Shown: positions 1 through 64,000 of the stretch, piece after piece | How the letters are laid out: the number at the start of each line of letters is the position of its first letter | How positions within the stretch are numbered: position 1 is the first letter of the stretch | From: Escherichia phage vB_EcoM_ESCO47 | Sequence record: OM386662.1 | Reading direction: 5' to 3' (one strand) | DNA length: 64,000 bases | Made by a program: the position numbers and the translations under genes | The notes under the pieces: generated by a model | Database searches by the model: none | What the model was told of the DNA's origin: nothing | What the model saw: only the letters and a program-made list of their open reading frames with translations

Positions 1-1222
1 CACCACGGCCTGCACCACGAACAAATAGTCCTCGCATATCAGGAATACCCGGGTTCTGAGCATTTCCACCGAAGCGAGTACCGACAACAGATGCATACAC
101 AGGGTATGAAGCAGCGGAAACAGAACCACCTGTGCACATACGCCATTTATCGTTAGGAGCAGAAGTACCAGCCCACATAATAATAGTACCAACCGGAGCG
201 TCTTGAACCACTGTGTCTTGAGTTACAATTGCACTTCCGTTAACATTGCCCGCTGACATATTTACAGTACCGGTGATATTAGCTCCACCTCCAGCAATTG
301 TAAGTGTGTTATTAACTCGAAGAGTTCCATTAATAGTTTGGCCGCCTCTTTGATGTATTACATCGGCATTCCACGCTAAAGCTGATGCAGCGTCACCACC
401 ACTTTGCGAACCTGCTGTAGTTGTTAATCGAACAACACCACGTAAAGATGTCGTGGAAGCTCGTCCATTTAATGTAGCACCGGTTACAACAACCGATGCG
501 TTGTTGCTATTTACTTCAGCCTGTGTGCCTAGTTTAACGACGCCTTTATTAGAATCCGTGGCTACGGTATTCATAAACGTATATGGTGATATGGCATAGC
601 CTTCACGCAGTGTGCCCTGATAAGCTTGTGCTACAGTCGCCAATCGAACAACACCAGTAATAGATTCTGATGCATTGTCATTATTTGGGGCAATTTGGGC
701 AATTAATTTAATTGCCAACTGTTGGGTTTTCAACGGTGTCATTGCTGTGGTGTCATCAGATCCGGCTAACGCTGCTGCCGAGGTAGAAATTTTAATTACC
801 CCATTATTAGATTCAGTGGAATTACGAGTCAAAAACGCGTTATCAATACTCCCTAATAATTTTAATGGAGTGATTGAAGCATCATCAATAGTCCCGTCGA
901 TTGCTTCAGCTTCGGTTGCATAACGCGTCAAACCATACTGGGTTTCAGTGGCATTAGGATATTGTAAACGTGCATTTAATGTTGCAGGCGTTACCGCTTT
1001 ACTATTATCCAACCCATCAATAACTTCTTGATGAGTTGCTAATTGAATAATTCCAGGATCAGTTGTAGTTGCTTCTGGGACACCATCAACACCGACAGGA
1101 CTAATAGAAGCTAATGCATCCTGGACTGTTGTAATTGTATCCGGAAAACTCGACCCGGTAGGGTCGAATTCAACATATTGAGATTCATTTGAAACGTGTT
1201 GGTATGTATTGTTATTACTCAT
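1..1222 (-). CDS. 12: Short tail fibre protein gp12 (partial; 3' end lies beyond window start)
   Basis: Minus-strand frame open to window edge; N-terminus [21 protein letters not shown] resembles recalled T4 gp12; ATGA overlap with gene 11 stop. Confidence 0.85.
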
Positions 1223-1878
1223 GAGGCTCTCACAAAGTGATAGAAAACAGTAGGAGTGGTATGATTATCGAGAGTAACCGTCTGGGCACCCAATAAATTC
1301 CATGTTCCATAACCTGATTTAGATTCGGATAATATTTCTTGTGTTGTGGTTATTCCAAGGGATGAATGTGGATTTAATACATGTCGTTGGTTATCCAAAT
1401 ATACTATTTGGAGTTTATTACCTTCAGTTGGATGGTCCTGATAAGAAGCAATAGCCACACGATTTGCTATTGCATTCTGTAATGCTATACGGACTTGTGC
1501 AGTGAATTCGTTATCAGTCATACCAACAGTAGCATCGACATGAAGTCCAAATACATTAACAATAACAGGGTCACCGTCATTTAAAGTATCTTCCGTAACG
1601 GTTCCGGAAAACGTCCAATAATCTACTTGGGCTGTGCCTTCAGGAGAAACCCCACTTGTGTTTGTAATAACCGTGCCAATATCAGCGCGTGCTATATTAT
1701 GGACGTCATTTATTGCAGATTCGACGTTGGCTTCATAAAAACCTTTTGCCAACTGCGAAATAGTAACAGAACCGACGGATTGATTATTCAAAACATCGAT
1801 TTGCTGGTTGTTTTTTCTAAAATCTAAAAAATCTGCATGGCGGGATATGACTCCCGCCTTAGTATTAAGAATAGTCAT
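1219..1878 (-). CDS. 11: Baseplate wedge / short tail fibre attachment protein gp11
   Basis: 219-aa product [13 protein letters not shown]... T4 gp11-like; start set at TAATG overlap with gene 10 stop (ORF-track start 1896 is an upstream in-frame Met). Confidence 0.85.
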
Positions 1879-3683
1879 TATGCAATCCTTACCCAACGGT
1901 ATACGGTTATAGATGGTTGGATATTAGTTACCGAACGAGCCGGAGTATGAGATTCGTTAGTTGTAGCAAAATCTTCACGATACTTCGTATACACAGGACC
2001 TTCAGTATCAGGATCATATTGACAACCACCGATAATTACAGGACCATTCTCATCGGAAATAAGAACCTTTTCATCGGTTTTAGTTGCAGGTAAATCTGCA
2101 TTTTCTAATGTAATAGTTGTAACACCGACTGTTCCACCTGCAGTATGTGTTGGGTTGCCTGATACATCAAGGTCATTATTATTTAATGCAAAGTTAGGAT
2201 CAGAAATATCATCATTCCAACCTGCAAGAACTTTACCTTGTCCCCACAATTTCCATGAACCAAAACCTAAATACGTCGCTGGGTTATTAGGGTTAACGGC
2301 GTTTTCGTAAATAGTTCCTACAGGATAAATTGTATCAAATATCGCTGCCACTGAAGTGAATTGACGTTCATATGTAGGAACAGGCTCTACATTAGGCCAT
2401 CCAATTTTATCGAAATCTGTTAATGCAACGTCACCGGTAATTTCAGCATTAGGACCTTGAGAAACATATGTCTCGTCAGTTACATCAAGGATTTCGTCCA
2501 TTTCTAAAAGAGTTCCTAAGTCATTATTAAACCATGTGATATTAATAATGTCCTGGTCTTCAAATTGGCGATCAAACAAAATTGCGGTCGGGATATTATC
2601 CGTATATTCGATAGAATAATCGGTATTAGATTGCACCCAAGTTCCACCTAATTCAGCACAACCTTCCATCGAGTCCGAATCAGCGCCTTCACAACGGAAA
2701 ATCGGCATCCCGACTGTTCCAGCTAATTCTTGAAGAATACCATTAAAACGAACTTCTAATGAATTAGGATTCACCGGTTCAGTAGGATTAACACCAAACG
2801 CTTCAAATGGGATAGAACGAAGAGTTGTCAAATCATCAACTAAAATACTGCCTGGGATAGATTCCTTTTTAGTAAATCTAGAATCTAGAATTCTGATTTG
2901 GCGGCGACTATATGAACTACGCCATTGTGATACACCATCTAAGAATGTTTCGATTTGTACGGTGTCACCGATATTACAAGGTTGACGTAAACGAATATTA
3001 AATCCATCTAAAGCTATTACTTCACCATCATTAGCGCCCGGAGAACCGAAATCACTGTTATCACTAAACACATCACCGTAATACAATTCGTTACCACGAT
3101 GTTTTACACGGATGTTATTGACATTGTATGCAGTACCATTGAAAACATCTAAGAAGTCGGTTTGGCCTTGAGTTTCGATTAGAAATTCTCTACGAGCAAC
3201 ATTACTAATATCAGAGCTAACGATTTTATCGATTTGTTTATTTTTAATATATTCCCAACGACCTGGTGAACAATAAACTAGCTCTAAATCAGAGAATTGA
3301 ACATTGATTTCTACAGGGGATGAAGAACCTTTAATTGTATCACCAACAGCCGGAATTAACGTTACAGGGTTGATATTCCATGTAGCGAATACATCACGAG
3401 CACGAATAACTTTATTGTAATCTTCAGTGGTTCCTTTAGGGAGATTTAAAGAAACACGTCCTGCTGTAGTGTCAATAGCATATGATTTACCCCATGACGC
3501 CGCTAAATTAAGTCCATCAGATGCTTTATATGTTTTCCATGCGCCTGCGGCATATGGAACTTCTCCATCACCTAATTCGTAATAGATTTCGTCAAAGTTC
3601 TCATTTATTTTCTCGCCACCACGACGAAGGTAATCGCCTTGTCCGTCATCAACGACGTTACCAATTTTAATATTTTGTTTCAT
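1878..3683 (-). CDS. 10: Baseplate wedge protein gp10
   Basis: 601 aa, size and position match T4 gp10 (602 aa); coupled to genes 9 and 11. Confidence 0.85.
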
Positions 3684-4555
3684 TATTGAGCGACCCCAAT
3701 TTTCTGTGTTGAGATAACTTTAACTGCTGTACGTAATCCAATAATAGAGGATGTTACCGTCATAGTAGCAAAGTTGTTAACTATAGCAAAGCTAATATTA
3801 GCAATTTCATCTGCCTCATCAACGTTACCGACTCGCATAACAGCATATTCTGTTGAAAGGACCTGAGAATTGATTGCATCTATTAGAATATTTATTTCGC
3901 AAGTTTTAATTTTTCTACCATCAGTTGACTGGCACGTTACTAACAACTTCGCAGTATTATAATCCGTGCGATAGAACAACGGAATGTCCACTGATGTACC
4001 TGTTAAGCTCCATGTTCCGTCAACCGGAGATTCCTTTTGCCCAAACATACTATCGATGGAATAGTTCCAAACCGATTCACCGCCATTGCTTGAAATACAA
4101 CGAAGAACGACATGAGTAAATGGAGTAGAAATAACAAGATTTCCGAGAACACCTTTAATGGAACCATTTGTTACTTGAATACTTAACGGGTTGTTTACAG
4201 AAATAGACCCATTAGAGTTAATGAATTCCACCGAATCACCTAGCTCAGCACGGTCAACAATTGCAATAACACCGCCTTCGGTAGTGTCGATATCATGCAT
4301 TGTGCCTACTGCAACAGGTGTTTGATAATCAGTTGCCTTTCCTTTTTGATAATAGCCTGTTGCATAAATGGTTTGTCCACTAGGACCAGTTCCATTAGCT
4401 GTAGCCATTTTACGTTGGTCACCAAATGCGTTGTAAATAGCATTGATGTCATCATTTATTTTATTACCACCGTCGAATAAGATATCACCAGTAGAGGCGT
4501 TACCAATTTCACCGGTGTCAATTAATTGTTTAGGGGTTTGCCTAAAGAATGCCAT
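3683..4555 (-). CDS. 9: Baseplate wedge protein gp9 (long tail fibre socket)
   Basis: 290 aa, synteny and size match T4 gp9; late promoter TATAAATA upstream on minus strand. Confidence 0.85.
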   Translation of the reverse strand: MAFFRQTPKQLIDTGEIGNASTGDILFDGGNKINDDINAIYNAFGDQRKMATANGTGPSGQTIYATGYYQKGKATDYQTPVAVGTMHDIDTTEGGVIAIVDRAELGDSVEFINSNGSISVNNPLSIQVTNGSIKGVLGNLVISTPFTHVVLRCISSNGGESVWNYSIDSMFGQKESPVDGTWSLTGTSVDIPLFYRTDYNTAKLLVTCQSTDGRKIKTCEINILIDAINSQVLSTEYAVMRVGNVDEADEIANISFAIVNNFATMTVTSSIIGLRTAVKVISTQKIGVAQ

Positions 4556-4588
4556 AATTCCACCTTTTGTTGTCCGATATTATAGTAC

Positions 4589-4596
4589 TATTTATA
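4589..4596 (-). promoter_or_regulatory. T4 late promoter (gene 9)
   Basis: TATAAATA on minus strand about 35 nt upstream of gene 9 start. Confidence 0.6.
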
Positions 4597-4601
4597 GATA
4601 C

Positions 4602-4625
4602 AAAAACGGGAGCCCGAAGGCTCCC
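4602..4625 (-). terminator. Intrinsic terminator after gene 8
   Basis: Minus-strand hairpin GGGAGCC-TTCG-GGCTCCC followed by GTTTTTG. Confidence 0.6.
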
Positions 4626-4630
4626 TAAAA

Positions 4631-5635
4631 TTAGAACACAAACAAAATATTAATTTCTTCCGTCTGGTCCATTGCCATAATAATTGGCGGACGGTTTTCC
4701 ATGTAAATCATTTCACCTGAATGTCGTTGTAAATCTTTGGGGTCATAATAGTCCTTTTCAGCTTTAACATTAGGGTCATTAGGATTTTTCTTGGCTTCTA
4801 ATGGGTTAGCGATAATAGAGATTTGACGAAAACCTCTATTACCAGGTAGAGCCGCTTCTGGAAAATACACCGAATCTAAATACGCTTTAAAACGCATCGT
4901 GTTGGCTTTAACACGATATATCAATCCAAAATCATCTTGCTGCCACGTTAGGTTATTTTCATATCCCCAACGAGAAGGGTCTTCTTTGATTTCTTCTGGC
5001 CACGGAACAACAAGGTATTCGTTAGTGCAACGGTTTATCGATACATCAGGTGGAATCTCATAAAGATATTCCCAAATGTAACCATCACCGGTTTCAATAA
5101 TACCGTTTGCATCACCACGTCCTTCAGGAGGCGACATTGAACGAATAGATGGAGTCCATTTACCACCTAATTTGAGACACTCTTCTTTATTAGTAAGAGA
5201 TTCTATTGAACATAATCCTACATCCGGCACATCTAAACAACGATAAATTAACCATCCAGCGCCAACTTCGGTGGCATTATACGGAGCGGTATTACATGCA
5301 ACGATATCATTAATTCTAAACGTATATGGATCAGGATAACGCACATCGCCCCAATCACGTCTAGGAATAACGGAATCTAGCATAGAAGGTAAAACTTTTA
5401 CGGTGCCCATCATATGGGTCCACATATCAGTTACACCGAGAACAGAATCTGTAGGATAAGGTGGGGCAAAGCCCACCTCATTCTCGTTTGCTGACCATGG
5501 TTCAGAACGTCCAAATGTAATAAAAATGGTGTTCTTGTCTTCCCCATTTCCTACCGAATTATAAAAATTCAGCATTTTCTCTGTTCTAAATTTTGATGTA
5601 ACTATTGCACGATAGATAACACTTGAATCATTCAT
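4631..5635 (-). CDS. 8: Baseplate wedge protein gp8
   Basis: 334 aa; sequence MNDSSVIYRAIVTSKFRTEKMLNFYNS... closely matches recalled T4 gp8. Confidence 0.9.
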   Translation of the reverse strand: MNDSSVIYRAIVTSKFRTEKMLNFYNSVGNGEDKNTIFITFGRSEPWSANENEVGFAPPYPTDSVLGVTDMWTHMMGTVKVLPSMLDSVIPRRDWGDVRYPDPYTFRINDIVACNTAPYNATEVGAGWLIYRCLDVPDVGLCSIESLTNKEECLKLGGKWTPSIRSMSPPEGRGDANGIIETGDGYIWEYLYEIPPDVSINRCTNEYLVVPWPEEIKEDPSRWGYENNLTWQQDDFGLIYRVKANTMRFKAYLDSVYFPEAALPGNRGFRQISIIANPLEAKKNPNDPNVKAEKDYYDPKDLQRHSGEMIYMENRPPIIMAMDQTEEINILFVF

Positions 5636-8600
5636 CTAATTTAACCTGTGGTGGATTCACGGGGTCTCTAGGATTTCCTACATTATCGATTAGTCTTTTC
5701 TCGACTAAATCTCTGAACTGAGCAAACGTAGTACCAGACGCATCGAATAATGGGCTCATCAGTTTACGACGTTCTGATGGTAATTGACCTTGGAAAATGG
5801 AGTTATCATTTTCTGCGTTGTAGTCGGCAGGTAAAGGATATTCCTGTCCAGCCATAGGACCTGCATCATATAATGCTTCGCCTGTAACAGGGTCGTATTC
5901 AACATTACCTTGAGGGTCCAATCTTGCCACCCGGTCAGCGTATTGCGTAGGTAATCCAGAATCCCACTTATAGTTTTTATATTTATTAATTATTGTTTCA
6001 ACATGTTTAAGCGTTAATCCAACGTTAATAAACATTGTCAAAAGAGTTATTGCGATGAAGCCAAATCCAACCGGATGAACAAAACGTAATACGTCAGATT
6101 TCCATCTAGACGAAGGCAGATTTGATTTAATCTTCATTACATAATAAGATCTACCACGATTTATGTAGTCTATATTGTTTTGAGATAATTCTTTACCTTT
6201 GATTCCACGAACGATCATACCGTCAAAGCTCGGAAGTCTTTCCGCTTTAACTTCTTGTCCCTCAATAAGACGACCTAAAAGGTTATGAATCGTTACAGTC
6301 CACTGCAATTTACCCTTAGAGTAGCTTCTTTCTAAATAAGTAACATTACAACGTCCTGTGGCCGTGAATATTGTCTGTCCTACTAAATCTTCTGTAATAG
6401 TGTCAGACTCAACAACAATATCATACTCGGTCCCAGAAGACGATTCTATTTCGACTTCAACGTCTTCATTATACAAAACTTTAAACAAGAATTTATATGA
6501 CGCTTCAGTTCCTTTTGTCGAATAGAAATCATAACTTCTTGACTCAAAGAATCGAGCCACCAAATCACGCTTTTCAGCATTAAGGTAAATATTTCGCTTA
6601 TAAATCTCAGACCATAAGTATTCCCATGCGTGTTCTTCACGTGGATACTGGTTTTTAATAAGATTTAACAGGTTGTTATAGTGGGTCCCATATCCATCTG
6701 ATAAGTATTGGATATATGCTTCACAGAACGCTTCAAAGTTTGAATTATCTAGCAAATACGATTCTGGCATCATAGTCGTGATCAAAGGACGTAAATCCGG
6801 ATCTGCAATACCGTTCTCTTCAACAGGATTCCATGGAGTTTCTCTTTCCTGATTTTGTAAAAATGCCAGTAAGAACGTTTCGGTAGGTTTCCAAATAATG
6901 GAAACGTTATCTCTTACACGATAACTAAAGTCGTAATAGGAAATAATCTCACCTGATGATTTATAGAAAATCATACCGGATGCATATTTTTTAAAGCCGG
7001 TGAAATCAATATTAGGCATAACGATAGTACAATCGCCATCATTCCAATATTCGTGTACTTTTCTATCCGGAGAAGACGCTGGTAAGTTTTCAACGGCCTT
7101 TGTATATAACAACTCAGAATAAATGACAACAGCCCTATCTGAGTTATTAATCCAACAACGGGTGTCAGACTTTCTTGAATAGTTAAAGAAAGGTTCTGCA
7201 TAGTATTTCATAGGTTGCGGACTAAATGATTCCCAACCGGACTCTTCTGTTGAAATGAATGCCATCATATGGTAATGCTTATCAGCAAGCCATTCTCGCG
7301 GGTATTCATATTTTACTGCGCCAAGAAGACCGTACTTTATTTGGGTGACCGGGTCATTAACAATATCAGATTCCAAGAATTTAAAATTGCTTGACGAAAT
7401 AAAGAGTTCGGTGCCATCTGTGGACATACTGGTGAATGCAGGTTCAATACGACGACGTTCTTCTTCAGTATTACCAAAGACTCTAGTAAATGTACCTGTG
7501 GAGTGGTCTAGTACGTAAACTCCTTTATCAACAGAATCAAGAATAGGATTTGTTCTAGGGTCGTCATTCACATTAGCAACTTCGCCAATAATCAATGCAA
7601 ACACCTTACCACCGATAGAATCCATTTTATAACAAACAGCTTTAGGATTACCTGTAATATTAAATGTTTCCGGCTCGAACAAACGCTCAGAATATGTCGG
7701 AGACAATGGGTCTGAATCAATAGGAGCATTACTCGTTCTAATAAAGCGAACTTTATCTCGAGCAGCAACATATACATAATCGTCGTTACAAACAATAGCT
7801 TCTGCGACACGAGATACGTTTGCAGGTAACGATGCATAGTTACCGAAGATTTCTACGTCAAAACCTAAATTCAATTGGTCGCCAATTTTAGCAAATGTTA
7901 CGTCTTGAGAACTAAATCGAACGTCATCAGACGACCAACGAACATCCGTCGATTTACGTCCATAAAATACTTTATCATAGCCGAGAACATAAGTTGTGTA
8001 ATCAGATTGATAATAAACTGTGCGAGATAATGGATATCCCACGCGGTCATTAAACAATTTAACGGCTTTCCATGTTTGGCCTTTGTCATTAGATACTTTA
8101 ACCACAGGCTGATAACGTTCAAACAAGTAAAGAATACCTTCAGATTCCATCAAATAAACACGATTAATATCTCGACAAACATGTTTAATGGACCCTTGAA
8201 TTTCATGGTACTCATTTTCACCAACGATAAAGTTTCTAATGGATGAAATATCAGCATAAGCCGGACTGAATTGGAACGATTCGTTCATCAATGCGGCCAT
8301 GATAGTGTCGTTATTAAAATCGACATAGGCATGGTTATTATTTGTAAATTTTTCACGAATAAAACTATTTGCCAACTGCATTTCAATCATATTTTGAAAT
8401 GTATAAGCGTTGGTTTGAAACGTTTCAAAAATTTCTGTTTGAACCCAGTCAGATTGAGTAAATCCTTCTGCTGCTGTTGCTACACGCATAGTATAAGACG
8501 TTAACGGGTCCAAGCCACTTTCAAAGTAGTTACTATTTGCTGTGTAGCCTAAATTAATCCAACGATAACTAGACTGGGGAATATCCTCCCCAGCGGCTGT

Positions 8601-8726
8601 TTTAGTCTCAGCAATTTCTACGAAATAGTAGAAATTAGCACCAACGTCATCCCAGCGTATTTGAACTTGGTTTGCGGACAACTTGGATATTCTGAGACTT
8701 GTGACTGCTGGCGCTTTTACGGTCAT
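5628..8726 (-). CDS. 7: Baseplate wedge protein gp7
   Basis: 1032 aa, identical length to T4 gp7; synteny between 6 and 8. Confidence 0.85.
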   Translation of the reverse strand: MTVKAPAVTSLRISKLSANQVQIRWDDVGANFYYFVEIAETKTAAGEDIPQSSYRWINLGYTANSNYFESGLDPLTSYTMRVATAAEGFTQSDWVQTEIFETFQTNAYTFQNMIEMQLANSFIREKFTNNNHAYVDFNNDTIMAALMNESFQFSPAYADISSIRNFIVGENEYHEIQGSIKHVCRDINRVYLMESEGILYLFERYQPVVKVSNDKGQTWKAVKLFNDRVGYPLSRTVYYQSDYTTYVLGYDKVFYGRKSTDVRWSSDDVRFSSQDVTFAKIGDQLNLGFDVEIFGNYASLPANVSRVAEAIVCNDDYVYVAARDKVRFIRTSNAPIDSDPLSPTYSERLFEPETFNITGNPKAVCYKMDSIGGKVFALIIGEVANVNDDPRTNPILDSVDKGVYVLDHSTGTFTRVFGNTEEERRRIEPAFTSMSTDGTELFISSSNFKFLESDIVNDPVTQIKYGLLGAVKYEYPREWLADKHYHMMAFISTEESGWESFSPQPMKYYAEPFFNYSRKSDTRCWINNSDRAVVIYSELLYTKAVENLPASSPDRKVHEYWNDGDCTIVMPNIDFTGFKKYASGMIFYKSSGEIISYYDFSYRVRDNVSIIWKPTETFLLAFLQNQERETPWNPVEENGIADPDLRPLITTMMPESYLLDNSNFEAFCEAYIQYLSDGYGTHYNNLLNLIKNQYPREEHAWEYLWSEIYKRNIYLNAEKRDLVARFFESRSYDFYSTKGTEASYKFLFKVLYNEDVEVEIESSSGTEYDIVVESDTITEDLVGQTIFTATGRCNVTYLERSYSKGKLQWTVTIHNLLGRLIEGQEVKAERLPSFDGMIVRGIKGKELSQNNIDYINRGRSYYVMKIKSNLPSSRWKSDVLRFVHPVGFGFIAITLLTMFINVGLTLKHVETIINKYKNYKWDSGLPTQYADRVARLDPQGNVEYDPVTGEALYDAGPMAGQEYPLPADYNAENDNSIFQGQLPSERRKLMSPLFDASGTTFAQFRDLVEKRLIDNVGNPRDPVNPPQVKLDE

Positions 8727-10696
8727 TGTGAAATAGGCTCCAAATCTATAGTTAAGTATTGCGGACGTAAATCGTTTTCAAATACAATTAAGGAACCATC
8801 TTTTGTAAAAATAACATCATCTGTTGGATCCGAGTACAGTTCAATAGTTTGAACTTCAAAACGATCGGAAGAGAGGTCAATTTTATCAATATTCCAATAA
8901 ATCGAATCGGAAGGATAATTTATATCACCGATTGAATAGTATTTGTTTCGTCCATCAGTAACAGGAAGTTTATTAAAGTCATCACCTGTATATGGTTGTA
9001 TGTTTGCATTCTCGACAACATCACCATCGGCAAATGGTCCGATAATAACCTGACCAATACCGCGGTCATTACGATCTGAACCAACAATACGCACATCATA
9101 TTTGATGGTTTTGTTTGGATCCTCGACAGTAGGACGTAATGTATCAAATGAGAATGTATTTGATTCTAGTGAACGATCTTTAATCTGGTTATTATATTTA
9201 ATACCTGCTTCTGGGGTCTTATAAAAGTTCTGAACTTCACGAACTATTTGGATAGTGGCGGACGAACCAATTACAGAGATATCAGCATTATCAACATAAG
9301 TCAACATTTTAGATTTGGCAAATGAAGAGTTAAAGATTTCAACATCTTCGATATAATACCTATCAATTTTGTTAATAATTTGACCTTCGAGCCACTGTTC
9401 AGATTCTTGCAACTTATTTAATGCATACGTAACTTTGATATTCATTTTAATGAACAAATAATCAGGAGAAATAACAACAGGAGTAATCGTTCCTAAGTTA
9501 TAGTCATTTAAGTAGTTTTTAATATCGTCACGTTGGATAGAAGTCAGATATAAACCGGATTTAGGTTTAGCAGCGATAAATGCATAACCAGGTTTAGATG
9601 AATCTGTAAATGTTCTTACCGCTTGAATAATAGAACCAAAACGTTCCGAAACAAATGTATCATAGTCCGAAGCAGTAACACATCGTTGTTGTGTTTCGAG
9701 TTTGATAGTACCTAATTCACGGATACGTTCGATATCTTCTGGGTCACCACCACCGTCAGCACCTACGAAATCAGGATTTCCACTTGGGTTTTCATTAATA
9801 TCAATAACTGTGATATTAGACAGTGTATCAGCATAAGAAAATCCTACAGCACCATTGGCGTCAGCGCCGTTAGTCGAAATATATTCGATAACGATAGTAG
9901 AACCTTGCACAGGTTTTAAACCACCAATGTAGTTAGCAGATAATGCACCTTCAGATGTGTTAAGAGAGATCTCACCTTCACCAAAGTAAAATTCAGTATT
10001 GCCATCAATAGTTTCACGCATATAATAAATGGTGGAAGTTGAACCGGCATGAACCATTGATTTGCGCGTCCAGTCAGTCCATTCTGCTCCATCAACATAC
10101 AATTTAACCAGATTGCGATCAATATTTTTATCACGAATAATAATTGGTTTTAATTTATCAAATGTTAATTCAGTGCGAACAATACGTCCTTGAGCCAAAC
10201 GAAGACGTGGGAAATATTGGTTATTTCTATCTTTAACCACAATAACATCTTCTGTTGATACAAAGTTATATGGGTTAACAGATGTATCTTTAGCATAAGC
10301 CAAGAAACGAGTACCACGTGGAATAGTAATATAGTTTCTATTCAAAGCATCCGTACAGGTAAGCATAATTTCTGTTTGCGCCGCGGATTTAGACGCAGGC
10401 AAATATCCATTATCTTGCGCAGCTTGAACCACGGAACTACGTAAGTTTGCCGTACGTATAAAGCTTTCATATACTGCACTATTACTGAACTGTTGGATAT
10501 AAAGAGTATTGTATGCTAAAAGGTCGCACAATACGTTAAGGCGTGAACCTTCAAAATCATAGTCAAGAAATTCATTTTGACCATTAAGCCATTGGATGAT
10601 GTTTTGTTTAATTTCACTAAATGTACCCCCGATAAAAATCTCGGGAATAGCATTCGCTGTTCGAACTAATTGATAATTTACAGGGGTGGTTGCCAT
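8723..10696 (-). CDS. 6: Baseplate wedge protein gp6
   Basis: Start set at MATTPVNYQLVRTANAIPEIF (matches recalled T4 gp6 N-terminus) with AGGA RBS; ORF-track start 10753 is upstream in-frame. Confidence 0.85.
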   Translation of the reverse strand: MATTPVNYQLVRTANAIPEIFIGGTFSEIKQNIIQWLNGQNEFLDYDFEGSRLNVLCDLLAYNTLYIQQFSNSAVYESFIRTANLRSSVVQAAQDNGYLPASKSAAQTEIMLTCTDALNRNYITIPRGTRFLAYAKDTSVNPYNFVSTEDVIVVKDRNNQYFPRLRLAQGRIVRTELTFDKLKPIIIRDKNIDRNLVKLYVDGAEWTDWTRKSMVHAGSTSTIYYMRETIDGNTEFYFGEGEISLNTSEGALSANYIGGLKPVQGSTIVIEYISTNGADANGAVGFSYADTLSNITVIDINENPSGNPDFVGADGGGDPEDIERIRELGTIKLETQQRCVTASDYDTFVSERFGSIIQAVRTFTDSSKPGYAFIAAKPKSGLYLTSIQRDDIKNYLNDYNLGTITPVVISPDYLFIKMNIKVTYALNKLQESEQWLEGQIINKIDRYYIEDVEIFNSSFAKSKMLTYVDNADISVIGSSATIQIVREVQNFYKTPEAGIKYNNQIKDRSLESNTFSFDTLRPTVEDPNKTIKYDVRIVGSDRNDRGIGQVIIGPFADGDVVENANIQPYTGDDFNKLPVTDGRNKYYSIGDINYPSDSIYWNIDKIDLSSDRFEVQTIELYSDPTDDVIFTKDGSLIVFENDLRPQYLTIDLEPISQ

Positions 10697-10704
10697 TTTA
10701 ATTC

Positions 10705-10998
10705 CTATTTGATAAAGACTTTTGATGAGGCCTGAGAAACAGTATCCCCACATGAAATTGGGTCGGCCATTTGAACCGCCTTCTTACCGGTGACATAAAC
10801 TTTAGGTGTACGTGGTTGAGTAACACCACCATGGGTTTCGTATGGCTTTTTAATTTCTGTATGAGGTGTTATTTGATCTCCCGCAACAAGAACAGGAATA
10901 CCACCGGTAAAAACTTTTGATTGAGAAGAATTTATTACAGTAGGTGGCCATGAAGCATGGCCAGTCGTAATGCATTTATCGTAACTTAAGCCGGACAT
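10705..10998 (-). CDS. 5.4: Baseplate spike tip PAAR-repeat protein gp5.4
   Basis: 97 aa [21 protein letters not shown]...; matches recalled T4 gp5.4 in length and sequence. Confidence 0.8.
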
Positions 10999-11513
10999 TA
11001 TGGCCTCGCATAAACATAGTTTCTAAGTTGATTAGCCCATTTACTCCAGTTTCCTACGATAGTTTTCGTATAAACCTTAACAAGTTTTCTTTGTACTGGA
11101 GCTGGTGGAGGCTCATTGTCTGAGCCACTTCCTGAGCCGCCTGTTGAACCTTCTTCTTGGTAGTTATAAATCATTTCAACTGTATAACTAAACACTTTAA
11201 CGAGATTCTGTGGAGCTCTCCACAAATATAACTGTGTGCTCTCATCTGAAGGCAGATCATCCCACGAAGAAGCAGTTTCAAAATCATCGCCTAAACGATA
11301 ATTTAATGCATCGGAAGAAAAACTAAATACGCTTTCGTATGTTCCAAATAAATGATTTCCGTCTACTGTGATGCCTTGTGTAGGTTCATAATCTGTTATA
11401 TTTATTGACACTAATGTTTCAGACGTTTCTAACTGTGGAGTAAAAAGGACGTCAATAGACGCCCCTTCCATGTCTTCTCCTAAGTCGGTATTTAGAGGAA
11501 GTATTTGTGCCAT
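10998..11513 (-). CDS. Conserved hypothetical protein (T4 5.1-like position)
   Basis: 171-aa ORF between genes 5 and 5.4; Gly/Ser-rich acidic protein. Confidence 0.5.
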
Positions 11514-11516
11514 ATA

Positions 11517-13253
11517 TTACCCAATATCAATACGTGAACCGTCGATGGTGTATTGTCCTGAAGCGATGGAACTCATAGTGTTCATTGTTTCAGCCCAGTT
11601 CCCAGCCACAGTCATGTCAACGTTACCATTAACGGTCCATTTAACGTTACCATTAACAGTATAATCATGATTTCCTTCAACCTGAGTTTTAGCGTCACCT
11701 TTAACTAGGATATCGGCATTTCCATCAACAACAATTTTAATATTGCCTTTGACATAAAGTGTCCCATCACCTTCAACTGTTTTTACTTGGTCGCCTCTAA
11801 TAAAAATAGTGTCAGTGCCATCTATTTGATGGAGACGATTTGCCATGTTGTAATAAATTTCATCACAACCAACGTTAACTTTTTTATTACCGGAAACAAG
11901 GAAATTACCATCGCCGTTAGTTATATCGAAAAGGTCTTCAACTGTTTTACGAGTTTTACGTCCAGAAGGTGAAACCTCTTCATATGTTCCTGTTGGATGA
12001 ACTAAACGATACCGTTCTTGGCCAGGAGTATCATCGAATTCTTGGATATGACCACTTTCGGTTTCCATTGTATGAACATACGGATATTCGCCTTTATAAC
12101 TTGATTCCGGCTCTTTAAAAAGAATACGAGAATCAAAAGGAATAGGAGGCCCTGCAGGATCTTCTTCGTCATTAGAATTTGCTTTTACAAGATCAGCACC
12201 TACACCCGGTGATGGTGGAGTTTTAACAGGGACACCATACGATTCTAAGTTGCCTGTTAAAATAATCATTGTTACGCGAGACGCACGTCCTTTTGTTTGT
12301 TGGAACCATAAAGAATCACGTCCGGCTTTATATGCTGTTTTCCAATCACCTGCAGCCATGGCCGTAAGCATAGTATTAAATTTTGCTACACCGCCAACGC
12401 CCATCTGAAAACACATATTTTCTAATGCCATCTGACGAGATCTATTCATTTGAGCATAAACAGGACCCACCTTAGAGTTAGCCTTAATATCACGTTGCAT
12501 TTTAGCAATGTCTTTCTCAAATAAATTTGTAGCTTCTTCAAGTGTAATAGTTCCTGGGTTACCAGTTACTTCACGTCCTATTTGGTCAGAAAGAAGTTTA
12601 TTAATTTTTACCATATCACGAGTCTGTTCCATTGTGATAAGGTGTCCTATACCAATTGTAGGATAACCGAGATGATCCCAATAAACTTTATCACGAAGAC
12701 CTTCATCACGACGTAGCATTTCGGTTATTGTATAATTTGGATCATCGTCAGATGGAATATTGGCAATATCTGTATCATCAGGATTAATACCAACATCTAA
12801 GTTGTTGTCTTGAATAATGTTTGAAGTGGAATAATAACCTGCTTCTCCACCCTGGTTCAAAACGTTTGTGTCATTACCTAATCGACGCGGATACTGTCCT
12901 GTTGGGTCCGAAAATCCTTGAAGTCTATTCGGTTTCTCACGAACTATACCACCGTAAGTGCCTAAAACAATCCCATTTGTTTTCCATTTGTCTAAGAAAT
13001 GACCATATACTCTTGTTCCTTCAACTGGGCCTGTGACGGATCCACCAATACCTGACATAGCGGCAGAAGTTATAGGTTGGATAACTGTCATCCACGGAAG
13101 TTTCTCGGTAGGAATACCTTGAACATCACCTTGGGCTCTTTGCGCAGGATGAAGACCTATAACGCGTACACGTACACGTCCTTGTTTCAACGGGTCCATA
13201 CGATCTTCAACGACACCGACGAACCAATTTAAACTATTACTGATCATTTCCAT
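11517..13253 (-). CDS. 5: Baseplate hub / tail lysozyme gp5
   Basis: 578 aa MEMISNSLNWFVGVVEDRMDPLKQGRVRVRV...; OB-fold, lysozyme and beta-helix (VxGxxxxx repeats) as in T4 gp5. Confidence 0.9.
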   Translation of the reverse strand: MEMISNSLNWFVGVVEDRMDPLKQGRVRVRVIGLHPAQRAQGDVQGIPTEKLPWMTVIQPITSAAMSGIGGSVTGPVEGTRVYGHFLDKWKTNGIVLGTYGGIVREKPNRLQGFSDPTGQYPRRLGNDTNVLNQGGEAGYYSTSNIIQDNNLDVGINPDDTDIANIPSDDDPNYTITEMLRRDEGLRDKVYWDHLGYPTIGIGHLITMEQTRDMVKINKLLSDQIGREVTGNPGTITLEEATNLFEKDIAKMQRDIKANSKVGPVYAQMNRSRQMALENMCFQMGVGGVAKFNTMLTAMAAGDWKTAYKAGRDSLWFQQTKGRASRVTMIILTGNLESYGVPVKTPPSPGVGADLVKANSNDEEDPAGPPIPFDSRILFKEPESSYKGEYPYVHTMETESGHIQEFDDTPGQERYRLVHPTGTYEEVSPSGRKTRKTVEDLFDITNGDGNFLVSGNKKVNVGCDEIYYNMANRLHQIDGTDTIFIRGDQVKTVEGDGTLYVKGNIKIVVDGNADILVKGDAKTQVEGNHDYTVNGNVKWTVNGNVDMTVAGNWAETMNTMSSIASGQYTIDGSRIDIG

Positions 13254-13828
13254 TATGCGATCTCCATCTCACGAATCAAATCGGTAATAAAGGAGTTAAT
13301 ATCTTCTTTTGCCACAATTTTTATTTTACGTAATGCTTCGTTTTCAAGGACTGCCGCTTCATATGTATCAACTGCAGCTAAAGGACCTTTATACTGAGGA
13401 TATCTACGAGCTTTATCGCCCTTGTCATACCAAACTAATGGCTCATCAGGGTAAGAAACTAAATTATAAAATTTCTCACGATTTTCATTTATATGATAAA
13501 GAACTTGGTCTCCACCGGCATTAGCGTATTTTTGAATAGACGCTTGGTACGCCGCTTCTTGGGATGTAATCCAACCATAATACGGGTCGTAATTATCATT
13601 ACACATTAAAAGCACCCAGTACAACTGTGGATTGCCATAGATTTGGTTGGCTAGTTCTTCTGGGCGAGGAGAACCTTTAATATAATACGTACGTAATCTA
13701 TAATTGGCAGCAACGCGTTTAAAGTACTCTTTATAGTTACGAAATATATCAGTCATAGGAATAACAGGCGCATTCTTATCAATAGTTTTAGCACTGTACC
13801 CTATTGGATCAAAAAATGTAAAGAGCAT
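13253..13828 (-). CDS. 53: Baseplate wedge protein gp53
   Basis: 191 aa MLFTFFDPIGYSAKT...; T4 gp53-like; GGAGG RBS; divergent late promoter. Confidence 0.85.
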   Translation of the reverse strand: MLFTFFDPIGYSAKTIDKNAPVIPMTDIFRNYKEYFKRVAANYRLRTYYIKGSPRPEELANQIYGNPQLYWVLLMCNDNYDPYYGWITSQEAAYQASIQKYANAGGDQVLYHINENREKFYNLVSYPDEPLVWYDKGDKARRYPQYKGPLAAVDTYEAAVLENEALRKIKIVAKEDINSFITDLIREMEIA

Positions 13829-13850
13829 GGCTCCTCCAAGTATAAATTGG

Positions 13851-13858
13851 TATAAATA
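13851..13858 (+). promoter_or_regulatory. T4 late promoter (gene 4)
   Basis: TATAAATA about 27 nt upstream of gene 4 ATG. Confidence 0.65.
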
Positions 13859-13865
13859 ATAATAC

Positions 13866-13873
13866 TATTTATA
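13866..13873 (-). promoter_or_regulatory. T4 late promoter (gene 53), divergent from gene 4 promoter
   Basis: TATAAATA on minus strand about 38 nt upstream of gene 53 start. Confidence 0.6.
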
Positions 13874-13884
13874 AGGAGAACGCT

Positions 13885-14334
13885 ATGTCTTACTCTGGCA
13901 AATGGGTTCCCACCAATTTAAAAAAATATCGTGGAGATCCCACTAAAATTACATATAGGTCAAACTGGGAGAAATTTTTCTTCAATTATTGTGATAAAAA
14001 CCCTGACATCATTGCTTGGGGAAGTGAAACTGCGGTAATTCCATATTTTAGTAACGCAGACGGTAAGAAACGACGCTACTTCATGGATATATGGATGAAA
14101 GATGCTTCAGGCCAGGAGTTCTTTATAGAAATAAAACCAAAGAAAGAAACTCAACCACCTATTAAGCCTGTAAATCTTACAACTGCAGCAAAGAAACGTT
14201 ATATGAACGAGATCTATGTGTGGTCTGTTAACACAGATAAATGGAAAGCCGCGTCAGCGTTAGCAGAAAAGAAAAATATAAAATTCCGAGTTTTGACTGA
14301 AGATGGATTACGCAAACTTGGATACAAGGGGTAA
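13885..14334 (+). CDS. 4: Head completion protein gp4
   Basis: 149 aa [33 protein letters not shown]... matches recalled T4 gp4; late promoter TATAAATA at 13851. Confidence 0.9.
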
Positions 14335-14336
14335 TA

Positions 14337-15167
14337 ATGAGCATATTCCAACTAGTTACTGAAGGCACACAAGCCCCAAAGGTTGCACAGTCATTAAACG
14401 AAAAGAAATGGGTTGAGATTGGATTAGAATATAAGAAAGCTAAAGAGAAAGGAACCACCGCAAAGCAGTTTGCTGAAGCAAAAGGATTAAAATACTCATC
14501 CTTTACTGCAGCAATGTCTCGTTATGCATCGGCAATTAAACTTGCTCAAAAAATTGAAACACTTGAATCTAAACCTAAAAATAAACTTAGTAAACAAGAC
14601 CGCCAATTGATTATGATAAATTCATTTCGTAGCTCGATTAGAGAAAAAATCCGAAATGAAGGCGCAGCAGTTAATAACAAGTCAGCAAAATGGTTTGCTG
14701 ATACAATTAAAAAGAGTGTTAAAGGTCATAAGGTCGCAAAACCTCAACCTGGTAAAATTTATGCTTACATGTATGACGCAAAACATAAAGACACTCTCCC
14801 TTATTGGGATAAGTATCCTTTAATTATTTATTTAGGGCTAGGTAAACAAGGTTCAACTCCATTGATGTATGGATTGAACTTACACTATATTCCGCCTAAA
14901 GCTCGCCAACAGTTCCTTGAAGAATTGCTGAAGCAATATGCTAGCACGCCTACTATTACTAATAATACTAAGTTGAAAATCGACTGGAGTAAAGTGAAAG
15001 GTTTTAAAGGGACAGACAAGATGATTAAAGCTTATCTCCCTGGTCATATTAGAGGAACACTAATGGAAATAGCTCCTAAAGACTGGGCTAATGTAATTAT
15101 GTTACCTACTCAGAGCTTCCAATCTAAAGGAAAACGTTTCTCTGCTAATACCGTTTGGAAATCATAA
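14337..15167 (+). CDS. 2: DNA end protector protein gp2
   Basis: 276 aa, basic; size and synteny match T4 gp2 (274 aa). Confidence 0.75.
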
Positions 15168-15268
15168 TTCTATTCTCTTCCGTTCTTCTGAGTATCTGCT
15201 TAACCGGATTAATGGAAGAGACCTAAAACCATTATACTGTATTTTTACGAAAGCATTTTGAGGTGCTT

Positions 15269-15850
15269 ATGACTCGTCCTACGAGACAGATTTTTAACCA
15301 AGCGAATATAACAAACTTTGTTGTTGATATTCCAGATAATGACCGAGTATCAGGATTCGTCCTTAATGCTCAAGCTGCGCCTCTTCCTGGCGTAAGAATT
15401 CCAATAGTTGACACTGTCACGGGCACTATGGGATTAGGACGTGCGTCTCGCGCTGGCACATCATTTGAATATGACCCATTTATAGTTCGCTTTATCATAG
15501 ATGAAGACATGACGTCCTGGTTGAACATGTATAAATGGATGCTCAGCACTAATAACTATATTACAGGTGAGAATACTGCCCAAGCAGATGGTCCTGAGTT
15601 CGCTACACTACACATCTTGGATAACTCTAAGACAAAAATTGTTTTAACAGCGAACTTTTACAAACCCTGGGTTTCTGATCTATCTGAAATCGAATTTAGC
15701 TATACTGAAGATGCTGATGTTGCAATGGTTTGTACTGCTACTATACACTATGCATATATGACCATTGAAAAGGACGGAGAAATCATCCAGACTCAACAAC
15801 CTAAGGAATACGGTACGCTTTCACGCCCAAGACACCCTTCTCTACGATAA
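15269..15850 (+). CDS. 3: Tail completion / sheath stabiliser protein gp3
   Basis: Start moved to ATG 15269 with GAGG RBS (ORF-track start 15263 is GTG); synteny between 2 and 1. Confidence 0.75.
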   Translation: MTRPTRQIFNQANITNFVVDIPDNDRVSGFVLNAQAAPLPGVRIPIVDTVTGTMGLGRASRAGTSFEYDPFIVRFIIDEDMTSWLNMYKWMLSTNNYITGENTAQADGPEFATLHILDNSKTKIVLTANFYKPWVSDLSEIEFSYTEDADVAMVCTATIHYAYMTIEKDGEIIQTQQPKEYGTLSRPRHPSLR

Positions 15851-15903
15851 TCGCTTTTAGTTCCATATGATATAATTCCTCATAAATTAACTGAGGAAAA
15901 CTT

Positions 15904-16635
15904 ATGGAACTAATCTTCTTAAGTGGTCTCAAACGCAGTGGTAAAGACACTACAGCAGACTACATCAATTCAAACTTTAAATCCATTAAATACCAATTGG
16001 CCGCACCGCTAAAAGACGCTCTAGCTATTGCATGGGCTCGCAAACACGACGAAAATCCGGATGTGTTCATTGAATTAAAATATGAATATTTTGAAGGTGT
16101 CGGGTATGATCGTGAAACACCATTAGACCTTAACAATTTAGACGTTATTGAACTAATGGAAGAAGCTATTACTTATTTGCAAAAGTGTTATTTGCCTATA
16201 GGTGATATTAAAATACTGTCGGCTGGAGACGAATACTCTTATTTAGATGTTAAATCCTACAATGCTCTGCGAGACGTTATAAATAAAATCAACGACACAT
16301 GGTCTATCCGCCGTCTTATGCAAGCCCTCGGTACGGATGTTGTTGTTGATTTATTTGACCGTATGTATTGGGTTAAGCTTTTTGCATTAAACTATATGGA
16401 TTATATTGGAAGTGATTTTGATTACTACGTTGTAACCGATACACGCCAAGTCCATGAAATGGAAACCGCTAGAGCGATGGGTGCTACAGTTATTCACGTA
16501 GTTCGCTCTGGACAGGAATCCAATGATACACATATTACAGAAGCTGGGTTGCCTATTGAAGAAAGCGACCTGGTTATTACAAACGACGGCTCCCTAGAAG
16601 AGCTTTATTCTAAAATTGAAACTATCTTAAGGTAA
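15904..16635 (+). CDS. 1: Deoxynucleoside monophosphate kinase gp1
   Basis: P-loop SGLKRSGKDTTAD; sequence close to recalled T4 gp1. Confidence 0.9.
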   Translation: MELIFLSGLKRSGKDTTADYINSNFKSIKYQLAAPLKDALAIAWARKHDENPDVFIELKYEYFEGVGYDRETPLDLNNLDVIELMEEAITYLQKCYLPIGDIKILSAGDEYSYLDVKSYNALRDVINKINDTWSIRRLMQALGTDVVVDLFDRMYWVKLFALNYMDYIGSDFDYYVVTDTRQVHEMETARAMGATVIHVVRSGQESNDTHITEAGLPIEESDLVITNDGSLEELYSKIETILR

Positions 16636-16639
16636 TAAA

Positions 16640-16870
16640 ATGTCTACTGAAACTATCGAAAAACTGCAGTCCGAAATCGTTACTCTGAAATCTCGTATTC
16701 TTGATACCCAGGACAAAGCTACGGCTATCCAGCAGGAATCTCAGCTTCTTGGTAATGCATTGGCTAAAATTGCTAATCTGGTCGGTATCACCGGTGAATC
16801 TGTTAAAGTTGATGATCTGGTAGAAGCGGTTCGTTCCCTGGTTGAAGATTCTACTGAAGAAGCTGAATAA
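16640..16870 (+). CDS. 57A: Tail fibre assembly chaperone gp57A
   Basis: 76 aa coiled-coil MSTETIEKLQSEIVTLKSRILDTQDKA... like T4 gp57A. Confidence 0.8.
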   Translation: MSTETIEKLQSEIVTLKSRILDTQDKATAIQQESQLLGNALAKIANLVGITGESVKVDDLVEAVRSLVEDSTEEAE

Positions 16871-17326
<456 letters not shown>

Positions 17327-17338
17327 TTTCACAAACCA

Positions 17339-17379
17339 GTTTACAATGTTATAGGGCTATGTTATAGTAGTCCTATCAA
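17339..17379 (+). promoter_or_regulatory. T4-type early promoter
   Basis: GTTTAC -35, ~17 bp, TGnTATAGT extended -10, conserved CCTATCAA start region. Confidence 0.55.
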
Positions 17380-17405
17380 AACAAAACCAAATTAAAGGAA
17401 ATAAA

Positions 17406-17717
17406 ATGAAAACTTATCAAGAATTTATCGCCGAAGCTTCTGCTGCGCCAAAGACATTCATTATTAATACTCAGGTAGGTCTTGACGATGAGTATGCGGA
17501 TGCAATTCTGAAGTCACTTGCTAAGAACGGCGTTGAAGTAATCGCTTCGGACTTTAAGAAAGGGGCTTCCGAGATGTTTATTTCTATAACTAAAGGATCT
17601 AAAGCTAAGATCAAATCATCGTTCGGAGTTGCTCGCACCGATCAAATCGACAGACATGACTTTAAACAAACCGGTGTTAAACGACAGAACACAATTGCAT
17701 CACGTGGAATAAAATAG
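17406..17717 (+). CDS. Internal head protein (IpI-like) with capsid targeting sequence
   Basis: N-terminus MKTYQEFIAEA = T4 internal-protein capsid targeting sequence with LxE prohead-protease site; own early promoter. Confidence 0.7.
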   Translation: MKTYQEFIAEASAAPKTFIINTQVGLDDEYADAILKSLAKNGVEVIASDFKKGASEMFISITKGSKAKIKSSFGVARTDQIDRHDFKQTGVKRQNTIASRGIK

Positions 17718-17730
17718 TTTCACAAACCAT

Positions 17731-17771
17731 GTTTACTTTTAGATGGGGTAGTGATACTATTACCCTATCAA
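17731..17771 (+). promoter_or_regulatory. T4-type early promoter
   Basis: GTTTAC ... TGATACTAT ... CCTATCAA. Confidence 0.55.
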
Positions 17772-17820
17772 AACAAAACATCCAAATGGAAACTAAAATG
17801 AAAACATATCAAGAATTTAT
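17752..17820 (+). repeat. 69-bp direct repeat (promoter, leader and first codons of an internal-protein gene), copy 1
   Basis: Identical to 18095-18163. Confidence 0.8.
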
Positions 17821-18070
17821 CTCCGAATCCAGCCTTAATGAAGAAGTAAAAATTAACAAACCCGTTAAGGCTATTATCGATAATATAAACTATCTTTATA
17901 ACATCGATCTTACAAACTATATATTGATAGGCAATAAACGGAACTTTTTTACATTTGATATCTCGGAACTTGACCAGAATCAAATCAATAATATTGAACG
18001 CTTTGCTAATGACAAAGGGTTACGCCACGAGACAGCCGGCTATAAAAAATATGCAATTTATCTAAAATAA
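17798..18070 (+). CDS. Internal head protein family member (capsid targeting sequence)
   Basis: Start set at MKTYQEFISE (ORF-track start 17729 is upstream); 69-bp leader repeat shared with next gene. Confidence 0.65.
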   Translation: MKTYQEFISESSLNEEVKINKPVKAIIDNINYLYNIDLTNYILIGNKRNFFTFDISELDQNQINNIERFANDKGLRHETAGYKKYAIYLK

Positions 18071-18073
18071 ATT

Positions 18074-18114
18074 GTTTACAACGGGCTCTAGTGGTGATAC
18101 TATTACCCTATCAA
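18074..18114 (+). promoter_or_regulatory. T4-type early promoter
   Basis: GTTTACAACGGGCTCTAGTGGTGATACTATTACCCTATCAA. Confidence 0.55.
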
Positions 18115-18163
18115 AACAAAACATCCAAATGGAAACTAAAATGAAAACATATCAAGAATTTAT
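18095..18163 (+). repeat. 69-bp direct repeat, copy 2
   Basis: Identical to 17752-17820; adjacent 44-bp promoter block 18071-18114 also recurs at 18366-18409. Confidence 0.8.
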
Positions 18164-18365
18164 TGCAGAAGCTAAAAGACATGAAGATGAACTGCCTTTT
18201 GTTTCAAAAACCGTTGTTGGAACATTGGCTGATTTTAAAAAAATTCCTAATGATAAACTTGCTAAATTGGTTGGTTCTATCAGTGAAAAAGGTGGCAAGG
18301 TCACATTTACTGCTCAAGGCACAGCCAATCTTAAAAAACTTTTGAAAGCAGCTGGTGTTGAATAA
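18141..18365 (+). CDS. Internal head protein family member (capsid targeting sequence)
   Basis: Start set at MKTYQEFIAEAKRHEDE; identical promoter/leader repeat as previous gene. Confidence 0.65.
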   Translation: MKTYQEFIAEAKRHEDELPFVSKTVVGTLADFKKIPNDKLAKLVGSISEKGGKVTFTAQGTANLKKLLKAAGVE

Positions 18366-18368
18366 ATT

Positions 18369-18409
18369 GTTTACAACGGGCTCTAGTGGTGATACTATTA
18401 CCCTATCAA
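18369..18409 (+). promoter_or_regulatory. T4-type early promoter
   Basis: Exact repeat of promoter at 18074. Confidence 0.55.
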
Positions 18410-18424
18410 CTTGAGGAGAATAAA

Positions 18425-18610
18425 ATGAAACGTTGTGAATTAATTAGAAATGTTACTGCACTGGTCGCTGTTACTGCTTTTGGTTTTAGCATGTTTGCAG
18501 GATTCATGCTCGATATGCTTTCAACTTCCGAGAATATAATCTCTTTAGTAGTGGCATTTTTAATTGGTTCAATCTCTTTTGTTATGGATAAAATCTCTAA
18601 AGGTGGCTAA
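18425..18610 (+). CDS. Small hydrophobic membrane protein
   Basis: Start at MKRCEL with GAGGAG RBS; two predicted TM segments. Confidence 0.5.
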   Translation: MKRCELIRNVTALVAVTAFGFSMFAGFMLDMLSTSENIISLVVAFLIGSISFVMDKISKGG

Positions 18611-19017
18611 TGAACGTTGAATATTATGTATATGCGGATTATGAAAATAACCCGTCTAAAGATGAAGATAACCGTTTAGGCGTTGATCCTTTTGATTCTC
18701 CTGGTGCAGCTTGGCAATGGATTGAAAGCACTGATATTCCATATCGCTATATTGAAGTTGTTGACCAGGTTGGTAATAAGTATCCTAAGGAAGCATACGT
18801 CCCTTCAGGTAAGGTGAATTTTCTTTTGTTCGCCGGTGATAACTATTATCCACGTGGCGGCTATACCGATTTAATCGCTAAAGCATTTTCTGAAGACACA
18901 TTACGTGAAATCATTAAAGAAAACGAGAATAAGCCGCGATACGGTTCTGATCGTTTCGACTGGTGGCAGATTGTTAATGCCATCACCCATACTATTGTTG
19001 ATGAGGGTCAAGCATGA
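18610..19017 (+). CDS. Hypothetical protein
   Basis: 135-aa ORF, TAATG coupling to upstream gene; no recognisable domain. Confidence 0.5.
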   Translation: MNVEYYVYADYENNPSKDEDNRLGVDPFDSPGAAWQWIESTDIPYRYIEVVDQVGNKYPKEAYVPSGKVNFLLFAGDNYYPRGGYTDLIAKAFSEDTLREIIKENENKPRYGSDRFDWWQIVNAITHTIVDEGQA

Positions 19018-19298
19018 TTCTTTATGCTAAAGTATCATCCATTGAAAATGGATATAAAGGCGACCAAGATGCAGCAAAACAGTTGATTGATGTCTATGGT
19101 ATTTTAACATGTTTTGAAGTTGAAAAGGTTTATATCGACCGTTCATCTTCACAAGTCAAATTGATTTGGGAAGACCGTAAATTCAACACGGTTAATTTTG
19201 ATTTCTTTATTGAAACTGAATCAGGCCCAGTTGAATACGACATCTTCAAGAATCCTTTAGGACTGGATTGCATTCAGAACACATACACAATATGGTGA
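19014..19298 (+). CDS. Hypothetical protein
   Basis: 94-aa ORF, ATGA-coupled; no recognisable domain. Confidence 0.45.
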   Translation: MILYAKVSSIENGYKGDQDAAKQLIDVYGILTCFEVEKVYIDRSSSQVKLIWEDRKFNTVNFDFFIETESGPVEYDIFKNPLGLDCIQNTYTIW

Positions 19299-19330
19299 GA
19301 AATTGTTTTACTGACAGTAAAAATGATTAA

Positions 19331-19357
19331 TTTGCTTTAAGAATTATGTGTTATTAT
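19331..19357 (+). promoter_or_regulatory. MotA-dependent middle promoter candidate (upstream of tRNA cluster)
   Basis: MotA box TTTGCTTTA, 12 bp, -10 TATTAT. Confidence 0.45.
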
Positions 19358-19418
19358 TAATAAGTACCCTCTATTACCAAAGGTTCTTCCCTCAAAGAGC
19401 CTTTCATAATAGAATTAT

Positions 19419-19493
19419 GGCCCTTTAGCTCAATGGGAGAGCTGTCAGCTCATAACTGATAGGTAGCTGGATCGAAACCAGCAAGGGTCACCA
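19419..19493 (+). tRNA. tRNA with CAU anticodon (Met or lysidine-modified Ile)
   Basis: Manual cloverleaf: acceptor GGCCCTT/AAGGGTC, D-arm GCTC..GAGC, anticodon loop CTCATAA, T-stem GCTGG/CCAGC, 3' CCA encoded. Confidence 0.75.
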
Positions 19494-19497
19494 ATTT

Positions 19498-19569
19498 GGA
19501 TGCATAGCTCAGTGGTAGAGCAGTTGACTGTTAATCAATTGGTCCATGGTTCGAATCCATGTGTGTCCG
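19498..19569 (+). tRNA. tRNA-Asn (GUU anticodon)
   Basis: Manual cloverleaf: D-loop AGTGGTA, anticodon loop CTGTTAA, T-arm CATGG-TTCGAAT-CCATG; acceptor with G-U pairs; no encoded CCA. Confidence 0.7.
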
Positions 19570-19576
19570 CAAATTA

Positions 19577-19652
19577 CGAGGCATAGCTCAGAAGGAAGAG
19601 CAAGGACCTTCTAAGTCCTAGGTCGTAGGTTCGATCCCTACTGTCTCGACCA
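19577..19652 (+). tRNA. tRNA-Arg (UCU anticodon)
   Basis: Manual cloverleaf: acceptor CGAGGCA/TGTCTCG, anticodon loop CTTCTAA, T-loop TTCGATC, CCA encoded; T4 also carries tRNA-Arg(UCU). Confidence 0.75.
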
Positions 19653-19813
19653 AACAAGAAACCGGGTCGCTACCGGCAAGTCGTCGGACTGATGTTCCCT
19701 GTTTAAGGACTGGCATTAACAAATCTTTATGTTTTGTTAATGCCCCCTTACATCACAACAGAAACGGCGCATTGAACACTTACCTAGTAGGTGGAAACCC
19801 CGACAAGGTATAT
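19653..19813 (+). ncRNA. Candidate small structured RNA downstream of tRNA cluster
   Basis: Non-coding stretch with perfect 12-bp hairpin (19712-19744) ending at intrinsic terminator; T4 encodes small stable RNAs at the equivalent position. Confidence 0.3.
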
Positions 19814-19842
19814 AGCCCCTTCCGAAAGGTTGGGGCTTTTTT
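19814..19842 (+). terminator. Intrinsic terminator after tRNA/small RNA region
   Basis: AGCCCC-TTCCGAAAGGTT-GGGGCT followed by TTTTTT. Confidence 0.7.
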
Positions 19843-19843
19843 G

Positions 19844-19851
19844 TATAAATA
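19844..19851 (+). promoter_or_regulatory. T4 late promoter
   Basis: TATAAATA immediately after terminator, 36 nt upstream of ORF 19887. Confidence 0.55.
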
Positions 19852-19886
19852 TAGTAAACAATAAACCTACTTTCTAAGGACCATCA

Positions 19887-20507
19887 ATGTATACCTTTAA
19901 TGAATTTTTAGCCGAAACGGAAGTAATCACCGAAGCCGGTGTACGTATGACAAAAGAGAAATGGCAAGCTGCTTACGACGCTATTTCTGGTACAAAAACT
20001 AGTACAGAGTTTTTCAAAAACGTTCAAGCCATGTACGGTATCGACACTTCCAGCCAAAAAGAATATTACAGAGCTTCTAAAGCATTCAAAGATATTGTTA
20101 GTGGTGGTGTTTCTGCTAAATCAGGTTCGCCTAAAGTAAAACCTGCTCCTACCATTCCTAAACCTGCGTCCCCTAAAGCAAAACCTGAGCCTAAGCCGGA
20201 AGTAAAAGCAACTCCTAAAGCTCCTGCTCTTAAGTTTGATACTTCTAGCCTGGAAAAAAAATATAAACAACTATCTTCGCTTGTTCGTGATATTGAATCT
20301 GATACATCTTCACTCGTTCGTGAATTCAATAGTCTTCGTAATGGCCAACATATCAACAACCTTGATACCCCAGACCTTTATCGTCTTTATTTGACTATCG
20401 AAGGTTTGAAGTACACTCAACCACTTCATGATGAGATTAAAGAAAAACTTCGTCAAGCAGGTCGTTTGGCTGCTGACGCTGCTCAGTATGCAAAAACTCG
20501 TAAGTAA
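19887..20507 (+). CDS. Hypothetical protein with CTS-like N-terminus and Pro/Lys-rich linker
   Basis: MYTFNEFLAETE resembles the capsid targeting sequence; KPAPTIPKPASPKAKPEPKPE linker; late promoter TATAAATA upstream. Confidence 0.55.
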   Translation: MYTFNEFLAETEVITEAGVRMTKEKWQAAYDAISGTKTSTEFFKNVQAMYGIDTSSQKEYYRASKAFKDIVSGGVSAKSGSPKVKPAPTIPKPASPKAKPEPKPEVKATPKAPALKFDTSSLEKKYKQLSSLVRDIESDTSSLVREFNSLRNGQHINNLDTPDLYRLYLTIEGLKYTQPLHDEIKEKLRQAGRLAADAAQYAKTRK

Positions 20508-20510
20508 AGA

Positions 20511-20530
20511 ATGGGGACTTCGGTCCCCAT
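20511..20530 (+). other. C(UUCG)G tetraloop RNA hairpin
   Basis: ATGGGGAC-TTCG-GTCCCCAT directly after stop codon of ORF 19887-20507. Confidence 0.6.
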
Positions 20531-20568
20531 TAGGGGTCTATAACTTACTGAAAAAGTTGTTTACTTCT

Positions 20569-20608
20569 TCCCTAGATGTGTTACTATAGACCTATCAACA
20601 ACATGAGG
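20569..20608 (+). promoter_or_regulatory. T4-type early promoter
   Basis: GTTTAC ... TGTTACTAT ... CCTATCAA. Confidence 0.55.
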
Positions 20609-20616
20609 AGAATATT

Positions 20617-20922
20617 ATGAGTCTTTACACTGAACTGAATAAAAAAACTGAAGAATCTGCTGAAACTATTTTTAAAAACGTGCAAAAGCGTATTTTAGAA
20701 AAGATGTATAACGCTGCAGCTAAAGGTGAAAAATCTTGTCGGTTTCCGATGAGGTGTTCTTCTGATTTATGCGCAAATACTATTGAATGGTTGGAAAGTG
20801 AAGGTCTTACGGTAGAGAAAAACCCGGCGACTTCTATTGATGGCGAATCATATATTAGTATTTCTTGGGATAAACCACGTATGAATGAAGGACACTACAA
20901 GTTGTTAAGTTGGAAAAATTAA
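20617..20922 (+). CDS. Hypothetical protein
   Basis: 101-aa ORF with GAGGAG RBS and own early promoter. Confidence 0.5.
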   Translation: MSLYTELNKKTEESAETIFKNVQKRILEKMYNAAAKGEKSCRFPMRCSSDLCANTIEWLESEGLTVEKNPATSIDGESYISISWDKPRMNEGHYKLLSWKN

Positions 20923-20931
20923 AAATAATGA

Positions 20932-20970
20932 TGTATAAACACCAATGATGGTGATACTATAGACTTATCA
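20932..20970 (+). promoter_or_regulatory. T4-type early promoter (variant -35)
   Basis: GTATAAAC ... TGATACTAT ... CTTATCAA. Confidence 0.4.
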
Positions 20971-20989
20971 ACTACAGAGGAGAAACAAA

Positions 20990-21217
20990 ATGGCTAAAGT
21001 TAGTATTGATGTCGTTGATTATGAATACACAGAAGAAGTTATTCGCAACCGTCACCCTGAAGTTCGTATCGATTCAGTACAAGATTCCAAGTTCTGGACA
21101 ACTGAGCTTAATCTGAGTGGTCCTTATGAAGCTGTTAAGAAGTTCATGGTTGAAGAATACTGCGAAGGAATGCACCCGGAAGACGCCAAGTTTTATGTCA
21201 ATTTGATTAAAAAATAA
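20990..21217 (+). CDS. Hypothetical protein
   Basis: 75-aa ORF with GAGGAG RBS. Confidence 0.5.
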   Translation: MAKVSIDVVDYEYTEEVIRNRHPEVRIDSVQDSKFWTTELNLSGPYEAVKKFMVEEYCEGMHPEDAKFYVNLIKK

Positions 21218-21252
21218 TTTACAAACTCTTGAGAGCAGAGTATAATGCTCTC
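21218..21252 (+). promoter_or_regulatory. Sigma70-type promoter with -10 embedded in a palindrome
   Basis: TTTACA-N17-TATAAT; inverted repeat GAGAGCA / TGCTCTC brackets the -10. Confidence 0.5.
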
Positions 21253-21287
21253 ATTGGATAATAAACCACCAATTGAAAGGTAATAAT

Positions 21288-21881
21288 ATGAACACACTGA
21301 AGAAACTTGTTGAATTCATCCGCACTAAACTGGGTACTGCTATGGCTAAAAATCTTACTGTCGAAGAACAGTATAACGCAGCTGCAGATAAGTTGATTAC
21401 CCAAATCAAAGAACTAAAAACGGCTTCTGTTAAATCTATTAATGAAGAAAAACGTATTCGCGAACTTGTTAATGAAAAGAACAAGCAAGCCGCTTCTAAG
21501 GAACGTGAAATTCGTAAGCTCCTGGCTGAAGGACAGGATGTTACCATGCATGCTAAGCTTGGTCTTCTGTATCGTCGAACTGCCGAACAACTTAATACAA
21601 AAGCTGATGGGTATGCCGCTATGCGAATTGAAATTGCTCGTAAGGTGGTTGAACTTGACGATGCTCGTCAGAATCTGGCAATCAAACTCGAATACATTCG
21701 TGAAACTCGAGCAGCCAATGCCCTTGGTATCTCTACGGCTGATGATGTAATTGAAATCGCTGCACTGACTAAGGTTGATATCGAAGACACTCTGACTCGT
21801 GTTGAAACGTTCAATGGCTCTCCAGCTGGTGTCGAAACCACTTCTGCTGATGTACAAGAATATATTAACTCTTTGAAATAA
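21288..21881 (+). CDS. Hypothetical coiled-coil protein
   Basis: Start set at MNTLKK with GAAAGG RBS; long predicted helical/coiled-coil region. Confidence 0.5.
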
Positions 21882-21889
21882 AATAATAC

Positions 21890-21911
21890 GGAGGACTCCG
21901 GTCCTCCTTTT
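21890..21911 (+). terminator. Intrinsic terminator
   Basis: GGAGGAC-TCCG-GTCCTCC followed by TTTT. Confidence 0.65.
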
Positions 21912-21930
21912 GGATAATAAAGGAGTTAAC

Positions 21931-22533
21931 ATGCGAAACCAAAATAATGATATTGACTCAATGTTCGAAGAGTTCCGAGATAAGGTAAATCCACCTACGT
22001 CTTTAGTTGATTCATTACGATATGTTGCAACCGGACGTAAATGGTACTGGTCGTCTTCTTATGAGACCACCGAGAAAACGGCTAGCCATAGCAGAAAATC
22101 TTTATTAGCCCCAGGTATTATGATTCATGATATCGGAGCTATTGCTAAACTAGTTGCAGACCATGATATTAGATTCACTGATTTCGTTGCTCCTACGTGG
22201 TCTGTTTGTTGTTTAAACACTGAATGGGAATATATCAGCGAACGCTCTGAAGATTATTATGGTTTTAGAGATAAGCTTCTGAGGTCTAATATGTTTTATA
22301 TCGATACAGAAGTTCTAGTCGATAATAAAAAATATTACTTTACGTTAATCATCGATTCTGAAACTATGTATGAAGGCAAGCCTTTGCTTAAAAGAGTTGA
22401 TGCTTTAAGTGCTATTGATGCGCTTTATGAAACTATGGTTGTTAGTCCTAATTTCACTAACAATTTAATCCTTGAGCAATTTATTATGGAATGTAGAGAA
22501 TATGTCAAAGCCAACCCTGTACATGCCAATTAA
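21931..22533 (+). CDS. Hypothetical protein
   Basis: Start set at MRNQNND after AAGGAG RBS; follows terminator hairpin. Confidence 0.5.
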   Translation: MRNQNNDIDSMFEEFRDKVNPPTSLVDSLRYVATGRKWYWSSSYETTEKTASHSRKSLLAPGIMIHDIGAIAKLVADHDIRFTDFVAPTWSVCCLNTEWEYISERSEDYYGFRDKLLRSNMFYIDTEVLVDNKKYYFTLIIDSETMYEGKPLLKRVDALSAIDALYETMVVSPNFTNNLILEQFIMECREYVKANPVHAN

Positions 22534-22897
22534 GCCCTGGGCATATGAATACAAGCGTAAATTAATCCCAAATGAAGTACTATTTGGCCCTATTTTAGCT
22601 TTAGCATTTTTAATCTTTATGATTATAGGAGCCGTTTTAGATTCTAGTGAAGTTATATCGTCTGATGCAGCATTTTCATTAATGTTCGTCGCACCACTTA
22701 TTGTACCGTTTTTATTAATGCCTATTAACTGGATGGGATATTGGTACCAAGGACGTCATCACAGAGCCAGATTAAGAGAATGGAAAGTTCAGTGCGCAAA
22801 AGCCCAAGCTCAGTATGATGAAGCTGTTAAAAAATACGAATACAATGAAGCCATGGAATTCGTTAAGGAAATAAGATGCAAAAGCCTCAACTCTTAA
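22502..22897 (+). CDS. Small membrane protein, FIKECR-tail family
   Basis: Start MSKPTLYMP after conserved junction GGAATGTAGAGAATATG; two TM segments; C-terminal EFVKEIRCK. Confidence 0.45.
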   Translation: MSKPTLYMPIKPWAYEYKRKLIPNEVLFGPILALAFLIFMIIGAVLDSSEVISSDAAFSLMFVAPLIVPFLLMPINWMGYWYQGRHHRARLREWKVQCAKAQAQYDEAVKKYEYNEAMEFVKEIRCKSLNS

Positions 22898-23235
22898 CCG
22901 TATGGCCTTCTCTTGGTGAGAACATTCTAATTTTTATTATGAGTATTGGCATGGGATTTGCCTTTGGATTAGTTGGATTTCTTATTGACAGCGTTGTGTT
23001 AGGATTTATAGGGAACACTGGTGGATTCACAGACCAATGGCAGGACTTACGGTATACCCAAGCCTTTGCATCCATCGCATCATTTTGTACTGTAGTCTAT
23101 TTTTACTACGATTTTATAAACCACAACAAGAAAAATAAAAAGGTTTACGCTTCTCAAATGATTAGTTATAATGAACTCCTAGCTAGACGTGAAAATGAAA
23201 CAATCGAAAACTTTATTAAGGAATGTAGAAAATGA
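22876..23235 (+). CDS. Small membrane protein, FIKECR-tail family
   Basis: AAGGA RBS; TM segments; ends ENFIKECRK. Confidence 0.5.
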   Translation: MQKPQLLTVWPSLGENILIFIMSIGMGFAFGLVGFLIDSVVLGFIGNTGGFTDQWQDLRYTQAFASIASFCTVVYFYYDFINHNKKNKKVYASQMISYNELLARRENETIENFIKECRK

Positions 23236-23537
23236 GTAAGATTATTGAAATTAAAGTACCAGAGTTTAATGATGCCAAATCCGCTTCAGATGCAATTTAT
23301 AAACTTCTGAATCAAGCTGAACGTATCGAAGAAGAAGCAACAAAGATCGCAGACCAATATGCCGTATCATTTTCTGTAGGTGATTATGGTAGCGGTCGTA
23401 CTTATTATCCTAAGGGTGAAATCGTATCCCAGTGGATGAAAAATGAAATTGAAAATAATGGTGGCGATGTTAAGCGTGAAGGTAATGGTTACGTTATTAC
23501 TGAAGGTGCTTGGGTTTCGTCTTCTGCGTTGTGCTAA
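23232..23537 (+). CDS. Hypothetical protein, GWVSSSxxC-tail paralog 1
   Basis: ATGA coupling; C-terminus GAWVSSSALC shared with the next two genes. Confidence 0.5.
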   Translation: MSKIIEIKVPEFNDAKSASDAIYKLLNQAERIEEEATKIADQYAVSFSVGDYGSGRTYYPKGEIVSQWMKNEIENNGGDVKREGNGYVITEGAWVSSSALC

Positions 23538-23546
23538 GGAATCACT

Positions 23547-23819
23547 ATGTCTAAAGAACAAACCGAACTGGCTGAAGCTGTAGCAAAAATCTATGCATCT
23601 ATTGAGGCAGCCAAAGAAATTGCTGATAAACAAAACACCACGTTTAATTTGTATCCGGCATATGGTATGGGCGGAACCTATCATTCACCAGGTTATCTTA
23701 AAGCCGACCTTGAACATCATACTAAACATGGTAACCCTGAATGGGCTGACGTTTACCAATATGACTACAACCTGAGCCTTGAAGATGGCGGTTGGGTTGC
23801 ATCTTCTCACACTTGCTAA
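23547..23819 (+). CDS. Hypothetical protein, GWVSSSxxC-tail paralog 2
   Basis: AAGGA RBS; C-terminus GGWVASSHTC. Confidence 0.5.
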   Translation: MSKEQTELAEAVAKIYASIEAAKEIADKQNTTFNLYPAYGMGGTYHSPGYLKADLEHHTKHGNPEWADVYQYDYNLSLEDGGWVASSHTC

Positions 23820-23828
23820 GGAAACCAT

Positions 23829-24026
23829 ATGTCTCGTGAATTAGATTGTGCTGTACGTACGGCAGTAGCTGCTCTGGAAAACCTGTTCCAAATTGCAACA
23901 GAAGAACGCGAAGAAGTTACATTATGGATTGAAGATAACGCAGGTCTGAATCTCCAGGACGCGATTTCATTATCCCACAATAGTATTACTGTTCAAGGCT
24001 GGGTATCATCTAGTTATTCTTGCTAA
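23829..24026 (+). CDS. Hypothetical protein, GWVSSSxxC-tail paralog 3
   Basis: AAGGA RBS; C-terminus QGWVSSSYSC. Confidence 0.5.
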   Translation: MSRELDCAVRTAVAALENLFQIATEEREEVTLWIEDNAGLNLQDAISLSHNSITVQGWVSSSYSC

Positions 24027-24030
24027 AACA

Positions 24031-24072
24031 GTTTACAACAAGATAGGGCTATGTTATAGTAGTCCTATCAAA
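24031..24072 (+). promoter_or_regulatory. T4-type early promoter
   Basis: GTTTAC ... TGTTATAGT ... CCTATCAA. Confidence 0.55.
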
Positions 24073-24088
24073 TTAAATGGAGTCCACA

Positions 24089-24328
24089 ATGATTTATTAC
24101 GAAAGTATCGGAACCGAAGTAGTTGCTAAAACTATTACTCGTGAAAAGTTTGCAAAGATATTCGATATGCGTTATAAAAAATCTGAACACAAAGGCATCC
24201 GATTCAAAGATGCGCACTGTACAATTTGCCCTTATAATGAAGACATAAATGGTACAATCGTTCCATTGGTAGAGGCTTCACATGATGACCTCTGGGATGA
24301 ATATAATATCGCATGTCGTGAAATTTAA
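24089..24328 (+). CDS. Hypothetical protein
   Basis: Start set at MIYYESIG after early promoter. Confidence 0.45.
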   Translation: MIYYESIGTEVVAKTITREKFAKIFDMRYKKSEHKGIRFKDAHCTICPYNEDINGTIVPLVEASHDDLWDEYNIACREI

Positions 24329-24353
24329 GTAATCTAAATTCGAGGAAATTATT

Positions 24354-25310
24354 ATGATGTTAGTTATTGGTTCTCGTGCACTTCACTATCACGGTCTTAT
24401 TGATTCTAGCGCTATTAAAAATAGTGATTGGGACTTTATTGCGGATCAAGGTTCTTGGAATGCATTCAAAAATCAAATGATGGGTGTATATGTTCACCAA
24501 GATAACCCTGATGTCCAAGTTTTCAAATGCTTCCATAATGGACGCGAAACTCATTTTGAAGCATATATTGTTCCGGCAATCACTAATGTCCGTGAATTAG
24601 TCGGTGAACTCACTCCTGAAGATTTCACGTCTTCTTATGACCTTTTAAAATACGCCAGGAAAAATTTGACTAAAGACCGTTTGAACGGGTTTTACTGGGC
24701 AACTCCTGAGATATGTCTTGCAATTAAGATGTCTCATCGTTTCAAGAAAAATAATCCATTCTTTTTAAAGACTATGAACCATATTCAGTATCTTCGTGGT
24801 AAAGGTGTTACACCGAACGATGAACTTACTGAAATTATGCTGAAACGCCAGAAAGAAACCTTGAATTATGCTCACCCAGTTCTTGACACTTCTAAAAGTG
24901 CGTTCTTTAAAGATGACATCTATACATATGACCATGATACTATTCATGAAGCCATTGCACTAACAGACCGTCCAGCGTATACATTTTATATGAAAGACGG
25001 TTCTGAAGTCATGACCTCACGCGAGAAGTTCGAATTGTTACCAGAAATGGTCAAATTGGCCGGTGTATACGAAGAATCATGTGTACTAGCATTAGAACGT
25101 TCTCAGATTCCTAATGACTTTAAAATTAACCCTGAAGCCAGTTTCATGATGGCATTGGAAAAAGTCTGTACAAGCATCACCTCCGGTTGGTTCCGTGAGT
25201 ATGCCTGGGAAAACTACAGCAAAGTAGTAAGTATGTACCAAAGCTTAGGACATGATGATTACATCAAACGTTTCAAACAAAATTTCCATATGGTAAAACC
25301 TTTCAAATAA
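24354..25310 (+). CDS. Predicted nucleotidyltransferase-fold protein
   Basis: N-terminal GSRALHYHG...SDWDFIAD fits the minimal nucleotidyltransferase GS...DxD signature; GAGGA RBS. Confidence 0.5.
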   Translation: MMLVIGSRALHYHGLIDSSAIKNSDWDFIADQGSWNAFKNQMMGVYVHQDNPDVQVFKCFHNGRETHFEAYIVPAITNVRELVGELTPEDFTSSYDLLKYARKNLTKDRLNGFYWATPEICLAIKMSHRFKKNNPFFLKTMNHIQYLRGKGVTPNDELTEIMLKRQKETLNYAHPVLDTSKSAFFKDDIYTYDHDTIHEAIALTDRPAYTFYMKDGSEVMTSREKFELLPEMVKLAGVYEESCVLALERSQIPNDFKINPEASFMMALEKVCTSITSGWFREYAWENYSKVVSMYQSLGHDDYIKRFKQNFHMVKPFK

Positions 25311-25322
25311 CTTCACAAAACT

Positions 25323-25363
25323 GTTTACAACATGATAGGACTATGTTATAGTAGTCCTATTAA
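25323..25363 (+). promoter_or_regulatory. T4-type early promoter
   Basis: GTTTAC ... TGTTATAGT ... CCTATTAA. Confidence 0.55.
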
Positions 25364-25380
25364 AACATGAGGAGAATATT

Positions 25381-25686
25381 ATGAAATTAGGCGAAACCAA
25401 CCGAATTGGCCTTTTAACAATATTTGCATCACCTTTTTACGCAGCCCTTTCTGTTGCAGTATTACAAAAGGCTTACGATATGGATGGTGTTCCTGGTTTT
25501 GTATTCTTATCACCGTTTTTATTATTCGTCGGAGCATTGTTATTATATGCAACTACCGGTTTAGACCATAATGTCTGGGTCAATTATAAATGTAAATTGT
25601 CTGAAGAAGAACACGCAGAAGCTCGTAAAAAAACTATTGAATCTACCAATCTAGAAAATTTCATTAAAGAATGTCGAGGAAAATAA
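25381..25686 (+). CDS. Small membrane protein, FIKECR-tail family
   Basis: GAGGAG RBS; TM segments; ends ENFIKECRGK. Confidence 0.5.
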   Translation: MKLGETNRIGLLTIFASPFYAALSVAVLQKAYDMDGVPGFVFLSPFLLFVGALLLYATTGLDHNVWVNYKCKLSEEEHAEARKKTIESTNLENFIKECRGK

Positions 25687-25687
25687 T

Positions 25688-26374
25688 ATGAATAGTTCTA
25701 AAGTGTTTAATAGTCAAGCTCGTGCAGTAGGTGGTTTTGCTCATGCGATTAAAAACGGCCAAATTAAAAACGAGACTATGTTCTTTAACTGCGATTTGAA
25801 TTTTGCTTTTGATAATGGCGGCCCAATTACTCGTAGCTTTATCCAAAATCTTCCTGACGATTGGAAAGACTCGGATGTAGTATTTGATTCACGAGTCCAC
25901 ATGCTGATGCCTGGTTGGTATCCTGCTATCCCAGGTTATCACCATGACGATGTACCACGCCCTGATATTCCAGTTGGTCAACACTTTATTACTGCAGGAC
26001 AACCTGACTATGACAATCCTCGCTATTTGTCTGAACATATTCTTGGACTTGTTAACGCTGATGTGTGTCCTACTCATTTTGCAACAGGAACTGCAGAGTT
26101 CAGTCAGATTCCTGATGGCGAACTTATCTATCGTCAGTGGCACAAAGAAGTCCTCGAAAAAATCGAAAAAGGTGAACTAGAGAAATGGGAAGCTCCAGAT
26201 CGTACTCTTCTTCAGTTTGATTGGCAAACATGGCACACTGGTTCTCGTGCAATTAGTAACGGATGGCGTTGGTTCGGACGTGTATCTCGTAATACAGACC
26301 GAGTTAAAAAGATTACCAATGAAATTCGTGTCAATGCTCAAGTTTATCTGGAATTCCCTATGGAAGGCTGGTAA
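25688..26374 (+). CDS. Hypothetical protein
   Basis: 228-aa ORF with GAGGA RBS; no confident domain. Confidence 0.5.
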   Translation: MNSSKVFNSQARAVGGFAHAIKNGQIKNETMFFNCDLNFAFDNGGPITRSFIQNLPDDWKDSDVVFDSRVHMLMPGWYPAIPGYHHDDVPRPDIPVGQHFITAGQPDYDNPRYLSEHILGLVNADVCPTHFATGTAEFSQIPDGELIYRQWHKEVLEKIEKGELEKWEAPDRTLLQFDWQTWHTGSRAISNGWRWFGRVSRNTDRVKKITNEIRVNAQVYLEFPMEGW

Positions 26375-26865
26375 TGATTAACAAAACATATTGGTCTAAT
26401 ATTGACGACGGCAATGAAGGTATTTCGTACTATTCAGTAGATTGGACAGGATGTCCATCCTACTTAGTGAAACGTATTTGCCAAGAATTTAAAATCAACC
26501 AGCCAGCAGGTATTATCGTGAACAGATACATTAATGGATATCAACCTATCGATGAAGTAATACGAACAACTCAAGCTGATCTTGAAAAGTTTTTCAATAA
26601 GTGCCAATGGATAACAGGATGGATTATATTTGTACCGTCGGTATGGTTTTTCAGTACTAAGGTGAGTTCTTTCGGTTTTGTTGATATTATCGCTATCTTA
26701 TTAGCATCTACTATTGTAAGTGTTGTTGGTGGCATCATTGGCGGCGGTACCGCCGCCATCATTATTAATCTTATTAAAAGTAGTTTACAAGAACATAAAG
26801 ACAAGATAAAAGCCAAGAATAATGAAGTTGAACGTTTTATTACCGAATGCAGGAATTTGAGATGA
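26374..26865 (+). CDS. Membrane protein, FIKECR-tail family
   Basis: TAATG coupling; Gly-rich TM segments; ends ERFITECRNLR. Confidence 0.5.
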   Translation: MINKTYWSNIDDGNEGISYYSVDWTGCPSYLVKRICQEFKINQPAGIIVNRYINGYQPIDEVIRTTQADLEKFFNKCQWITGWIIFVPSVWFFSTKVSSFGFVDIIAILLASTIVSVVGGIIGGGTAAIIINLIKSSLQEHKDKIKAKNNEVERFITECRNLR

Positions 26866-27098
26866 GTATAGCAATTTACATTAAGTCAGAATCATGTGAT
26901 AGTTATCTGTACACATACGATAAAGATGTGTCAGAAGAAAAAATCAAAGACGACCTTAATATGGACCTTGATATGTTCTGTCCTATTGCAGATTACAAAC
27001 TTGCGGTCTCTAATAGTGAAAGTCCATCTAAAGAAACGCGCATTGAAGAATTTATGTCCGAATTAATGGCCAAATCATGGAACAGAGATGATGAGTAA
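26862..27098 (+). CDS. Hypothetical protein
   Basis: ATGA-coupled start at MSIAIYIKSE. Confidence 0.45.
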   Translation: MSIAIYIKSESCDSYLYTYDKDVSEEKIKDDLNMDLDMFCPIADYKLAVSNSESPSKETRIEEFMSELMAKSWNRDDE

Positions 27099-27546
27099 GA
27101 AAAATAAAGTGAAAGAGCTATCAGCCGGTATTATTTTCCTTACCGAAGATAAAGAGTTATTCATGGGGCGTGTAACTGGTTCTCGTCCTAAAGGTGCATT
27201 AGCTCATCGGTGGGATATTCCTAAAGGCCGTGTCGAACCTGGCGAATCTCCTATTGAAGCCGCTATTCGTGAATGCGAAGAAGAAACTGGGTTTACACAG
27301 TATGATCCGGCCTTCCTGAAAGATCTAGGTGAACATCGATACTCAGATAATAAGAATATTCATCTGTTCTATTATACGATCCCTGTAGAGCACGAGCAAT
27401 TCAGACACAGTGTTTGTAGTGCTTATCATACATTCCCTGATGGAACTTCTATCCCAGAATTTGATGCATTTGCACTAATTAAACCGAGTCAATGGGAATA
27501 TGTAATGGGTAAATCTTTATATAAGGTGCTCACTGCCATTCTGTAA
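27088..27546 (+). CDS. nudE: Nudix hydrolase NudE
   Basis: Nudix box GESPIEAAIRECEEETGF; immediately upstream of e as in T4 (e.1). Confidence 0.85.
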   Translation: MMSKKNKVKELSAGIIFLTEDKELFMGRVTGSRPKGALAHRWDIPKGRVEPGESPIEAAIRECEEETGFTQYDPAFLKDLGEHRYSDNKNIHLFYYTIPVEHEQFRHSVCSAYHTFPDGTSIPEFDAFALIKPSQWEYVMGKSLYKVLTAIL

Positions 27547-27553
27547 TTAATAA

Positions 27554-27580
27554 ATACCTCCTATAAACGTGGGAGGTATT
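27554..27580 (+). promoter_or_regulatory. RBS-sequestering hairpin with embedded late-promoter-like box upstream of lysozyme e
   Basis: Perfect 8-bp stem ATACCTCC / GGAGGTAT; 3' arm contains the SD GGAGG; loop TATAAACGTG. Confidence 0.65.
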
Positions 27581-28075
27581 ATGAATATATTTGAAATGCT
27601 TCGTAATGACGAAGGTCTTAGACTGTCTTTATACAAAGACACTGAAGGCTTTTGGACGATTGGCATAGGCCATTTAGTAACAAAGAACCCGTCTTTAGCC
27701 GTAGCTAAAGCTGAACTTGACCGAATGATAGGTCGTAAATGCAACGGTACAATTACACTTGATGAGGCTGAAAAGCTATTTAATGAAGACGTTGATAAAG
27801 CCGTTCGCGGAATCTTGGGTAATGCTAAACTAAAACTGGTTTATGATTCTTTAGATGCGGTGAGACGTTGTGCATTAATAAATATGGTCTTCCAAATGGG
27901 TGTAGCAGGCGTCGCAGGTTTTACTAATTCTCTTCGTATGCTTCAGCAGAAACGTTGGGATGAGGCAGCAGTAAACCTTGCCCAGAGCAAGTGGTACCGT
28001 CAGACGCCTAATCGCGCAAAACGTGTGATTGCTACCTTTAAAACTGGTACATGGACCGCGTATAAAAATCTATAA
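27581..28075 (+). CDS. e: Endolysin (T4 lysozyme, gene e)
   Basis: [32 protein letters not shown]... near-identical to recalled T4 lysozyme; start set at MNIF (ORF-track start 27569 upstream). Confidence 0.95.
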
Positions 28076-28079
28076 AGTT

Positions 28080-28113
28080 GTTTACTTTGTCCTGTGACCA
28101 TGATACTATATCC
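28080..28113 (+). promoter_or_regulatory. T4-type early promoter
   Basis: GTTTAC ... TGATACTAT. Confidence 0.5.
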
Positions 28114-28115
28114 AT

Positions 28116-28193
28116 AGTTACTTGAACAGACAAATCACTAATTAAAATATTTACATTTAGAACTCATATGAAAACATATAAAGAATTTATCGC
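28116..28193 (+). repeat. 78-bp direct repeat (leader and CTS codons), copy 1
   Basis: Matches 28602-28679 with one mismatch. Confidence 0.8.
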
Positions 28194-28566
28194 AGAGAAT
28201 GTAATTCCTGCATCTAAAGAACTTTTGGTGACGTTTGAATCCGAAGAGTTCACCGAAGAACTGAATGAGAACCTGACTACTGCCACACCTCAGGTTATCC
28301 GTGTTCGTAACGCCCTGCAGTCAGGCATGCCGGCCGGTGTCTCTAAGACCATGAAGTTGGCATTCACTACTTCTAATAACGAAGACTTTGGCAACGGTAT
28401 CGCTATGAACACTGGGCAGTATTATGTTGAGTGGAACGGTGAAACCGGCACGGCTAAGATTCGTCAGACACGTGCCGCTGGTGGCAAAATGCTGGACGTT
28501 AAACTAAACGTTAAAGAGAAAGACGTTGTAGCTCTGTTCAAGAACTGGATGAAATCTTACAAATAA
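28168..28566 (+). CDS. Internal head protein (IpIII-like position) with capsid targeting sequence
   Basis: N-terminus MKTYKEFIAEN; position after e as T4 ipIII. Confidence 0.65.
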   Translation: MKTYKEFIAENVIPASKELLVTFESEEFTEELNENLTTATPQVIRVRNALQSGMPAGVSKTMKLAFTTSNNEDFGNGIAMNTGQYYVEWNGETGTAKIRQTRAAGGKMLDVKLNVKEKDVVALFKNWMKSYK

Positions 28567-28600
28567 GTTTACATCTCCTAGAATTGTGATAGTATATCTA
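28567..28600 (+). promoter_or_regulatory. T4-type early promoter
   Basis: GTTTAC ... TGATAGTAT. Confidence 0.5.
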
Positions 28601-28601
28601 C

Positions 28602-28679
28602 AGTTACTTGAACAGACAAATCACTAATTAAAATATTTACATTTAGGACTCATATGAAAACATATAAAGAATTTATCGC
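28602..28679 (+). repeat. 78-bp direct repeat, copy 2
   Basis: Matches 28116-28193 with one mismatch. Confidence 0.8.
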
Positions 28680-29229
28680 TGAAGCTTCTGTAGCAAAAGC
28701 CCAAGGCATTAATAAAGACGAGTGGACTTACCGCGGAAATGGCTTTGACCCTAAAACAGCTCCTATCGAACGGTACTTAGCTACAAAGGCTTCCGACTTT
28801 AAAGCCTTCGCTTGGGAAGGACTTCGCTGGCGTAACGATCTAAATATTGAAGTTGACGGACTTAAATTTGCCCATATTCAAGATGTTGTTGCTAGTAACT
28901 TGGACGCAGCTTTTGTTAAAGCTGACGGTGACCTTCGTCGCTGGAATTTAAAACTATTCTCTAAACAGAAAGGTCCGGTGTTTGTGCCTAAAGCTGGTAA
29001 ATGGGTTATTGATAATAAATTAGCTAAGGCTGTCAACTACGCTGGTCTTGAATTCGCCAAGCATAAATCAAGATGGAAAGGTCTTGATGCAATGGACTTC
29101 CGTAAAGAATTTGCCGATGTTATGACTAAAGGCGGCTTTAAGGCAGAAATAGATACCTCTAAAGGTATGTTTAAAGACGCTAATATTCAGTACGCGTATG
29201 CTGTTGCTAATGCAGCCCGTGGTAATTAA
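28654..29229 (+). CDS. Internal head protein (IpII/IpIII-like) with capsid targeting sequence
   Basis: N-terminus MKTYKEFIAEA; 78-bp leader repeat shared with previous gene. Confidence 0.65.
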   Translation: MKTYKEFIAEASVAKAQGINKDEWTYRGNGFDPKTAPIERYLATKASDFKAFAWEGLRWRNDLNIEVDGLKFAHIQDVVASNLDAAFVKADGDLRRWNLKLFSKQKGPVFVPKAGKWVIDNKLAKAVNYAGLEFAKHKSRWKGLDAMDFRKEFADVMTKGGFKAEIDTSKGMFKDANIQYAYAVANAARGN

Positions 29230-29267
29230 TAAGGCCTATACGGCTTATTTACATTTAAAGGAAACAT

Positions 29268-29570
29268 ATGAAAACATATCAAGAATTTATTACTGAAGCG
29301 CGAGTGAGTGCAGGTAAATTAGAAGCCGCTATAAATAAAAAGGCCCATTCATTTCATGATTTGTCCGATAAAGACCGTAAGAAACTTGTAAGCCTTTATA
29401 TTGACAAAGAGCGTATTCTCGCTCTTCCTGGCGCTAATGAAGGTAAACAGGCCAAGCCTTTGAATGCTGTCGAAAAGAAAATTGATAACTTTGCTTCTAA
29501 ATTTGGTATGTCTATGGATGACCTTCAGCAAGCGGCTATCGAAGCAGCTAAAGTAATTAAAGGTAAATAA
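29268..29570 (+). CDS. Internal head protein family member with capsid targeting sequence
   Basis: N-terminus MKTYQEFITEA. Confidence 0.65.
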   Translation: MKTYQEFITEARVSAGKLEAAINKKAHSFHDLSDKDRKKLVSLYIDKERILALPGANEGKQAKPLNAVEKKIDNFASKFGMSMDDLQQAAIEAAKVIKGK

Positions 29571-29572
29571 CA

Positions 29573-29606
29573 GTTTACTTTCTCCTAGAATTGTGATATT
29601 ATATTC
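29573..29606 (+). promoter_or_regulatory. T4-type early promoter (upstream of denV remnant)
   Basis: GTTTAC ... TGATATTAT. Confidence 0.5.
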
Positions 29607-29627
29607 ATAATTACTTGGGTGGGTAAA

Positions 29628-29756
29628 ATGACTTATATTAATTTGACTTTAGTATCTGAATTTGCTGATCAACATTTAATCGCTGAATATTGTGAATTAC
29701 CATGTGGTTTTGGTGTAATTCGTAAATACGTGGCAAAAATATTTACATTCAAATAA
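29628..29756 (+). pseudogene. denV: denV (endonuclease V, pyrimidine-dimer glycosylase) remnant, truncated after 42 codons
   Basis: [25 protein letters not shown] aligns to recalled T4 Endo[26 protein letters not shown] but Arg3, Arg22, Arg26 are replaced and the frame stops at codon 43. Confidence 0.6.
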
Positions 29757-29902
29757 AATGGGAACAACCTGGACCTCATGATTCTATGAGGGATTCCCGC
29801 CGACCTGTAATAAGGTCGAGCGCAATGCGGTAATGAGTTTACATAGCGAGTCGAAGGACCTAACATGTGCCAAGGAATGGCCCAAACCTAGAGAGAAATA
29901 AT

Positions 29903-30442
29903 ATGAGAACATTTTTAACCGGACCTTATCTATCCCTGATGAATGCTTTTACACACCATTCTGATGCTAGAGTAGAAGAAATTTGTAAGAACGGTTATAT
30001 CCCACCATTTGAAGACGTACTCAAGCAGTACTGTACACTTCGTTTAGACGGTGGCAGACAATCAGGTAAATCAACTGCAGTAACTAATTTTGCCGCTAAT
30101 TGGCTGTACGACGGTGGAACAGTTATTGTTCTTTCTAATACTTCAGCTTATGCTAAAATTTCTGCTGGCAACATTGAAAAAGAATTTTCTCGTTATTCTA
30201 GCGATGATATTCGATTCCGTTTATTTACTGATTCTGTCCGTAGTTTTATTGGCAATGAAGGTTCTAAATTCCGTGGATTAACGCTTTCTCGTATTCTGTA
30301 TATAATTGACGAGCCTATTAAAGCTCCTGATATGGATAAGATTTACAATGCCCATATTAAAACAGTACAGCACTGCTGCAAAAGCAAATATTGCATCGGC
30401 GGTATTGCTCGTCCTCAATTTTTTGTGATAGGAATGCAATGA
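29903..30442 (+). CDS. P-loop NTPase-like hypothetical protein
   Basis: Walker A-like GGRQSGKST; start set at MRTFLTG with AGAGAG RBS. Confidence 0.5.
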   Translation: MRTFLTGPYLSLMNAFTHHSDARVEEICKNGYIPPFEDVLKQYCTLRLDGGRQSGKSTAVTNFAANWLYDGGTVIVLSNTSAYAKISAGNIEKEFSRYSSDDIRFRLFTDSVRSFIGNEGSKFRGLTLSRILYIIDEPIKAPDMDKIYNAHIKTVQHCCKSKYCIGGIARPQFFVIGMQ

Positions 30443-30792
30443 CAACAGTAGAAGTTTTTGAGTATTGTTACGCCAGCCCAGTGTGTAATAAACGAGCTCT
30501 CGTAGAAAATTATGAGATCTATCATTTTAAACCTAAACGATACCGTTTGACTAAAGGACCTTTTAAAGGTGAAGAAGTTCTTTGCACAGCTCCTAATGCA
30601 CGGTTGATGACTAGTATTCCGCATTTCAAAATGGAATTCATAGGACGTAAATACAAAGGGTTGATTACACAAAGTCTGATGGCTTATGACTCTGATCCGA
30701 TTTTGATGGAACCTACTGAATTTAAATCGTATTATTCTGGTTCTGTAAAGACCGTTGAAAATAATTCTTTTACGGTGGCATATCATGGCTAA
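30439..30792 (+). CDS. Hypothetical protein
   Basis: ATGA-coupled start MTTVEVFEY (ORF-track start 30391 upstream). Confidence 0.45.
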   Translation: MTTVEVFEYCYASPVCNKRALVENYEIYHFKPKRYRLTKGPFKGEEVLCTAPNARLMTSIPHFKMEFIGRKYKGLITQSLMAYDSDPILMEPTEFKSYYSGSVKTVENNSFTVAYHG

Positions 30793-31003
30793 ATTGACTA
30801 TTGAAGGCTCTGATGAAGCTTTGAAAAGATTCGTTGAATGGTTTAATGGACCTGGTGAACAAGACTTTCTGGAAGTCCAGGACGGTGGTCAATGGAATGG
30901 CAAAGAAATGGTTTATCCGACCACTTATATCTCTGTTCAGGGTTGGACCGACGGACTTCGTTTAGTAGAATATGATATTGCAACAAGTGAGGAAGTGAAA
31001 TGA
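30785..31003 (+). CDS. Hypothetical protein
   Basis: Start MAKLTIEG overlapping previous stop. Confidence 0.4.
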   Translation: MAKLTIEGSDEALKRFVEWFNGPGEQDFLEVQDGGQWNGKEMVYPTTYISVQGWTDGLRLVEYDIATSEEVK

Positions 31004-31263
31004 TTGAAGATATTAAGGGTTACAAACCGCATACCGATGAAAAAATAGGTAAAGTAAATGCTATCAAAGACGCGGAAGTCCGTCTTGGGTTGTTGTTTGA
31101 TGCTCTGATTGAAGAAGCATATATCTTGAAAGAAAATGAAACAGAGCAACAAACCAAAGAAGATATGGGTGCAGTGCAGGCTCTTAAGTATGCTAAGCAA
31201 CATCTAAAAGAAGCCAGCATGTGGGCTTGTCGCGCAGTTTTCCGACCTGAAGAAAAATACTAA
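31000..31263 (+). CDS. Hypothetical protein
   Basis: 87-aa ORF, ATGA-coupled. Confidence 0.45.
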   Translation: MIEDIKGYKPHTDEKIGKVNAIKDAEVRLGLLFDALIEEAYILKENETEQQTKEDMGAVQALKYAKQHLKEASMWACRAVFRPEEKY

Positions 31264-31267
31264 AACT

Positions 31268-31307
31268 GTTTACTTCTCCTCTAGTTGTGTTACTATAGAC
31301 CTGTCAA
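31268..31307 (+). promoter_or_regulatory. T4-type early promoter (regB)
   Basis: GTTTAC ... TGTTACTAT ... CCTGTCAA. Confidence 0.55.
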
Positions 31308-31324
31308 TTAGAGGAGAAATCAAA

Positions 31325-31783
31325 ATGACAATCAATTCAGAAGTTTTCATTCGTCGCAACAAACTCCGTCGAATCTTCGAATCGGAGTTCCGTCAAATCA
31401 ACGCCGATATCAAGAACTCTGCAAAAGCTCTTGGTATCACAGGCTTTCATATCAAGTATTCTCAACATCTTTTAGATCGTGCTATTCAACGTGAAATCGA
31501 TGAGAACTACGTTTTTGAATTATTCCGTAAAGTAAAAAATCATGTTAAAGAAGTTGCAGAATTTTTATCAATGCCAGCACGTCCTGATGTTGACGAAGAT
31601 TTTGTCGAAGGAGTTGAGTATCGTCCAGGACGTTTAGAAATAACCGATGGAAATCTTTGGTTAGGACTTACTGTCTGTCGAGAAAATCCTGCATTTGAAA
31701 TGAAAACTCTCCAATGCAGAATGGCTATTATCAATAGCAAACGACTACCTGGAAAAGCTTCAAAAGCAGTGATTAAAATCTAG
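31325..31783 (+). CDS. regB: Endoribonuclease RegB
   Basis: MTINSEVFIRRNKLRRIFESEFRQIN...RMAIINSKRLPGKASKAVIKI matches recalled T4 RegB; own early promoter. Confidence 0.9.
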   Translation: MTINSEVFIRRNKLRRIFESEFRQINADIKNSAKALGITGFHIKYSQHLLDRAIQREIDENYVFELFRKVKNHVKEVAEFLSMPARPDVDEDFVEGVEYRPGRLEITDGNLWLGLTVCRENPAFEMKTLQCRMAIINSKRLPGKASKAVIKI

Positions 31784-31791
31784 AGGTAAAC

Positions 31792-32334
31792 ATGAGAAAA
31801 GCACTACTCGCTGGTCTGTTAGCACTATCTTTAAATGCATACAGCTCCGAGCATACTTTCAGTAATGTCCAACTCGATAACTTGAAATACGCTTATCAGT
31901 TTGGGGAACAGTTTTCTAAGGATGGAAAATTTAAAACGCACGAAAATATGCATAAGAAAGGTCTTGGTTATATAATGGCTGCGATACTATGGCAAGAGTC
32001 GTCAGCAGGTATAAATGTCAAAGACAAAAAGGGACACCATTCTTATGGTATGTTTCAAAATTATTTACCGACAATGAAATCAAGAACAAAGGAACTCGGA
32101 TATAATATGTCCGATTCTCAAATTAAGAAAATGCTATCTAAGCGGTCTAATTCAGCAAGATGGGCTTATATCGAATTTTCTTATTGGTTAAATATACATA
32201 ATGGGGATATAAGAAAAGCTATATCTTCGTATAATGCGGGATGGAACCAAAAAGCAGGCCAGAAATATGCTAGTGAAGTCCTGGAAAAGGCTAATTACCT
32301 TAAATCGCATAAACTACTGGAAACACACGAATGA
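31792..32334 (+). CDS. Secreted lytic transglycosylase-like protein (T4 vs.1 position)
   Basis: N-terminal signal peptide MRKALLAGLLALSLNA; WQESSAG motif reminiscent of transglycosylase catalytic Glu. Confidence 0.5.
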   Translation: MRKALLAGLLALSLNAYSSEHTFSNVQLDNLKYAYQFGEQFSKDGKFKTHENMHKKGLGYIMAAILWQESSAGINVKDKKGHHSYGMFQNYLPTMKSRTKELGYNMSDSQIKKMLSKRSNSARWAYIEFSYWLNIHNGDIRKAISSYNAGWNQKAGQKYASEVLEKANYLKSHKLLETHE

Positions 32335-32675
32335 CCAAAATATTGCTTTTATTGGTTAGTATAGCTTCATTTGCAGCAAACGCAGTCACCAAATATGCGG
32401 AAGTTGTGGAGTATACAAATAGAACGTCTTCTGATTATTGTGGTAAAAACAAAGCGTGCCAGGTGGATTTTGCACAAAAACTTTTATATGCATACAAAGA
32501 TGGAGAAAAAGACGGAATGTCTCCCTATAAGTCAGAGACATTAATTAAACGATACAATAAAAAATGGCAAGTACTAGAATGTTCGGCAGCGGCACCAAAG
32601 GATAAAGCATTATGTGATTCTATGGTAGACCGCTTAGTTGATTCATATACAAGAGGACTAACTTCTTGTGATTAA
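32331..32675 (+). CDS. Small exported protein at the T4 vs (valyl-tRNA synthetase modifier) position
   Basis: 114 aa with hydrophobic N-terminus; assignment by synteny only. Confidence 0.35.
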   Translation: MTKILLLLVSIASFAANAVTKYAEVVEYTNRTSSDYCGKNKACQVDFAQKLLYAYKDGEKDGMSPYKSETLIKRYNKKWQVLECSAAAPKDKALCDSMVDRLVDSYTRGLTSCD

Positions 32676-33135
32676 AAACTATATCAAGGGCGATATCGTC
32701 GCCCTGTTTTCTGAAGGTAAAAATATTGCTCATGGGTGCAATTGTTTCCATACAATGGCTGCCGGTGTAGCAGGTCAATTGGCTAAAGCTTTTCCTAAAA
32801 TATTAGAAGCTGATAAGCTTCAAACCGAATGGGGTGATGAGACTAAACTTGGTTCATTTTCTGTTTACGAAAAGTATTTTAAAACTCATAAGGCATATTG
32901 CTTTAATCTTTATACACAGTTTGAGCCGGGACCTAATTTTGAGTACTCTGCTTTAATGAATTGTATGTTAGAATTAAATGACTTCGGTAAAAATAAATTA
33001 GCTAAACCGGTAATTTATATGCCACGAATTGGAGCCGGAATTGGTGGTGGAAATTGGGATGTCATCGAAGAGATTTTAGATACGTATTCCACTAAACTAG
33101 AAATTGTGATTGTTGATTGGGAACCGTTATTATGA
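32668..33135 (+). CDS. Macro-domain protein (TARG1/DarG-like ADP-ribose processing fold)
   Basis: GDIVALFSEGKNIAHGCNCFHTMAAGVAGQLAKAFP and later PRIGAGIGGGNW resemble macro-domain signatures. Confidence 0.55.
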   Translation: MIKNYIKGDIVALFSEGKNIAHGCNCFHTMAAGVAGQLAKAFPKILEADKLQTEWGDETKLGSFSVYEKYFKTHKAYCFNLYTQFEPGPNFEYSALMNCMLELNDFGKNKLAKPVIYMPRIGAGIGGGNWDVIEEILDTYSTKLEIVIVDWEPLL

Positions 33136-33344
33136 ATATACATTATCCACATCCATATGACCCAAAGAATAAGGCAGTAATTATTCGTCAATGGGAACGC
33201 ATTTGTCGTACCAAATGTCCAATTAATAGTCCACATGATGTAGATAAAGACTACATCGGAACATTAGTTGAATATACCTTTATTGATAAGAAAGGCCGTA
33301 AACAACATGTAGAAGAATATTGCTTAAAGGTGACATGGCTATGA
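33132..33344 (+). CDS. Hypothetical protein
   Basis: ATGA-coupled start MNIHYPH. Confidence 0.4.
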   Translation: MNIHYPHPYDPKNKAVIIRQWERICRTKCPINSPHDVDKDYIGTLVEYTFIDKKGRKQHVEEYCLKVTWL

Positions 33345-33547
33345 GTCAAACAAAAATTCTTACAGGTGCTAAATGCGAAAAATGCGAATGGCCTGTAGTT
33401 TTTGCTTTATGCAATGACGAAATGGCTTGTGATTTTGATTATTGGTGTTACTGTTCGAACAAAGGTTGTAGCAATCATAAAGGTGAAGGTTTTTACTCAG
33501 GATTTTACCCTTACCCAGATTTCGTTAAAGAAGGTGAACCTAAATGA
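33341..33547 (+). CDS. Cys-rich hypothetical protein (possible zinc ribbon)
   Basis: CEKCEWP...CNDEMACDFDYWCYCSNKGCSNH. Confidence 0.4.
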   Translation: MSQTKILTGAKCEKCEWPVVFALCNDEMACDFDYWCYCSNKGCSNHKGEGFYSGFYPYPDFVKEGEPK

Positions 33548-33726
33548 AATTAACTAAAGAAGAGAAAGCTAAACTGTTCGAACTTATCCATGACCTATTG
33601 GATGAGCAAGCAGCCACCAATGCGTACGATGAATATGCTCCTTTAACAGATGAAGAATATCAAGCATTGATGGAATCATTTGACAGGAAAGAACAAGAAC
33701 TCATTGACTACGTGAATTCACTATAA
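33544..33726 (+). CDS. Hypothetical acidic protein
   Basis: 60-aa ATGA-coupled ORF. Confidence 0.4.
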   Translation: MKLTKEEKAKLFELIHDLLDEQAATNAYDEYAPLTDEEYQALMESFDRKEQELIDYVNSL

Positions 33727-33735
33727 GGGACTCTT

Positions 33736-34317
33736 ATGGCTAGTTTAATTTTTACATATGCCGCTATGAACGCTGGTAAGTCTGCTTCATTACTTACTGC
33801 CGCACACAACTATAAAGAACGTGGCATGGGTGTATTAGTTCTTAAACCGGCTATTGATACTCGCGATTCAAAAGGTGAAATAGTCTCTCGTATTGGTATT
33901 CGTCAGGATGCCAATATAATTACAAAAGACATGGATATCTTTGAATTCTATAAATGGGCTGCAGCACAAAAGGATATTCATTGTGTATTTGTTGATGAAG
34001 CTCAGTTCTTAACTACTGAAAAGGTGTATCAACTTAGTCGTATTGTTGACGTGTACAATGTGCCGGTAATGGCATATGGACTACGAACAGATTTTAAAGG
34101 TAATCTATTTGAAGGTTCTCAAGCATTAATGGCTATTGCCGATAAGCTTGTTGAACTTAAAGGTGTCTGTCATTGTGGTAAAAAGGCCACAATGGTAGCT
34201 AGAGTCACGGAAGACGGACTTCCAATTACAGACGGCAGTCAAATTGAAATTGGTGATACCGATAGATATGTGTCATTATGCCGGAAGCATTGGAACGATT
34301 TGACAGGATTGTTATAA
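33736..34317 (+). CDS. tk: Thymidine kinase
   Basis: MASLIFTYAAMNAGKSASLLTAAHNYKERG... near-identical to recalled T4 Tk; P-loop and C-terminal CHCG zinc motif. Confidence 0.95.
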   Translation: MASLIFTYAAMNAGKSASLLTAAHNYKERGMGVLVLKPAIDTRDSKGEIVSRIGIRQDANIITKDMDIFEFYKWAAAQKDIHCVFVDEAQFLTTEKVYQLSRIVDVYNVPVMAYGLRTDFKGNLFEGSQALMAIADKLVELKGVCHCGKKATMVARVTEDGLPITDGSQIEIGDTDRYVSLCRKHWNDLTGLL

Positions 34318-34344
34318 ATACTAATATCTAACTAAGAGGTGTAT

Positions 34345-34557
34345 ATGCAGCATTTAAACGAAAGACAACTTCGTAATCTTACTGTTAGCCAATTAGATGA
34401 AATTCGAAGAGAGATTGGACATTCAATTTCTCATTTAAAAGAAGATATCCGTCAAACTGGTTCTAAAGCAGATTATACCCGTATGCGTAAGCTGGAAAAA
34501 TACCTCACAGATGTTAAGGCCGTCCAAAGGCGTAAAATTAATACAGGTCAAAAATAA
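34345..34557 (+). CDS. Hypothetical protein (T4 rI.-1 position)
   Basis: First ATG after AAGAGG RBS. Confidence 0.45.
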
Positions 34558-34569
34558 CAGGAGGCCGTT

Positions 34570-34869
34570 ATGGCCTTAAGAGCAATGGCCTTATTGGCAA
34601 TGCTTGGGTTGTTTGTAGCAACTACACCTTTTGTAAGTACTGCATATGTTGACCCACATTTTGATAACTATATGGAATCAGGGATTAAAAATGTTTATTC
34701 TCTATTTGAAATCCATAATGTAGAGAATTCTGAAAAATTTTATTCTTATATGGCTAAAAGTTTTAAAGCTAATCCCTGTCAAGATGCATTTGAATGCCAT
34801 GAACAAGGAACCAGAACCGCTAGACAGTTCGCAGAGTTTATGAATATAAAATTAAACGACTCATTCTGA
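34570..34869 (+). CDS. rI: Lysis inhibition regulator RI
   Basis: MALRAMALLAMLGLFVATTPFVSTAYVDPHFDNYMESGI... matches recalled T4 RI; N-terminal membrane anchor. Confidence 0.85.
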   Translation: MALRAMALLAMLGLFVATTPFVSTAYVDPHFDNYMESGIKNVYSLFEIHNVENSEKFYSYMAKSFKANPCQDAFECHEQGTRTARQFAEFMNIKLNDSF

Positions 34870-34893
34870 TGCATTTTAAATGCGACATAATCA

Positions 34894-34922
34894 AAGTCCC
34901 TTCCGAAAGGTTGGGACTTTTT
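34894..34922 (+). terminator. Intrinsic terminator after rI
   Basis: AAGTCCC-TTCCGAAAGGTT-GGGACTT followed by TTTT; same loop as terminator at 19814. Confidence 0.7.
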
Positions 34923-34933
34923 GGCATTTAGCA

Positions 34934-34974
34934 GTTTACATCTCGGTAAAATGGTGTTATAGTAGTCCTATCAA
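34934..34974 (+). promoter_or_regulatory. T4-type early promoter
   Basis: GTTTAC ... TGTTATAGT ... CCTATCAA. Confidence 0.55.
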
Positions 34975-34991
34975 ATAAAGAGGAGAACAAA

Positions 34992-35099
34992 ATGAAACTT
35001 TTGCTTATTGTATATGTTGTGATACAATACAACTATCCGATGTTCACATTCAATATGGTGAACAATATAATAAATCTTATTGAGAAGAGCATACAATGA
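34992..35099 (+). CDS. Small hydrophobic peptide (35 aa)
   Basis: GAGGAG RBS, ATGA-coupled to next gene; below ORF-track size cutoff. Confidence 0.35.
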   Translation: MKLLLIVYVVIQYNYPMFTFNMVNNIINLIEKSIQ

Positions 35100-35305
35100 G
35101 TTTATACGATCCTAGCGGTGATTCTGAAAATGGCGTTATCCTTTTAAAAGGTGAACGAACCAAAGAAATGGATATTGATGATGTTGAAGTGTCAAGTTGG
35201 ACCTTGATACCTGGTGGGATTTGTCTTGAACAGGACGATAACTTCATTTGCCTAGACGCTGGCCAAGTAGAAGCTCTCTATAGTATTTTAAAACATAACC
35301 GTTAA
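35096..35305 (+). CDS. Hypothetical acidic protein
   Basis: 69-aa ORF. Confidence 0.45.
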   Translation: MSLYDPSGDSENGVILLKGERTKEMDIDDVEVSSWTLIPGGICLEQDDNFICLDAGQVEALYSILKHNR

Positions 35306-35317
35306 GAGGAAATTATT

Positions 35318-35872
35318 ATGATTATTGAAACATCTGTTCTGTTTGGCGACCTGACAGCCGATGTAATTGATAATGCAATCGTGCTTAAACAAGAAGATGA
35401 TACAGTTGTTCTGACCATCCGGGATATTCAGAGTCTGTACGACTTGTCTATTATTGACACAGAGCAATATATTAGAGCGAACAGTCGACTTTTTAAAATC
35501 AATGATGAAGTCGTTGCCCGGTTACATCGTGGTGAAAACGGTTTTAATCTGGAAACCGAATGGGTTTGTTTATCCATTAATAACCGTTCAGAATTTTTAG
35601 AGAAAATTTTTAAACTGTTCCAAGAAGAGTGTGTACCTGAGCTTGAGTGGAAAGTCCCGGGTTGTGATGCAGTTATGCATTCAAGCGAAACCTTTGAAGG
35701 TGATGAAGAAGGTGATTATAATACTGAATTCAGTGTCCACCAACATCAAGGTCGCGATATGTTATCTATCATCCAAACCCACGATGGTGAAGCTGAAGTA
35801 GTATTCACTAAAGACGAATTGAAAGTTCTGGTAAAATACCTGAACACTATTATCCCAACTATGAACGCGTAA
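35318..35872 (+). CDS. Hypothetical protein
   Basis: 184-aa ORF with AAGAGG RBS. Confidence 0.5.
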   Translation: MIIETSVLFGDLTADVIDNAIVLKQEDDTVVLTIRDIQSLYDLSIIDTEQYIRANSRLFKINDEVVARLHRGENGFNLETEWVCLSINNRSEFLEKIFKLFQEECVPELEWKVPGCDAVMHSSETFEGDEEGDYNTEFSVHQHQGRDMLSIIQTHDGEAEVVFTKDELKVLVKYLNTIIPTMNA

Positions 35873-35881
35873 GGAATTATT

Positions 35882-36322
35882 ATGATTATTAATACAAACT
35901 CTTGGCACGCTAAATTACACGACCATTTTTATGACTGTCATTCTCGACCACACTCTTTATGTGCTTACTTCTGGAAAATTGTATGGGTCTGCTTTATTTG
36001 TTCTGTGCTTGCAGGCAGTACAGTCTTCGGTTTAACTGTTGCAGGTGCTGGTGTATTAGAGCATTTCTTTGTATTAAGTACTCCTGTTAGTTTGAGTCTT
36101 GGGTTTGTTTTAGGGCTGGCTATACTAGCGGTAGCATTTGGTTTAATGTACAGTCTAATGAATTTATGGTCCTGGTACGATTTACGTAAAGAAGAAAAAG
36201 AATTAGAACGAATTAAAGCCAAGCGTGAAGGCCGAGAAACTAAAGAAAACGTTTTCATTCAATATATCAAAGCTTGTAAATCTAAGATGTGTCCGGTAAT
36301 CCACTTCGAGGACATTAAATGA
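35882..36322 (+). CDS. Membrane protein
   Basis: AAGGA RBS; multiple TM segments; charged tail. Confidence 0.5.
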   Translation: MIINTNSWHAKLHDHFYDCHSRPHSLCAYFWKIVWVCFICSVLAGSTVFGLTVAGAGVLEHFFVLSTPVSLSLGFVLGLAILAVAFGLMYSLMNLWSWYDLRKEEKELERIKAKREGRETKENVFIQYIKACKSKMCPVIHFEDIK

Positions 36323-37305
36323 GAACTGTTATGAAGGGCTATTTTGGCTCACATCTTTATGGAACTAGTACGCCAGAATCTGACGTTGATTTTAAAGAAA
36401 TTTATGTCCCTCATGCTCGTGATATCTTGACCGGTAACGTTAAAGAACATATGAGCAAGAACACGAATAACACATCTTCTAAGAACACAAAAGACGACGT
36501 GGACCATGAGTTGTATAGTCTCAAATATTTCTTTAAACTAGCTGCGGACGGCGAAACCGTCGCATTAGATATGCTTCACACTCCACAAAGTCTAGTAGTT
36601 AAATCTGATTTGCCTGATGTATGGAAGTATATTCAAGATAACAGGTCTCGTTTCTATACAACTAACATGAAATCTTATTTAGGGTATGTCCGTAAGCAAG
36701 CTTCCAAATATGGTGTTAAGGGTTCTCGATTGGCTGTTCTTCGTCAAGCCCTTAAACGTTCTAATGAACGGGGACAATACTTTGATAATGGTGCAGTAAT
36801 TCGTTTATCACATATGAAGAATGTTCTGCCTGTAGGTGAATTTGCTTCGTGGGTTGAAACCGAAAACGAGAAAACAGGTAAGCAAACATTCTATAATCTG
36901 TTAGACCGTAAATTCCAAGACACGTTAACCAATAAAGAGTTCAATGCCATCCTGGTTAAACTGGAAGAGAACTATGGTGAACGTGCTCGTAAGGCGGAAG
37001 CCAACGAAGGTATTGACTGGAAAGCATTGAGTCATGCATGTCGTGGTGGACTTCAACTATTGGAAATTTACAAAACCGGCGACCTGGTTTACCCACTTCA
37101 GGATGCTCCATTTATTCTCGATGTTAAGCTTGGTAAACATACATTTAAAACTGTACAAGAATTCCTAGAAGATATCGTTGACCAAGTTGAACAAGCATCA
37201 GAACAAGCCGCTAAGAACGGTATGCAACAAAAAGTAGATATGAGTTTCTGGGATGATTTCCTTGAGCAAGTCTATCTCGAAAATCATAATTCTTACTATA
37301 AATAG
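36319..37305 (+). CDS. Predicted nucleotidyltransferase-fold protein
   Basis: N-terminal GSHLYGTSTPESDVDF fits the nucleotidyltransferase GS...DxD signature; paralogous architecture to 24354-25310. Confidence 0.5.
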   Translation: MRTVMKGYFGSHLYGTSTPESDVDFKEIYVPHARDILTGNVKEHMSKNTNNTSSKNTKDDVDHELYSLKYFFKLAADGETVALDMLHTPQSLVVKSDLPDVWKYIQDNRSRFYTTNMKSYLGYVRKQASKYGVKGSRLAVLRQALKRSNERGQYFDNGAVIRLSHMKNVLPVGEFASWVETENEKTGKQTFYNLLDRKFQDTLTNKEFNAILVKLEENYGERARKAEANEGIDWKALSHACRGGLQLLEIYKTGDLVYPLQDAPFILDVKLGKHTFKTVQEFLEDIVDQVEQASEQAAKNGMQQKVDMSFWDDFLEQVYLENHNSYYK

Positions 37306-37332
37306 ATAAATAACTCTTAACTTGAGGTAAAT

Positions 37333-37614
37333 ATGAAAAAATTAGTAATTGGTTTATTTGCAGTAATGATGGCGTTCTCTGTTGGTGCTACCACGGGTGC
37401 TACCAGCGGTAGTGCAGGCGCTGGTGGTAACCAGTCTTCTGGGCCTTCCAATGGTTCGGTAAATGCGTCACATTCTCAGGGTATTGAGAACATTAAATCA
37501 AGCTATATTAATAGCACGGCCGGACAAGCAACTGAAGCATGGTCAAAGGGTCGAGTAGTTACTCGCTCCGTATTCTGTGATATGCCTAATTATGTTGCTA
37601 AGTGCGATAAGTAA
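37333..37614 (+). CDS. Secreted Gly/Ser-rich protein
   Basis: Signal peptide MKKLVIGLFAVMMAFSVGA; GAGG RBS. Confidence 0.5.
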   Translation: MKKLVIGLFAVMMAFSVGATTGATSGSAGAGGNQSSGPSNGSVNASHSQGIENIKSSYINSTAGQATEAWSKGRVVTRSVFCDMPNYVAKCDK

Positions 37615-37618
37615 ATGT

Positions 37619-37638
37619 GGGGACCTTCGGGTCCCTTT
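37619..37638 (+). other. C(UUCG)G tetraloop RNA hairpin
   Basis: GGGGACC-TTCG-GGTCCC followed by TTT, after ORF 37333-37614. Confidence 0.6.
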
Positions 37639-37666
37639 AGGGGGTTAAAATATTTTTAAAAAAGTA

Positions 37667-37704
37667 GTGTACATGCTTTTAGGATATGTTATTATAGACC
37701 TATC
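37667..37704 (+). promoter_or_regulatory. Early/middle promoter (variant)
   Basis: GTGTACATGCTTTT ... TGTTATTAT ... CCTATCGAA. Confidence 0.35.
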
Positions 37705-37733
37705 GAAACGAAATGAGTAAATTGGAGAATAAA

Positions 37734-38714
37734 ATGTTCAACGTTCAAATCAAAAAAGGTATCTATCGTAATAACGAAATCTCTGGTTCTTATGTCGCCA
37801 CAAAGACCTGGTTCCCGGCAAAGCTTAATCCTGAGTGTTCTCACCTCGGTGATGGTAAAGTTTTCATTATGATTGATGGTTCTGAACGTGGAGTATGGGT
37901 CTTTAAATCAGATATCGTTATGGAAGGAGTTGAGACCTCTCCAGTTACAGTTGTTGAAAGCAACGAAGACATGAAAACTCGTATCAATAAACGCTTTAAA
38001 GTAATGAATATGATGACGAATGGCATTATCAATGGCAAAATTCGTTCACTCATTATTTCAGGTGCAGCTGGTATTGGTAAAACGTATTCTCTGGATAAAG
38101 CACTTAATAACGCTAATGATAATGGTTTCATCAAATACAAAAGCATTAATGGTAAAATCTCTGGTATTGGCCTTTACGAACAACTTTGGCTCAACCGTGA
38201 TGCAGACAGCGTTCTCTTAATCGACGACGTTGATGTATTCTCAGATATGGACATCTTGAACCTTCTTAAAGCAGCATTAGATACTGGTGATAAACGCAAA
38301 GTTTGTTGGAGCACTGCGTCATCTTATCTCGATGATAAGGGTATTGATAAAGAATTTGAGTTTGAAGGTACTATCGTTTTCATTACAAACGTTGATATCG
38401 ATAAAGAGTTAGAACGCGGTTCGAAACTTGCTCCACACCTTCAGGCTTTAGTATCTCGTTCAGTGTATCTTGACCTTGGAGTACACTCTAATGAAGAGAT
38501 TATGGTTCGAGTTGAAGATGTAATATTATCTACTGACATGATGCAGAAACGTGGTCTGACTGATGCAGAAACGTATAAAGCATTATCTTGGATGAAGGCT
38601 AACGTATCTCGTCTTCGCAATGTATCATTACGTACGGCTCTTTATGTAGCAGATTTTATTTCAACTGATAAAGATGGTTGGGAGGAAATCTCTGAAGTAA
38701 CTTTACTGAAATAA
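37734..38714 (+). CDS. AAA+/P-loop ATPase
   Basis: Walker A ISGAAGIGKT, Walker B VLLIDDVD; start set at ATG 37734 with GGAG RBS. Confidence 0.6.
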   Translation: MFNVQIKKGIYRNNEISGSYVATKTWFPAKLNPECSHLGDGKVFIMIDGSERGVWVFKSDIVMEGVETSPVTVVESNEDMKTRINKRFKVMNMMTNGIINGKIRSLIISGAAGIGKTYSLDKALNNANDNGFIKYKSINGKISGIGLYEQLWLNRDADSVLLIDDVDVFSDMDILNLLKAALDTGDKRKVCWSTASSYLDDKGIDKEFEFEGTIVFITNVDIDKELERGSKLAPHLQALVSRSVYLDLGVHSNEEIMVRVEDVILSTDMMQKRGLTDAETYKALSWMKANVSRLRNVSLRTALYVADFISTDKDGWEEISEVTLLK

Positions 38715-38852
38715 GCTTATAGGAAGTTCTGAGATAACAAAAGCCATAAAGATGAATAATCATATGGCTTACCTCAAAGAAGGACACCAGGAACCTACTG
38801 AGGGCATAGAAATATTTAAAAATAATGATGTACAAATCAAAGAGGATATGTT

Positions 38853-39140
38853 ATGGATTTTATGCAAAAAATTAAAGCCGCAGTCGAACTCTATGCTCAT
38901 CGTATGGTTAGTTCTACGATGCAATATAGCGAGGAGGTTCGCCAGGACTCTTCCTTGAAAGGAAAAACTAAAGCCTTAATTACCTTAGATCGTTTGCAAA
39001 AGAATGCCGTAGAGATGCTCCAGTACGACAAGGGTGTATATAAGAAAGAACAGGAAGAGAAACTTAAATCTGAAAAATTAAAGAAAATCCCGAAGTCGGT
39101 TTGGTTCAGTGGAAAAAATACCGAAAAAAGTTTCTTTTAG
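38853..39140 (+). CDS. Hypothetical protein
   Basis: 95-aa ORF with AGAGGA RBS; overlaps alternative ORF 38752-38958. Confidence 0.4.
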   Translation: MDFMQKIKAAVELYAHRMVSSTMQYSEEVRQDSSLKGKTKALITLDRLQKNAVEMLQYDKGVYKKEQEEKLKSEKLKKIPKSVWFSGKNTEKSFF

Positions 39141-39142
39141 TT

Positions 39143-39182
39143 GTTTACAAGGTCTATGGTTATGTTATTATAGACCTATCAA
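39143..39182 (+). promoter_or_regulatory. T4-type early promoter
   Basis: GTTTAC ... TGTTATTAT ... CCTATCAA. Confidence 0.55.
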
Positions 39183-39198
39183 CTACTGGAGGTAAAAC

Positions 39199-39723
39199 AT
39201 GAACGCTAAAGATATTTTCAATCTGGTAAATTATAACGACGGTAAATTTAAATCTGAAGCACAAAGCAAGTTCTTTAATGATGTTGCTTATGGTAACGAG
39301 ATTACCGTAGACGGAGGTCAGATTTTCAAATCTCGCTGGAATTGGATTGTTATCATCGATTCAGTTGGAATTGTGGAAGTCTACAAAAACACCAACAAAA
39401 AACGTACTCTTCACTGGAGTCGTGCTACAAACGCAGAGTATCAGGCAAAACGTAAAGCACATAACATGCCTACTGAGTCTGATATCCAAAACATTAAATC
39501 AGATATCGAATACTACGACAGTCTGATTGCAGAACAACAAGCAGTTATTGACAAGTTCGACGAAATCAAAGCTTGTAAAGAAATTCCTGAATTTATGCGG
39601 GAATCAGTAAACGAACAGTACGCCCTCACTTCAGGTCGTATCGAGCAGTACAAATCACAACGAGCAGAACGCCAAGCACTTCTTCGGAAATTTGAAGAAC
39701 GTTTAAAGACGGTTCACGCATAA
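39199..39723 (+). CDS. Hypothetical protein
   Basis: 174-aa ORF with GGAGG RBS and early promoter. Confidence 0.5.
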   Translation: MNAKDIFNLVNYNDGKFKSEAQSKFFNDVAYGNEITVDGGQIFKSRWNWIVIIDSVGIVEVYKNTNKKRTLHWSRATNAEYQAKRKAHNMPTESDIQNIKSDIEYYDSLIAEQQAVIDKFDEIKACKEIPEFMRESVNEQYALTSGRIEQYKSQRAERQALLRKFEERLKTVHA

Positions 39724-39785
39724 ACGCTTTACCCAAGGATGGGTTATAATGGTTTTGAGTTCCAATTCAATCTGAGGAAATAGAT

Positions 39786-40763
39786 ATGAGTATTACATCA
39801 AACGCAGTAAAACATGAAATCAATGTATTATGCTCCAAACAACTTCCGATTTGGTTTGCTACCAGCAATCGTCGCGAATCTCTTAATTATGAAGCGATCG
39901 CTGTTCAAGTTCATCAACTGTTAATTACTAAATTTGATTTCCATGTACCGTCAGAAATCTATATTAAGTTGGCTATTACGTTGCTTAAAGAGTGCAAAAA
40001 TTATGGTCGCTCTATGGCAGACGGTATTTTCAACGCGTTGAACAAGCTTAATGTTCTGTCAATGGTTAACTCAAACAATATTTTGCGTAATCTCGGACGT
40101 ACTGATCTGTTCTGTCGTGAAAAAGGTAAAATGACACTCAAACAGATCGCCCATCATCTCAACCAGAACCAGTCTAGGTTTATCGCAGTATCGGCACGGT
40201 TACAGACTGGTCTGAATCGTCAGATGAATTTTAAAACGTTTTCAAAATATCCGGGTTATAACGAATTCTTTAAATGCGAAGTCCAGAACATTGGTGGTAA
40301 AACCGTGTTGGTTGTTCGTGTAACATTTGAAGGACGTCGTCAGCATTATTTTAATATTATCGGGTCCGGCCTTCAACATTTAGGTTTTATCGACGAAGTT
40401 AAGATTTTACGTCAACCGAACGGATTCTCGATTGGGTACGAATGCACGTTAAAAGATGAGTTTTTAGAAAAAGCTCCTCCTAAATTCGTTGAAGCACCGC
40501 CGATTATGGCAACACGTGATATTGCCGAAGAAGACAAGCTTCAAGAGCTTATCGACAATCTTGAATCAGGATTTGATCAACCTGTACAGAAATTTAAATC
40601 AAAACATGCTGAACAAATCAAATATTTTGAAGAACTGATTAATGAGCTTAATGTAACTATTCAACAGACTGACGATGAAATCTCTCGATTAGCCGGTATG
40701 AATGGTAAAAATAAAACCGAACGAGCTAATCTTATTCAGGTTGTAAAACTTCTTAAGGAATGA
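39786..40763 (+). CDS. Hypothetical protein with C-terminal coiled coil (paralog pair A)
   Basis: 325 aa; GAGGAA RBS; upstream CCAAGGAYGG...TATAAT element shared with next gene. Confidence 0.5.
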   Translation: MSITSNAVKHEINVLCSKQLPIWFATSNRRESLNYEAIAVQVHQLLITKFDFHVPSEIYIKLAITLLKECKNYGRSMADGIFNALNKLNVLSMVNSNNILRNLGRTDLFCREKGKMTLKQIAHHLNQNQSRFIAVSARLQTGLNRQMNFKTFSKYPGYNEFFKCEVQNIGGKTVLVVRVTFEGRRQHYFNIIGSGLQHLGFIDEVKILRQPNGFSIGYECTLKDEFLEKAPPKFVEAPPIMATRDIAEEDKLQELIDNLESGFDQPVQKFKSKHAEQIKYFEELINELNVTIQQTDDEISRLAGMNGKNKTERANLIQVVKLLKE

Positions 40764-40821
40764 TGTACAACCAAGGACGGATGGAGTATAATCATTCTAT
40801 CTTAACCAAGAGGAGAACATT

Positions 40822-41775
40822 ATGAAAACTCGTTCACATTACATTGATTACTTTGCAGGTCTTATCGCTAACGTTCATGCCCAACGTGCTTCTGGTGTAC
40901 TAGGATTTGATGTTCCACACCGAGATGTAGTAAGTGGTATTCTTCGAGATTTTGGTACATACATAGGCCAAGAAAATCATATCTGTAAAGATACTCAAAA
41001 TGCATATTCTCATTCATTAGGGACACTGCTTCAATGGTTCAAACGTTCTCGTTTATTATCTTCTACTGTAGCTCGCGATAACATTAAAAACTTTATGAAG
41101 CCGAGCTTTATTAAATCTGTGACATCTAAAACCGATTTGGTTGAATTCACTATTGTTAATGATGTTAAAAAGACTCGTTTGGCTGATTGGTTAACTACCA
41201 TTCCTGAAACTAAATTTGCTGATAAATTTGCTTGTGAATTCAATAACCAAGTGAATATGCTTTTTAAACATTCTCGTAAATTATTCACAGGCGGCGATGA
41301 TCGTACAAATACAGTTCATGCTAAAGATTGGGTTACTGCAGTGTTCAAACCAACCGGTAATGGTACCGCATCATTATCAATTGATATTCAGGTTCCTTAT
41401 TATTACTCACGTAATCTCGGCACCATGAAAGCTGAAGAAATTAAGAAGCACAATAAAACCATTCGTTCGCTGACTTATAAACTTCGCATGATGTTAAGAA
41501 TCATGGACGTGGTAGAAATGTATGATGAAACCGAAGATAACGGTTCAATGTTATTCAGTTCTCGTATTCAAATTAAGCTGAAGAACCCTAATACGTATAA
41601 ACCTAAGCCTATTAAAGAACCTAAAGTAGAAAAAGTTGATAATTTAAGAGAAGAACGCGAATATCTCAAATCTCGTCTGAAAGAAGTCGAAGCCCAGATT
41701 GCAGAACAAACTAAATCGTTAAAAGCTCTGAATGCGAAAGCGGATGGTTTACGAAATGCCATTGAGGTTTTATAA
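40822..41775 (+). CDS. Hypothetical protein with C-terminal coiled coil (paralog pair B)
   Basis: 317 aa; AGAGGAG RBS; similar size and architecture to 39786-40763. Confidence 0.5.
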   Translation: MKTRSHYIDYFAGLIANVHAQRASGVLGFDVPHRDVVSGILRDFGTYIGQENHICKDTQNAYSHSLGTLLQWFKRSRLLSSTVARDNIKNFMKPSFIKSVTSKTDLVEFTIVNDVKKTRLADWLTTIPETKFADKFACEFNNQVNMLFKHSRKLFTGGDDRTNTVHAKDWVTAVFKPTGNGTASLSIDIQVPYYYSRNLGTMKAEEIKKHNKTIRSLTYKLRMMLRIMDVVEMYDETEDNGSMLFSSRIQIKLKNPNTYKPKPIKEPKVEKVDNLREEREYLKSRLKEVEAQIAEQTKSLKALNAKADGLRNAIEVL

Positions 41776-42080
41776 TGAAACTACGTCTTTTAGAGGATAT
41801 TGATATGAACACTAATCACCGCTTGGTTAAGTTTATTGACGATAGTTCAAAGATTGAATTTGTTCAGCGAGATAAAATCCACGGTGAAGAAGAGTTCGTT
41901 CCTCCGGCATGGAACGAAATAATGAAAATGGTTGAACGACGTGAAAATGCTGCCAAATCGGCAGCAAAACATCCATGCCCGGAATGTGGAACTATCCAAG
42001 TCCAACTGGTTAACTGGACCACTGATAACTTGAAATTGAAATGTCGTAAATGCTTCCACAAATTTGAGAGAACATTATAA
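41775..42080 (+). CDS. Zinc-ribbon hypothetical protein
   Basis: CPECG...CRKC four-Cys motif; ATGA coupling. Confidence 0.45.
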   Translation: MKLRLLEDIDMNTNHRLVKFIDDSSKIEFVQRDKIHGEEEFVPPAWNEIMKMVERRENAAKSAAKHPCPECGTIQVQLVNWTTDNLKLKCRKCFHKFERTL

Positions 42081-42493
42081 TGAGATATAGCCTTCGTTGT
42101 TTTATTGCAGCTTTAGTTTTTGTCATCATTCCATTCATTTGGAGCAGCCAGAATACTTACATGGAAACTAAAGTAATTCCTGTGGAGGTAGTGGAATTAA
42201 TCTCAGGCCAATCTACAGGAAAATATTCTAAATTGGAATTTATTGCAGTTTATAAAGATGAACAAGGTCGAGTTTTTGACAGGCATGTATCTCCATCATT
42301 TTATACGCTTCTGAATAAAGGTGATACGATAGCTATAGAAATTCGTGAGATGGATATCAAACAAACTACTAAAGATAACCTGATTTGGTTCTTTGGTACA
42401 GTGTTGATGTTCTCTATCGGTATCACAGGTTTTATTACATGTATTGTATTTGGTGTTGCATATTTAATCGATGAAAGGAAAAATAATGTTTAA
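42080..42493 (+). CDS. Membrane protein
   Basis: N- and C-terminal TM segments. Confidence 0.45.
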   Translation: MRYSLRCFIAALVFVIIPFIWSSQNTYMETKVIPVEVVELISGQSTGKYSKLEFIAVYKDEQGRVFDRHVSPSFYTLLNKGDTIAIEIREMDIKQTTKDNLIWFFGTVLMFSIGITGFITCIVFGVAYLIDERKNNV

Positions 42494-42749
42494 AGTGTAT
42501 GGTTATGACTCTACTATTCATAAATGCATTTATTGTGATAATGCGAAACGATTGCTGACTGTTAAGAAACAGCCATTCGAATTCATTAATGTTATGCCAG
42601 AAAAAGGTGTGTTCGACGATGAGAAAATTGCTGAGCTTCTGGTTAAGCTTGGACGTGAATCACAAGTCGGATTGACTATGCCTCAAGTGTTTGCTCCTGA
42701 CGGAAGTCACATTGGTGGATTTGACCAACTGCGAGAATATTTTAAATGA
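42486..42749 (+). CDS. nrdC: Thioredoxin/glutaredoxin NrdC
   Basis: MFKVYGYDSTIHKCIYCDNAKRLL... matches recalled T4 NrdC, CxYC active site; start set at MFKVY. Confidence 0.9.
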   Translation: MFKVYGYDSTIHKCIYCDNAKRLLTVKKQPFEFINVMPEKGVFDDEKIAELLVKLGRESQVGLTMPQVFAPDGSHIGGFDQLREYFK

Positions 42750-43081
42750 ACGATATTGATTTCGCCAAAGCATATAAATTTGTAGCAACTCTTCTCGGCC
42801 CTGACGCTCCTACTAAGCTTGAAGTTTTAAATTCGATTCCGACTTCATTGGTTCGAGATGCTGAAATATGGACATGGGACGACCCGGCTGTTTGTGAAGA
42901 CCTGTATATTCTGATGAATGACTTGATGGTTAAAAAGCCTGAAACAATGGTTACTATTACTGCTGAAGAATATAATCGCCTACAAGCCATAGAAGAGCTT
43001 CTGTGGAACATTGAATCAGCTTTGCCGTCTGGACTAGAATCCTGGATTGATTATGAAGAGCTCAATAAACTCCGCGGTTAA
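42746..43081 (+). CDS. Hypothetical protein
   Basis: 111-aa ATGA-coupled ORF. Confidence 0.45.
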   Translation: MNDIDFAKAYKFVATLLGPDAPTKLEVLNSIPTSLVRDAEIWTWDDPAVCEDLYILMNDLMVKKPETMVTITAEEYNRLQAIEELLWNIESALPSGLESWIDYEELNKLRG

Positions 43082-43130
43082 ACCGTGGTATTCGGCTCGA
43101 TGGGAGACTGTCGAGCCGGACGTCGAAACA

Positions 43131-43162
43131 GTTTACAACGACGAAGAAACATGTTATGATGA
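43131..43162 (+). promoter_or_regulatory. T4-type early promoter
   Basis: GTTTAC ... TGTTATGAT. Confidence 0.4.
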
Positions 43163-43200
43163 ACCTTCAATAAATGAATTAATTGATATGGAGTATGGTT

Positions 43201-43614
43201 ATGAATATTTCTGAAACTCGCGGTAAATGGTTCAAGATTGTTAAAGAAGATGAAGAACTACAAGCCAAGTTTCCTGAATTAAAGAAAGGAACAATCATCA
43301 AGGTAATTGGTATTTCAACAACGGCTGACCTGTCTGGTGGCATCGTTGAAGTGATGTTGTCTACTGGCGAGAAACTTTGCATCAACGACCGTGATATTGG
43401 TTTTTGGTGTTTCTGGGAATCTGATTCAATAGATGAACTCGAAGAAATTGACCAAGTAGTTCGTGACAGTGAACTACTTGGTGAATTCGAAGGGGAACGT
43501 ATTTCTTATGCTTTAGCTAAATTAGCCGCACAAGAAAATAATGACGGCTATGAAGGTAATCTGATGCAAGCCGCAGCGGAATACATTGAATATTTAGAAA
43601 GACGTTTAAGTTAA
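43201..43614 (+). CDS. Hypothetical acidic protein
   Basis: Start chosen at third ATG with GGAG RBS. Confidence 0.45.
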   Translation: MNISETRGKWFKIVKEDEELQAKFPELKKGTIIKVIGISTTADLSGGIVEVMLSTGEKLCINDRDIGFWCFWESDSIDELEEIDQVVRDSELLGEFEGERISYALAKLAAQENNDGYEGNLMQAAAEYIEYLERRLS

Positions 43615-43623
43615 AGGTTTATT

Positions 43624-43803
43624 ATGAAAACTGAATTATTTTATGGCGAAAGAAAAAATGGACAAAAATCCTGGAAATTTGTTATGACTGGGGCTCCAAA
43701 CAATCCGACTATGGCTACTTCAATTATTTCAGTAACACGTCCTACTAAGAAAATGATTCGTCAATATAAACGTTTTCATCGAGACTTTTATAACGTTTAC
43801 TAA
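43624..43803 (+). CDS. Small basic protein (59 aa)
   Basis: AAAGG RBS; below ORF-track cutoff. Confidence 0.35.
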   Translation: MKTELFYGERKNGQKSWKFVMTGAPNNPTMATSIISVTRPTKKMIRQYKRFHRDFYNVY

Positions 43804-43805
43804 AT

Positions 43806-43813
43806 TATAAATA
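43806..43813 (+). promoter_or_regulatory. T4 late promoter (gene 49)
   Basis: TATAAATA 30 nt upstream of gene 49 ATG, followed by a short hairpin. Confidence 0.6.
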
Positions 43814-43842
43814 CCCTTATCTATTTAAGGTAAGGGTTTATC

Positions 43843-44316
43843 ATGTTATTATCAGGCGCAAAATATAAAGAAGAAAAACAAAAATTTTATGATGCACAGA
43901 ATGGTAAGTGTCCTATTTGCCACCGTGAATTAGACCCTGATGTTCAAGGTAACCATCTTGACCACGACCACGAATTAAACGGGCCAAAAGCCGGTAGAGT
44001 TCGTGGATTACTCTGTAATCTGTGCAACGCAGCAGAAGGTCAAATGAAGCATAAGTTCAACCGTTCCGGTCTTAAAGGCTGTGATGTCGACTACCTAGAA
44101 TGGCTTGAAGCTCTTCTTGCTTATTTGAAACAAGATTATTCTGATAATAATATCCATCCTAATTTTGTTCCAGACAAAACTAAAGAGTTCTCAAGACTAT
44201 GTAAAGAGGAAATGATGGCTGAGATGCTTCAAAGAGGATTTGAATATAATGAATCTGATACTAAAACACAATTAATAGCTTCATTCAAAAAGCAGCTTAG
44301 AAAGAGTTTAAAATGA
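43843..44316 (+). CDS. 49: Endonuclease VII (Holliday junction resolvase) gp49
   Basis: 157 aa MLLSGAKYKEEKQKFYDAQNGKCPICHREL...HLDHDHELNGPKAGRVRGLLCNLCN matches recalled T4 gp49; late promoter upstream. Confidence 0.9.
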   Translation: MLLSGAKYKEEKQKFYDAQNGKCPICHRELDPDVQGNHLDHDHELNGPKAGRVRGLLCNLCNAAEGQMKHKFNRSGLKGCDVDYLEWLEALLAYLKQDYSDNNIHPNFVPDKTKEFSRLCKEEMMAEMLQRGFEYNESDTKTQLIASFKKQLRKSLK

Positions 44317-46130
44317 AAATCGAAAAAGAAATTGAAGGATTAATTCATAAAACTAATAAAGATCTTTTGAACGAGAATGCTAATAAAGATTCTCGTGTTT
44401 TTCCAACTCAACGGGACCTTATGGCTGGTATTGTGTCTAAGCACATTGCCAAAAATATGGTCCCGTCTTTTATTATGAATGCGCATGAAAGCGGAATCAT
44501 TCACATGCATGATATTGATTATTCTCCTGCTCTTCCGTTTACTAATTGCTGTTTAGTCGATTTAAAGGGGATGCTTGAGAATGGATTTAAATTAGGCAAT
44601 GCTCAAATTGAAACGCCTAAATCTATTGGCGTTGCTACTGCAATTATGGCACAAATTACTGCACAAGTTGCTTCACACCAGTATGGCGGAACTACATTTG
44701 CGAATGTTGATAAAGTTCTTTCTCCTTATGTTAAACGCACATACGCTAAACATGTTGAAGATGCAGAAAAATGGCAAATACCAGACATTCTGAATTATGC
44801 TCAATCCAAAACAGAAAAAGATGTCTATGACGCATTCCAAGCTTACGAATATGAAGTGAACACGTTATTCAGTTCAAACGGACAAACTCCTTTTGTTACT
44901 ATAACATTTGGAACAGGAACTGATTGGACTGAACGAATGATTCAGAAGGCAATTCTTAAAAACCGCATTAAAGGCCTTGGTCGTGATGGAATAACTCCTA
45001 TTTTTCCTAAACTTGTTATGTTTGTTGAAGAAGGTGTTAATCTTTATAAAGATGATCCGAACTATGATATTAAACAGCTTGCTCTAGAGTGCGCAAGCAA
45101 AAGAATGTATCCTGATATTATTTCAGCTAAGAACAATAAAGCTATCACTGGCTCATCTATTCCTGTTTCTCCAATGGGTTGCCGCAGTTTCTTGAGTGTG
45201 TGGAAAGATTCAACCTGTAATGAAATTCTTGACGGACGTAATAATCTCGGTGTTGTAACACTGAATCTTCCTCGTATCGCATTGGATTCTTATATTGGAA
45301 CACAGTTCAATGAACAGAAATTTATCGAATTATTTAATGAACGAATGGATTTATGTTTTGAAGCTTTGATGTGTAGAATTAGTTCCTTAAAAGGAGTTAA
45401 AGCGACTGTTGCTCCTATTCTTTATCAAGAAGGTGCATTCGGGGTTCGTCTTAAACCTGATGACGACATAATTGAGTTATTTAAAAACGGTAGAAGTTCA
45501 GTGTCTTTGGGATACATTGGTATTCACGAATTGAATATTCTTGTTGGACGCGATATTGGGCAAGAAATTTTAACTAAAATGAATGCTCATCTTAAACAGT
45601 GGACTGAAAGAACTGGATTTGCTTTTAGTTTATATTCTACTCCTGCTGAAAACCTTTGTTATCGCTTCTGTAAACTCGATACAGAAAAATATGGAAGTGT
45701 AAAAGATGTTACCGATAAAGGTTGGTACACTAACAGTTTCCATGTTTCAGTAGAAGAAAATATTACTCCATTTGAAAAGATTTCTCGTGAAGCGCCATAT
45801 CATTTCATTGCGACAGGTGGTCACATTTCTTATGTCGAACTTCCTGATATGAAAAATAACTTAAAAGGACTTGAGGCTGTGTGGGATTATGCTGTACAAC
45901 ATTTAGATTATTTTGGTGTTAATATGCCAGTAGATAAATGTTTTACATGTGGAAGTACCCATGAAATGACTCCTACTGAAAACGGATTTGTTTGTTCAGT
46001 TTGTGGAGAAACTGATCCTAAAAAGATGAATACCATAAGAAGAACATGTGGTTATTTGGGAAATCCGAACGAACGCGGATTTAATCTAGGTAAAAATAAA
46101 GAAATCATGCATAGGGTTAAACACCAATGA
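44313..46130 (+). CDS. nrdD: Anaerobic ribonucleoside-triphosphate reductase NrdD
   Basis: 605 aa (same as spliced T4 NrdD); C-terminal Cys cluster CFTCGS...CSVCGE and glycyl-radical region; uninterrupted ORF. Confidence 0.9.
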   Translation: MKIEKEIEGLIHKTNKDLLNENANKDSRVFPTQRDLMAGIVSKHIAKNMVPSFIMNAHESGIIHMHDIDYSPALPFTNCCLVDLKGMLENGFKLGNAQIETPKSIGVATAIMAQITAQVASHQYGGTTFANVDKVLSPYVKRTYAKHVEDAEKWQIPDILNYAQSKTEKDVYDAFQAYEYEVNTLFSSNGQTPFVTITFGTGTDWTERMIQKAILKNRIKGLGRDGITPIFPKLVMFVEEGVNLYKDDPNYDIKQLALECASKRMYPDIISAKNNKAITGSSIPVSPMGCRSFLSVWKDSTCNEILDGRNNLGVVTLNLPRIALDSYIGTQFNEQKFIELFNERMDLCFEALMCRISSLKGVKATVAPILYQEGAFGVRLKPDDDIIELFKNGRSSVSLGYIGIHELNILVGRDIGQEILTKMNAHLKQWTERTGFAFSLYSTPAENLCYRFCKLDTEKYGSVKDVTDKGWYTNSFHVSVEENITPFEKISREAPYHFIATGGHISYVELPDMKNNLKGLEAVWDYAVQHLDYFGVNMPVDKCFTCGSTHEMTPTENGFVCSVCGETDPKKMNTIRRTCGYLGNPNERGFNLGKNKEIMHRVKHQ

Positions 46131-46597
46131 ATTATGATAGATTTTATCCTTGTGATTTTGTGAATGGCCCTGGTTGCAGGGTCGTTCTTTTCGTTACAGG
46201 TTGTTTGCATAAATGCGAAGGGTGTTATAATAAATCAACATGGAATGCTAGAAATGGTATTCCATTCACTGGTGAAACACTAGAACAATTAATTGAATGT
46301 TTGAATAATGATTATATAGAAGGATTGACTATAACCGGAGGTGACCCTCTCTATCCTGATAACAGAGATGTGATTCACTCCGTGGTTCAAACTATTAAAA
46401 ATCTTTATCCAAATAAAAGCATTTGGTTGTGGACAGGATATAAGTTTGAAGATATTAAACAACTAGAAATGCTTAAATATGTTGATGTTATTATTGATGG
46501 GAAGTATGAGAAAAATCTTCCGACCAAAAAACTGTGGCGAGGATCAGATAATCAGCGACTTTGGTCAAATACCGATGGGGTGTGGAAACATGATTAA
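46127..46597 (+). CDS. nrdG: Anaerobic RNR activating enzyme NrdG
   Basis: Radical-SAM Cys cluster GCLHKCEGC; 156 aa as in T4; ATGA-coupled to nrdD. Confidence 0.9.
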   Translation: MNYDRFYPCDFVNGPGCRVVLFVTGCLHKCEGCYNKSTWNARNGIPFTGETLEQLIECLNNDYIEGLTITGGDPLYPDNRDVIHSVVQTIKNLYPNKSIWLWTGYKFEDIKQLEMLKYVDVIIDGKYEKNLPTKKLWRGSDNQRLWSNTDGVWKHD

Positions 46598-46712
46598 ATT
46601 GAATTACATTATGGATACTATAAATGGTATGATTTTTAATTTTGGTCCAGAATTTTATTCGCAATACAGTTTAGTGCTTATCAATGCTTGGTTAATCAAT
46701 TAAGGGTAAAAT

Positions 46713-46928
46713 ATGTATAAATTTCGTAAAGGTTTAGCTGATTTTCTTACAACTGTAACGTTCTTTTTGTTTATGGCAGTTGGAGCTATTTTTCTTATTC
46801 CTTTTACTGTTGTATTTTTCATGATTAGTTTAATTTCTCCGGAAAAGGGTTTATCCTCCAGCGAATTCAATGAACGTTTGGACAAAATTACTAATAAACT
46901 GAATTCTGTTCTTGATAAAAAGGCTTAA
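46713..46928 (+). CDS. Small membrane protein
   Basis: Two TM segments. Confidence 0.45.
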   Translation: MYKFRKGLADFLTTVTFFLFMAVGAIFLIPFTVVFFMISLISPEKGLSSSEFNERLDKITNKLNSVLDKKA

Positions 46929-46930
46929 TT

Positions 46931-47242
46931 ATGATTAGTTTTGAGCGGTATGTGGTGGAGAGATGGAATGGGTTTGATATGTTCGGTAATGACTATTATT
47001 TCTATGAATGTAGTCTAAATCCTAGTTTCTGGGCCGGACGTGAATCTGATCTCGAAGAAATTAATGCTCGCGCCGACCTGTTAGGTGAACTCCCTACAGT
47101 ATACTTTAGCTTTGACGAGTCAGGTTTCGTTATCCAAGTTTATTTTCCTGAAGAAAATTCAGGTGATGATTCTGTTAACCCGCCTTATTGGGCTTACCAG
47201 GGGATTATTTCTCGTGGAACAAAACAAGAACCTACAGAATAA
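46931..47242 (+). CDS. Hypothetical protein
   Basis: 103-aa ORF with AAAAGG RBS. Confidence 0.45.
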   Translation: MISFERYVVERWNGFDMFGNDYYFYECSLNPSFWAGRESDLEEINARADLLGELPTVYFSFDESGFVIQVYFPEENSGDDSVNPPYWAYQGIISRGTKQEPTE

Positions 47243-47537
47243 AATTGAAATCTACGGTATCCCTGAAGAAGTTGGTCGTTGTCCTGGATGCCATATGGTC
47301 ACAAAACTTTTAAAGGAACTCAATGCTCCTTTTACCTTTTATAAAGTCCTCACTAATAATGGTAAGATTGAATATGACCGTCCTTTAATCGTATCTCTTG
47401 CTAAACGTGCAGGATTCACTTCACTTAATATTCGTTATCCTGTCATATTTTTAAATGATAAGAAACAAAAGAATATTGCAGAGTTTAAAGAGTCTCTAAT
47501 TTCATTAGGATATGACTCTGATATAATCGAAGATTGA
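47166..47537 (+). CDS. nrdH: Glutaredoxin-like protein (NrdH-like); start uncertain
   Basis: CPGC redox motif in KIEIYGIPEEVGRCPGCHMV; only in-frame ATG (47166) overlaps previous gene in another frame; domain begins near 47241 without canonical start. Confidence 0.45.
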   Translation: MILLTRLIGLTRGLFLVEQNKNLQNKIEIYGIPEEVGRCPGCHMVTKLLKELNAPFTFYKVLTNNGKIEYDRPLIVSLAKRAGFTSLNIRYPVIFLNDKKQKNIAEFKESLISLGYDSDIIED

Positions 47538-47559
47538 CCAGGAGCCGTCTGGTCTTCTT
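47535..47559 (+). terminator. Intrinsic terminator candidate after glutaredoxin gene
   Basis: GACCAG-GAGCCGT-CTGGTC followed by TTCTTT. Confidence 0.5.
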
Positions 47560-47645
47560 TAACCCACTTCCTATATAATCTATTAGATTTCTTTCCTCTT
47601 TATCACAGTGTGCCCCTCTCAAATCAAAAATATTTTCATAAAGCA

Positions 47646-47678
47646 GTTTACTTTTGCCTATGGTGTGATACAGTAGTA
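47646..47678 (+). promoter_or_regulatory. T4-type early promoter
   Basis: GTTTAC ... TGTGATACAGT. Confidence 0.45.
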
Positions 47679-47702
47679 TTAACAACGTGTAAAGGAGCTC
47701 GT

Positions 47703-48113
47703 ATGAAGATACAAACTGATTCTACCCTAACCGAGCTCCATGAGCAAATAGAAGAACTCGGACTACCATGGTTTGAAGTTCCAATTTATGATTTCACAAT
47801 AGTGCCCTTGACTCCTGAAGATGAGGATGTCGCATCAGAGATATTTGAAGATGTTGAAATCGGTGATTCGTATGGTGTGACTCTTTCGTACAGTTCTGTT
47901 ATAGTTCTTACGATAAACTTGAATGAATCATGGGTGAACACCTTAGCGCATGAAATCGTTCATATCAAAAACAGTATTGCGGCGCATAAAGGGATAAAGT
48001 GGTGTGTAAACAATGACGAGGCTGAAGCCTACCTAGTCGGATGGTTATCTGAACAACTTTTTAAATTTTACACAAATCGTTTAAAAACAGTTTACACACC
48101 AAATGATAAGTGA
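47703..48113 (+). CDS. Putative zinc metallopeptidase-motif protein
   Basis: HExxH motif LAHEIVHIK; start set at MKIQTDS with AAGGAG RBS. Confidence 0.45.
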   Translation: MKIQTDSTLTELHEQIEELGLPWFEVPIYDFTIVPLTPEDEDVASEIFEDVEIGDSYGVTLSYSSVIVLTINLNESWVNTLAHEIVHIKNSIAAHKGIKWCVNNDEAEAYLVGWLSEQLFKFYTNRLKTVYTPNDK

Positions 48114-48130
48114 TACTATCGACCTATCAA
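48090..48130 (+). promoter_or_regulatory. T4-type early promoter (inside 3' end of upstream gene)
   Basis: GTTTAC ... TGATACTAT ... CCTATCAA. Confidence 0.5.
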
Positions 48131-48147
48131 CTACCGATGAGAACATT

Positions 48148-48330
48148 ATGCTTATCAAAGATAAAGAAATTAAAGTTGACTGGTATTATTCGGTAAATGG
48201 CTATCCTGTACAGGTAACCAAAGTGACTGACCAAGATGTATGGTATCGTCCTTTGAAACGGCCTGACTCACCATTAATGGTATGTAATCATTCGGTGTTT
48301 TGTTCGGTAGCAAAGGAAATTAAATCATGA
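48148..48330 (+). CDS. Hypothetical protein
   Basis: Start set at MLIKDKEIK downstream of early promoter. Confidence 0.4.
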   Translation: MLIKDKEIKVDWYYSVNGYPVQVTKVTDQDVWYRPLKRPDSPLMVCNHSVFCSVAKEIKS

Positions 48331-48575
48331 GCCTGAAAATACACGCAAAGAGAAATGTTATTACCCTGAATCTTGACGACGAACGTTTGATTTTTATTAC
48401 TATCACAGATAAAAATATTGAAATTGCTAATGGTCCTAAGGCTTATTGCTGTCCTGTTAAGAATTGGAAACACGTAACATTTCTTACTTTAGGCGACCTC
48501 CTTGAAGATATTAAATTGGATTTAGGAATTCGAGATATCCAATACATTAAAAATATTATTGATGCTAACTGCTGA
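48327..48575 (+). CDS. Hypothetical protein
   Basis: 82-aa ATGA-coupled ORF. Confidence 0.45.
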   Translation: MSLKIHAKRNVITLNLDDERLIFITITDKNIEIANGPKAYCCPVKNWKHVTFLTLGDLLEDIKLDLGIRDIQYIKNIIDANC

Positions 48576-48583
48576 GGTAACTA

Positions 48584-48876
48584 TGGGTAAAACTATCCGT
48601 CGTAAAGAATTGACTGTAAAAGATTTTTATTATTCAGGACGCCGTAAAGCACCTGACGGTGTAAGTCAGGATCAAGTTGAAGAAAATATCTTCCGTTCCG
48701 ATAAGTGGAAACGTATGCGCGGAACCAGTTCTGAAGTTAAAAAGCATCAAAGCAGCCTTTTACGAGGCGAAGTAAGAAAATTGAAAAAAGATGTTTACAG
48801 TAAAGAGGATTATGATTATAATACTTCTCATACTGAAGCCAAACGTAAAGCCAATGAATGTTTCAAATACAGTTGA
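48584..48876 (+). CDS. Hypothetical basic protein
   Basis: Start MGKTIRRK with GAGGT RBS. Confidence 0.45.
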
Positions 48877-48885
48877 GGAAATTGA

Positions 48886-49036
48886 TATGACTATTTTAAC
48901 AGAATCCGTAAAACGCACTCTCTACAAGCAAGGTCTTTATTCACTGCCACGTGCTCCTAAAGCAGATTCAAGCAAATGGACCCTGGCAAAGTGGATTAAG
49001 TTTATTGACGAAAATGGGACTTGGAACACAAAATGA
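48886..49036 (+). CDS. Hypothetical small protein
   Basis: Start MTILTESVK after GAGGAAATTGATATG junction (same junction precedes 49309). Confidence 0.35.
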
Positions 49037-49233
49037 ACACTGAAAATATTGTGTCATGGCAACTTCGTGAAGAACGCGCCGAATTCTTTGCCAACATGAA
49101 ACTCAACGGTGTTGAGGACGAAGACTTTTTACGCTGGTTCTGGATTTACAAATATAAAGAATGCCAACATGCCGTGCTATTGACTTGCGCAGTTATGTAC
49201 GAAGGCTGGAAAGGTGCCAAAAAGTTCGGATAA
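49033..49233 (+). CDS. Hypothetical protein
   Basis: ATGA-coupled start MNTENIV. Confidence 0.4.
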   Translation: MNTENIVSWQLREERAEFFANMKLNGVEDEDFLRWFWIYKYKECQHAVLLTCAVMYEGWKGAKKFG

Positions 49234-49236
49234 CGA

Positions 49237-49271
49237 TTTACAAACTCTTGGGAGTAGAGTATAATACTCCC
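49237..49271 (+). promoter_or_regulatory. Sigma70-type promoter with -10 embedded in a palindrome (second copy)
   Basis: TTTACA-N17-TATAAT; inverted repeat GGGAGTA / TACTCCC with compensatory changes relative to copy at 21218. Confidence 0.5.
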
Positions 49272-49308
49272 AATGGATAATAAAATTTTAATTACCGAGG
49301 AAATTGAT

Positions 49309-49641
49309 ATGTCTACTGAAATCAAAAATGTTGTTAACTCCTTTGCCTACGATAAAGTTGTAGATCTGATGGAAAAAGGCAATTCTGTTACTCCTCAAAT
49401 TCTTGATGCATGGGAAGCGCGCCTTTATGAAATCATGCAGAAACATGATCAAAAAATCGGACGTAATTCAATTCGTGAAATTCTGGTTCAGTACATTCTC
49501 TCTGAATTTGATGTTGCAGCATTTGGTGTTGAATCAAAAGCTTACCAGAAACATGAAATCTCTGAAACGACTATCCGTCGTATGAAGAATCAGCGTAAGA
49601 AAAAATTCGTTGACCTGAAAATTGTTAAGGCGGCAAAATGA
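49309..49641 (+). CDS. Hypothetical protein
   Basis: Start MSTEIKNVV after GAGGAA RBS; sigma70-type promoter upstream. Confidence 0.45.
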   Translation: MSTEIKNVVNSFAYDKVVDLMEKGNSVTPQILDAWEARLYEIMQKHDQKIGRNSIREILVQYILSEFDVAAFGVESKAYQKHEISETTIRRMKNQRKKKFVDLKIVKAAK

Positions 49642-49865
49642 GCTTAAACGAAACTTTGATTAATGACCTTCGTTTAGCTGGTTATGAAGTAAACACCAAT
49701 AACATTGGTTTGATTCAGATCGAAGGTCCTGGATTTATTTTAGAACATGAATTCAATCAGTGGTGGTTATATGAATCATATGACGATTCACTGCATTTTG
49801 AATACGTCGACCAGTTTGATCGTTTAGATGATGCTCTGGAAGCGGCTAAGTCGATGAGTCTATAG
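49638..49865 (+). CDS. Hypothetical acidic protein
   Basis: 75-aa ATGA-coupled ORF. Confidence 0.45.
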   Translation: MSLNETLINDLRLAGYEVNTNNIGLIQIEGPGFILEHEFNQWWLYESYDDSLHFEYVDQFDRLDDALEAAKSMSL

Positions 49866-49879
49866 TCGATAGTATCTCG

Positions 49880-49917
49880 TGCTTTAAGACGGGTCTTCAA
49901 ATATTATGATATAATAG
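49880..49917 (+). promoter_or_regulatory. Promoter upstream of gene 55 (class uncertain)
   Basis: TGCTTTA box-like element, TGATATAAT extended -10 and CCTATGAA start region. Confidence 0.35.
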
Positions 49918-49944
49918 ACCTATGAATTGAGCCAAGAGGTACTT

Positions 49945-50505
49945 ATGACTAATGTAAAGTTAACCAAAAATAACTATGTAAATAACAAAGAGCTTCTCGC
50001 TGCTATAACGGAGTGGAAAAAGGAGCTCCTAAATAATAAAGACCATAATAAAATTGTTCGACAGAATGATACAATAGGGTTGGCAATTATGCTAATTGCT
50101 GAAGGTCTCTCTAAACGTTTTAACTTTTCAGGATACACCCAGTCTTGGAAACAAGAAATGATTGCCGACGGAATTGAAGCTTCTATTAAAGGACTTCATA
50201 ATTTTGATGAGACTAAATACACTAACCCACATGCATACATAACTCAAGCTTGTTTTAATGCTTTTGTCCAACGTATCAAAAAAGAGCGTAAGGAAGTTGC
50301 AAAGAAATATAGTTACTTCGTTCATAATGTCTATGACAGCCATGACGATGATATGGTAGCGTTGGTAGATGAAACCTTTATTCAGGACATTTACGATAAA
50401 ATGACGCATTACGAAGAATCTGCTTATAAAGCTCCTGGGGCTGAAAAGAAGGAAACTGTTCGCGATTCACCAAGTTTGGATTTTTTATATGAGGACGACA
50501 ATTGA
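49945..50505 (+). CDS. 55: Late-transcription sigma factor gp55
   Basis: [20 protein letters not shown]...[47 protein letters not shown] matches recalled T4 gp55; start set at MTNVKL with AGAGGT RBS. Confidence 0.9.
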
Positions 50506-50707
50506 CATCTCTAATTTTTTAGAAGAACCATTTGATGAAGCATTACCTTATTCCGTAAAAATGTTGGGTCGAGAAGCATTTAAAATTAATTTCGATATCG
50601 ACCCTTTAAATCCACATGACGTATCCTTTTCAATTAATGGACAAGAAGTTGAGTACACGTTTAGTATTGAAGAGGATGGACGTTTTTATTTTAATTTGAT
50701 GAGATAA
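50489..50707 (+). CDS. Hypothetical protein
   Basis: 72-aa ORF overlapping gene 55 end; start uncertain. Confidence 0.35.
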
Positions 50708-50708
50708 T

Positions 50709-51074
50709 ATGAATACCGAGATTATTGAAAGCGCTGAACATAAATTGGCTAAAGAATTTGAAGAAATTCGTGAAGCCGAAAACAAAGAAGCCGAAGATAA
50801 AGTAGCCAAAATGCTACAAGAAATCCAAAAGAAAAATGAAGCTGAAGCCGCTAAGAAAGCCGAAAAGATTCTTAAAAAGAATCGCGGTGAACTCAACCGT
50901 CTTTATGCTCATGCGCAAGAAGCTGCAATTCAAAATAACTTCGAAGCTTATGAATACGCTATTAAAAAATCTCGTGATATTCTGCGTCAACCTTACACCG
51001 ACGAATTGATTAAAATTCAGTGGGTTACCACTCGTCAGGCTATTGAGGATATCATTAATGGCATTAGTAAATAA
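50709..51074 (+). CDS. Hypothetical helical protein
   Basis: 121-aa ORF, Glu/Lys/Ala-rich. Confidence 0.45.
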   Translation: MNTEIIESAEHKLAKEFEEIREAENKEAEDKVAKMLQEIQKKNEAEAAKKAEKILKKNRGELNRLYAHAQEAAIQNNFEAYEYAIKKSRDILRQPYTDELIKIQWVTTRQAIEDIINGISK

Positions 51075-51258
51075 ACCATTTAAACGGCTTCTAGTAGGAG
51101 CCGCTTTTAGACTTCGCTCTTATGGTGATATTTGTATCAAGCAGTCCGAAACCGAATACAAAATGATTGGACGTACGTCTGATGGTATTTTTCAGATTGA
51201 GCCTGTAGCGAAGGTATGGGTAGATTCACATCAACTTAAAAAATGGTGGCAGCGTTGA
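51058..51258 (+). CDS. Hypothetical protein
   Basis: Start MALVNKPF with GAGGA RBS; followed by intrinsic terminator. Confidence 0.4.
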   Translation: MALVNKPFKRLLVGAAFRLRSYGDICIKQSETEYKMIGRTSDGIFQIEPVAKVWVDSHQLKKWWQR

Positions 51259-51266
51259 ATAATTTA

Positions 51267-51293
51267 AAGGAAGCACTAGTGCTTCCTTTTTTT
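51267..51293 (+). terminator. Intrinsic terminator
   Basis: AGGAAGCAC-TA-GTGCTTCCT palindrome followed by TTTTTTT. Confidence 0.7.
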
Positions 51294-51317
51294 GCTTTCT
51301 ATACGGGATGATAGAAT
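51291..51317 (+). promoter_or_regulatory. MotA-dependent middle promoter candidate (genes 47/46)
   Basis: TTTGCTTTC, 12 bp, -10 TAGAAT; directly after terminator. Confidence 0.45.
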
Positions 51318-51341
51318 GAATTATCTTAATGAGGAAATGAT

Positions 51342-52361
51342 ATGAAAATTTTGCAATTAGGTGACTTCCATATCGGGGTCAAACAAGACGACCCATGGGT
51401 TCAAGATATTCAGCGTGACGGCATTCGACAAGCAATTGAGTATTCTAAGAAAAACGGAATTAACACATGGATTCAATATGGTGATTGGTTTGATGTCCGT
51501 AAAGCAATAACACATCGCACAATGGAATTTAACCGTGAACTGGTCAACATGATTACTAAAGCTGGTATTCGTGTCCATGTAACTATCGGGAATCATGACA
51601 TTGCGTTCAAGAATACAATAACACCAAATACGGTTTCTGAACTACTTACCCAATTTGAAAACTTTACAATCTATGAACATCCAACTACAGTAGATTTCGA
51701 CGGTTGTCTTATTGATATTATTCCATGGATGTGTGAAGAGAATACAGGCGAAATCTTAGAACATATCAAAACGAGTTCAGCCGCGTATTGTGTTGGGCAC
51801 TGGGAACTGAATGGCTTTTATTTCTATAAAGGAATGAAGTCTCATGGGCTTGAACCTGATTTCTTAAAGACTTATAAACAAGTCTGGTCCGGCCACTTCC
51901 ACACAATCTCTGAAGCTGCTAACGTCAAATATATTGGGACACCATGGACCCTTACTGCAGGTGATGAGAATGATCCTCGCGGATTCTGGGTATTTGACAC
52001 TGATGTTGAACGTATGGAATTTATTCCTAATGAAACAACATGGCATCGACGAATCACTTATCCGTTTAAAGGCAAAATCAATTATTCTGATTATACTAAT
52101 CTAGCCGTACGTGTTATAGTATCAGAAATTGATTCAGAGTTGACTAAGTTTGAATCTGAACTTGAAAAAGTAGTTCACTCTCTTCGTATGGTTTCTAAAG
52201 TTGATAACAGTGTTGAATCTGATGACGACCAGGAAATCGAGATTAAATCACTTCAAGATATCATTAAAGAATATATTGACGCGATTCCAGATATCTCGGA
52301 CGAAGACAGAGAAGCGCTGGTCAAATATTCCAACGAACTTTATATTGAGGCAACACAATGA
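51342..52361 (+). CDS. 47: Recombination endonuclease subunit gp47 (Mre11-like)
   Basis: MKILQLGDFHIGVKQDDPWVQ...; phosphoesterase motifs GDxHxG, GNHD; 339 aa as T4 gp47. Confidence 0.95.
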   Translation: MKILQLGDFHIGVKQDDPWVQDIQRDGIRQAIEYSKKNGINTWIQYGDWFDVRKAITHRTMEFNRELVNMITKAGIRVHVTIGNHDIAFKNTITPNTVSELLTQFENFTIYEHPTTVDFDGCLIDIIPWMCEENTGEILEHIKTSSAAYCVGHWELNGFYFYKGMKSHGLEPDFLKTYKQVWSGHFHTISEAANVKYIGTPWTLTAGDENDPRGFWVFDTDVERMEFIPNETTWHRRITYPFKGKINYSDYTNLAVRVIVSEIDSELTKFESELEKVVHSLRMVSKVDNSVESDDDQEIEIKSLQDIIKEYIDAIPDISDEDREALVKYSNELYIEATQ

Positions 52362-52615
52362 CTTTAGATGAATTTAACAATGCTGGACTCAGGCTTGAAG
52401 TTGAAATGGACGTTAAAGATGATGATGGATTCGAGAACACTATCAAGTATTGGATTGAGCCATTACGCGTTGAAGGCAATGAAGTTAAAGCAGTTCATGT
52501 CTGCACCGACTGGGCTATTGAATTTAGCTTTAATATAATGGACGACGATACTCCTGGCTCTATTCTTAAAATGGCTGAAGCATGTATCAAGGATGCGTAT
52601 AATGACGAAGACTGA
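52358..52615 (+). CDS. Hypothetical protein (T4 46.2 position)
   Basis: 85-aa ATGA-coupled ORF. Confidence 0.45.
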   Translation: MTLDEFNNAGLRLEVEMDVKDDDGFENTIKYWIEPLRVEGNEVKAVHVCTDWAIEFSFNIMDDDTPGSILKMAEACIKDAYNDED

Positions 52616-52841
52616 TTATGAAATCCATCGTCATGAATTTAGTATTGATGACGGTTATATTGGTGTCGTTGAATGGACTGAGAATTACGAGGAGACAACT
52701 CCTCGTTTCTTTGGAACAATGTATGTTACCTGTGAGTACGCACCGGGTGTTGTTATGTATGCAGAACTAGATGAATATTTTGCTGATAGAGATGACATGT
52801 TAAAATATGTAGAGGACTTCATTCGAAGAGAATACATATGA
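52593..52841 (+). CDS. Hypothetical protein (T4 46.1 position)
   Basis: 82-aa ORF with AAGGA RBS. Confidence 0.45.
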   Translation: MRIMTKTDYEIHRHEFSIDDGYIGVVEWTENYEETTPRFFGTMYVTCEYAPGVVMYAELDEYFADRDDMLKYVEDFIRREYI

Positions 52842-54526
52842 AATCATTTAAATTAAATCGTGTTCGTTATAAAAATATAATGTCTGTTGGGCAAAATTTT
52901 ATCGATATCCAATTAGATAAAGTCCAAAAGACCTTAATCACAGGTAAAAATGGTGGTGGTAAATCTACGATGTTAGAAGCCATCACTTTTGGACTTTTCG
53001 GCAAACCATTTCGTGATGTTAAGAAAGGACAAATCATTAATAGCACGAACAAGAAAGAGCTCTTAGTTGAGCTTTGGATGGAATTCGATGATAAAAAATA
53101 CTTCATCAAACGAGGTCAAAAGCCCAATATTTTCGAAATCTCCGTTGACGGTGTTCGTCTCGATGAATCTGCCAGCAGTCGTGACTTCCAAGAAGAATTT
53201 GAACGTAGCATCGGAATGTCCTATGCGTCTTTTAAACAAATCGTCGTTCTTGGTACAGCAGGGTATACCCCTTTCATGGCTCTTAGCACCCCAGCTCGTA
53301 GAAAACTTGTCGAAGACCTTTTAGAAGTCGGCACACTCGCTGAAATGGATAAAATCAATAAGTCTCAAGTTCGCGAACTTAATTCCCGGGGGCAAGTTCT
53401 CGATGCCAAGAAAGATGGTGTTATCCAACAAATTAAGATTTATAATGAGAATATCGAACGTCAAAAGAAATTATCCGGTGATAATGTAGCTCGTCTACAG
53501 AATATGTATGATGACCTGGCTAAAGAAGCTCGGTCATTAAAAGCAGAAATCGAAGAAGCTAATGAGCGACTACTTAATATCGTTCTTGACGAAGACCCTA
53601 CTGAGGCATTCAACAAGATAGGACAAGAAGCATTATTGATTAAATCTAAAATTGACTCATATAACAAAGTTATTAAGATGTATCATGACGGCGGTACATG
53701 TCCTACTTGTGCATCACAGTTGCACCAGGGTGATCCTATTGTCTCTAAGATTACCGATAAGCTTCATGAATGTAATCACTCATTCGAGCAACTTACCTGT
53801 CACAGAGATAATCTGAGTGTCCTAGTGGACGAATATAGAGCTAATGTTAAGACTAAACAGGACCTTGCATCTGATATTCGTACCAAGAAACAAGCAATGA
53901 TTGCCACTATTGATAAAGCTAAGAAAGTTAAAGCTGCAATAGAGCAAGCCTCAGCAGAATTTATCGACCATGCCGATGAGATAGCTTTGCTTCAAAAAGA
54001 ACTTGATAAAATCATTAAAACAAAATCGGATATCGTTCTTGAAAAATACCATCGTGGTATTATCACAGATATGTTAAAAGATTCTGGTATTAAAGGTGCT
54101 ATCATTAAAAAATATGTGCCTCTGTTCAACAAGCAGATTAACCATTACCTTAAAATCATGGAAGCTGATTACGTGTTTTCTATTGATGAAGAATTCAATG
54201 AATCTATAAAATCCCGTGGTCGTGAAGATTTTAGTTATGCTTCATTTAGCCAAGGTGAAAAAGCACGTATTGATATCGCTTTATTGTTCACATGGCGAGA
54301 TATTGCTGAAAAGGTTTCTGGTGTTAGAATCAATACATTAATTATGGACGAAGTCATGGATTCCGCGACTGATTCTGAAGGTATTAAAGCTATTTCAACA
54401 ATTCTTAACTCTCTAACCGATGCAAACGTGTTTATAATTAGTCACAGAGACCATGACCCACAAGCTTATGGACAACATCTTCAAATGAGCAAAGTTGGAC
54501 GATTTACTGTAATGAAAGCCTCTTAA
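52838..54526 (+). CDS. 46: Recombination endonuclease subunit gp46 (Rad50/SbcC-like ATPase)
   Basis: Walker A GKNGGGKST, long coiled coil with CPTC zinc hook, signature SQGEKARIDIAL, Walker B LIMDEV; 562 aa. Confidence 0.95.
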   Translation: MKSFKLNRVRYKNIMSVGQNFIDIQLDKVQKTLITGKNGGGKSTMLEAITFGLFGKPFRDVKKGQIINSTNKKELLVELWMEFDDKKYFIKRGQKPNIFEISVDGVRLDESASSRDFQEEFERSIGMSYASFKQIVVLGTAGYTPFMALSTPARRKLVEDLLEVGTLAEMDKINKSQVRELNSRGQVLDAKKDGVIQQIKIYNENIERQKKLSGDNVARLQNMYDDLAKEARSLKAEIEEANERLLNIVLDEDPTEAFNKIGQEALLIKSKIDSYNKVIKMYHDGGTCPTCASQLHQGDPIVSKITDKLHECNHSFEQLTCHRDNLSVLVDEYRANVKTKQDLASDIRTKKQAMIATIDKAKKVKAAIEQASAEFIDHADEIALLQKELDKIIKTKSDIVLEKYHRGIITDMLKDSGIKGAIIKKYVPLFNKQINHYLKIMEADYVFSIDEEFNESIKSRGREDFSYASFSQGEKARIDIALLFTWRDIAEKVSGVRINTLIMDEVMDSATDSEGIKAISTILNSLTDANVFIISHRDHDPQAYGQHLQMSKVGRFTVMKAS

Positions 54527-55239
54527 TGAGGCTTATGTTTACAGTTATCAAAATGCCAACGATGCATATTAGCAGGGATCCCTATTTTATCGCAATGAGG
54601 ACATTTAATTTTCTTGTCCTCTTTTTTCTTTCTGTTAGGATTTGATTTACAGAATTTTATATGCGGCTTTAACGCCGATAACTTAGTAGTTAAGCCACAA
54701 AACGGGCAAGAATCTTCTTTCCAAATTTTCGTGGCCATGGTTTTAATTATTTTATCCTTTGTTTCTTGATCAAGTTTTACTATTTTAGGCGTAGGGCCTT
54801 GTTTACAGTTATCAAAATGCCAACGTCTCATGTTTCCTTCAGTGCCAGTTAAACCGCAGTGTGGACATGTAATCTTTGGTTTATTTTTTGCAGACTCGGA
54901 CATTTTCTTACGAGTTTCAGCAGTGAATTCTTTGTTCTTTTGAACTTCTTGATTCTTACGTCGAAGCCATCCAAATAATTTGTTTTTGCTTCTATCTGCT
55001 TTAGGAGATGAGATAGTCATCATACGAGCAGCATATATTAAAGAGGCATTATCTGGATGGATTTTTACTAGCAGTTGATGTGCCAAATAATGTTCTTCTG
55101 GTGTTAAATCTACTAAGTTTAAAGCATCATCACTTCCACCTAAACATTGTGGTATAATGTAATGACGTTCTGTATAACCATCTAAACTTCTTGATTTAGC
55201 ATTGGTGATAAGCTTTTCGTATATTGAGTTATAATTCAT
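54523..55239 (-). CDS. Free-standing HNH homing-endonuclease-like protein with triple zinc-finger repeats
   Basis: N-terminal HNH-like ERHYIIPQCLGGSDDALNLVDLTPEEHYLAH; three CPHCG...WHFDNCK repeats; opposite strand to neighbours; AAGGA RBS. Confidence 0.7.
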   Translation of the reverse strand: MNYNSIYEKLITNAKSRSLDGYTERHYIIPQCLGGSDDALNLVDLTPEEHYLAHQLLVKIHPDNASLIYAARMMTISSPKADRSKNKLFGWLRRKNQEVQKNKEFTAETRKKMSESAKNKPKITCPHCGLTGTEGNMRRWHFDNCKQGPTPKIVKLDQETKDKIIKTMATKIWKEDSCPFCGLTTKLSALKPHIKFCKSNPNRKKKEDKKIKCPHCDKIGIPANMHRWHFDNCKHKPH

Positions 55240-55284
55240 TTACTAAATCCTTATTTGATACAGCAACAGATAAATTGATAAACC

Positions 55285-55292
55285 TATTTATA
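55285..55292 (-). promoter_or_regulatory. T4 late promoter (HNH endonuclease gene)
   Basis: TATAAATA on minus strand 46 nt upstream of the HNH gene start. Confidence 0.5.
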
Positions 55293-55318
55293 TTGCTTTA
55301 AACACGGAGATTTATAAT
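55293..55318 (+). promoter_or_regulatory. MotA-dependent middle promoter candidate (45.2/rpbA/45)
   Basis: TTGCTTTA, 12 bp, -10 TATAAT. Confidence 0.4.
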
Positions 55319-55508
55319 GGCTGAATTTTCAACCGGACAACAACTTCTAGCTGTTCCAGAAATTAAAAAATATGTTCTGACTAATACCTTTTCAGGTGAA
55401 GAACATATTGTTACTGAAGAAATGCTCAAAAATGCTTTTAAAAATGAGTATTATAAAATAATGTCTAATCGTTCAAATGCTTTTATTGTTAGCGACTACT
55501 ATGACTAA
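55317..55508 (+). CDS. Conserved hypothetical protein (T4 45.2 position)
   Basis: 63-aa ORF; synteny. Confidence 0.5.
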   Translation: MAEFSTGQQLLAVPEIKKYVLTNTFSGEEHIVTEEMLKNAFKNEYYKIMSNRSNAFIVSDYYD

Positions 55509-55521
55509 AGAGAGAAATAAT

Positions 55522-55938
55522 ATGTTTACTACTGCTAAAGGTTTTACTGCTGCTGATCTGAAAGTTACTTCTATTCGTACTGACGCTAACCCACATAACC
55601 GGAATCGTGTTCGTAAAGCATGGGTCCTGCATTGTGATGATGTAAGCGCTAAGAAACTTCAGTCTCTGCCACAAGAAATTAAATTCATGCTGTATGGTTT
55701 CATTGATAATGATGTTTCCGATAAGTGGATCGAACTAATGCGCAAACATCGTGAAAATGCTATCGCAGCTGGTGGTAAAATGATTCTAGATAAAGATGGT
55801 TCAGAACGATTGGAAGACTTCTATTGTGTAGACTCAAATGACCAACTTATTGCAGCCGGTGAAATTGTAGCTGCTAAGATTCCAGAATATATTGAAACAC
55901 TGCCTGAAGCTATTAAAAAGCAAATGGTTGCTGCATAA
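55522..55938 (+). CDS. rpbA: RNA polymerase binding protein RpbA
   Basis: Position immediately upstream of gene 45 as in T4; start set at MFTTAKG with AAGAGAG RBS. Confidence 0.55.
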   Translation: MFTTAKGFTAADLKVTSIRTDANPHNRNRVRKAWVLHCDDVSAKKLQSLPQEIKFMLYGFIDNDVSDKWIELMRKHRENAIAAGGKMILDKDGSERLEDFYCVDSNDQLIAAGEIVAAKIPEYIETLPEAIKKQMVAA

Positions 55939-55987
55939 TATTTTTGATATAAAATAAACTTCTTGATTTGAATTGAAAGGAAATAAA

Positions 55988-56674
55988 ATGAAACTGACTA
56001 AAGACACCATCGCTATTCTTAAAAACTTTGCTTCCATTAACTCTGGTGTCATGCTTACTCCAGGTAAGTTTATTATGACTCGGGCTATTAACGGAACCAC
56101 ATATGCTGAAGCAACTATTACTGACGAAATTGATTTTGAAGTTGCTCTTTATGACCTTAACAGTTTTTTAAGTATTCTGAGTCTTGTTTCTGATGATGCA
56201 GAAATTTCTATGAATGAAGACGGTAATATTAAAATCGCCGACACTCGTTCTACTGTTTACTGGCCAGCCGCAGACAAGAGTACAATCGTATTCCCTAACA
56301 AACCAATTCAGTTCCCGGTAGCATCGGTTATCACTGAAATTAAAGCTGAAGACCTTCAGCAATTGCTTCGAGTTTCACGTGGACTCCAGATCGATACAAT
56401 TGCTATCACTAATAAAGATGGTAAAATCGTTGTAAATGGTTATAACAAAGTTGAAGACTCTGGTCTTACTCGTCCTAAGTATTCTTTGACTCTGACTGAT
56501 TATGATGGTTCTAATAACTTCAACTTTGTAATCAATATGGCTAACATGAAAATTCAACCAGGCAATTACAAAGTTATGCTCTGGGGAGCTGGTGATAAAG
56601 TTGCAGCCAAGTTCGAAAGCTCTCAAGTTAGTTATGTTATTGCAATGGAAGCTGATTCCACTCACGATTTCTAA
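55988..56674 (+). CDS. 45: Sliding clamp gp45
   Basis: MKLTKDTIAILKNFASINSGVMLTPGKFIMTRAINGTTYAEA... matches recalled T4 gp45; 228 aa. Confidence 0.95.
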   Translation: MKLTKDTIAILKNFASINSGVMLTPGKFIMTRAINGTTYAEATITDEIDFEVALYDLNSFLSILSLVSDDAEISMNEDGNIKIADTRSTVYWPAADKSTIVFPNKPIQFPVASVITEIKAEDLQQLLRVSRGLQIDTIAITNKDGKIVVNGYNKVEDSGLTRPKYSLTLTDYDGSNNFNFVINMANMKIQPGNYKVMLWGAGDKVAAKFESSQVSYVIAMEADSTHDF

Positions 56675-56700
56675 GCTTTACGTTTAATATGTTATGATTT

Positions 56701-56723
56701 GGAGGAGAAATCCTCCACTTTTT
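56701..56723 (+). terminator. Hairpin plus T-run between genes 45 and 44 (attenuator candidate)
   Basis: GGAGGA-GAAA-TCCTCC followed by ACTTTTTG. Confidence 0.5.
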
Positions 56724-56741
56724 GATAATGAGGAAAATTAT

Positions 56742-57704
56742 ATGATTACCATCAATTCCAAAGAACACATTCTAGAACAGAAATATCGTCCTTCTTCCAT
56801 TGACGAATGTATTCTGCCTGCGTATGACCATGAAACATTCAAGTCTTTAGTATCTAAAGGAAAACTTCCTCATATTATTTTGCACTCTCCTTCTCCTGGC
56901 ACAGGTAAAACAACCGTAGCAAAAGCATTATGTAATGATATCAATGCAGAAATGATGTTCGTCAACGGTTCTGATTGTAAGATTGATTTTGTGCGTGGCC
57001 CGTTAACTGCATTCGCTCGTTCAGTCTCAATGGAAGGCAAGCCTAAAGTTATTGTTATTGATGAATTTGACCGTAGTGGCCTCGCCGAATCACAACGTCA
57101 CCTTCGTACGTTTATGGAAGAATTCTCTAGTAACTGCTCTATTGTTATTACTGCTAACAACATCGATGGAATTATTGAACCATTACGTAGTCGTTGTCGA
57201 GTTATCGAATTCGGACGTCCAACCGAAGAAGATAAAATCTCAATGATGAAGAAAATGATTCATCGTATGGTTGAAATCTGTAAGAATGAAAATATCGAAA
57301 TCGCTGATATGAAAGTTGTTGCAGCTCTGGTTAAAAAGAACTTCCCGGACTTTCGTCGTACAATCGGTCAATTAGACCAGTACTCGTCTAAAGGTGTTCT
57401 TGATGCTGGTATTTTGTCTATCGTAACTAATGACCGTGGCACGGTCTCTGATGTTATCGAAGCAATGAAGAACAAAGATATCAAACAGCTTCGTGCATTA
57501 GCTCCAAAATACGCTGCAGATTATTCATGGTTCATCGATAAATTAGTTTCAGAATGTTATGACCAAGTTGCACCTGGTAAAAGTATTATTTCGCTTTATG
57601 AAATCGCAGGCGAAAATAATAAGTTTCATGGATTAGCAAGTAATATTGAATTACATGTTATGTATATGCTTCTTCAACTGACCTGTGAACTGACTTGGAA
57701 ATAA
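56742..57704 (+). CDS. 44: Clamp loader large subunit gp44
   Basis: Walker [15 protein letters not shown] Walker B, SRC motif LRSRC; start set at [11 protein letters not shown]. Confidence 0.95.
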
Positions 57705-57705
57705 T

Positions 57706-58269
57706 ATGAACTTATTCGATGATGACGTCCGGCTTAACGAGCACCAAATTGCATGGAAGTCTAATGACGCTGATGCGATTCAAAAATGTGCTGATATGTT
57801 TAAAGAAAAACCTGAGAATGAATTCTTTAAAATCATTAATGCTATTAATGAAAAGAAATCTATGTCAATTGCTCAGGTCGACTACTCAAAATTTATGGTT
57901 GAGAACTCATTATCCCAGTTCCCAGAATGTATGCCAGCTGTTTACATGATGAACTTAGTCGGTTCTGAATTAAGTGATGAAGCGCACTTCAACTATATGA
58001 TGGCGGCAATTCCGCGCGGTCGTCGATTCTCTAAATGGGCTAAACTAGTCGAAGACACTTCAGAGTTACTAGTTATCAAACTGTTGATGAAACATTACAC
58101 AATCAACATGAATGATGCTACAGAGTATAAGCGGCTCCTTGAAAAAAATAACAAGTTGCCAATAGTCCTTAAAGAACTGAAGGCCATGGTCACTGATGAA
58201 TTTCTCAAAGAAGTTACCAAAAACGTGAAAGAACAAAAACAATTTAAAAAAATAGCATTGGAATGGTAA
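57706..58269 (+). CDS. 62: Clamp loader small subunit gp62
   Basis: 187 aa as T4 gp62; coupled to gene 44. Confidence 0.9.
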
Positions 58270-58271
58270 AA

Positions 58272-58640
58272 ATGATTGAAATTAAATTGAAGAACCCTGA
58301 AGATTTTCTGAAAGTCAAAGAGACTTTGACCCGTATGGGCATCGCTAATAACAAGGATAAAGTCCTTTACCAGTCTTGTCATATCCTCCAAAAGCAAGGT
58401 AAGTATTATATCGTCCACTTTAAAGAAATGTTGCGTATGGATGGACGTCAGGTTGATATTGACGGTGAAGACTATCAGCGACGTGATTCGATTGCCCAGT
58501 TGCTTGAAGACTGGGGATTGATTGTTATTGAAGACTCTGCTCGTGAAGATCTATTTAGCCTGACTAATAACTTCCGAGTTATCTCTTTTAAACAGAAAGA
58601 TGACTGGACTTTGAAAGCAAAATATACAATTGGTAATTAA
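58272..58640 (+). CDS. regA: Translational repressor RegA
   Basis: MIEIKLKNPEDFLKVKETLTRMGIANNKDKVLYQSCHILQKQGKYYIVHFKEMLRMDGRQV matches recalled T4 RegA; 122 aa. Confidence 0.9.
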   Translation: MIEIKLKNPEDFLKVKETLTRMGIANNKDKVLYQSCHILQKQGKYYIVHFKEMLRMDGRQVDIDGEDYQRRDSIAQLLEDWGLIVIEDSAREDLFSLTNNFRVISFKQKDDWTLKAKYTIGN

Positions 58641-58644
58641 AGCA

Positions 58645-58662
58645 ATGGGACTTCGGTCCCAT
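58645..58662 (+). other. C(UUCG)G tetraloop RNA hairpin
   Basis: ATGGGAC-TTCG-GTCCCAT directly after regA stop, upstream of gene 43. Confidence 0.6.
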
Positions 58663-58722
58663 TTGGAGTATAATGTCTATAACAACAAACAAAGACAATA
58701 ACTCGTCTATAAAGGAAAAATA

Positions 58723-61434
58723 ATGCAAGAATTTTATTTGACAGTAGAACAGATTGGTGACTCAATTTTCGAACGTTATATCGATTCTAACGGTCGTGAA
58801 CGTGTTCGTGAAGTAGAGTATAAGCCATCATTGTTTGCACATTGTCCCGAAAGTCAGGCTACAAAATATTTTGATATCTATGGTAAACCATGTACTCGTA
58901 AGTTATTCGCTAATATGCGTGACGCATCTCAGTGGATTAAACGCATGGAAGATATCGGTCTTGAAGCATTAGGTATGGACGATTTTAAATTGTCTTATAT
59001 CAGTGATACGTATCCGGTTGATATCAAATACGACCATACTAAAATTCGTGTAGCGAACTTTGACATCGAAGTAACATCTCCTGACGGGTTCCCTGAGCCG
59101 TCACAAGCAAAACATCCTATTGATGCTATCACTCATTATGACTCAATTGATGACAGGTTTTATGTATTTGACCTTTTGAATTCTCCATATGGTAATGTAG
59201 AAGAATGGTCTATCGAAATTGCGGCTAAGCTTCAAGAACAAGGCGGTGATGAAGTTCCATCCGAAATTATCGACAAAATTGTTTATATGCCGTTTGATAA
59301 TGAAAAAGAATTATTGATGGAATATCTCAATTTCTGGCAACAGAAAACTCCTGTCATTTTAACCGGATGGAACGTTGAGACATTTGATATTCCATATGTG
59401 TATAACAGAATCAAGAATATTTTTGGTGAATCCACAGCAAAACGGTTGTCACCACATCGCAAGACTCGTGTTAAAGTTATTGAAAACATGTATGGTTCAC
59501 GAGAAATCATTACATTGTTTGGTATCTCTGTTCTTGATTATATCGACCTTTACAAAAAGTTCTCTTTCACGAACCAACCGTCATATTCTCTGGACTATGT
59601 TTCAGAATTTGAATTGAATGTTGGTAAACTGAAATACGACGGTCCTATTTCTAAACTTCGCGAAAGTAATCATCAACGATATATAAGCTATAACATCATC
59701 GACGTATATCGTGTATTGCAAATTGATGCTAAACGCCAGTTCATTAACTTGAGCTTGGACATGGGTTATTATGCTAAAATTCAGATTCAATCTGTGTTCA
59801 GTCCAATTAAAACTTGGGACGCTATTATTTTTAATAGCCTTAAAGAACAAAACAAGGTGATTCCACAAGGTCGTTCGCATCCAGTTCAACCTTACCCGGG
59901 TGCTTTTGTTAAGGAACCTATTCCAAATCGATACAAATATGTGATGAGCTTCGACCTCACATCTCTGTATCCAAGCATCATTCGCCAAGTGAATATTAGC
60001 CCAGAAACAATAGCAGGAACGTTTAAAGTAGCTCCATTACATGATTATATTAACGCTGTTGCTGAACGTCCTTCTGATGTGTACAGTTGTTCTCCTAACG
60101 GCATGATGTATTATAAAGACCGTGACGGTGTTGTTCCAACTGAAATCACTAAAGTCTTTAATCAACGTAAAGAACATAAAGGTTATATGCTTGCGGCTCA
60201 ACGTAATGGTGAAATAATTAAAGAGGCCTTACATAATCCTAATCTTTCTGTTGATGAACCATTAGATGTTGATTATCGTTTTGACTTCACTGACGAGATT
60301 AAAGAAAAGATTAAAAAGTTGTCTGCTAAATCTCTTAATGAAATGTTGTTTAGAGCTCAACGTACTGAAGTTGCAGGTATGACTGCACAAATTAACCGTA
60401 AATTGCTCATCAACTCGCTTTATGGTGCACTTGGAAACGTTTGGTTCCGTTATTACGATTTGCGTAATGCAACTGCAATCACAACATTCGGTCAAATGGC
60501 TTTACAATGGATTGAACGTAAAGTTAATGAATATCTTAACGAAGTTTGTGGTACACAAGGCGAAGCTTTCGTTCTATATGGTGATACAGACTCCATTTAC
60601 GTATCTGTAGATAAAATTATTGATAAGGTTGGTGAATCTAAATTCCGCGATACTAACCATTGGGTAGACTTCTTAGATAAGTTCGCTCGTGAACGTATGG
60701 AACCTGCTATTGATAGAGGTTTCCGTGAAATGTGCGAATACATGAATAATAAGCAACATTTGATGTTCATGGACCGAGAAGCTATCGCTGGGCCTCCGCT
60801 TGGTTCTAAAGGTATTGGTGGATTCTGGACTGGTAAGAAACGTTATGCATTAAACGTGTGGGATATGGAAGGAACCAGATACGCTGAACCTAAGCTTAAA
60901 ATCATGGGTCTCGAAACACAGAAATCTTCGACTCCTAAAGCAGTACAGAAAGCTCTTAAGGAATGTATTCGTCGTATGCTTCAGGAAGGCGAAGAATCAT
61001 TACAAGAATATTTTAAAGAGTTTGAAAAAGAGTTCCGTCAGCTGGATTATATTAGCATCTCATCAGTGTCATCGGCAAATAACATTGCTAAATATGATGT
61101 CGGTGGATTCCCAGGTCCTAAATGTCCATTCCATATTCGTGGAATTCTGACATATAACCGAGCTATCAAAGGTAATATTGATGCTCCACAAGTTGTAGAA
61201 GGTGAAAAGGTATACGTTCTGCCTTTACGTGATGGAAACCCGTTCGGTGATAAATGTATCGCATGGCCATCTGGTACAGAAATCACTGATTTGATTAAAG
61301 ACGACGTGCTTCGTTGGATGGACTACACTGTTCTCCTTGAGAAGACATTTATTAACCCACTTGAAGGATTCACGTCAGCAGCGAAACTCGATTATGAGAA
61401 GAAAGCATCTCTGTTCGATATGTTCGATTTTTGA
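58723..61434 (+). CDS. 43: DNA polymerase gp43 (family B)
   Basis: 903 aa; exo motifs FDIE, YNIIDV; pol motifs DLTSLYPS, YGDTDS; sequence near-identical to recalled RB69 gp43. Confidence 0.97.
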   Translation: MQEFYLTVEQIGDSIFERYIDSNGRERVREVEYKPSLFAHCPESQATKYFDIYGKPCTRKLFANMRDASQWIKRMEDIGLEALGMDDFKLSYISDTYPVDIKYDHTKIRVANFDIEVTSPDGFPEPSQAKHPIDAITHYDSIDDRFYVFDLLNSPYGNVEEWSIEIAAKLQEQGGDEVPSEIIDKIVYMPFDNEKELLMEYLNFWQQKTPVILTGWNVETFDIPYVYNRIKNIFGESTAKRLSPHRKTRVKVIENMYGSREIITLFGISVLDYIDLYKKFSFTNQPSYSLDYVSEFELNVGKLKYDGPISKLRESNHQRYISYNIIDVYRVLQIDAKRQFINLSLDMGYYAKIQIQSVFSPIKTWDAIIFNSLKEQNKVIPQGRSHPVQPYPGAFVKEPIPNRYKYVMSFDLTSLYPSIIRQVNISPETIAGTFKVAPLHDYINAVAERPSDVYSCSPNGMMYYKDRDGVVPTEITKVFNQRKEHKGYMLAAQRNGEIIKEALHNPNLSVDEPLDVDYRFDFTDEIKEKIKKLSAKSLNEMLFRAQRTEVAGMTAQINRKLLINSLYGALGNVWFRYYDLRNATAITTFGQMALQWIERKVNEYLNEVCGTQGEAFVLYGDTDSIYVSVDKIIDKVGESKFRDTNHWVDFLDKFARERMEPAIDRGFREMCEYMNNKQHLMFMDREAIAGPPLGSKGIGGFWTGKKRYALNVWDMEGTRYAEPKLKIMGLETQKSSTPKAVQKALKECIRRMLQEGEESLQEYFKEFEKEFRQLDYISISSVSSANNIAKYDVGGFPGPKCPFHIRGILTYNRAIKGNIDAPQVVEGEKVYVLPLRDGNPFGDKCIAWPSGTEITDLIKDDVLRWMDYTVLLEKTFINPLEGFTSAAKLDYEKKASLFDMFDF

Positions 61435-61475
61435 TATAATGCCATGGACGGCAAACTAACCTAAATGAGAGAAAT

Positions 61476-62108
61476 ATGAAAACCACTCCTATTACTATCG
61501 CAATTGACGCAATCGTAAAGCAAGCTTCATCTCTGGCTACTATGGCTAAAGTAATTAGTCAAAATTCAGCTCGATACAATGCCATTCTTGAAACCTTGCG
61601 ACGTCCTGGTCTGAGTAATTATGAAAGTCGTGTAATTATTACCGGTGTCGGTAAAAATGCTAATATCGCAACTAAAGCTTCTGAAACATTTGCTTCACTC
61701 GGTATCCCGAGTATGTACTTGAACACTGGGCATTATTCTCACGGTGATGCAGGATTCATTGCGCCTAATGATGTGTTGATTCATATTAGTCGTTCTGGTA
61801 AAACTGAAGAAATGATTGGCGTGGCTAAGCATCTTAAAATGATTCGTCCGAACGTCAAACAGATTCTGTTGCATTGTAACCCGGACATTCCACAAGAAAA
61901 TGAAGCCCTTTTTGATTACTCTTTCTGTACAGGCATCGCAGTAGAGGTTGATGAGAATTCTCTGGCTCCGACTATGTCAACTACATTGTTGTTAGCGCTT
62001 ATCGATACGTTTGCTATCAACCTTTCATCTGAACGTGGATTTACCTCTAATGACTTCCTTAAGTTCCACCCTGGTGGTGCACTAGGTGCCATGTTACGAG
62101 GCGAATAA
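61476..62108 (+). CDS. SIS-domain sugar-phosphate isomerase (arabinose-5-phosphate isomerase KdsD/GutQ-like, no CBS domains)
   Basis: ITGVGKNANIATKASETFASLGIPS...SHGDAGFIAPNDVLIHISRSGKTEE...FLKFHPGGALG resembles KdsD SIS-domain motifs; ends where KdsD CBS domains would begin. Confidence 0.65.
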   Translation: MKTTPITIAIDAIVKQASSLATMAKVISQNSARYNAILETLRRPGLSNYESRVIITGVGKNANIATKASETFASLGIPSMYLNTGHYSHGDAGFIAPNDVLIHISRSGKTEEMIGVAKHLKMIRPNVKQILLHCNPDIPQENEALFDYSFCTGIAVEVDENSLAPTMSTTLLLALIDTFAINLSSERGFTSNDFLKFHPGGALGAMLRGE

Positions 62109-62251
62109 TGAAAGCAATAGCAATAGGACTTTTACTATTGATGCTTGTTATGACTATCTACTGGAGCTTAACTGCTCCAGTAATGGTTCCGACTCTTATA
62201 ATCGGATGGATTATGATTGGACTACAAGCAAAGTATGAATGCTTTAACTAG
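62108..62251 (+). CDS. Small hydrophobic peptide (47 aa)
   Basis: TAATG-coupled; two TM-like segments; below ORF-track cutoff. Confidence 0.3.
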   Translation: MKAIAIGLLLLMLVMTIYWSLTAPVMVPTLIIGWIMIGLQAKYECFN

Positions 62252-62292
62252 AATAGTGTACAATACTCCTACTTACCAATGAGGACCACAAC

Positions 62293-63978
62293 ATGAAAAA
62301 AGCTGTTATTCTTGGTGCTGGACTGGCAACTCGTTTGTATCCAATAACGCATCATATTCCTAAGGTGCTTGTTAACTATAAACAAGACACTATTCTGAGC
62401 AATTTGTATACAATTTATTCTGATCTTGGCGCAGACGAAATTATTGTAGTAGTTCATTCAAAATTTGCTGAAACTGTTCGAGCTTATTGTGAGCAAGAAG
62501 GGTTCAATGTGACTATTCGTACAGTTGATGAAGCGTATGGATCTGCTTATGCTCTTGCTAAATTACACAAAGATTTAGACGGCCATAATGTAATTGTTAA
62601 CTGGTGTGATATTATTCCTGATTTTGGTTCATGGTCATGGAATGTTAACGCAATCTATGTTAAGGGCGACGAATGTCGATATAATTTCGACGGTGAAAAT
62701 ATCACTAACGTAGGTTCAACAGGTGGTAATGTTGTAGGAATTTATCAGTTCAAAGACTGGGAATTCTATATGGGTTCTACCGATGAGGAAATTCATGAAT
62801 ACTGCAAAGGACGTGATTTCGTAGAATTCCTTTACGGCAGCGCATTCAATAAATCAGAGCTTATGAATCTAATTGATTTAGGTGATATGCCTAAACTTGA
62901 AAAAGCTCATGAAGTTCGTGAACTTAATCGTAGTTTTAATGCAGTTGAAATTGGTGAAGAAACTGTAACTAAATTCGCATTAACCGAACAGGGTCGAGCT
63001 CTTCAGAAAGATGAGATTTCATGGTATCTTAAAGTGAAATCAGATTCAGTTCCTCAGTTAGTTTCTGTTAATGAAAATAACTTTGAAATGGAACGCATTA
63101 AAGGTAGGCCGGCATTTGAATATATTAAATCCAAATCAAGTCTTGCTCGTCCACAAATTGTTGATGCAATTTTAGATGCACTGAAATTCAGCACAGACAC
63201 TTATTTTGTAAGTCCTGAAACTGTTCGTCGTGATTTCACTAAAGAATTCTATACTAAAGTTATTGATCGTTGTGAAAGCATTCAACCATTGATTGATTCA
63301 TTTGGTAAAATCACACATGTGAACTACACCAAGATTGGACGTCTGAAGCCAATGCTGAAACAAGCTTTAGAACACCTTATTCGTTATCATAACCGTTCTC
63401 AGGGACAGTACTCTGTTATTCATGGTGACCCGAACTTCAGTAATACTATGATTACTGATAACGGCGAAGTCAAGTTTATCGACCCTCGTGGATATTTTGG
63501 CGAAACCAAGATTTACGGCCCGAAATTGTATGATGAAGCTAAAGTGCTTTATGCTGTTTCAGGTTATGATGAATTCAATGCTAATCCGACCTGGGGGCAG
63601 TTTACTATTGATGAAACAACTTGTAATGTGTCTATTAACATCAATCCATTAGTTTACAAATATGGAAAGATGAGTTCGTTTAACGAGTATCATCATTTGG
63701 CAGTGGCAATTATCTGGATTGCATTAGGTGGTTATTTCAAGAATAATCCACTTAAAGCGGTAGCCGCATATTATAAAGGTATGGAACTTCTGACTAAGCA
63801 ATTACGTAACATGGGCCGTGTACTTCAGGACGGCTCTATTAGTTATGACGTAGCAGAACCTGTAACGGCTACACTGATTACAAAAAATCCTGGTAAATGG
63901 GTACTAACTGATAAAGAAACTGGTGTTTCCTATCGTCCAATCGGTGGCGATATCACTCATCAATGGGAACGAATCTAA
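62293..63978 (+). CDS. Bifunctional sugar-1-phosphate nucleotidyltransferase / sugar kinase (APH-fold) fusion
   Basis: N-terminus MKKAVILGAGLATRLYPITHHIPKVLV = NTP-transferase signature; C-terminus HGDPNFSNTMI...IDPRGYFG = aminoglycoside/choline-kinase-type catalytic loop. Confidence 0.65.
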   Translation: MKKAVILGAGLATRLYPITHHIPKVLVNYKQDTILSNLYTIYSDLGADEIIVVVHSKFAETVRAYCEQEGFNVTIRTVDEAYGSAYALAKLHKDLDGHNVIVNWCDIIPDFGSWSWNVNAIYVKGDECRYNFDGENITNVGSTGGNVVGIYQFKDWEFYMGSTDEEIHEYCKGRDFVEFLYGSAFNKSELMNLIDLGDMPKLEKAHEVRELNRSFNAVEIGEETVTKFALTEQGRALQKDEISWYLKVKSDSVPQLVSVNENNFEMERIKGRPAFEYIKSKSSLARPQIVDAILDALKFSTDTYFVSPETVRRDFTKEFYTKVIDRCESIQPLIDSFGKITHVNYTKIGRLKPMLKQALEHLIRYHNRSQGQYSVIHGDPNFSNTMITDNGEVKFIDPRGYFGETKIYGPKLYDEAKVLYAVSGYDEFNANPTWGQFTIDETTCNVSININPLVYKYGKMSSFNEYHHLAVAIIWIALGGYFKNNPLKAVAAYYKGMELLTKQLRNMGRVLQDGSISYDVAEPVTATLITKNPGKWVLTDKETGVSYRPIGGDITHQWERI

Positions 63979-64000
63979 TGCACCGTGTAGAAAACATGCT

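Follow-up and report, generated by a model that had tools for sequence, protein, structure and literature searches.

In phage T4 the α-glucosyltransferase gene α-gt (a-gt) lies between genes 55 and 47, in the order 55, a-gt.5, a-gt.4, a-gt.3, a-gt.2, mobB, a-gt, 47.1, 47, and its product has 400 amino acids, in agreement with the size of roughly 400 given in an initial annotation of the DNA studied here. In RB69, O157 typing phage 3 and NHEP10 the order is 55, a-gt.5, a-gt.4, a-gt.3, a-gt.2, 47, with no a-gt. RB69 is without a homologue of α-gt, β-gt or β-α-gt, and its DNA contains arabinose (PMC6024577). The RB69 base is arabinosylated 5-hydroxycytosine rather than hydroxymethylcytosine (hmC) and is made by a thymidylate-synthase homologue; its arabinosyltransferases are AraT1 (gp46:47) and AraT2 (gp3) (PMC13326640, 2026).

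The DNA analysed, hereafter the window, is a stretch of 64 kb out of the ~168 kb genome of Escherichia phage vB_EcoM_ESCO47 (sequence record OM386662.1). It is very probably part of a Mosigvirus genome, i.e. that of an RB69-like, T4-type phage (Straboviridae, Tevenvirinae) in which the 55–47 slot is natively devoid of a DNA glycosyltransferase and which follows the arabinosyl-5-hydroxycytosine route. More than 130 Mosigvirus records share ~91–93% DNA identity with the window, both across the 55–47 interval and across 24 kb. The nearest database record has only ~92–93% DNA identity, so that the phage is distinct from those already studied. Look-ups of identical proteins for a-gt.4 and for the product of 62293–63978, and scans of viral contigs for DNA identical to the a-gt.4 insertion or to the a-gt.3/terminator junction, gave no match. 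The 5-hydroxy-dCMP synthase, defined as a ThyA homologue with a D169N signature (RB69 gp48), both arabinosyltransferases and the dCTPase fall outside the window and were assumed from relatives.

Re-reading of the interval at 50506–51341 confirmed the content reported in the initial annotation: only three small ORFs (72, 121 and 66 amino acids), a terminator and a MotA-type promoter. All of the features retained are on the plus strand. The left border is gene 55, encoding the late-transcription sigma factor (49948–50505; phrog_234, E = 4.4e-68), the product of which is 90.9% identical to T4 gp55 over 176 amino acids and 96% identical to Mosigvirus gp55. The ORF list places its start at a TTG at 49927; the T4-like start is the ATG at 49948, which gives 185 amino acids. 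The first small ORF (50489–50707; 72 amino acids) shares its first 17 nt with the end of gene 55 and is an a-gt.5 homologue (Pfam PF17595, DUF5491, 57 bits, cutoff 27; phrog_1169, E = 4.6e-23), with 87% identity to RB69 a-gt.5 and 48% to T4 a-gt.5. The second (50709–51074; 121 amino acids) is an a-gt.4 homologue (Pfam PF10849, DUF2654, 99.4 bits, cutoff 25; phrog_951, E = 3e-36); over the shared part it is 93% identical to RB69 a-gt.4 and 60% identical to T4 a-gt.4, and its alignment with RB69 and AV109 places an insertion of 51 nt (17 codons) at 50727–50777. The third (51058–51258; phrog_1648, E = 1.2e-28) is an a-gt.3 homologue of 66 amino acids from its ATG, or of 71 from an upstream TTG, and is only 47% identical to RB69 a-gt.3 and 45% identical to T4 a-gt.3. 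It represents a divergent allele common to the AV109 group, with DNA almost identical to that of AV109 across the ORF. The family order after gene 55 (DUF5491, DUF2654, phrog_1648) matches that of T4, RB69 and Klebsiella phage Mineola. Judged by this homology, the three ORFs, far from being fillers, represent a-gt.5, a-gt.4 and a-gt.3, conserved genes of T4, and they are present with or without α-gt; the T4 genes a-gt.2, mobB, a-gt and 47.1 are missing from the window. The right border is gene 47, encoding an SbcD-like recombination nuclease subunit of 339 amino acids (51342–52361; phrog_100, E = 3.9e-133) that is 76% identical to T4 gp47 and 97% identical to Mosigvirus gp47; its ribosome-binding site is GAGG at 51331–51334. 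A minus-strand ORF at 50630–50896 (88 amino acids) was rejected as a gene, being antisense to the Lys/Glu/Ala-rich a-gt.4 coding sequence. Searches of Rfam gave no match in the 55–47 interval.

The terminator/promoter segment was compared by local pairwise alignment because the a-gt.2 indel caused MAFFT to misalign it; a T4 match near 55.6/nrdH in the local alignment was discarded, as it looks like a chance match of ribosome-binding-site type. The predicted intrinsic terminator occupies 51266–51297, with a stem of 10 bp (AAAGGAAGCA/TGCTTCCTTT) and a 4 nt loop at 51266–51289 followed by a T-run, and thus has the G+C-containing stem-loop and U-run of an intrinsic terminator. Its folding energy is −13.5 kcal/mol (z = −3.5), and none of 200 shuffled sequences folded as well. 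At the equivalent place RB69 has a stem-loop of other sequence, GGAACTC-TTCG-GAGTTCC. The T4 MotA box has the consensus (a/t)(a/t)(a/t)TGCTT(t/c)A and lies ~12 bp upstream of a −10 element TAnnnT. A putative MotA-type middle promoter for gene 47 was read at 51293–51317, comprising the MotA box TTTGCTTTC (TGCTTTC; 51293–51299), a 12 nt spacer and the −10 element TAGAAT (51312–51317). The extended site, TTTTGCTTTC-N12-TAGAAT at 51290–51317, fits the T4 consensus except for the last base of the box (C versus A). Its RB69 homologue, the module TTTGCTTTA-N11-TAAAAT in front of gene 47, matches the consensus throughout. The window contains 32 copies of the pattern TGCTT-N13–15-TANNNT, where 11.5 ± 3.5 are expected, and no shuffled sequence reached 32. 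The motA gene itself lies outside the window. On these sequence features the putative promoter would be active. The intrinsic terminator would end the 55/a-gt.x transcription unit, and the MotA-box middle promoter would restart transcription into 47-46.2-46.1-46.

Glucosyltransferases were sought with tblastn in all six frames of the 64 kb window. The best match of T4 α-gt had E = 0.016 over 69 amino acids (22018–22197), which is at chance level, and none fell in the interval. The claim that no α-gt lies between genes 55 and 47 thus held, and it extends to the whole 64 kb. For T4 β-gt (family PF09198) the best match in the window had E = 4.7, again chance; the neighbourhood of gene 42 lies outside the window, and no homologue of gene 42 (dCMP hydroxymethylase) was found within it. 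The run that missed α-gt and β-gt recovered a-gt.5, a-gt.4, a-gt.3 and genes 55 and 47. Pfam assigned no glycosyltransferase family to any of ten candidate ORFs. As a positive control, T4 α-gt scores 862 bits on PF11440; two further controls of RB69 type, gp3 and AraT1, gave no Pfam match. The Pfam screen was dropped and its negatives were not counted, since known RB69-type transferases are invisible to it. The absence of a transferase was instead assessed from tblastn with known transferases, from orthology with T4 and from phyletic spread.

The initial annotation had also proposed an alternative sugar pathway at 61476–63978. The genes there proved to be the RB69 arabinosylation sugar-nucleotide genes, with 98.6 and 99% amino-acid identity. 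The first (61476–62108) lies directly after the DNA polymerase gene, 43, as in RB69, and encodes a homologue of RB69 gp55, arabinose-5-phosphate isomerase (98.6% identity), which would catalyse the step with which UDP-arabinose synthesis begins. It matches phrog_5670, annotated 'arabinose 5-phosphate isomerase', with E = 7.7e-116 and has a SIS domain in Pfam (E = 1e-10). The second (62293–63978) encodes a bifunctional protein homologous to RB69 gp52:53 and AfhE, assigned by Pfam as a sugar-1-phosphate nucleotidyltransferase in its N-terminal part (NTP_transferase, E = 8.6e-10, residues 3–99) and as kinase-like in its C-terminal part (weak matches to kinase families, residues 308–409). It is 99.3% identical to the protein of O157 typing phage 3 and 99.1% identical to that of RB69 over the part annotated as intact in RB69. 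The roles of isomerase and of arabinose kinase/UDP-arabinose pyrophosphorylase have been proposed for the RB69 homologues (PMC13326640), and it is by analogy with these that the 62293–63978 product is assigned as an arabinose kinase/UDP-arabinose pyrophosphorylase. At 63978–64000 the window end cuts a third gene after seven codons. It is assigned from tblastn and synteny to a HAD-type phosphatase (RB69 gp51/AfhF homologue): residues 1–7 of the O157 typing phage 3 protein match at 63978–63998 with 100% identity, a match too short by itself but with which synteny agrees. Beyond this point relatives carry the phosphatase, a peptidase-like gene, a ThyA homologue, AraT1 and a kinase, the ThyA-family gene being ~2 kb past the position of the window end. 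In RB69 AraT1 is at 24.6–25.5 kb and AraT2 at 2.5–3.6 kb, outside the region covered by the window. In 153 related records, the AV109 group included, AraT1 reaches 95% identity or more.

The DNA chemistry of this phage, with the synthase and transferases encoded beyond the window, is predicted by analogy with RB69. The thymidylate-synthase homologue would make 5-hydroxy-dCMP, which would be incorporated into DNA. Ribulose 5-phosphate would be converted to UDP-arabinose by the isomerase (61476–62108), the kinase/uridylyltransferase (62293–63978) and the phosphatase (from 63978), and arabinosyltransferases encoded outside the window would attach the arabinose to the 5-hydroxyl group in DNA. The initial annotation had considered the interval consistent with a phage that carries hmC but does not glucosylate it in the T4 manner. 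The hmC element is outdated, the RB69 base being 5-hydroxycytosine; the second element stands, with arabinose genes present, and glucosylation of the T4 kind is almost certainly absent from this phage.

About two thirds of the genome lies outside the window, and the remaining ~100 kb might encode α-gt, or a β-gt/β-α-gt pair, so that the DNA would carry glucosyl-hmC and the arabinose genes would serve another purpose. Some T4-like phages without α-gt do encode β-gt and β-α-gt homologues next to gene 42 (PMC6024577). Against this, BlastP and HMM searches of RB69 found no glucosyltransferase (PMC6024577; PMC13326640), and the closest relatives have AraT1, not β-gt, after the gene 42 homologue. 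The α-gt homologues fall into bands at 90% identity or above (502 of 657) and at 60–80% (143 of 657). Among the matches listed, the upper band consists of T4-like coliphages and Shigella, Yersinia and Salmonella phages and the lower of Klebsiella and Raoultella phages, e.g. the Jiaodavirus Mineola, with no Mosigvirus in either. We consider a hidden glucosyltransferase to be extremely unlikely. An unrecognised DNA glycosyltransferase that substitutes for α-gt might also be sought among the uncharacterized ORFs of the window. As Pfam is blind to RB69-type arabinosyltransferases, ORFs negative in Pfam stay candidates, and three are of suitable size: 39786–40763 (325 amino acids) and 40822–41775 (317 amino acids), with no Pfam match, and 24354–25310 (318 amino acids), with DUF families only. 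The first two are homologues of T4 nrdC.6 (E = 8e-23) and nrdC.3 (E = 6e-112), respectively, and so are also found in a glucosylating phage, while the third has a wide distribution, in phages of Aeromonas, Pseudomonas, Gordonia, Streptomyces and Vibrio. Sequence searches of the PDB with these three Pfam-poor ORFs of ~320 amino acids gave chance matches only, and neither RB69 gp3 nor AraT1 matches anything in the window. A substitute transferase among them is exceedingly improbable.

The absence of α-gt might instead be confined to this strain and not be characteristic of its lineage, the gene having been deleted recently by recombination between flanking terminator/middle-promoter modules. T4 and Mineola have a stem-loop and (T/A)GCTTTA-N12-TAnAAT on both sides of α-gt and the window and RB69 have a single module; composite terminator–promoter motifs are known to bring about the shuffling of genes among T4-like phages (PMC2839356, PMC4122927); and a-gt.2, present in RB69, is also missing from the window. 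However, α-gt is absent at this site in every Mosigvirus record whose annotation was inspected, and its absence is therefore at least as old as the genus. Furthermore, tblastn found no α-gt fragment left in the window, and the arabinose pathway is present and would replace glucosylation. A recent deletion is thus very unlikely, and the slot is better regarded as natively empty. The same modules allow a broader, tentative reading, which we regard as possible but rather doubtful: that the slot beside gene 47 is a cassette site at which glycosyltransferase genes, bounded by regulatory modules, are gained and lost by T4-like genomes in the manner of PeSL elements. The sites compared comprise α-gt bracketed by two stem-loop-terminator and MotA-box promoter modules (T4 and Mineola), an empty site with a single module (the window and RB69) and a site filled by a homing-endonuclease-like gene (the AV109 group). 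If this reading were true, no other record compared would show the site in a more reduced state than the window, from which a-gt.2 is missing as well.

The missing α-gt is real but ordinary, and is already known biology for the RB69-like group. An empty 55–47 slot is the common state in T4-like phages: 657 phage records have an α-gt homologue, compared with 2568 that have a gp47 homologue. By itself the empty slot is weak evidence and is not diagnostic, but the arabinose genes after gene 43 are. CC31 and Moon have no α-gt homologue, yet encode β-gt and β-α-gt homologues (PMC6024577). This corrects a common shortcut, in that the absence of α-gt at its T4 position says little by itself and the informative marker is the set of sugar-nucleotide genes that follows the DNA polymerase gene. 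The result assigns the genome to the arabinosyl-5-hydroxycytosine group among T4-like phages and has little significance beyond annotation. The placement does predict that most restriction enzymes would be ineffective and that the phage would be either sensitive or resistant to particular modification-dependent defence systems, which would be of practical relevance for use of the phage in therapy or engineering.

Outside Mosigvirus, Kanagawavirus IME523, Krischvirus kvi/RB49 and Lazarusvirus KARL-1 have two to four small ORFs between genes 55 and 47 and no glycosyltransferase; they belong to other genera, and their DNA modifications may differ. T4 shares with the window homologous genes 55, 47, a-gt.5, a-gt.4 and a-gt.3 and a stem-loop with a middle-promoter-like module before the gene 47 unit, but differs from it in the additional a-gt.2, HNH endonuclease gene mobB, α-gt and 47.1 and in having the terminator/promoter module twice. 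The best matches to the interval are the Mosigvirus phages AV109, AV114, AV115, AV116 and AV118, which share its a-gt.3 allele and have a nearly identical terminator stem. Unlike the window, which has the site without an ORF, AV109 carries an ORF of 804 nt between the terminator and gene 47; from a weak GIY-YIG match (E = 0.004) its product of 267 amino acids is probably a seg-like homing endonuclease. RB69 has ~91–92% overall DNA identity to the window, which differs from it in the absence of a-gt.2, the 17-codon a-gt.4 insertion, the a-gt.3 allele, the sequence of the terminator stem and an HNH homing endonuclease between genes 46 and 45.2. Synteny with T4 and RB69 sets the two apart at this slot, which holds a-gt in T4 and is without it in RB69, and it is with RB69 that the window shares the arrangement of genes 55, a-gt.5, a-gt.4 and a-gt.3, terminator, putative MotA-type promoter and gene 47, together with arabinose genes directly after gene 43.

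Between gene 55 (late sigma factor) and gene 47 (SbcD-like nuclease subunit), T4 carries alpha-gt, as the initial annotation had stated; the T4 order is 55, a-gt.5, a-gt.4, a-gt.3, a-gt.2, mobB, a-gt, 47.1, 47. The T4 55, a-gt.5, a-gt.4, a-gt.3 and 47 proteins matched the window at the expected positions in tblastn searches. No match to a-gt.2 or 47.1 was found in the 64-kb window, and T4 alpha-gt and beta-gt gave chance-level matches only (best E = 0.016 and 4.7, respectively), in line with the reported lack of alpha-gt in the interval. The T4 MobB match was rejected as a different gene on the opposite (minus) strand (54523-55239), between genes 46 and 45.2. Its 238-aa product is an HNH homing endonuclease (phrog_655, E = 2.7e-64), and the N-terminal 130 residues share 43% identity with T4 MobB; NHEP10 has the same endonuclease (99% identical), whereas O157 typing phage 3 and T4 lack it between 46 and 45.2. 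The tRNA region (19419-19649) holds only three tRNA genes, compared with eight tRNA genes, two small stable RNAs and segB in T4.

Gene 55 (49948-50505, plus strand, 185 aa) was placed at the T4-like ATG rather than at the TTG of the ORF listing (49927), and its product is 90.9% identical to T4 gp55. Gene 47 (from 51342, plus strand, 339 aa; phrog_100, E = 3.9e-133) shares 76% identity with T4 gp47. The three small ORFs, terminator and MotA-type promoter described between them were accurate in every detail. By sequence similarity, the ORFs, all on the plus strand, are conserved T4 genes and not fillers: a-gt.5 (50489-50707, 72 aa; Pfam DUF5491, 57 bits), a-gt.4 (50709-51074, 121 aa; Pfam DUF2654, 99 bits) and a-gt.3 (51058-51258, 66 aa from ATG; phrog_1648, E = 1e-28). 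The plus-strand terminator (51266-51289), seven bases past the a-gt.3 stop, is a 10-bp stem-loop followed by a T-run (−13.5 kcal/mol, z = −3.5 on folding). The predicted plus-strand promoter (51293-51317) consists of TGCTTTC (51293-51299), which overlaps the T-run, a 12-nt spacer and TAGAAT (51312-51317), with a GAGG ribosome-binding site and then the gene 47 ATG on its 3' side. The window contains 32 matches to TGCTT-N13-15-TANNNT (11.5 expected), a number reached by no shuffle, as should be expected of a genome using MotA-type promoters. A second hairpin (51084-51104; CGGCUUC-UAGUA-GGAGCCG, −12 kcal/mol, z = −2.8, then CUUUU) sits within the a-gt.3 coding sequence, directly 3' of the a-gt.4 stop codon; it is common to AV109 and absent from RB69.

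Homologues of T4 alpha-gt, T4 beta-gt and T2 beta-alpha-gt are all absent from RB69, and its DNA bears arabinose in place of glucose (Thomas et al. 2018, PMC6024577); ORF003c was proposed as the transferase and ORF052/053 with ORF055 as UDP-arabinose genes (PMC6024577). The sugar is ether-bonded to 5-hydroxycytosine, not hydroxymethylcytosine (hmC), gp48 is a 5-hydroxy-dCMP synthase, and gp46:47 (AraT1) and gp3 (AraT2) are putative arabinosyltransferases (Lee et al. 2026, PMC13326640). Mosigviruses share this conserved modification gene set with about ten other groups (PMC13326640). In the light of these findings, the missing alpha-gt restates a published genus trait, one that had been described before for RB69-like phages. 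The initial annotation had seen it as compatible with hmC that is not glucosylated in the T4 manner; the direction of that reading stands, but its hmC premise does not, the RB69 base being 5-hydroxycytosine (PMC13326640). Gene 1 (dNMP kinase, 15904-16635; PF21448, E = 4e-95) shares 61% identity with T4 gp1, and its RB69 orthologue is listed within the modified-nucleotide pathway; the divergence may reflect a different substrate, 5-hydroxy-dCMP instead of hydroxymethyl-dCMP.

The empty slot had also been read as fitting the candidate alternative sugar pathway. Homologues of gp47 occur in 2568 phage records and those of alpha-gt in 657, the latter, among the matches listed, being essentially T4-like coliphages (at least 90% identity) and a Klebsiella/Raoultella group (about 66%). 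In Kanagawavirus IME523, Krischvirus kvi and Lazarusvirus KARL-1, too, 55 and 47 are separated only by small ORFs, two to four of them, and several cyanophage and Vi1-like records have genes 55 and 47 annotated under one match. CC31, Moon and similar phages lack an alpha-gt homologue, yet encode beta-gt and beta-alpha-gt homologues (PMC6024577). The rarity of alpha-gt relative to gp47, the other genera and CC31/Moon thus make an empty slot the common state; alone it is not very informative and does not predict DNA chemistry. The arabinose genes do, and it is they that carry the conclusion.

These genes make up the alternative sugar pathway postulated at 61476-63978, directly downstream of the DNA polymerase gene (58723-61434). 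An SIS-domain arabinose-5-phosphate isomerase (61476-62108; phrog_5670 'arabinose 5-phosphate isomerase', E = 8e-116) is 98.6% identical to RB69 gp55, and the second ORF (62293-63978), with a nucleotidyltransferase domain at its N-terminus and a kinase-like C-terminal part, shares 99% identity with RB69 gp52:53 and with the intact O157 typing phage 3 homologue. The window ends after seven codons of a HAD-type phosphatase gene, beyond which relatives carry a peptidase-like gene, a ThyA homologue, AraT1 and a nucleotide kinase.

The glycosyltransferase search proposed in the initial annotation was run on the 64-kb window only. Pfam and PHROGs scans found no GT family in its uncharacterised ORFs of at least 200 aa. 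In controls, Pfam readily detected T4 alpha-gt and beta-gt and was silent on RB69 gp3 (RB69 locus L008, 2520-3620) and AraT1 (locus L003, 32702-33601); a Pfam scan therefore cannot declare a T4-like genome glycosyltransferase-free, and other tests were applied. Neither gp3 nor AraT1 matched the 64-kb window by tblastn. The pair of roughly 320-aa ORFs that gave no Pfam hit proved to be homologues of T4 nrdC.6 and nrdC.3. The sole large ORF lacking a syntenic T4 counterpart (24354-25310, 318 aa; DUF7277 and DUF7275) was rejected because its homologues, present in 733 phage records, are spread over very diverse hosts, including Gordonia, Streptomyces, Pseudomonas and Vibrio; one record calls the homologue a putative nucleotidyltransferase. 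No window ORF is a credible transferase, and the known RB69-type transferases lie beyond the window. The nrdC.x region (39786-41775) is smaller than in T4 and O157 typing phage 3 and contains only an nrdC.6-like (27% identity) and an nrdC.3-like ORF (57%); in T4 the region also includes nrdC.4 and nrdC.5, and in O157 typing phage 3 it includes three ORFs of about 320 aa.

The 55-47 segment and its surrounding 24 kb share approximately 91-93% DNA identity with more than 130 Mosigvirus records, including RB69, O157 typing phage 3, F2, NHEP10 and AV1xx phages, and no database match to this region was closer; the genome is about 8% divergent from sequenced Mosigvirus phages. Its replication proteins are 95-100% identical to those of RB69, O157 typing phage 3 and NHEP10, which have the order 55, a-gt.5, a-gt.4, a-gt.3, a-gt.2, 47 and lack alpha-gt. 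Synteny with T4 and RB69 held: the small genes are common to both, and RB69 likewise lacks alpha-gt. The interval itself is a mosaic. Its a-gt.5 and a-gt.4 resemble the RB69 alleles, whereas RB69 a-gt.3 is only 47% identical at the protein level; the AV109 group has nearly identical a-gt.3 DNA (in AV109, L002, 2627-2948), not annotated there as a gene. RB69 has a-gt.2 and the window does not. Relative to RB69 and AV109, a-gt.4 contains a 51-nt in-frame insertion (50727-50777; 17 codons, SAEHKLAKEFEEIREAE) with no exact match in a viral contig collection. In AV109 an ORF of 267 aa, which matches GIY-YIG weakly, lies between the terminator and gene 47, where the window is empty. The absent a-gt.2, a-gt.4 insertion and swapped a-gt.3 allele are minor local peculiarities.

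The stem-loop and MotA-box/−10 module occurs once in the window (51266-51317) and once in RB69, and flanks alpha-gt on both sides in T4 and Klebsiella phage Mineola. In T4, a-gt.2 is followed by GGAGCTTCGGCTCC..TGCTTTA-N12-TAAAAT, mobB and a-gt, and a-gt by GGGCTTCGGCCC..AGCTTTA-N12-TATAAT, 47.1 and 47. In Mineola, GGGCTTCGGCCC-TTTTGCTTTA-N12-TAAAAT separates a-gt.2 from a-gt, and GGGCCTTCGGGCCC..TGCTATT separates a-gt from 47; the spacer motif of the window promoter, ACGGGA(A)TG, recurs in the upstream module. Comparison of these four genomes suggests that alpha-gt may be a cassette gained or lost at the 55-47 site in a PeSL-like manner. The modules are similar to PeSLs, the composite terminator-promoter motifs proposed to drive modular gene shuffling in T4-like phages (PMC2839356, PMC4122927).

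What the first reader, a model, noticed from the sequence alone, without database searches (positions are those of the whole stretch)
61476..63978. Sugar-nucleotide biosynthesis cassette next to DNA polymerase: candidate donor pathway for DNA hypermodification
Directly downstream of gene 43, where T4 carries imm/42/beta-gt, this phage has a SIS-domain-only isomerase with KdsD/GutQ-like motifs (SHGDAGF, ISRSGKTEE, FHPGGALG) followed by a fused sugar-1-phosphate nucleotidyltransferase plus APH-fold kinase. Together these could convert a pentose phosphate (arabinose-5-phosphate from ribulose-5-phosphate) into an activated NDP-sugar. The window lacks alpha-glucosyltransferase between genes 47 and 55. 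RB69-type phages are reported to carry arabinosyl-hydroxymethylcytosine; this cassette is a plausible but unproven donor pathway, and a phosphatase and the glycosyltransferase would be expected beyond the window end (a new ORF starts at 63978).
Basis: partly seen in the sequence, partly recalled or inferred. Interest (0 to 1): 0.85.

Follow-up and report, generated by a model that had tools for sequence, protein, structure and literature searches.

The report
Known phage UDP-arabinose pathway genes
These are real genes that let an RB69-like phage make an activated arabinose sugar to decorate the cytosines of its DNA, but the same cassette was already described for RB69 in 2018 and the pathway was worked out in 2025-2026, so this is a correct rediscovery and not a new finding.

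Summary
Downstream of gene 43, the window encodes a 210-aa SIS-only isomerase (61476-62108), a 47-aa hydrophobic ORF (62108-62251), a 561-aa nucleotidyltransferase + kinase fusion (62293-63978), and the first codons of a HAD phosphatase (from 63978).

The window is a Mosigvirus. Its proteins are 98.6% identical to RB69 gp55 and 99.1-99.5% identical to RB69 gp53/gp52.

- **Isomerase:** closest solved relatives are arabinose-5-phosphate isomerases, and all catalytic residues are kept.
- **N-terminal domain:** MurU/RmlA/LicC-like.
- **C-terminal domain:** APH/choline-kinase-like.

The predicted phosphatase and glycosyltransferase lie just past the window end in 97%-identical relatives.

The cassette is already published:
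- Thomas 2018 proposed these genes for UDP-arabinose synthesis.
- Lee et al. 2026 assign the steps ribulose-5-P → arabinose-5-P → arabinose-1,5-bisphosphate → arabinose-1-P → UDP-arabinofuranose. They cite biochemistry on phage HY126 AfhE/AfhF (He 2026) and Mahler 2025.

One correction: the modified base is 5-hydroxycytosine, not hydroxymethylcytosine.

Novelty: already known. Interest is low. A side observation is that distant homologues fuse all four activities into one protein on giant-virus-like contigs.

The parts
61476..62108 (+). Single-domain (SIS-only, no CBS pair) D-arabinose-5-phosphate isomerase, orthologue of RB69 gp55 (ORF055c)
   Evidence: ORF. Pfam SIS 1e-10. PHROG 5670 'arabinose 5-phosphate isomerase' 7.7e-116. 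Solved-structure matches: 3etn 2.7e-25, 5uqi 5.4e-23, KdsD 2xhz 3.5e-19. 98.6% identical to RB69 gp55. K60, H89, E112, E157 and H198 align with KdsD K59, H88, E111, E152 and H193 (KdsD residue roles are from memory of Gourlay et al. 2010).
62108..62251 (+). 47-aa hydrophobic small ORF (RB69 ORF054c). It sits inside the cassette but is probably not part of the pathway.
   Evidence: PHROG 3610, unknown function, 1.2e-26. tblastn finds it in 573 phage records, including Tequatrovirus phages that lack the arabinose genes. In T4 the match lies between imm and gene 42. Its start overlaps the SIS stop codon (TAATG).
62293..62904 (+). N-terminal domain (residues 1-204) of the 561-aa bifunctional protein: sugar-1-phosphate nucleotidyltransferase, proposed arabinofuranose-1-P uridylyltransferase
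   Evidence: Pfam NTP_transferase 8.6e-10. PDB sequence hit LicC 1jyk 2.1e-05. AlphaFold2 model pLDDT 92.5. Foldseek top hits MurU 4y7u/4y7t/4y7v, RmlA, LicC, HddC. G10, R14, K24 and D106 are invariant in 36 homologues down to 28% identity.
62905..63978 (+). C-terminal domain (residues 205-561) of the same protein: APH/choline-kinase-fold sugar kinase, proposed arabinose-5-P 1-kinase; coordinates include the stop codon
   Evidence: Invariant K227, E241, H377-G378-D379, N384 and D397 (Brenner HxDxxxxN motif plus metal-binding Asp). AlphaFold2 model of the domain, pLDDT 86.8. Foldseek top hits APH(2'')-IIa 3ham 2.3e-07, ethanolamine/choline kinases, LicA. Sequence profiles alone are weak. The whole protein is 99.1-99.5% identical to RB69 gp53+gp52.
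63978..64000 (+). First 7 codons (MHRVENM) of the HAD-family phosphatase gene (RB69 gp51 orthologue), cut by the window end
   Evidence: The ATG overlaps the stop of the previous gene. Translation. In phage 308Ecol101PP the 128-aa gene at the same position begins MHRVKNMLNLCFDVDDCIT, with the DxDxT HAD motif. NCBIfam TIGR01689 'capsule biosynthesis phosphatase' 3.7e-13, below its cut-off.

Best explanation
The region is the front half of the Mosigvirus (RB69-type) gene cluster that makes UDP-D-arabinofuranose, the sugar donor for arabinosylating 5-hydroxycytosine in phage DNA.

Proposed mechanism:
1. The 210-aa SIS enzyme isomerises host ribulose-5-phosphate to arabinose-5-phosphate.
2. The kinase domain of the 561-aa protein phosphorylates C1 to give arabinose-1,5-bisphosphate.
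3. The HAD phosphatase, whose gene starts at 63978, removes the 5-phosphate.
4. The nucleotidyltransferase domain of the 561-aa protein couples arabinose-1-phosphate to UTP.
5. Glycosyltransferases encoded outside the window then add one or two arabinoses to 5-hydroxycytosine. That base is made as a mononucleotide by a thymidylate-synthase homologue further down the cluster.

Shown here: gene existence, near-identity to RB69, domain folds, conserved catalytic residues, and the synteny of the missing downstream genes in relatives.

Taken from the literature: the chemistry of the base, the order of the steps, and UDP as the carrier.

Inferred: that this particular phage does the same.
For: Identity with the published system:
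- SIS protein is 98.6% identical to RB69 gp55; the fusion protein is 99.1-99.5% identical to RB69 gp53/gp52; the polymerase is 98% identical.
- Best DNA matches are all Mosigvirus, at 97%.

Domain assignments reproduced independently. My top fold hits (MurU 4y7t; APH(2'')-IIa 3ham; 3etn/2xhz/5uqi) are the same PDB entries reported for RB69 in Table 1 of PMC13326640. Both active sites of the fusion protein are invariant across 36 homologues.

Synteny: the downstream HAD phosphatase, ThyA homologue, glycosyltransferase and nucleotide kinase are present in relatives and in RB69.

Gene-fusion support: distant homologues carry HAD-SIS-nucleotidyltransferase-kinase in one polypeptide of about 920 aa. 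The SIS part is 33% identical to the phage isomerase, E=7e-29.

Literature:
- Thomas 2018 proposed these genes.
- Lee 2026 gives the pathway and reports that UDP-Araf is the donor accepted in vitro by DLP3 glycosyltransferases acting on RB69 DNA.
- Mosigvirus NP DNA carries mono- and di-arabinosyl-dC.
- Inactivating the Thanatos homologue TH1_060 (P0031, 54% identical to the window protein by BLASTP) abolishes phage propagation.
Against: - No enzyme from this phage or from RB69 itself has been assayed for these three steps. The biochemistry (AfhE/AfhF) is on phage HY126, and I know it only second-hand through PMC13326640, because He 2026 and Mahler 2025 are not in the held library.
- I could not compare the window protein directly with the HY126 AfhE sequence.
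- The kinase domain does not reach any Pfam gathering score, and its profile matches to PDB sequences are weak. That assignment rests on fold and motifs.
- Table 1 of PMC13326640 still lists an alternative order (dephosphorylate first, then phosphorylate free arabinose).
- The Thanatos paper could not detect any activity for TH1_060 with xylose-1-P.
- The rest of the cluster is outside the window, so its presence in this phage is inferred from relatives.
Confidence: 0.88

Rival explanations
1. Same enzymes, different order. The phosphatase first makes free arabinose from arabinose-5-P, the kinase domain then phosphorylates free arabinose at C1, and the nucleotidyltransferase activates it.
Against: The text of the same paper adopts the bisphosphate route, based on HY126 AfhE/AfhF biochemistry. 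The route is also the exact logic of the heptose pathway GmhA-HldE-GmhB. The HAD protein's published fold hit is a heptose-1,7-bisphosphate 7-phosphatase.
Confidence: 0.07
2. The cassette makes the donor for arabinosyl-hydroxymethylcytosine, as the first reader wrote and as proposed in 2018.
For: Thomas 2018 reported ara-hmC in RB69.
Against: NMR/MS work shows the arabinose is ether-linked directly to C5 through 5-hydroxycytosine (PMC13326640 abstract). PMC13390438 states that the hmC assignment was erroneous. The cluster's ThyA homologue makes 5-hydroxy-dCMP.
Confidence: 0.02
3. The genes serve a purpose other than DNA modification, such as boosting Kdo/LPS or capsule precursor supply, or making another NDP-sugar for a host-surface or virion glycan.
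For: The isomerase family normally feeds Kdo synthesis. The HAD protein's best NCBIfam match is a capsule-biosynthesis phosphatase. Giant-virus-like contigs carry the fused pathway with no obvious link to DNA modification.
Against: In phages the genes are clustered with the 5-hydroxy-dCMP synthase and DNA arabinosyltransferase. Phages with the cluster have arabinosylated DNA. The T4 glucosyltransferase genes are missing at both T4 positions.
Confidence: 0.03

Closest known systems
RB69 gp55 (ORF055c), gp52:53 (ORF53_52c) and gp51, within the UDP-arabinose / arabinosyl-5-hydroxycytosine cluster between gene 43 and uvsX (Thomas 2018; Lee et al. 2026)
   Same: Same genes, same order and same position. 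Identity is 98.6% (isomerase) and 99.1-99.5% (fusion protein). Same top fold hits.
   Different: Essentially nothing differs. The window has the 561-aa gene intact, whereas the RB69 reference record splits it by a known sequencing error. The small ORF is called as 47 aa here and 36 aa in the RB69 record.
Phage HY126 AfhE (bifunctional arabinose-5-P kinase / UDP-arabinose pyrophosphorylase) and AfhF (Mg-dependent phosphatase), He et al. 2026, as cited in PMC13326640
   Same: Same two-domain architecture and the same proposed reactions. PMC13326640 calls RB69 gp52:53 and gp51 the analogous proteins.
   Different: I could not compare the sequences or read the primary paper, so orthology to AfhE is second-hand.
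Nucleotide-activated heptose pathway: GmhA (SIS isomerase), HldE or HddA (anomeric kinase), GmhB (HAD phosphatase), HldE or HddC (nucleotidyltransferase)
   Same: Identical logic: ketose phosphate to aldose phosphate, C1 phosphorylation to a bisphosphate, removal of the distal phosphate, then NMP transfer. HldE is likewise a kinase/nucleotidyltransferase fusion (my knowledge). HddC appears among the fold hits with the highest identity, 23%.
   Different: A five-carbon substrate instead of seven. The kinase here has the APH/protein-kinase-like fold, not the ribokinase fold of HldE or the GHMP fold of HddA (my knowledge). The domain order is also different. The product goes onto DNA rather than LPS or capsule.
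AmgK-MurU and LicA-LicC pairs (APH/choline-kinase-fold kinase plus small nucleotidyltransferase)
   Same: The two domains of the 561-aa protein have MurU and LicC (N-terminal) and LicA/APH (C-terminal) as best structural matches, so it looks like a fusion of such a pair.
   Different: Those are separate proteins acting on MurNAc or choline. Identity is only 13-19%.
KdsD/GutQ/KpsF arabinose-5-phosphate isomerases, and the single-domain isomerases of E. coli CFT073 c3406 (5uqi) and Bacteroides fragilis (3etn)
   Same: SIS fold and all catalytic residues. Best NCBIfam hits are KpsF/GutQ and KdsD.
   Different: It lacks the tandem CBS domains and scores below the family cut-offs (112.9 versus 203.7 bits). 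It resembles the short, CBS-less isomerases.
T4 glucosyl-hydroxymethylcytosine system (gene 42, alpha-gt, beta-gt)
   Same: Same genomic slot between gene 43 and uvsX. Same purpose of sugar-coating cytosine to evade restriction.
   Different: T4 uses host UDP-glucose and needs no donor pathway. Here the phage brings its own donor synthesis, a hydroxylase instead of a hydroxymethylase, and no alpha-gt or beta-gt.

Membership tests
Arabinose-5-phosphate isomerase (SIS superfamily; KdsD/GutQ/KpsF and single-domain relatives) | SIS domain above the Pfam gathering score | tested here: met
   PF01380, 41.9 bits versus cut-off 25, residues 51-181.
Arabinose-5-phosphate isomerase (SIS superfamily; KdsD/GutQ/KpsF and single-domain relatives) | Catalytic and substrate-binding residues equivalent to E. 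coli KdsD K59, H88, E111, E152 and H193 | tested here: met
   The alignment to 2xhz (the KdsD K59A SIS domain) puts window K60, H89, E112 and E157 on those positions. FHPGGALG aligns with YHPGGALG of 5uqi, giving the H193 equivalent. The roles of these residues are from my knowledge of the KdsD literature.
Arabinose-5-phosphate isomerase (SIS superfamily; KdsD/GutQ/KpsF and single-domain relatives) | Tandem CBS domains and full-length match to the KpsF/GutQ or KdsD models | tested here: not met
   The protein is only 210 aa. It matches positions 2-153 of the 268-position TIGR00393 model and scores 112.9 bits, below the cut-off of 203.7. KdsD model: 107.8 versus 505. It belongs with the short CBS-less isomerases (3etn, 5uqi), not the KdsD/GutQ equivalogs.
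Arabinose-5-phosphate isomerase (SIS superfamily; KdsD/GutQ/KpsF and single-domain relatives) | Ribulose-5-P to arabinose-5-P activity | not testable with these tools
   Requires an enzyme assay.
Sugar-1-phosphate nucleotidyltransferase (PF00483) | Family match above cut-off, the N-terminal G-x-G-x-x-R...K signature, and the fold | tested here: met
   39 bits versus cut-off 21.2. G10, R14 and K24 are invariant in 36 homologues. Foldseek probability 1.00 to MurU, RmlA and LicC, with target TM-scores of 0.67-0.72 for MurU and LicC and 0.54-0.58 for RmlA.
Sugar-1-phosphate nucleotidyltransferase (PF00483) | Nucleotide specificity (UTP) | not testable with these tools
   UDP is inferred from the literature: UDP-Araf is used by DLP3 glycosyltransferases, and HY126 AfhE is described as a UDP-arabinose pyrophosphorylase.
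APH / choline-kinase-like small-molecule kinases | Sequence-profile match above cut-off | tested here: not met
   APH scores 14.4 bits versus cut-off 23.2, and all other kinase families are also below their cut-offs. The best E-value in a profile search against PDB sequences is 6e-4.
APH / choline-kinase-like small-molecule kinases | Catalytic-loop motif H-x-D-x4-N, downstream metal-binding Asp, N-lobe Lys/Glu pair, and a bilobal kinase fold | tested here: met
   H377, D379, N384, D397, K227 and E241 are invariant. The domain model has pLDDT 86.8. Foldseek probability 1.00 to 3ham, 3sgc, 2qg7 and 4r77. TM-scores are only 0.40-0.48.
AfhE-type bifunctional arabinose-5-P kinase / UDP-arabinose pyrophosphorylase | Two-domain architecture of about 560 aa and orthology to RB69 gp52:53 | tested here: met
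   561 aa. 99.5% identity over residues 1-218 and 99.1% over residues 219-561 to the two RB69 fragments. PHROG 4098 full-length match, 4e-295.
AfhE-type bifunctional arabinose-5-P kinase / UDP-arabinose pyrophosphorylase | Direct sequence identity to the characterised HY126 AfhE, and its two activities | not tested
   The HY126 sequence and the primary paper were not available. The equivalence rests on the statement in PMC13326640.
Arabinosyl-5-hydroxycytosine DNA modification cluster | Co-located HAD phosphatase, ThyA-homologue 5-hydroxy-dCMP synthase, arabinosyltransferase and nucleotide kinase | tested here: inconclusive
   Only the first 7 codons of the HAD gene fall inside the window. All four genes are present in this order in 308Ecol101PP and RB69.
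T4-type glucosyl-hydroxymethylcytosine system | alpha-gt between genes 55 and 47; gene 42 and beta-gt downstream of gene 43 | tested here: not met
   Only small DUF ORFs lie between genes 55 and 47. The arabinose genes occupy the gene 42/beta-gt slot.

The most novel reading that the evidence does not exclude
Nothing inside the window looks new. The most novel reading my evidence leaves open concerns relatives. The same pathway module exists as a single HAD-SIS-nucleotidyltransferase-kinase polypeptide of about 900-950 aa on contigs that look like giant viruses of eukaryotes. Their neighbours include a MutS with an HNH domain, RNA polymerase Rpb2 and Rpb10, a 1551-aa family B DNA polymerase, ubiquitin hydrolase and Ulp1-like protease genes. 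This would mean giant viruses also make an NDP-arabinofuranose (or a related pentose) by this route, for a virion glycan or conceivably for DNA. I found no paper describing this fusion, but I ran only one literature search on it.
Probability: 0.25. Interest if true: 0.5.

Novelty: already known. Interest (0 to 1): 0.12.

Why it matters
Sugar-coated cytosines let T4-like phages resist restriction enzymes and CRISPR nucleases. They also determine which modification-dependent defences (GmrSD/BrxU, DNA glycosylases) can attack the phage. Recognising this cassette in a genome predicts arabinosylated DNA, which matters when choosing or engineering therapeutic Mosigvirus phages and for sequencing or cloning their DNA.

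This window adds another member of a well-populated group (about 150 near-identical records) and no new knowledge.

Tried and rejected
- **Primary papers:** I tried to read He et al. 2026 (Nat Chem Biol) and Mahler et al. 2025 (Cell Host Microbe). Neither is held, so their results are cited only through PMC13326640. A full-text search for HY126 found no other relevant source.
- **Kinase domain by sequence:** Pfam was sub-threshold. phmmer against the PDB found only N-terminal-domain matches. A 14-sequence profile of the C-terminal domain gave only weak protein-kinase/RIO/APH hits. Fold comparison of a separate domain model was needed.
- **Whole-protein fold search:** the list was filled with N-terminal-domain hits and was uninformative for the kinase half.
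- **Promoters and terminators:** the scan of 61200-64000 found no more sites than shuffled sequence (9 versus 9.5; 2 versus 1.9), so I make no expression claims.
- **The 47-aa ORF as a pathway component:** considered as a possible membrane anchor or regulator, and rejected because it is conserved in glucosylating Tequatrovirus phages at the imm-42 junction.
- **The HAD domain of the four-domain fusions:** I tested whether it is homologous to the phage phosphatase. No significant similarity was found, so that part of the fusion argument is by analogy only.
Full report
**What is there.** The ORF list and raw sequence show these features, all on the + strand:
- Gene 43 DNA polymerase, 903 aa, ending at 61434.
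- A 210-aa ORF at 61476-62108.
- A 47-aa hydrophobic ORF at 62108-62251, whose ATG overlaps the preceding stop (TAATG).
- A 561-aa ORF at 62293-63978.
- A further ATG at 63978, again overlapping the stop, which opens an ORF cut by the window end (MHRVENM).

These are real genes, not chance ORFs. Compared with phage 308Ecol101PP, 28 of 32 substitutions in the long gene and 34 of 42 in the short one are at third codon positions. The long protein has homologues in 373 deposited phage genomes.

**Where the window comes from.** The 2.6-kb region matches 171 phage records, nearly all Mosigvirus (RB69-like T-even phages), at about 97% nucleotide identity. At the protein level:
- The 210-aa protein is 98.6% identical to RB69 gp55.
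- The 561-aa protein is 99.5% and 99.1% identical to RB69 gp53 and gp52. These are two halves of one gene split in the reference record by a known sequencing error.
- The polymerase is 98% identical to RB69 gp43 (PMC6024577 section 3.4).

**Domain assignments, tested independently.**

*Isomerase (210 aa):*
- It passes the Pfam SIS threshold.
- It matches PHROG 5670 'arabinose 5-phosphate isomerase' at 7.7e-116.
- Its closest solved relatives are the Bacteroides fragilis isomerase 3etn (2.7e-25), E. coli c3406 5uqi (5.4e-23) and the KdsD catalytic domain 2xhz (3.5e-19).
- In those alignments window K60, H89, E112, E157 and H198 fall on KdsD K59, H88, E111, E152 and H193.
- It lacks the CBS pair of KdsD/GutQ/KpsF and scores below those NCBIfam cut-offs. 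It is therefore a short, CBS-less isomerase like 3etn and 5uqi.

*Fusion protein (561 aa):*
- It passes the Pfam NTP_transferase threshold at residues 3-99. Kinase families are only sub-threshold around residues 350-410.
- In an alignment of 36 homologues down to 28% identity, both active sites are invariant: G10, R14, K24 and D106 in the transferase; K227, E241, H377-G378-D379, N384 and D397 in the kinase.
- The AlphaFold2 model is confident (pLDDT 92.5, pTM 0.88). Its best PDB matches are MurU, RmlA, LicC and HddC.
- A separate model of residues 205-561 (pLDDT 86.8) matches aminoglycoside phosphotransferase APH(2'')-IIa 3ham best, followed by ethanolamine/choline kinases including LicA.
- These are the same PDB entries that Lee et al. 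report for RB69 (Table 1 of PMC13326640).

**Surroundings.**
- In 308Ecol101PP and RB69 the gene that starts at the overlapping ATG is a 128-aa HAD phosphatase with the DxDxT motif.
- It is followed by a U32-like protein, a small ORF, a thymidylate-synthase homologue, a 300-aa protein (split as gp46/47 in the RB69 record), a nucleotide kinase and uvsX.
- T4 has imm, gene 42 and beta-gt in this slot.
- Between gene 55 and gene 47 the window has only small DUF ORFs and no alpha-glucosyltransferase.
- The 47-aa ORF inside the cassette has homologues in 573 phage records, including T4, where the match lies between imm and gene 42. I read it as a conserved backbone ORF around which the arabinose genes sit, not as a pathway component.

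**How it most likely works.** Host ribulose-5-phosphate is isomerised to arabinose-5-phosphate by the SIS enzyme. The kinase domain adds a phosphate at C1. The HAD phosphatase removes the 5-phosphate. The nucleotidyltransferase domain makes UDP-arabinofuranose. Glycosyltransferases encoded elsewhere then put one or two arabinoses on 5-hydroxycytosine in DNA.

- The order of steps and the UDP carrier come from PMC13326640 section 27, which relays the in-vitro characterisation of phage HY126 AfhE and AfhF by He et al. 2026. They also rest on the finding that DLP3 glycosyltransferases extend RB69 DNA with UDP-Araf.
- The logic is that of the nucleotide-heptose pathway (GmhA, HldE or HddA, GmhB, HddC). 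The fusion protein looks like a joined LicA-LicC or AmgK-MurU pair.
- Additional support comes from gene fusion. Distant homologues (31-35% identity) carry HAD, SIS, nucleotidyltransferase and kinase in one polypeptide. Their SIS part is 33% identical to the phage isomerase. Their HAD part is not detectably related to the phage phosphatase.
- Genetic support comes from Shewanella phage Thanatos, whose homologue TH1_060 (54% identical to the window protein by BLASTP) is required for propagation.

**Comparison with what is known.** This is the published system.
- Thomas et al. [quoted passage not shown]
- GenBank records of the BASEL phages already annotate the long gene as a 'putative enzyme involved in UDP-arabinose biosynthesis' (MZ501056.1).
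- Lee et al. 2026 assign each step.

- The base is 5-hydroxycytosine with an ether-linked arabinose, not hydroxymethylcytosine.
- The pathway is no longer unproven for the family, although neither RB69's enzymes nor this phage's enzymes for these three steps have been assayed.

**Limits.**
- I could not read He 2026 or Mahler 2025, nor compare directly with the HY126 sequences.
- The kinase assignment rests on fold and motifs, not on a family threshold.
- The rest of the cluster lies outside the window.
- The promoter and terminator scan gave nothing above background.

**Verdict.** Novelty: already known. Interest is low. The only thing I saw that might be new is outside the window: the four-domain fused version of the pathway sits on contigs with giant-virus hallmark genes.

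Noticed in passing
L005-L007 (gene at 8001-10781), L009 (5545-8283), L012 (8001-10841); proteins P0085, P0088, P0089, P0091, P0092, P0109: Distant homologues of the 561-aa protein are four-domain fusions of about 890-955 aa, ordered HAD-SIS-nucleotidyltransferase-kinase. Their contigs carry giant-virus-like neighbours: MutS with HNH, RNA polymerase Rpb2 and Rpb10, a 1551-aa family B DNA polymerase, an SNF2 helicase, Ulp1 and UCH proteases, and asparagine synthase. One member comes from a eukaryotic transcriptome set. In L005 the fusion gene region has lower GC (0.38-0.42) than its flanks (0.50-0.57).
   Followed up: partly
window 54526-55239, minus strand: A 238-aa ORF on the opposite strand, between gene 46 (52838-54526) and gene 45.2 (55317-55508), matches homing endonucleases (PHROG 655, 2.7e-64). 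In phage 308Ecol101PP the gap between these genes is only 55 nt, so this is an insertion of about 740 nt of a mobile endonuclease gene.
   Followed up: partly
window 62108-62251: The 47-aa hydrophobic ORF between the isomerase and the fusion gene is conserved in 573 phage records. These include T4-type phages without arabinose genes, where the match lies between imm and gene 42. Its function is unknown. It is wrongly labelled 'putative phosphosugar isomerase' in one record.
   Followed up: yes
window 61432-61440: An exact extended -10 sequence, TGATATAAT, overlaps the gene 43 stop codon, 36 nt upstream of the isomerase start. There is no good -35 element, and the promoter scan did not list it. 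It may be a phage early-type promoter, but this is untested.
   Followed up: no
window 62106-62110 and 63976-63980: Both gene junctions are TAATG overlaps: isomerase to small ORF, and fusion gene to phosphatase. This suggests translational coupling within the cassette.
   Followed up: no
window 63820-63975 (residues ~510-561 of the 561-aa protein): The T4-like phage versions carry a conserved C-terminal tail of about 50 residues (…TKNPGKWVLTDKETGVSYRP…W…). It is beta-rich, has lower model confidence (pLDDT 73-86), and is missing from the shorter homologues of about 520 aa. Its role is unknown.
   Followed up: no
L004 (RB69 NC_004928.1) 5709-6095 and many relatives listed: RefSeq labels the HAD phosphatase gene (RB69p051) 'phosphoheptose isomerase', and other records call the fusion protein 'GlmU'. 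These look like annotation errors that propagate through Mosigvirus records.
   Followed up: partly

What the first reader, a model, noticed from the sequence alone, without database searches (positions are those of the whole stretch)
62293..63978. Unusual nucleotidyltransferase-kinase fusion (561 aa)
The N-terminal 110 residues carry a canonical NTP-transferase motif (GAGLATRLYPIT, PKVLV); the C-terminal half carries the APH/choline-kinase catalytic loop (HGDPNFSNTMI, IDPRGYFG). Kinase plus pyrophosphorylase fusions of this type perform salvage-style activation of a free sugar (for example AmgK-MurU, LicA-LicC, Fkp), implying the substrate is a free sugar or amino sugar phosphorylated at C1 and then nucleotidylated. 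Which sugar and which nucleotide is open.
Basis: partly seen in the sequence, partly recalled or inferred. Interest (0 to 1): 0.7.

Follow-up and report, generated by a model that had tools for sequence, protein, structure and literature searches.

The report
Phage UDP-arabinose synthesis enzyme (AfhE)
This gene is real and is a kinase fused to a sugar-nucleotide-forming enzyme, but it is already known: it matches, at 97% identity, the phage enzyme AfhE, which makes UDP-arabinose so that RB69-like phages can coat their DNA cytosines with arabinose and escape bacterial restriction.

Summary
An intact 561-codon ORF at 62293..63978 (+) carries the quoted motifs at residues 8-19, 23-27, 377-387 and 396-403. 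A high-confidence AlphaFold2 model (pLDDT 94.5) shows a complete sugar-1-phosphate nucleotidyltransferase fold (about residues 1-205) followed by an APH/choline-kinase-type fold (about 210-505).

The window comes from an RB69-like T-even phage (Mosigvirus). The protein is 97% identical over its full length to the corresponding protein of phage HY126, in the same gene order. It corresponds to the single 561-residue RB69 protein ORF53_52c (gp52:53) described in 2018.

A 2026 NAR paper, citing He et al. (Nat Chem Biol 2026), calls the HY126 enzyme AfhE. [quoted passage not shown] The UDP-arabinose is used to arabinosylate 5-hydroxycytosine in phage DNA.

The "free sugar salvage" detail is probably wrong. 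The substrate is arabinose 5-phosphate, made by the isomerase encoded just upstream. The logic resembles the heptose pathway GmhA-HldE-GmhB rather than AmgK-MurU.

The sugar and nucleotide are no longer open questions. Novelty: already known. Interest: low.

The parts
61476..62108 (+). Arabinose-5-phosphate isomerase. It has a SIS domain only, of the KpsF/GutQ/KdsD type, with no CBS domains. It corresponds by position and annotation to RB69 gp55. It supplies D-arabinose 5-phosphate from ribulose 5-phosphate.
   Evidence: Pfam SIS E 1e-10. PHROG 5670 'arabinose 5-phosphate isomerase' E 8e-116. NCBIfam KpsF/GutQ E 2e-32 and KdsD E 6e-31, both below the equivalog cut-offs. Same position as in HY126 and DLP3. 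The role is as proposed in PMC13326640 section 27.
62108..62251 (+). Conserved 47-aa hydrophobic ORF (MKAIAIGLLLLMLVMTIYWSLTAPVMVPTLIIGWIMIGLQAKYECFN). Its ATG overlaps the isomerase stop codon (TAATG). Function unknown, and its membership of the pathway is unproven.
   Evidence: ORF list and sequence. PHROG 3610, unknown function, E 1e-26, full length. Annotated at the same position in HY126 and 308Ecol101PP.
62281..62285 (+). Shine-Dalgarno sequence GAGGA, 7 nt upstream of the ATG at 62293.
   Evidence: Read directly from the sequence.
62293..63978 (+). The finding itself: a 561-aa bifunctional enzyme, orthologue of HY126 AfhE, RB69 ORF53_52c (gp52:53) and DLP3 gp82.
   Evidence: ORF. 545/562 identical to HY126 XAN60479.1. 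57% identical to DLP3 gp82. PHROG 4098 full length, E 4e-295. AlphaFold2 pLDDT 94.5, pTM 0.91.
62293..62907 (+). N-terminal sugar-1-phosphate nucleotidyltransferase domain (about residues 1-205). Reported function: arabinofuranose-1-phosphate + UTP gives UDP-D-arabinofuranose + PPi.
   Evidence: Pfam NTP_transferase E 8.6e-10. Foldseek matches over about 220-260 alignment columns: MurU 4y7v (TM-score normalised to target 0.71), LicC 1jyl (0.68), IPCT 2xme (0.72), and RmlA. Profile search against PDB sequences gives HddC (6jq8) as best hit, E 6e-14. G10, R14, K24, D106, D195 and D198 are invariant in 49 homologues.
62920..63807 (+). C-terminal APH/choline-kinase-type (eukaryotic-like) kinase domain (about residues 210-505). 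Reported function: D-arabinose 5-phosphate + ATP gives arabinose 1,5-bisphosphate.
   Evidence: Foldseek on the C-terminal model: APH(2'')-IIa 3ham E 1e-7; ethanolamine and choline kinases; LicA 4r77; macrolide phosphotransferases. Brenner-type motif H377-G-D379-x4-N384 and D397-P-R-G. K227 and E241 are invariant.
63808..63975 (+). C-terminal tail of about 55 residues (506-561), modelled partly as beta strands. Present in most T4-like phage homologues and absent from several distant ones. Role unknown.
   Evidence: Model secondary structure, pLDDT 81-90. Alignments to P0085 and P0076 end near residue 497-504. The PTm1 match ends at residue 502.
63978..64000 (+). Start of the HAD-type phosphatase gene (homologue of the HY126 protein at the AfhF position, and of RB69 gp51). 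Its ATG overlaps the TAA of the finding (TAATG). The gene is cut off by the window end.
   Evidence: The seven codons readable in the window, MHRVENM, are identical to the start of the HY126 128-aa protein. That protein hits NCBIfam TIGR01689 'capsule biosynthesis phosphatase' at E 4e-13. The role is as in PMC13326640 section 27.

Best explanation
The ORF is the Mosigvirus orthologue of phage HY126 AfhE (RB69 ORF53_52c, also called gp52:53). It is a two-domain enzyme that makes UDP-D-arabinofuranose, the donor used to arabinosylate 5-hydroxycytosine in phage DNA.

Proposed steps:
1. The SIS isomerase encoded upstream (61476-62108), or host KdsD/GutQ, converts ribulose 5-phosphate to D-arabinose 5-phosphate.
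2. The C-terminal APH/choline-kinase-type domain uses ATP to phosphorylate C1, giving arabinose 1,5-bisphosphate.
3. The small HAD phosphatase, whose gene overlaps the stop codon (63978 onward), removes the 5-phosphate.
4. The N-terminal nucleotidyltransferase domain condenses arabinofuranose 1-phosphate with UTP to give UDP-Araf and PPi.
5. Phage GT-B arabinosyltransferases, encoded outside this window, transfer arabinose to 5-hydroxycytosine in DNA. This protects the DNA from restriction enzymes.

Shown here: ORF integrity, both folds, conservation of catalytic-type residues, 97% identity and shared gene order with HY126, and conserved linkage to a phosphatase and a thymidylate-synthase homologue. 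Taken from the literature: the substrate, the bisphosphate intermediate and UTP. No enzyme activity was tested here.
For: Identity and gene order:
- 545/562 identity to the HY126 protein. 14 of the 17 differences fall in residues 228-272, and none touches an invariant residue.
- Identical gene order in HY126: DNA polymerase, isomerase, 47-aa ORF, this gene, HAD, U32, ThyA-like, GT, kinase, uvsX. The order is similar in DLP3.

Literature:
[quoted passage not shown] It also states that AfhF is a Mg2+-dependent phosphatase acting on the bisphosphate. RB69 gp52:53 and DLP3 gp82 are named as the analogous enzymes.
- RB69 and Mosigvirus NP DNA carry arabosylated 5-hydroxycytosine, in mono- and di-arabinosyl forms.

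Folds and catalytic residues.

Context across distant relatives:
- A phosphatase always follows directly or is fused. It belongs to four different kinds: a small HAD, a Hydrolase_3 HAD, a histidine phosphatase, and a fused beta-phosphoglucomutase-like HAD.
- A thymidylate-synthase homologue follows in the phage contexts where the annotation or a Pfam hit identifies it (for HY126, PHROG 160).
- In giant-virus-like contigs, HAD, SIS, nucleotidyltransferase and kinase are one polypeptide.

Genetics: the Thanatos homologue TH1_060 (54% identical) is essential for phage growth.
Against: - The primary biochemical paper (He et al. 2026, doi 10.1038/s41589-026-02150-z) is not held. The substrate, the order of steps and the nucleotide therefore rest on a secondary citation.
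- Table 1 of PMC13326640 still carries the older labels 'Phosphorylates Ara to Araf1p' and 'dephosphorylates Araf5p to Ara'. This conflicts with that paper's own text.
- Purified TH1_060 showed no pyrophosphorylase activity on xylose 1-phosphate with any NTP. That sugar is not the expected substrate, however.
- No activity was measured for this exact protein.
- The rest of the cluster (phosphatase body, hydroxylase, transferases) lies beyond the window end. It is inferred only from relatives that are about 97% identical.
Confidence: 0.87

Rival explanations
1. Free-sugar (salvage-type) route, as the first reader proposed and as the 2025 preprint hypothesised. The HAD phosphatase first strips arabinose 5-phosphate to free D-arabinose. 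The kinase domain then phosphorylates the free sugar at C1. The nucleotidyltransferase domain then makes NDP-arabinose.
For: - The preprint 10.1101/2025.06.16.659550 proposed exactly this route.
- Table 1 of the published version still carries these labels.
- The kinase fold belongs to the APH/choline-kinase superfamily, which by general knowledge also includes anomeric kinases of free sugars (NahK, AmgK).
Against: - The published text, citing in vitro work on HY126, says AfhE phosphorylates arabinose 5-phosphate to the 1,5-bisphosphate and that AfhF acts on the bisphosphate.
- According to that paper, the phosphatase's structural relatives include heptose-1,7-bisphosphate 7-phosphatase.
- Removing a phosphate and then spending ATP to add another is no cheaper than the bisphosphate route, and it releases a free pentose. 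This point is inference.
- Neither NahK nor AmgK appears among the top 50 Foldseek hits for the kinase domain.
Confidence: 0.09
2. The same architecture, but a different sugar or nucleotide in this particular phage. Examples: CDP- or GDP-arabinose, or activation of xylose, ribose or a deoxypentose.
For: - Fold hits include cytidylyl-, guanylyl-, thymidylyl- and uridylyltransferases, without discrimination between them.
- The preprint stated that UDP versus CDP was unclear from structure alone.
- The Thanatos authors reported a deoxypentose on cytosine.
Against: - 97% identity to the HY126 enzyme, which is reported to make UDP-D-arabinose.
- A dedicated arabinose-5-phosphate isomerase sits next door.
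- Mosigvirus DNA (RB69, NP) contains arabinose, shown by MS and NMR.
Confidence: 0.03
3. The protein is itself a DNA glycosyltransferase: a GT-A-like N-terminal domain transfers the pentose to cytosine. This was considered for RB69 ORF053c and for Thanatos TH1_060.
For: [quoted passage not shown]
- The Thanatos authors keep TH1_060 as a glycosyltransferase candidate.
Against: - The N-terminal domain carries the nucleotidyltransferase signature G-x-G-x-x-R...K. It matches the sugar-1-phosphate nucleotidyltransferases MurU, LicC, RmlA and HddC over the whole domain.
- TH1_060 showed no transfer of xylose to DNA, dCMP, dCTP or cytosine.
- Separate GT-B arabinosyltransferases exist in the cluster. 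The DLP3 ones are marked in Table 1 as confirmed experimentally.
Confidence: 0.01

Closest known systems
AfhE of Escherichia phage HY126 (XAN60479.1 by position and homology; He et al., Nat Chem Biol 2026, as cited in PMC13326640)
   Same: 97% identical over the full length (545/562). Same two-domain architecture. Same gene order, with the isomerase upstream and the HAD phosphatase overlapping downstream.
   Different: 17 residue differences including one indel, 14 of them in a patch at residues 228-272 in the kinase N-lobe. No invariant residue is affected. The mapping of the name AfhE to XAN60479.1 is by homology and position, because the primary paper could not be read.
RB69 ORF53_52c, also called gp52:53 (Thomas et al. 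2018, PMC6024577; Lee et al. 2026, PMC13326640)
   Same: [quoted passage not shown] It was proposed in 2018 as a UDP-arabinose synthesis candidate. It was modelled in 2026 with the same top structural hits (MurU 4y7t, LicC 1jyk/1jyl, APH 3ham) as found here.
   Different: In the RB69 GenBank record the gene is split into two ORFs by a one-base sequencing error. Here the ORF is intact.
Acinetobacter phage DLP3 gp82 and Shewanella phage Thanatos TH1_060
   Same: Full-length homologues, 57% and 54% identical. All invariant residues that were checked are conserved in DLP3. TH1_060 is essential for phage growth.
   Different: Different phage genera and hosts. DLP3 DNA is tri-arabinosylated. The Thanatos modification was reported as a deoxypentose and the activity of TH1_060 was not found in vitro.
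NDP-heptose pathway GmhA - HldE (or HddA + HddC) - GmhB
   Same: Identical pathway logic: SIS isomerase, then a C1 kinase acting on a sugar phosphate, then a HAD phosphatase removing the distal phosphate from the bisphosphate, then a nucleotidyltransferase. HldE is also a bifunctional kinase/nucleotidyltransferase. HddC is the best PDB profile hit for the N-terminal domain. GmhB-like hits are reported for the phosphatase. The pathway description comes from established knowledge.
   Different: The HldE/HddA kinases have ribokinase (PfkB) or GHMP folds, not the APH/choline-kinase fold. The HldE transferase domain is of the cytidylyltransferase type. The substrate is a heptose rather than a pentose. 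This is analogy, not orthology.
AmgK-MurU, LicA-LicC and Fkp
   Same: MurU and LicC share the N-terminal fold (TM-score normalised to target about 0.7). LicA shares the kinase fold. By general knowledge AmgK belongs to the same kinase superfamily, but it was not among the hits. All of these couple a kinase with a nucleotidyltransferase.
   Different: Those systems act on free, unphosphorylated substrates (MurNAc, choline, fucose) and need no phosphatase. AmgK/MurU and LicA/LicC are separate proteins. By general knowledge, the Fkp kinase domain is a GHMP fold.

Membership tests
[quoted passage not shown] | Full-length sequence homology to the characterised member (HY126) | tested here: met
   545/562 identical over the full length. 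PHROG 4098 match at E 4e-295, covering positions 1-559 of 559.
[quoted passage not shown] | One chain with an N-terminal sugar-1-phosphate nucleotidyltransferase fold and a C-terminal APH/choline-kinase-type fold | tested here: met
   AlphaFold2 models with pLDDT 94.5 and 94.1. Foldseek hits to MurU, LicC and RmlA for the N-terminal domain. Foldseek hits to APH(2''), choline kinase and LicA for the C-terminal domain.
[quoted passage not shown] | Catalytic-type residues of both domains retained | tested here: met
   G10, R14, K24, D106, K227, E241, D379, N384 and D397 are invariant in 49 homologues, and H377 is at least 90% conserved. All are identical in HY126 and DLP3. Their catalytic roles are assigned by analogy to the two superfamilies, not by experiment.
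[quoted passage not shown] | Gene neighbourhood: arabinose-5-phosphate isomerase, a phosphatase directly downstream, and a ThyA-like 5-hydroxy-dCMP synthase and arabinosyltransferases nearby | tested here: inconclusive
   The isomerase and the first 7 codons of the phosphatase lie in the window and match HY126. The rest lies beyond the window end and is seen only in relatives about 97% identical.
[quoted passage not shown] | Enzyme activities: arabinose 5-phosphate to the 1,5-bisphosphate, and arabinose 1-phosphate + UTP to UDP-arabinose | not testable with these tools
   Known only from the literature for HY126, through PMC13326640. The primary paper is not held.
Free-sugar salvage pairs (AmgK-MurU, LicA-LicC, Fkp) | The kinase acts on an unphosphorylated substrate, so no phosphatase step is required | tested here: not met
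   Tested by context only. A phosphatase gene is directly downstream or fused in every context examined; in the Dhakavirus locus the downstream 127-aa protein was taken to be the HAD by size and position only. The literature reports arabinose 5-phosphate as the kinase substrate. Direct substrate preference was not measured.
Free-sugar salvage pairs (AmgK-MurU, LicA-LicC, Fkp) | Fold relationship to MurU/LicC (transferase) and to LicA/AmgK-type kinases | tested here: met
   MurU 4y7v (0.71) and LicC 1jyl (0.68), TM-scores normalised to target. LicA 4r77 at E 5e-5. This shows a shared superfamily only, with 12-19% sequence identity.
HldE-type bifunctional heptose kinase/adenylyltransferase | PfkB (ribokinase-like) kinase domain plus a cytidylyltransferase-like transferase domain | tested here: not met
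   No PfkB or cytidylyltransferase-family hit appears in the Pfam, NCBIfam or Foldseek lists. The similarity is one of pathway logic only.
GlmU (the annotation given to this gene in some GenBank records) | N-terminal uridylyltransferase plus a C-terminal left-handed beta-helix acetyltransferase | tested here: not met
   NCBIfam GlmU models match only residues 3-106, at 16-23 bits against cut-offs of 367-718. The C-terminal half has a kinase fold. The 'GlmU' labels (JK45, O157 typing phage 6) are misannotations.

The most novel reading that the evidence does not exclude
The intermediate must leave this protein's kinase site, be dephosphorylated by a separate phosphatase, and return to the same protein's transferase site. 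The three enzymes (isomerase, this protein, phosphatase) may therefore work as a physical complex that channels arabinose phosphates.

The single-chain HAD-SIS-transferase-kinase proteins on giant-virus-like contigs and in a slime-mould transcriptome would be the covalent version of that complex. They would also imply that NDP-D-arabinose is made well outside T4-like phages. The conserved but unexplained C-terminal tail (residues 506-561) and the conserved 47-aa hydrophobic ORF could be parts of such an assembly.
Probability: 0.15. Interest if true: 0.4.

Novelty: already known. Interest (0 to 1): 0.15.

Why it matters
The enzyme is biologically notable. It lets a T4-like phage build a nucleotide sugar (UDP-D-arabinofuranose) that its E. 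coli host is not known to make, starting from the host's Kdo precursor, arabinose 5-phosphate. The sugar is used to coat every cytosine, blocking restriction enzymes and possibly CRISPR nucleases.

That story has already been told for RB69, HY126, DLP3 and related phages (2018-2026). Re-finding it here adds another Mosigvirus carrying an intact copy.

The practical value is in annotation. Most GenBank records still call this gene 'hypothetical protein', 'GlmU', 'nucleotidyl transferase' or 'capsular polysaccharide biosynthesis protein'. The neighbouring phosphatase is labelled 'phosphoheptose isomerase' or 'haloacid dehydrogenase'.

Tried and rejected
1. Hypothesis that the C-terminal tail (506-561) docks the small stand-alone HAD phosphatase.
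- The tail is absent where the phosphatase is of another kind: the giant-virus fusion, PTm1 with a histidine phosphatase, and P0082/P0086 with a 179-184-aa Hydrolase_3 protein.
- However, P0076 lacks the tail and is still followed by a small HAD 62% identical to the HY126 one. The hypothesis is rejected.

2. Search for a solved structure of this family.
- Neither phmmer nor a 49-sequence profile found one in the PDB. Only generic nucleotidyltransferases and a marginal RIO2 kinase hit (E 0.067) came up.

3. Reading the primary papers.
- He et al. 2026 and Mahler et al. 2025 are not held.
- Text searches for HY126, AfhE and ara-hC found only citing papers.

4. Fold-search libraries.
- The kinase domain could therefore not be ranked against NahK, AmgK or glucosamine kinase beyond the Foldseek PDB list.

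5. Promoter and terminator scan of 58000-64000.
- It gave no more sites than shuffled sequence, so no transcription signals are claimed.

6. The 'GlmU' and 'glycosyltransferase' annotations were considered and rejected (see the membership tests and rival explanations).

7. Pocket-level comparison was not possible, because model coordinates are not exposed.
Full report
**1. Observation**

The ORF at 62293..63978 (+) is intact and encodes 561 residues.
- GAGLATRLYPIT, residues 8-19
- PKVLV, residues 23-27
- HGDPNFSNTMI, residues 377-387
- IDPRGYFG, residues 396-403

A GAGGA ribosome-binding site lies 7 nt upstream of the ATG. The stop codon overlaps the ATG of the next gene, as TAATG.

Pfam supports the N-terminal nucleotidyltransferase above its curated threshold (NTP_transferase, E 8.6e-10, 39 bits against 21.2). 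The match covers only the first 100 residues. All kinase-type Pfam hits (Fructosamin_kin, EcKL, RIO1, APH) fall below their thresholds. On sequence alone the kinase half was therefore a reasonable guess, not a demonstrated fact.

**2. What the window is**

The surrounding genes form the T4-type replication module:
- gp47 and gp46 homologues
- a homing endonuclease on the opposite strand
- the sliding clamp and clamp-loader subunits
- RegA
- a 903-aa family-B DNA polymerase ending at 61434

Megablast of 61400-64000 finds 171 phage records, almost all Escherichia or Shigella Mosigvirus (RB69-like). The listed full-length matches are about 97% identical. Over 20 kb the best records are only about 92% identical. 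The window is therefore a somewhat divergent Mosigvirus carrying a well-conserved copy of this locus.

**3. Structure**

A 49-sequence alignment of homologues reaching down to 28% identity gave an AlphaFold2 model with pLDDT 94.5 and pTM 0.91.

Foldseek against the PDB matched residues 1 to about 220 to whole-domain sugar-1-phosphate nucleotidyltransferases. TM-scores below are normalised to the target:
- MurU 4y7v, 0.71
- LicC 1jyl, 0.68
- CTP:inositol-1-phosphate cytidylyltransferase 2xme, 0.72
- RmlA and GDP-mannose pyrophosphorylases

The transferase domain is therefore complete, not just a 100-residue motif.

These hits masked the rest of the protein, so residues 205-561 were modelled separately (pLDDT 94.1). 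Foldseek on that model gave:
- APH(2'')-IIa 3ham, E 1e-7, probability 1.00
- ethanolamine and choline kinases
- macrolide and capreomycin phosphotransferases
- LicA 4r77

This is the APH/choline-kinase (eukaryotic-like kinase) fold.

Residues of catalytic type are invariant across all 49 homologues:
- G10, R14, K24, D106, D195 and D198 in the transferase
- K227, E241, D379, N384 and D397 in the kinase, with H377 at least 90% conserved

Several basic residues are also invariant (R213, R326, R399, K417, K488). That would suit an anionic substrate, but this is inference.

No member of this family has a solved structure detectable by sequence. The best profile hit is HddC, the heptose-1-phosphate guanylyltransferase (E 6e-14).

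**4. Identity**

tblastn finds full-length homologues in 363 phage records. They include:

| Phage | Identity |
|---|---|
| HY126 (PP658200.1) | 97% |
| Acinetobacter phage DLP3 | 57% |
| Shewanella phage Thanatos-1 | 54% |
| Serratia phage 92A1 | 52% |
| Dhakavirus phages | 43% |

A direct comparison with the HY126 protein gives 545/562 identities. Of the 17 differences, 14 lie in one patch at residues 228-272. No invariant residue is touched.

HY126 has the same gene order: DNA polymerase, arabinose-5-phosphate isomerase, a 47-aa ORF, this gene, a 128-aa HAD protein, a U32 peptidase-like protein, a thymidylate-synthase homologue, a glycosyltransferase-sized protein, a thymidylate-kinase-like protein, and uvsX. 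The seven codons of the next gene readable at the window end (MHRVENM) are identical to the HY126 HAD protein.

**5. Literature**

- Thomas et al. 2018 (PMC6024577) showed that RB69 ORF053c and ORF052c are one 561-residue protein, split in GenBank by a sequencing error. With the neighbouring isomerase, they proposed it as a candidate for UDP-arabinose synthesis.
- Lee et al. (NAR 2026, PMC13326640) showed that RB69 and DLP3 DNA carry mono- to tri-arabinosylated 5-hydroxycytosine.
- Lee et al. modelled RB69 gp52:53 and obtained the same top hits found here (4y7t, 1jyk/1jyl, 3ham).
- Citing He et al. [quoted passage not shown]
- They also state that AfhF is the Mg2+-dependent HAD phosphatase converting arabinose 1,5-bisphosphate to arabinose 1-phosphate.
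- The 2025 preprint of the same paper had proposed the free-arabinose route instead. Table 1 of the final version still carries those older labels.
- The Thanatos homologue TH1_060 is essential for phage growth. It showed no activity on xylose 1-phosphate.
- Mosigvirus NP also has mono- and di-arabinosylated cytosines.
- The primary papers (He et al. 2026; Mahler et al. 2025) are not held. The reaction order and nucleotide therefore rest on a secondary source.

**6. Independent context evidence for the mechanism**

The upstream gene (61476-62108) is a SIS-only member of the KpsF/GutQ/KdsD arabinose-5-phosphate isomerase group.

In every context examined, a phosphatase gene follows this gene directly or is fused to it. 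The phosphatase is of four different kinds:
- A small HAD of 111-128 aa, confirmed by sequence in HY126, L011 and L012. In DLP3 it is gp81, described as HAD-like in PMC13326640. In the Dhakavirus locus it is assumed from size and position.
- A 179-184-aa Hydrolase_3-type protein.
- A histidine phosphatase in Tenacibaculum phage PTm1.
- A fused beta-phosphoglucomutase-like HAD in 890-955-aa proteins.

The fused proteins also contain a SIS domain that is 33% identical to the phage isomerase, and a transferase-kinase part that is 35% identical to this protein.

A thymidylate-synthase homologue follows the phosphatase in the phage contexts where the annotation or a Pfam hit identifies it (for HY126, PHROG 160).

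Replacement of the phosphatase by unrelated families, while the linkage is kept, argues that a dephosphorylation step is integral to the pathway. By itself this does not fix the order of steps.

The logic (isomerase, C1 kinase on a sugar phosphate, bisphosphate phosphatase, nucleotidyltransferase) is that of the GmhA-HldE-GmhB NDP-heptose pathway, built here from different folds. The Dhakavirus locus has no isomerase gene nearby. This is consistent with use of host KdsD/GutQ, which is inference.

**7.

The free-sugar salvage analogy is probably wrong, and the 'open' questions have published answers.

**8. Novelty and score**

Already known. The gene is an orthologue, 97% identical, of a biochemically characterised enzyme, and it corresponds to a protein discussed in RB69 since 2018. 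Interest is low (0.15).

What remains unexplained:
- the C-terminal tail of about 55 residues
- the conserved 47-aa hydrophobic ORF
- whether the enzymes form a complex

The giant-virus-like single-chain versions are the most interesting side observation. They lie outside the window.

Noticed in passing
window 62108-62251 (+): A conserved 47-aa, strongly hydrophobic ORF sits between the isomerase and the finding, and its ATG overlaps the isomerase stop codon. It matches PHROG 3610 (unknown function, E 1e-26). It is labelled 'putative phosphosugar isomerase' in OR062945.1, which is very unlikely for a peptide this small and hydrophobic.
   Followed up: partly
L004 6001-8781 (GCA_013558355.1 contig JACCDH010973257.1); also P0088, P0089, P0091, P0092: Proteins of 890-955 aa combine HAD, SIS, nucleotidyltransferase and kinase in one chain, so the whole ribulose-5-phosphate-to-NDP-arabinose route would sit in one polypeptide. 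P0085 lies beside a MutS-HNH gene and an RNA polymerase Rpb2 gene, a giant-virus-like context. P0091 comes from the Ceratiomyxa fruticulosa (slime mould) transcriptome.
   Followed up: partly
L007 (Tenacibaculum phage PTm1), L009, L010, L011, L012: The phosphatase directly downstream of the homologue is replaced by unrelated types: a histidine phosphatase, a 179-184-aa Hydrolase_3 protein, or a small 111-128-aa HAD. The order kinase-transferase, then phosphatase, then thymidylate-synthase homologue is kept where the third gene could be identified.
   Followed up: partly
window 62974-63108 (residues 228-272 of the finding): 14 of the 17 differences from HY126 AfhE, including the single indel, cluster in this 45-residue patch of the kinase N-lobe. 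The rest of the protein is nearly identical. This looks like a small recombination mosaic or a fast-evolving surface loop.
   Followed up: no
window 63808-63975 (residues 506-561): The C-terminal tail is conserved in most T4-like phage homologues but absent from P0076, P0082, P0086, PTm1 and the giant-virus fusions. Its presence does not track with the type of phosphatase neighbour.
   Followed up: yes
window 54523-55239 (-): A 238-aa HNH-type homing endonuclease (PHROG 655, E 3e-64) with repeated zinc-finger-like CPHC...RWHFDNCK motifs lies on the opposite strand to all its neighbours. It sits between the gp46 homologue and the small genes that precede the sliding-clamp gene.
   Followed up: partly
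GenBank records under hits H5, H26, H39, H40, H62; PHROG 1238: Annotation of this locus is inconsistent. The finding is called 'GlmU', 'nucleotidyl transferase', 'capsular polysaccharide biosynthesis protein' or 'hypothetical protein'. The HAD phosphatase is called 'phosphoheptose isomerase' (the PHROG 1238 label) or 'haloacid dehydrogenase'.
   Followed up: partly
L008 (Dhakavirus vB_EcoM_005) 4194-7057: The Dhakavirus homologue (43% identical) is followed by a 127-aa protein, presumably the small HAD. It has no SIS isomerase gene nearby; imm and a 166-aa hypothetical protein lie upstream instead. This suggests reliance on the host's arabinose-5-phosphate isomerases.
   Followed up: no
window 15904-16635 (+): A deoxynucleoside monophosphate kinase (PHROG 139, E 2e-59) is encoded here. 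In RB69 the corresponding enzyme (gp159) is reported to phosphorylate 5-hydroxy-dCMP, so it belongs to the same DNA-modification pathway although it lies 46 kb away.
   Followed up: no
window 44000-64000 compared with 61400-64000: The closest phage records are only about 92% identical over the last 20 kb, with about 91% coverage. The isomerase and kinase-transferase locus is about 97% identical to many records. The arabinose genes are therefore more conserved than their surroundings.
   Followed up: no
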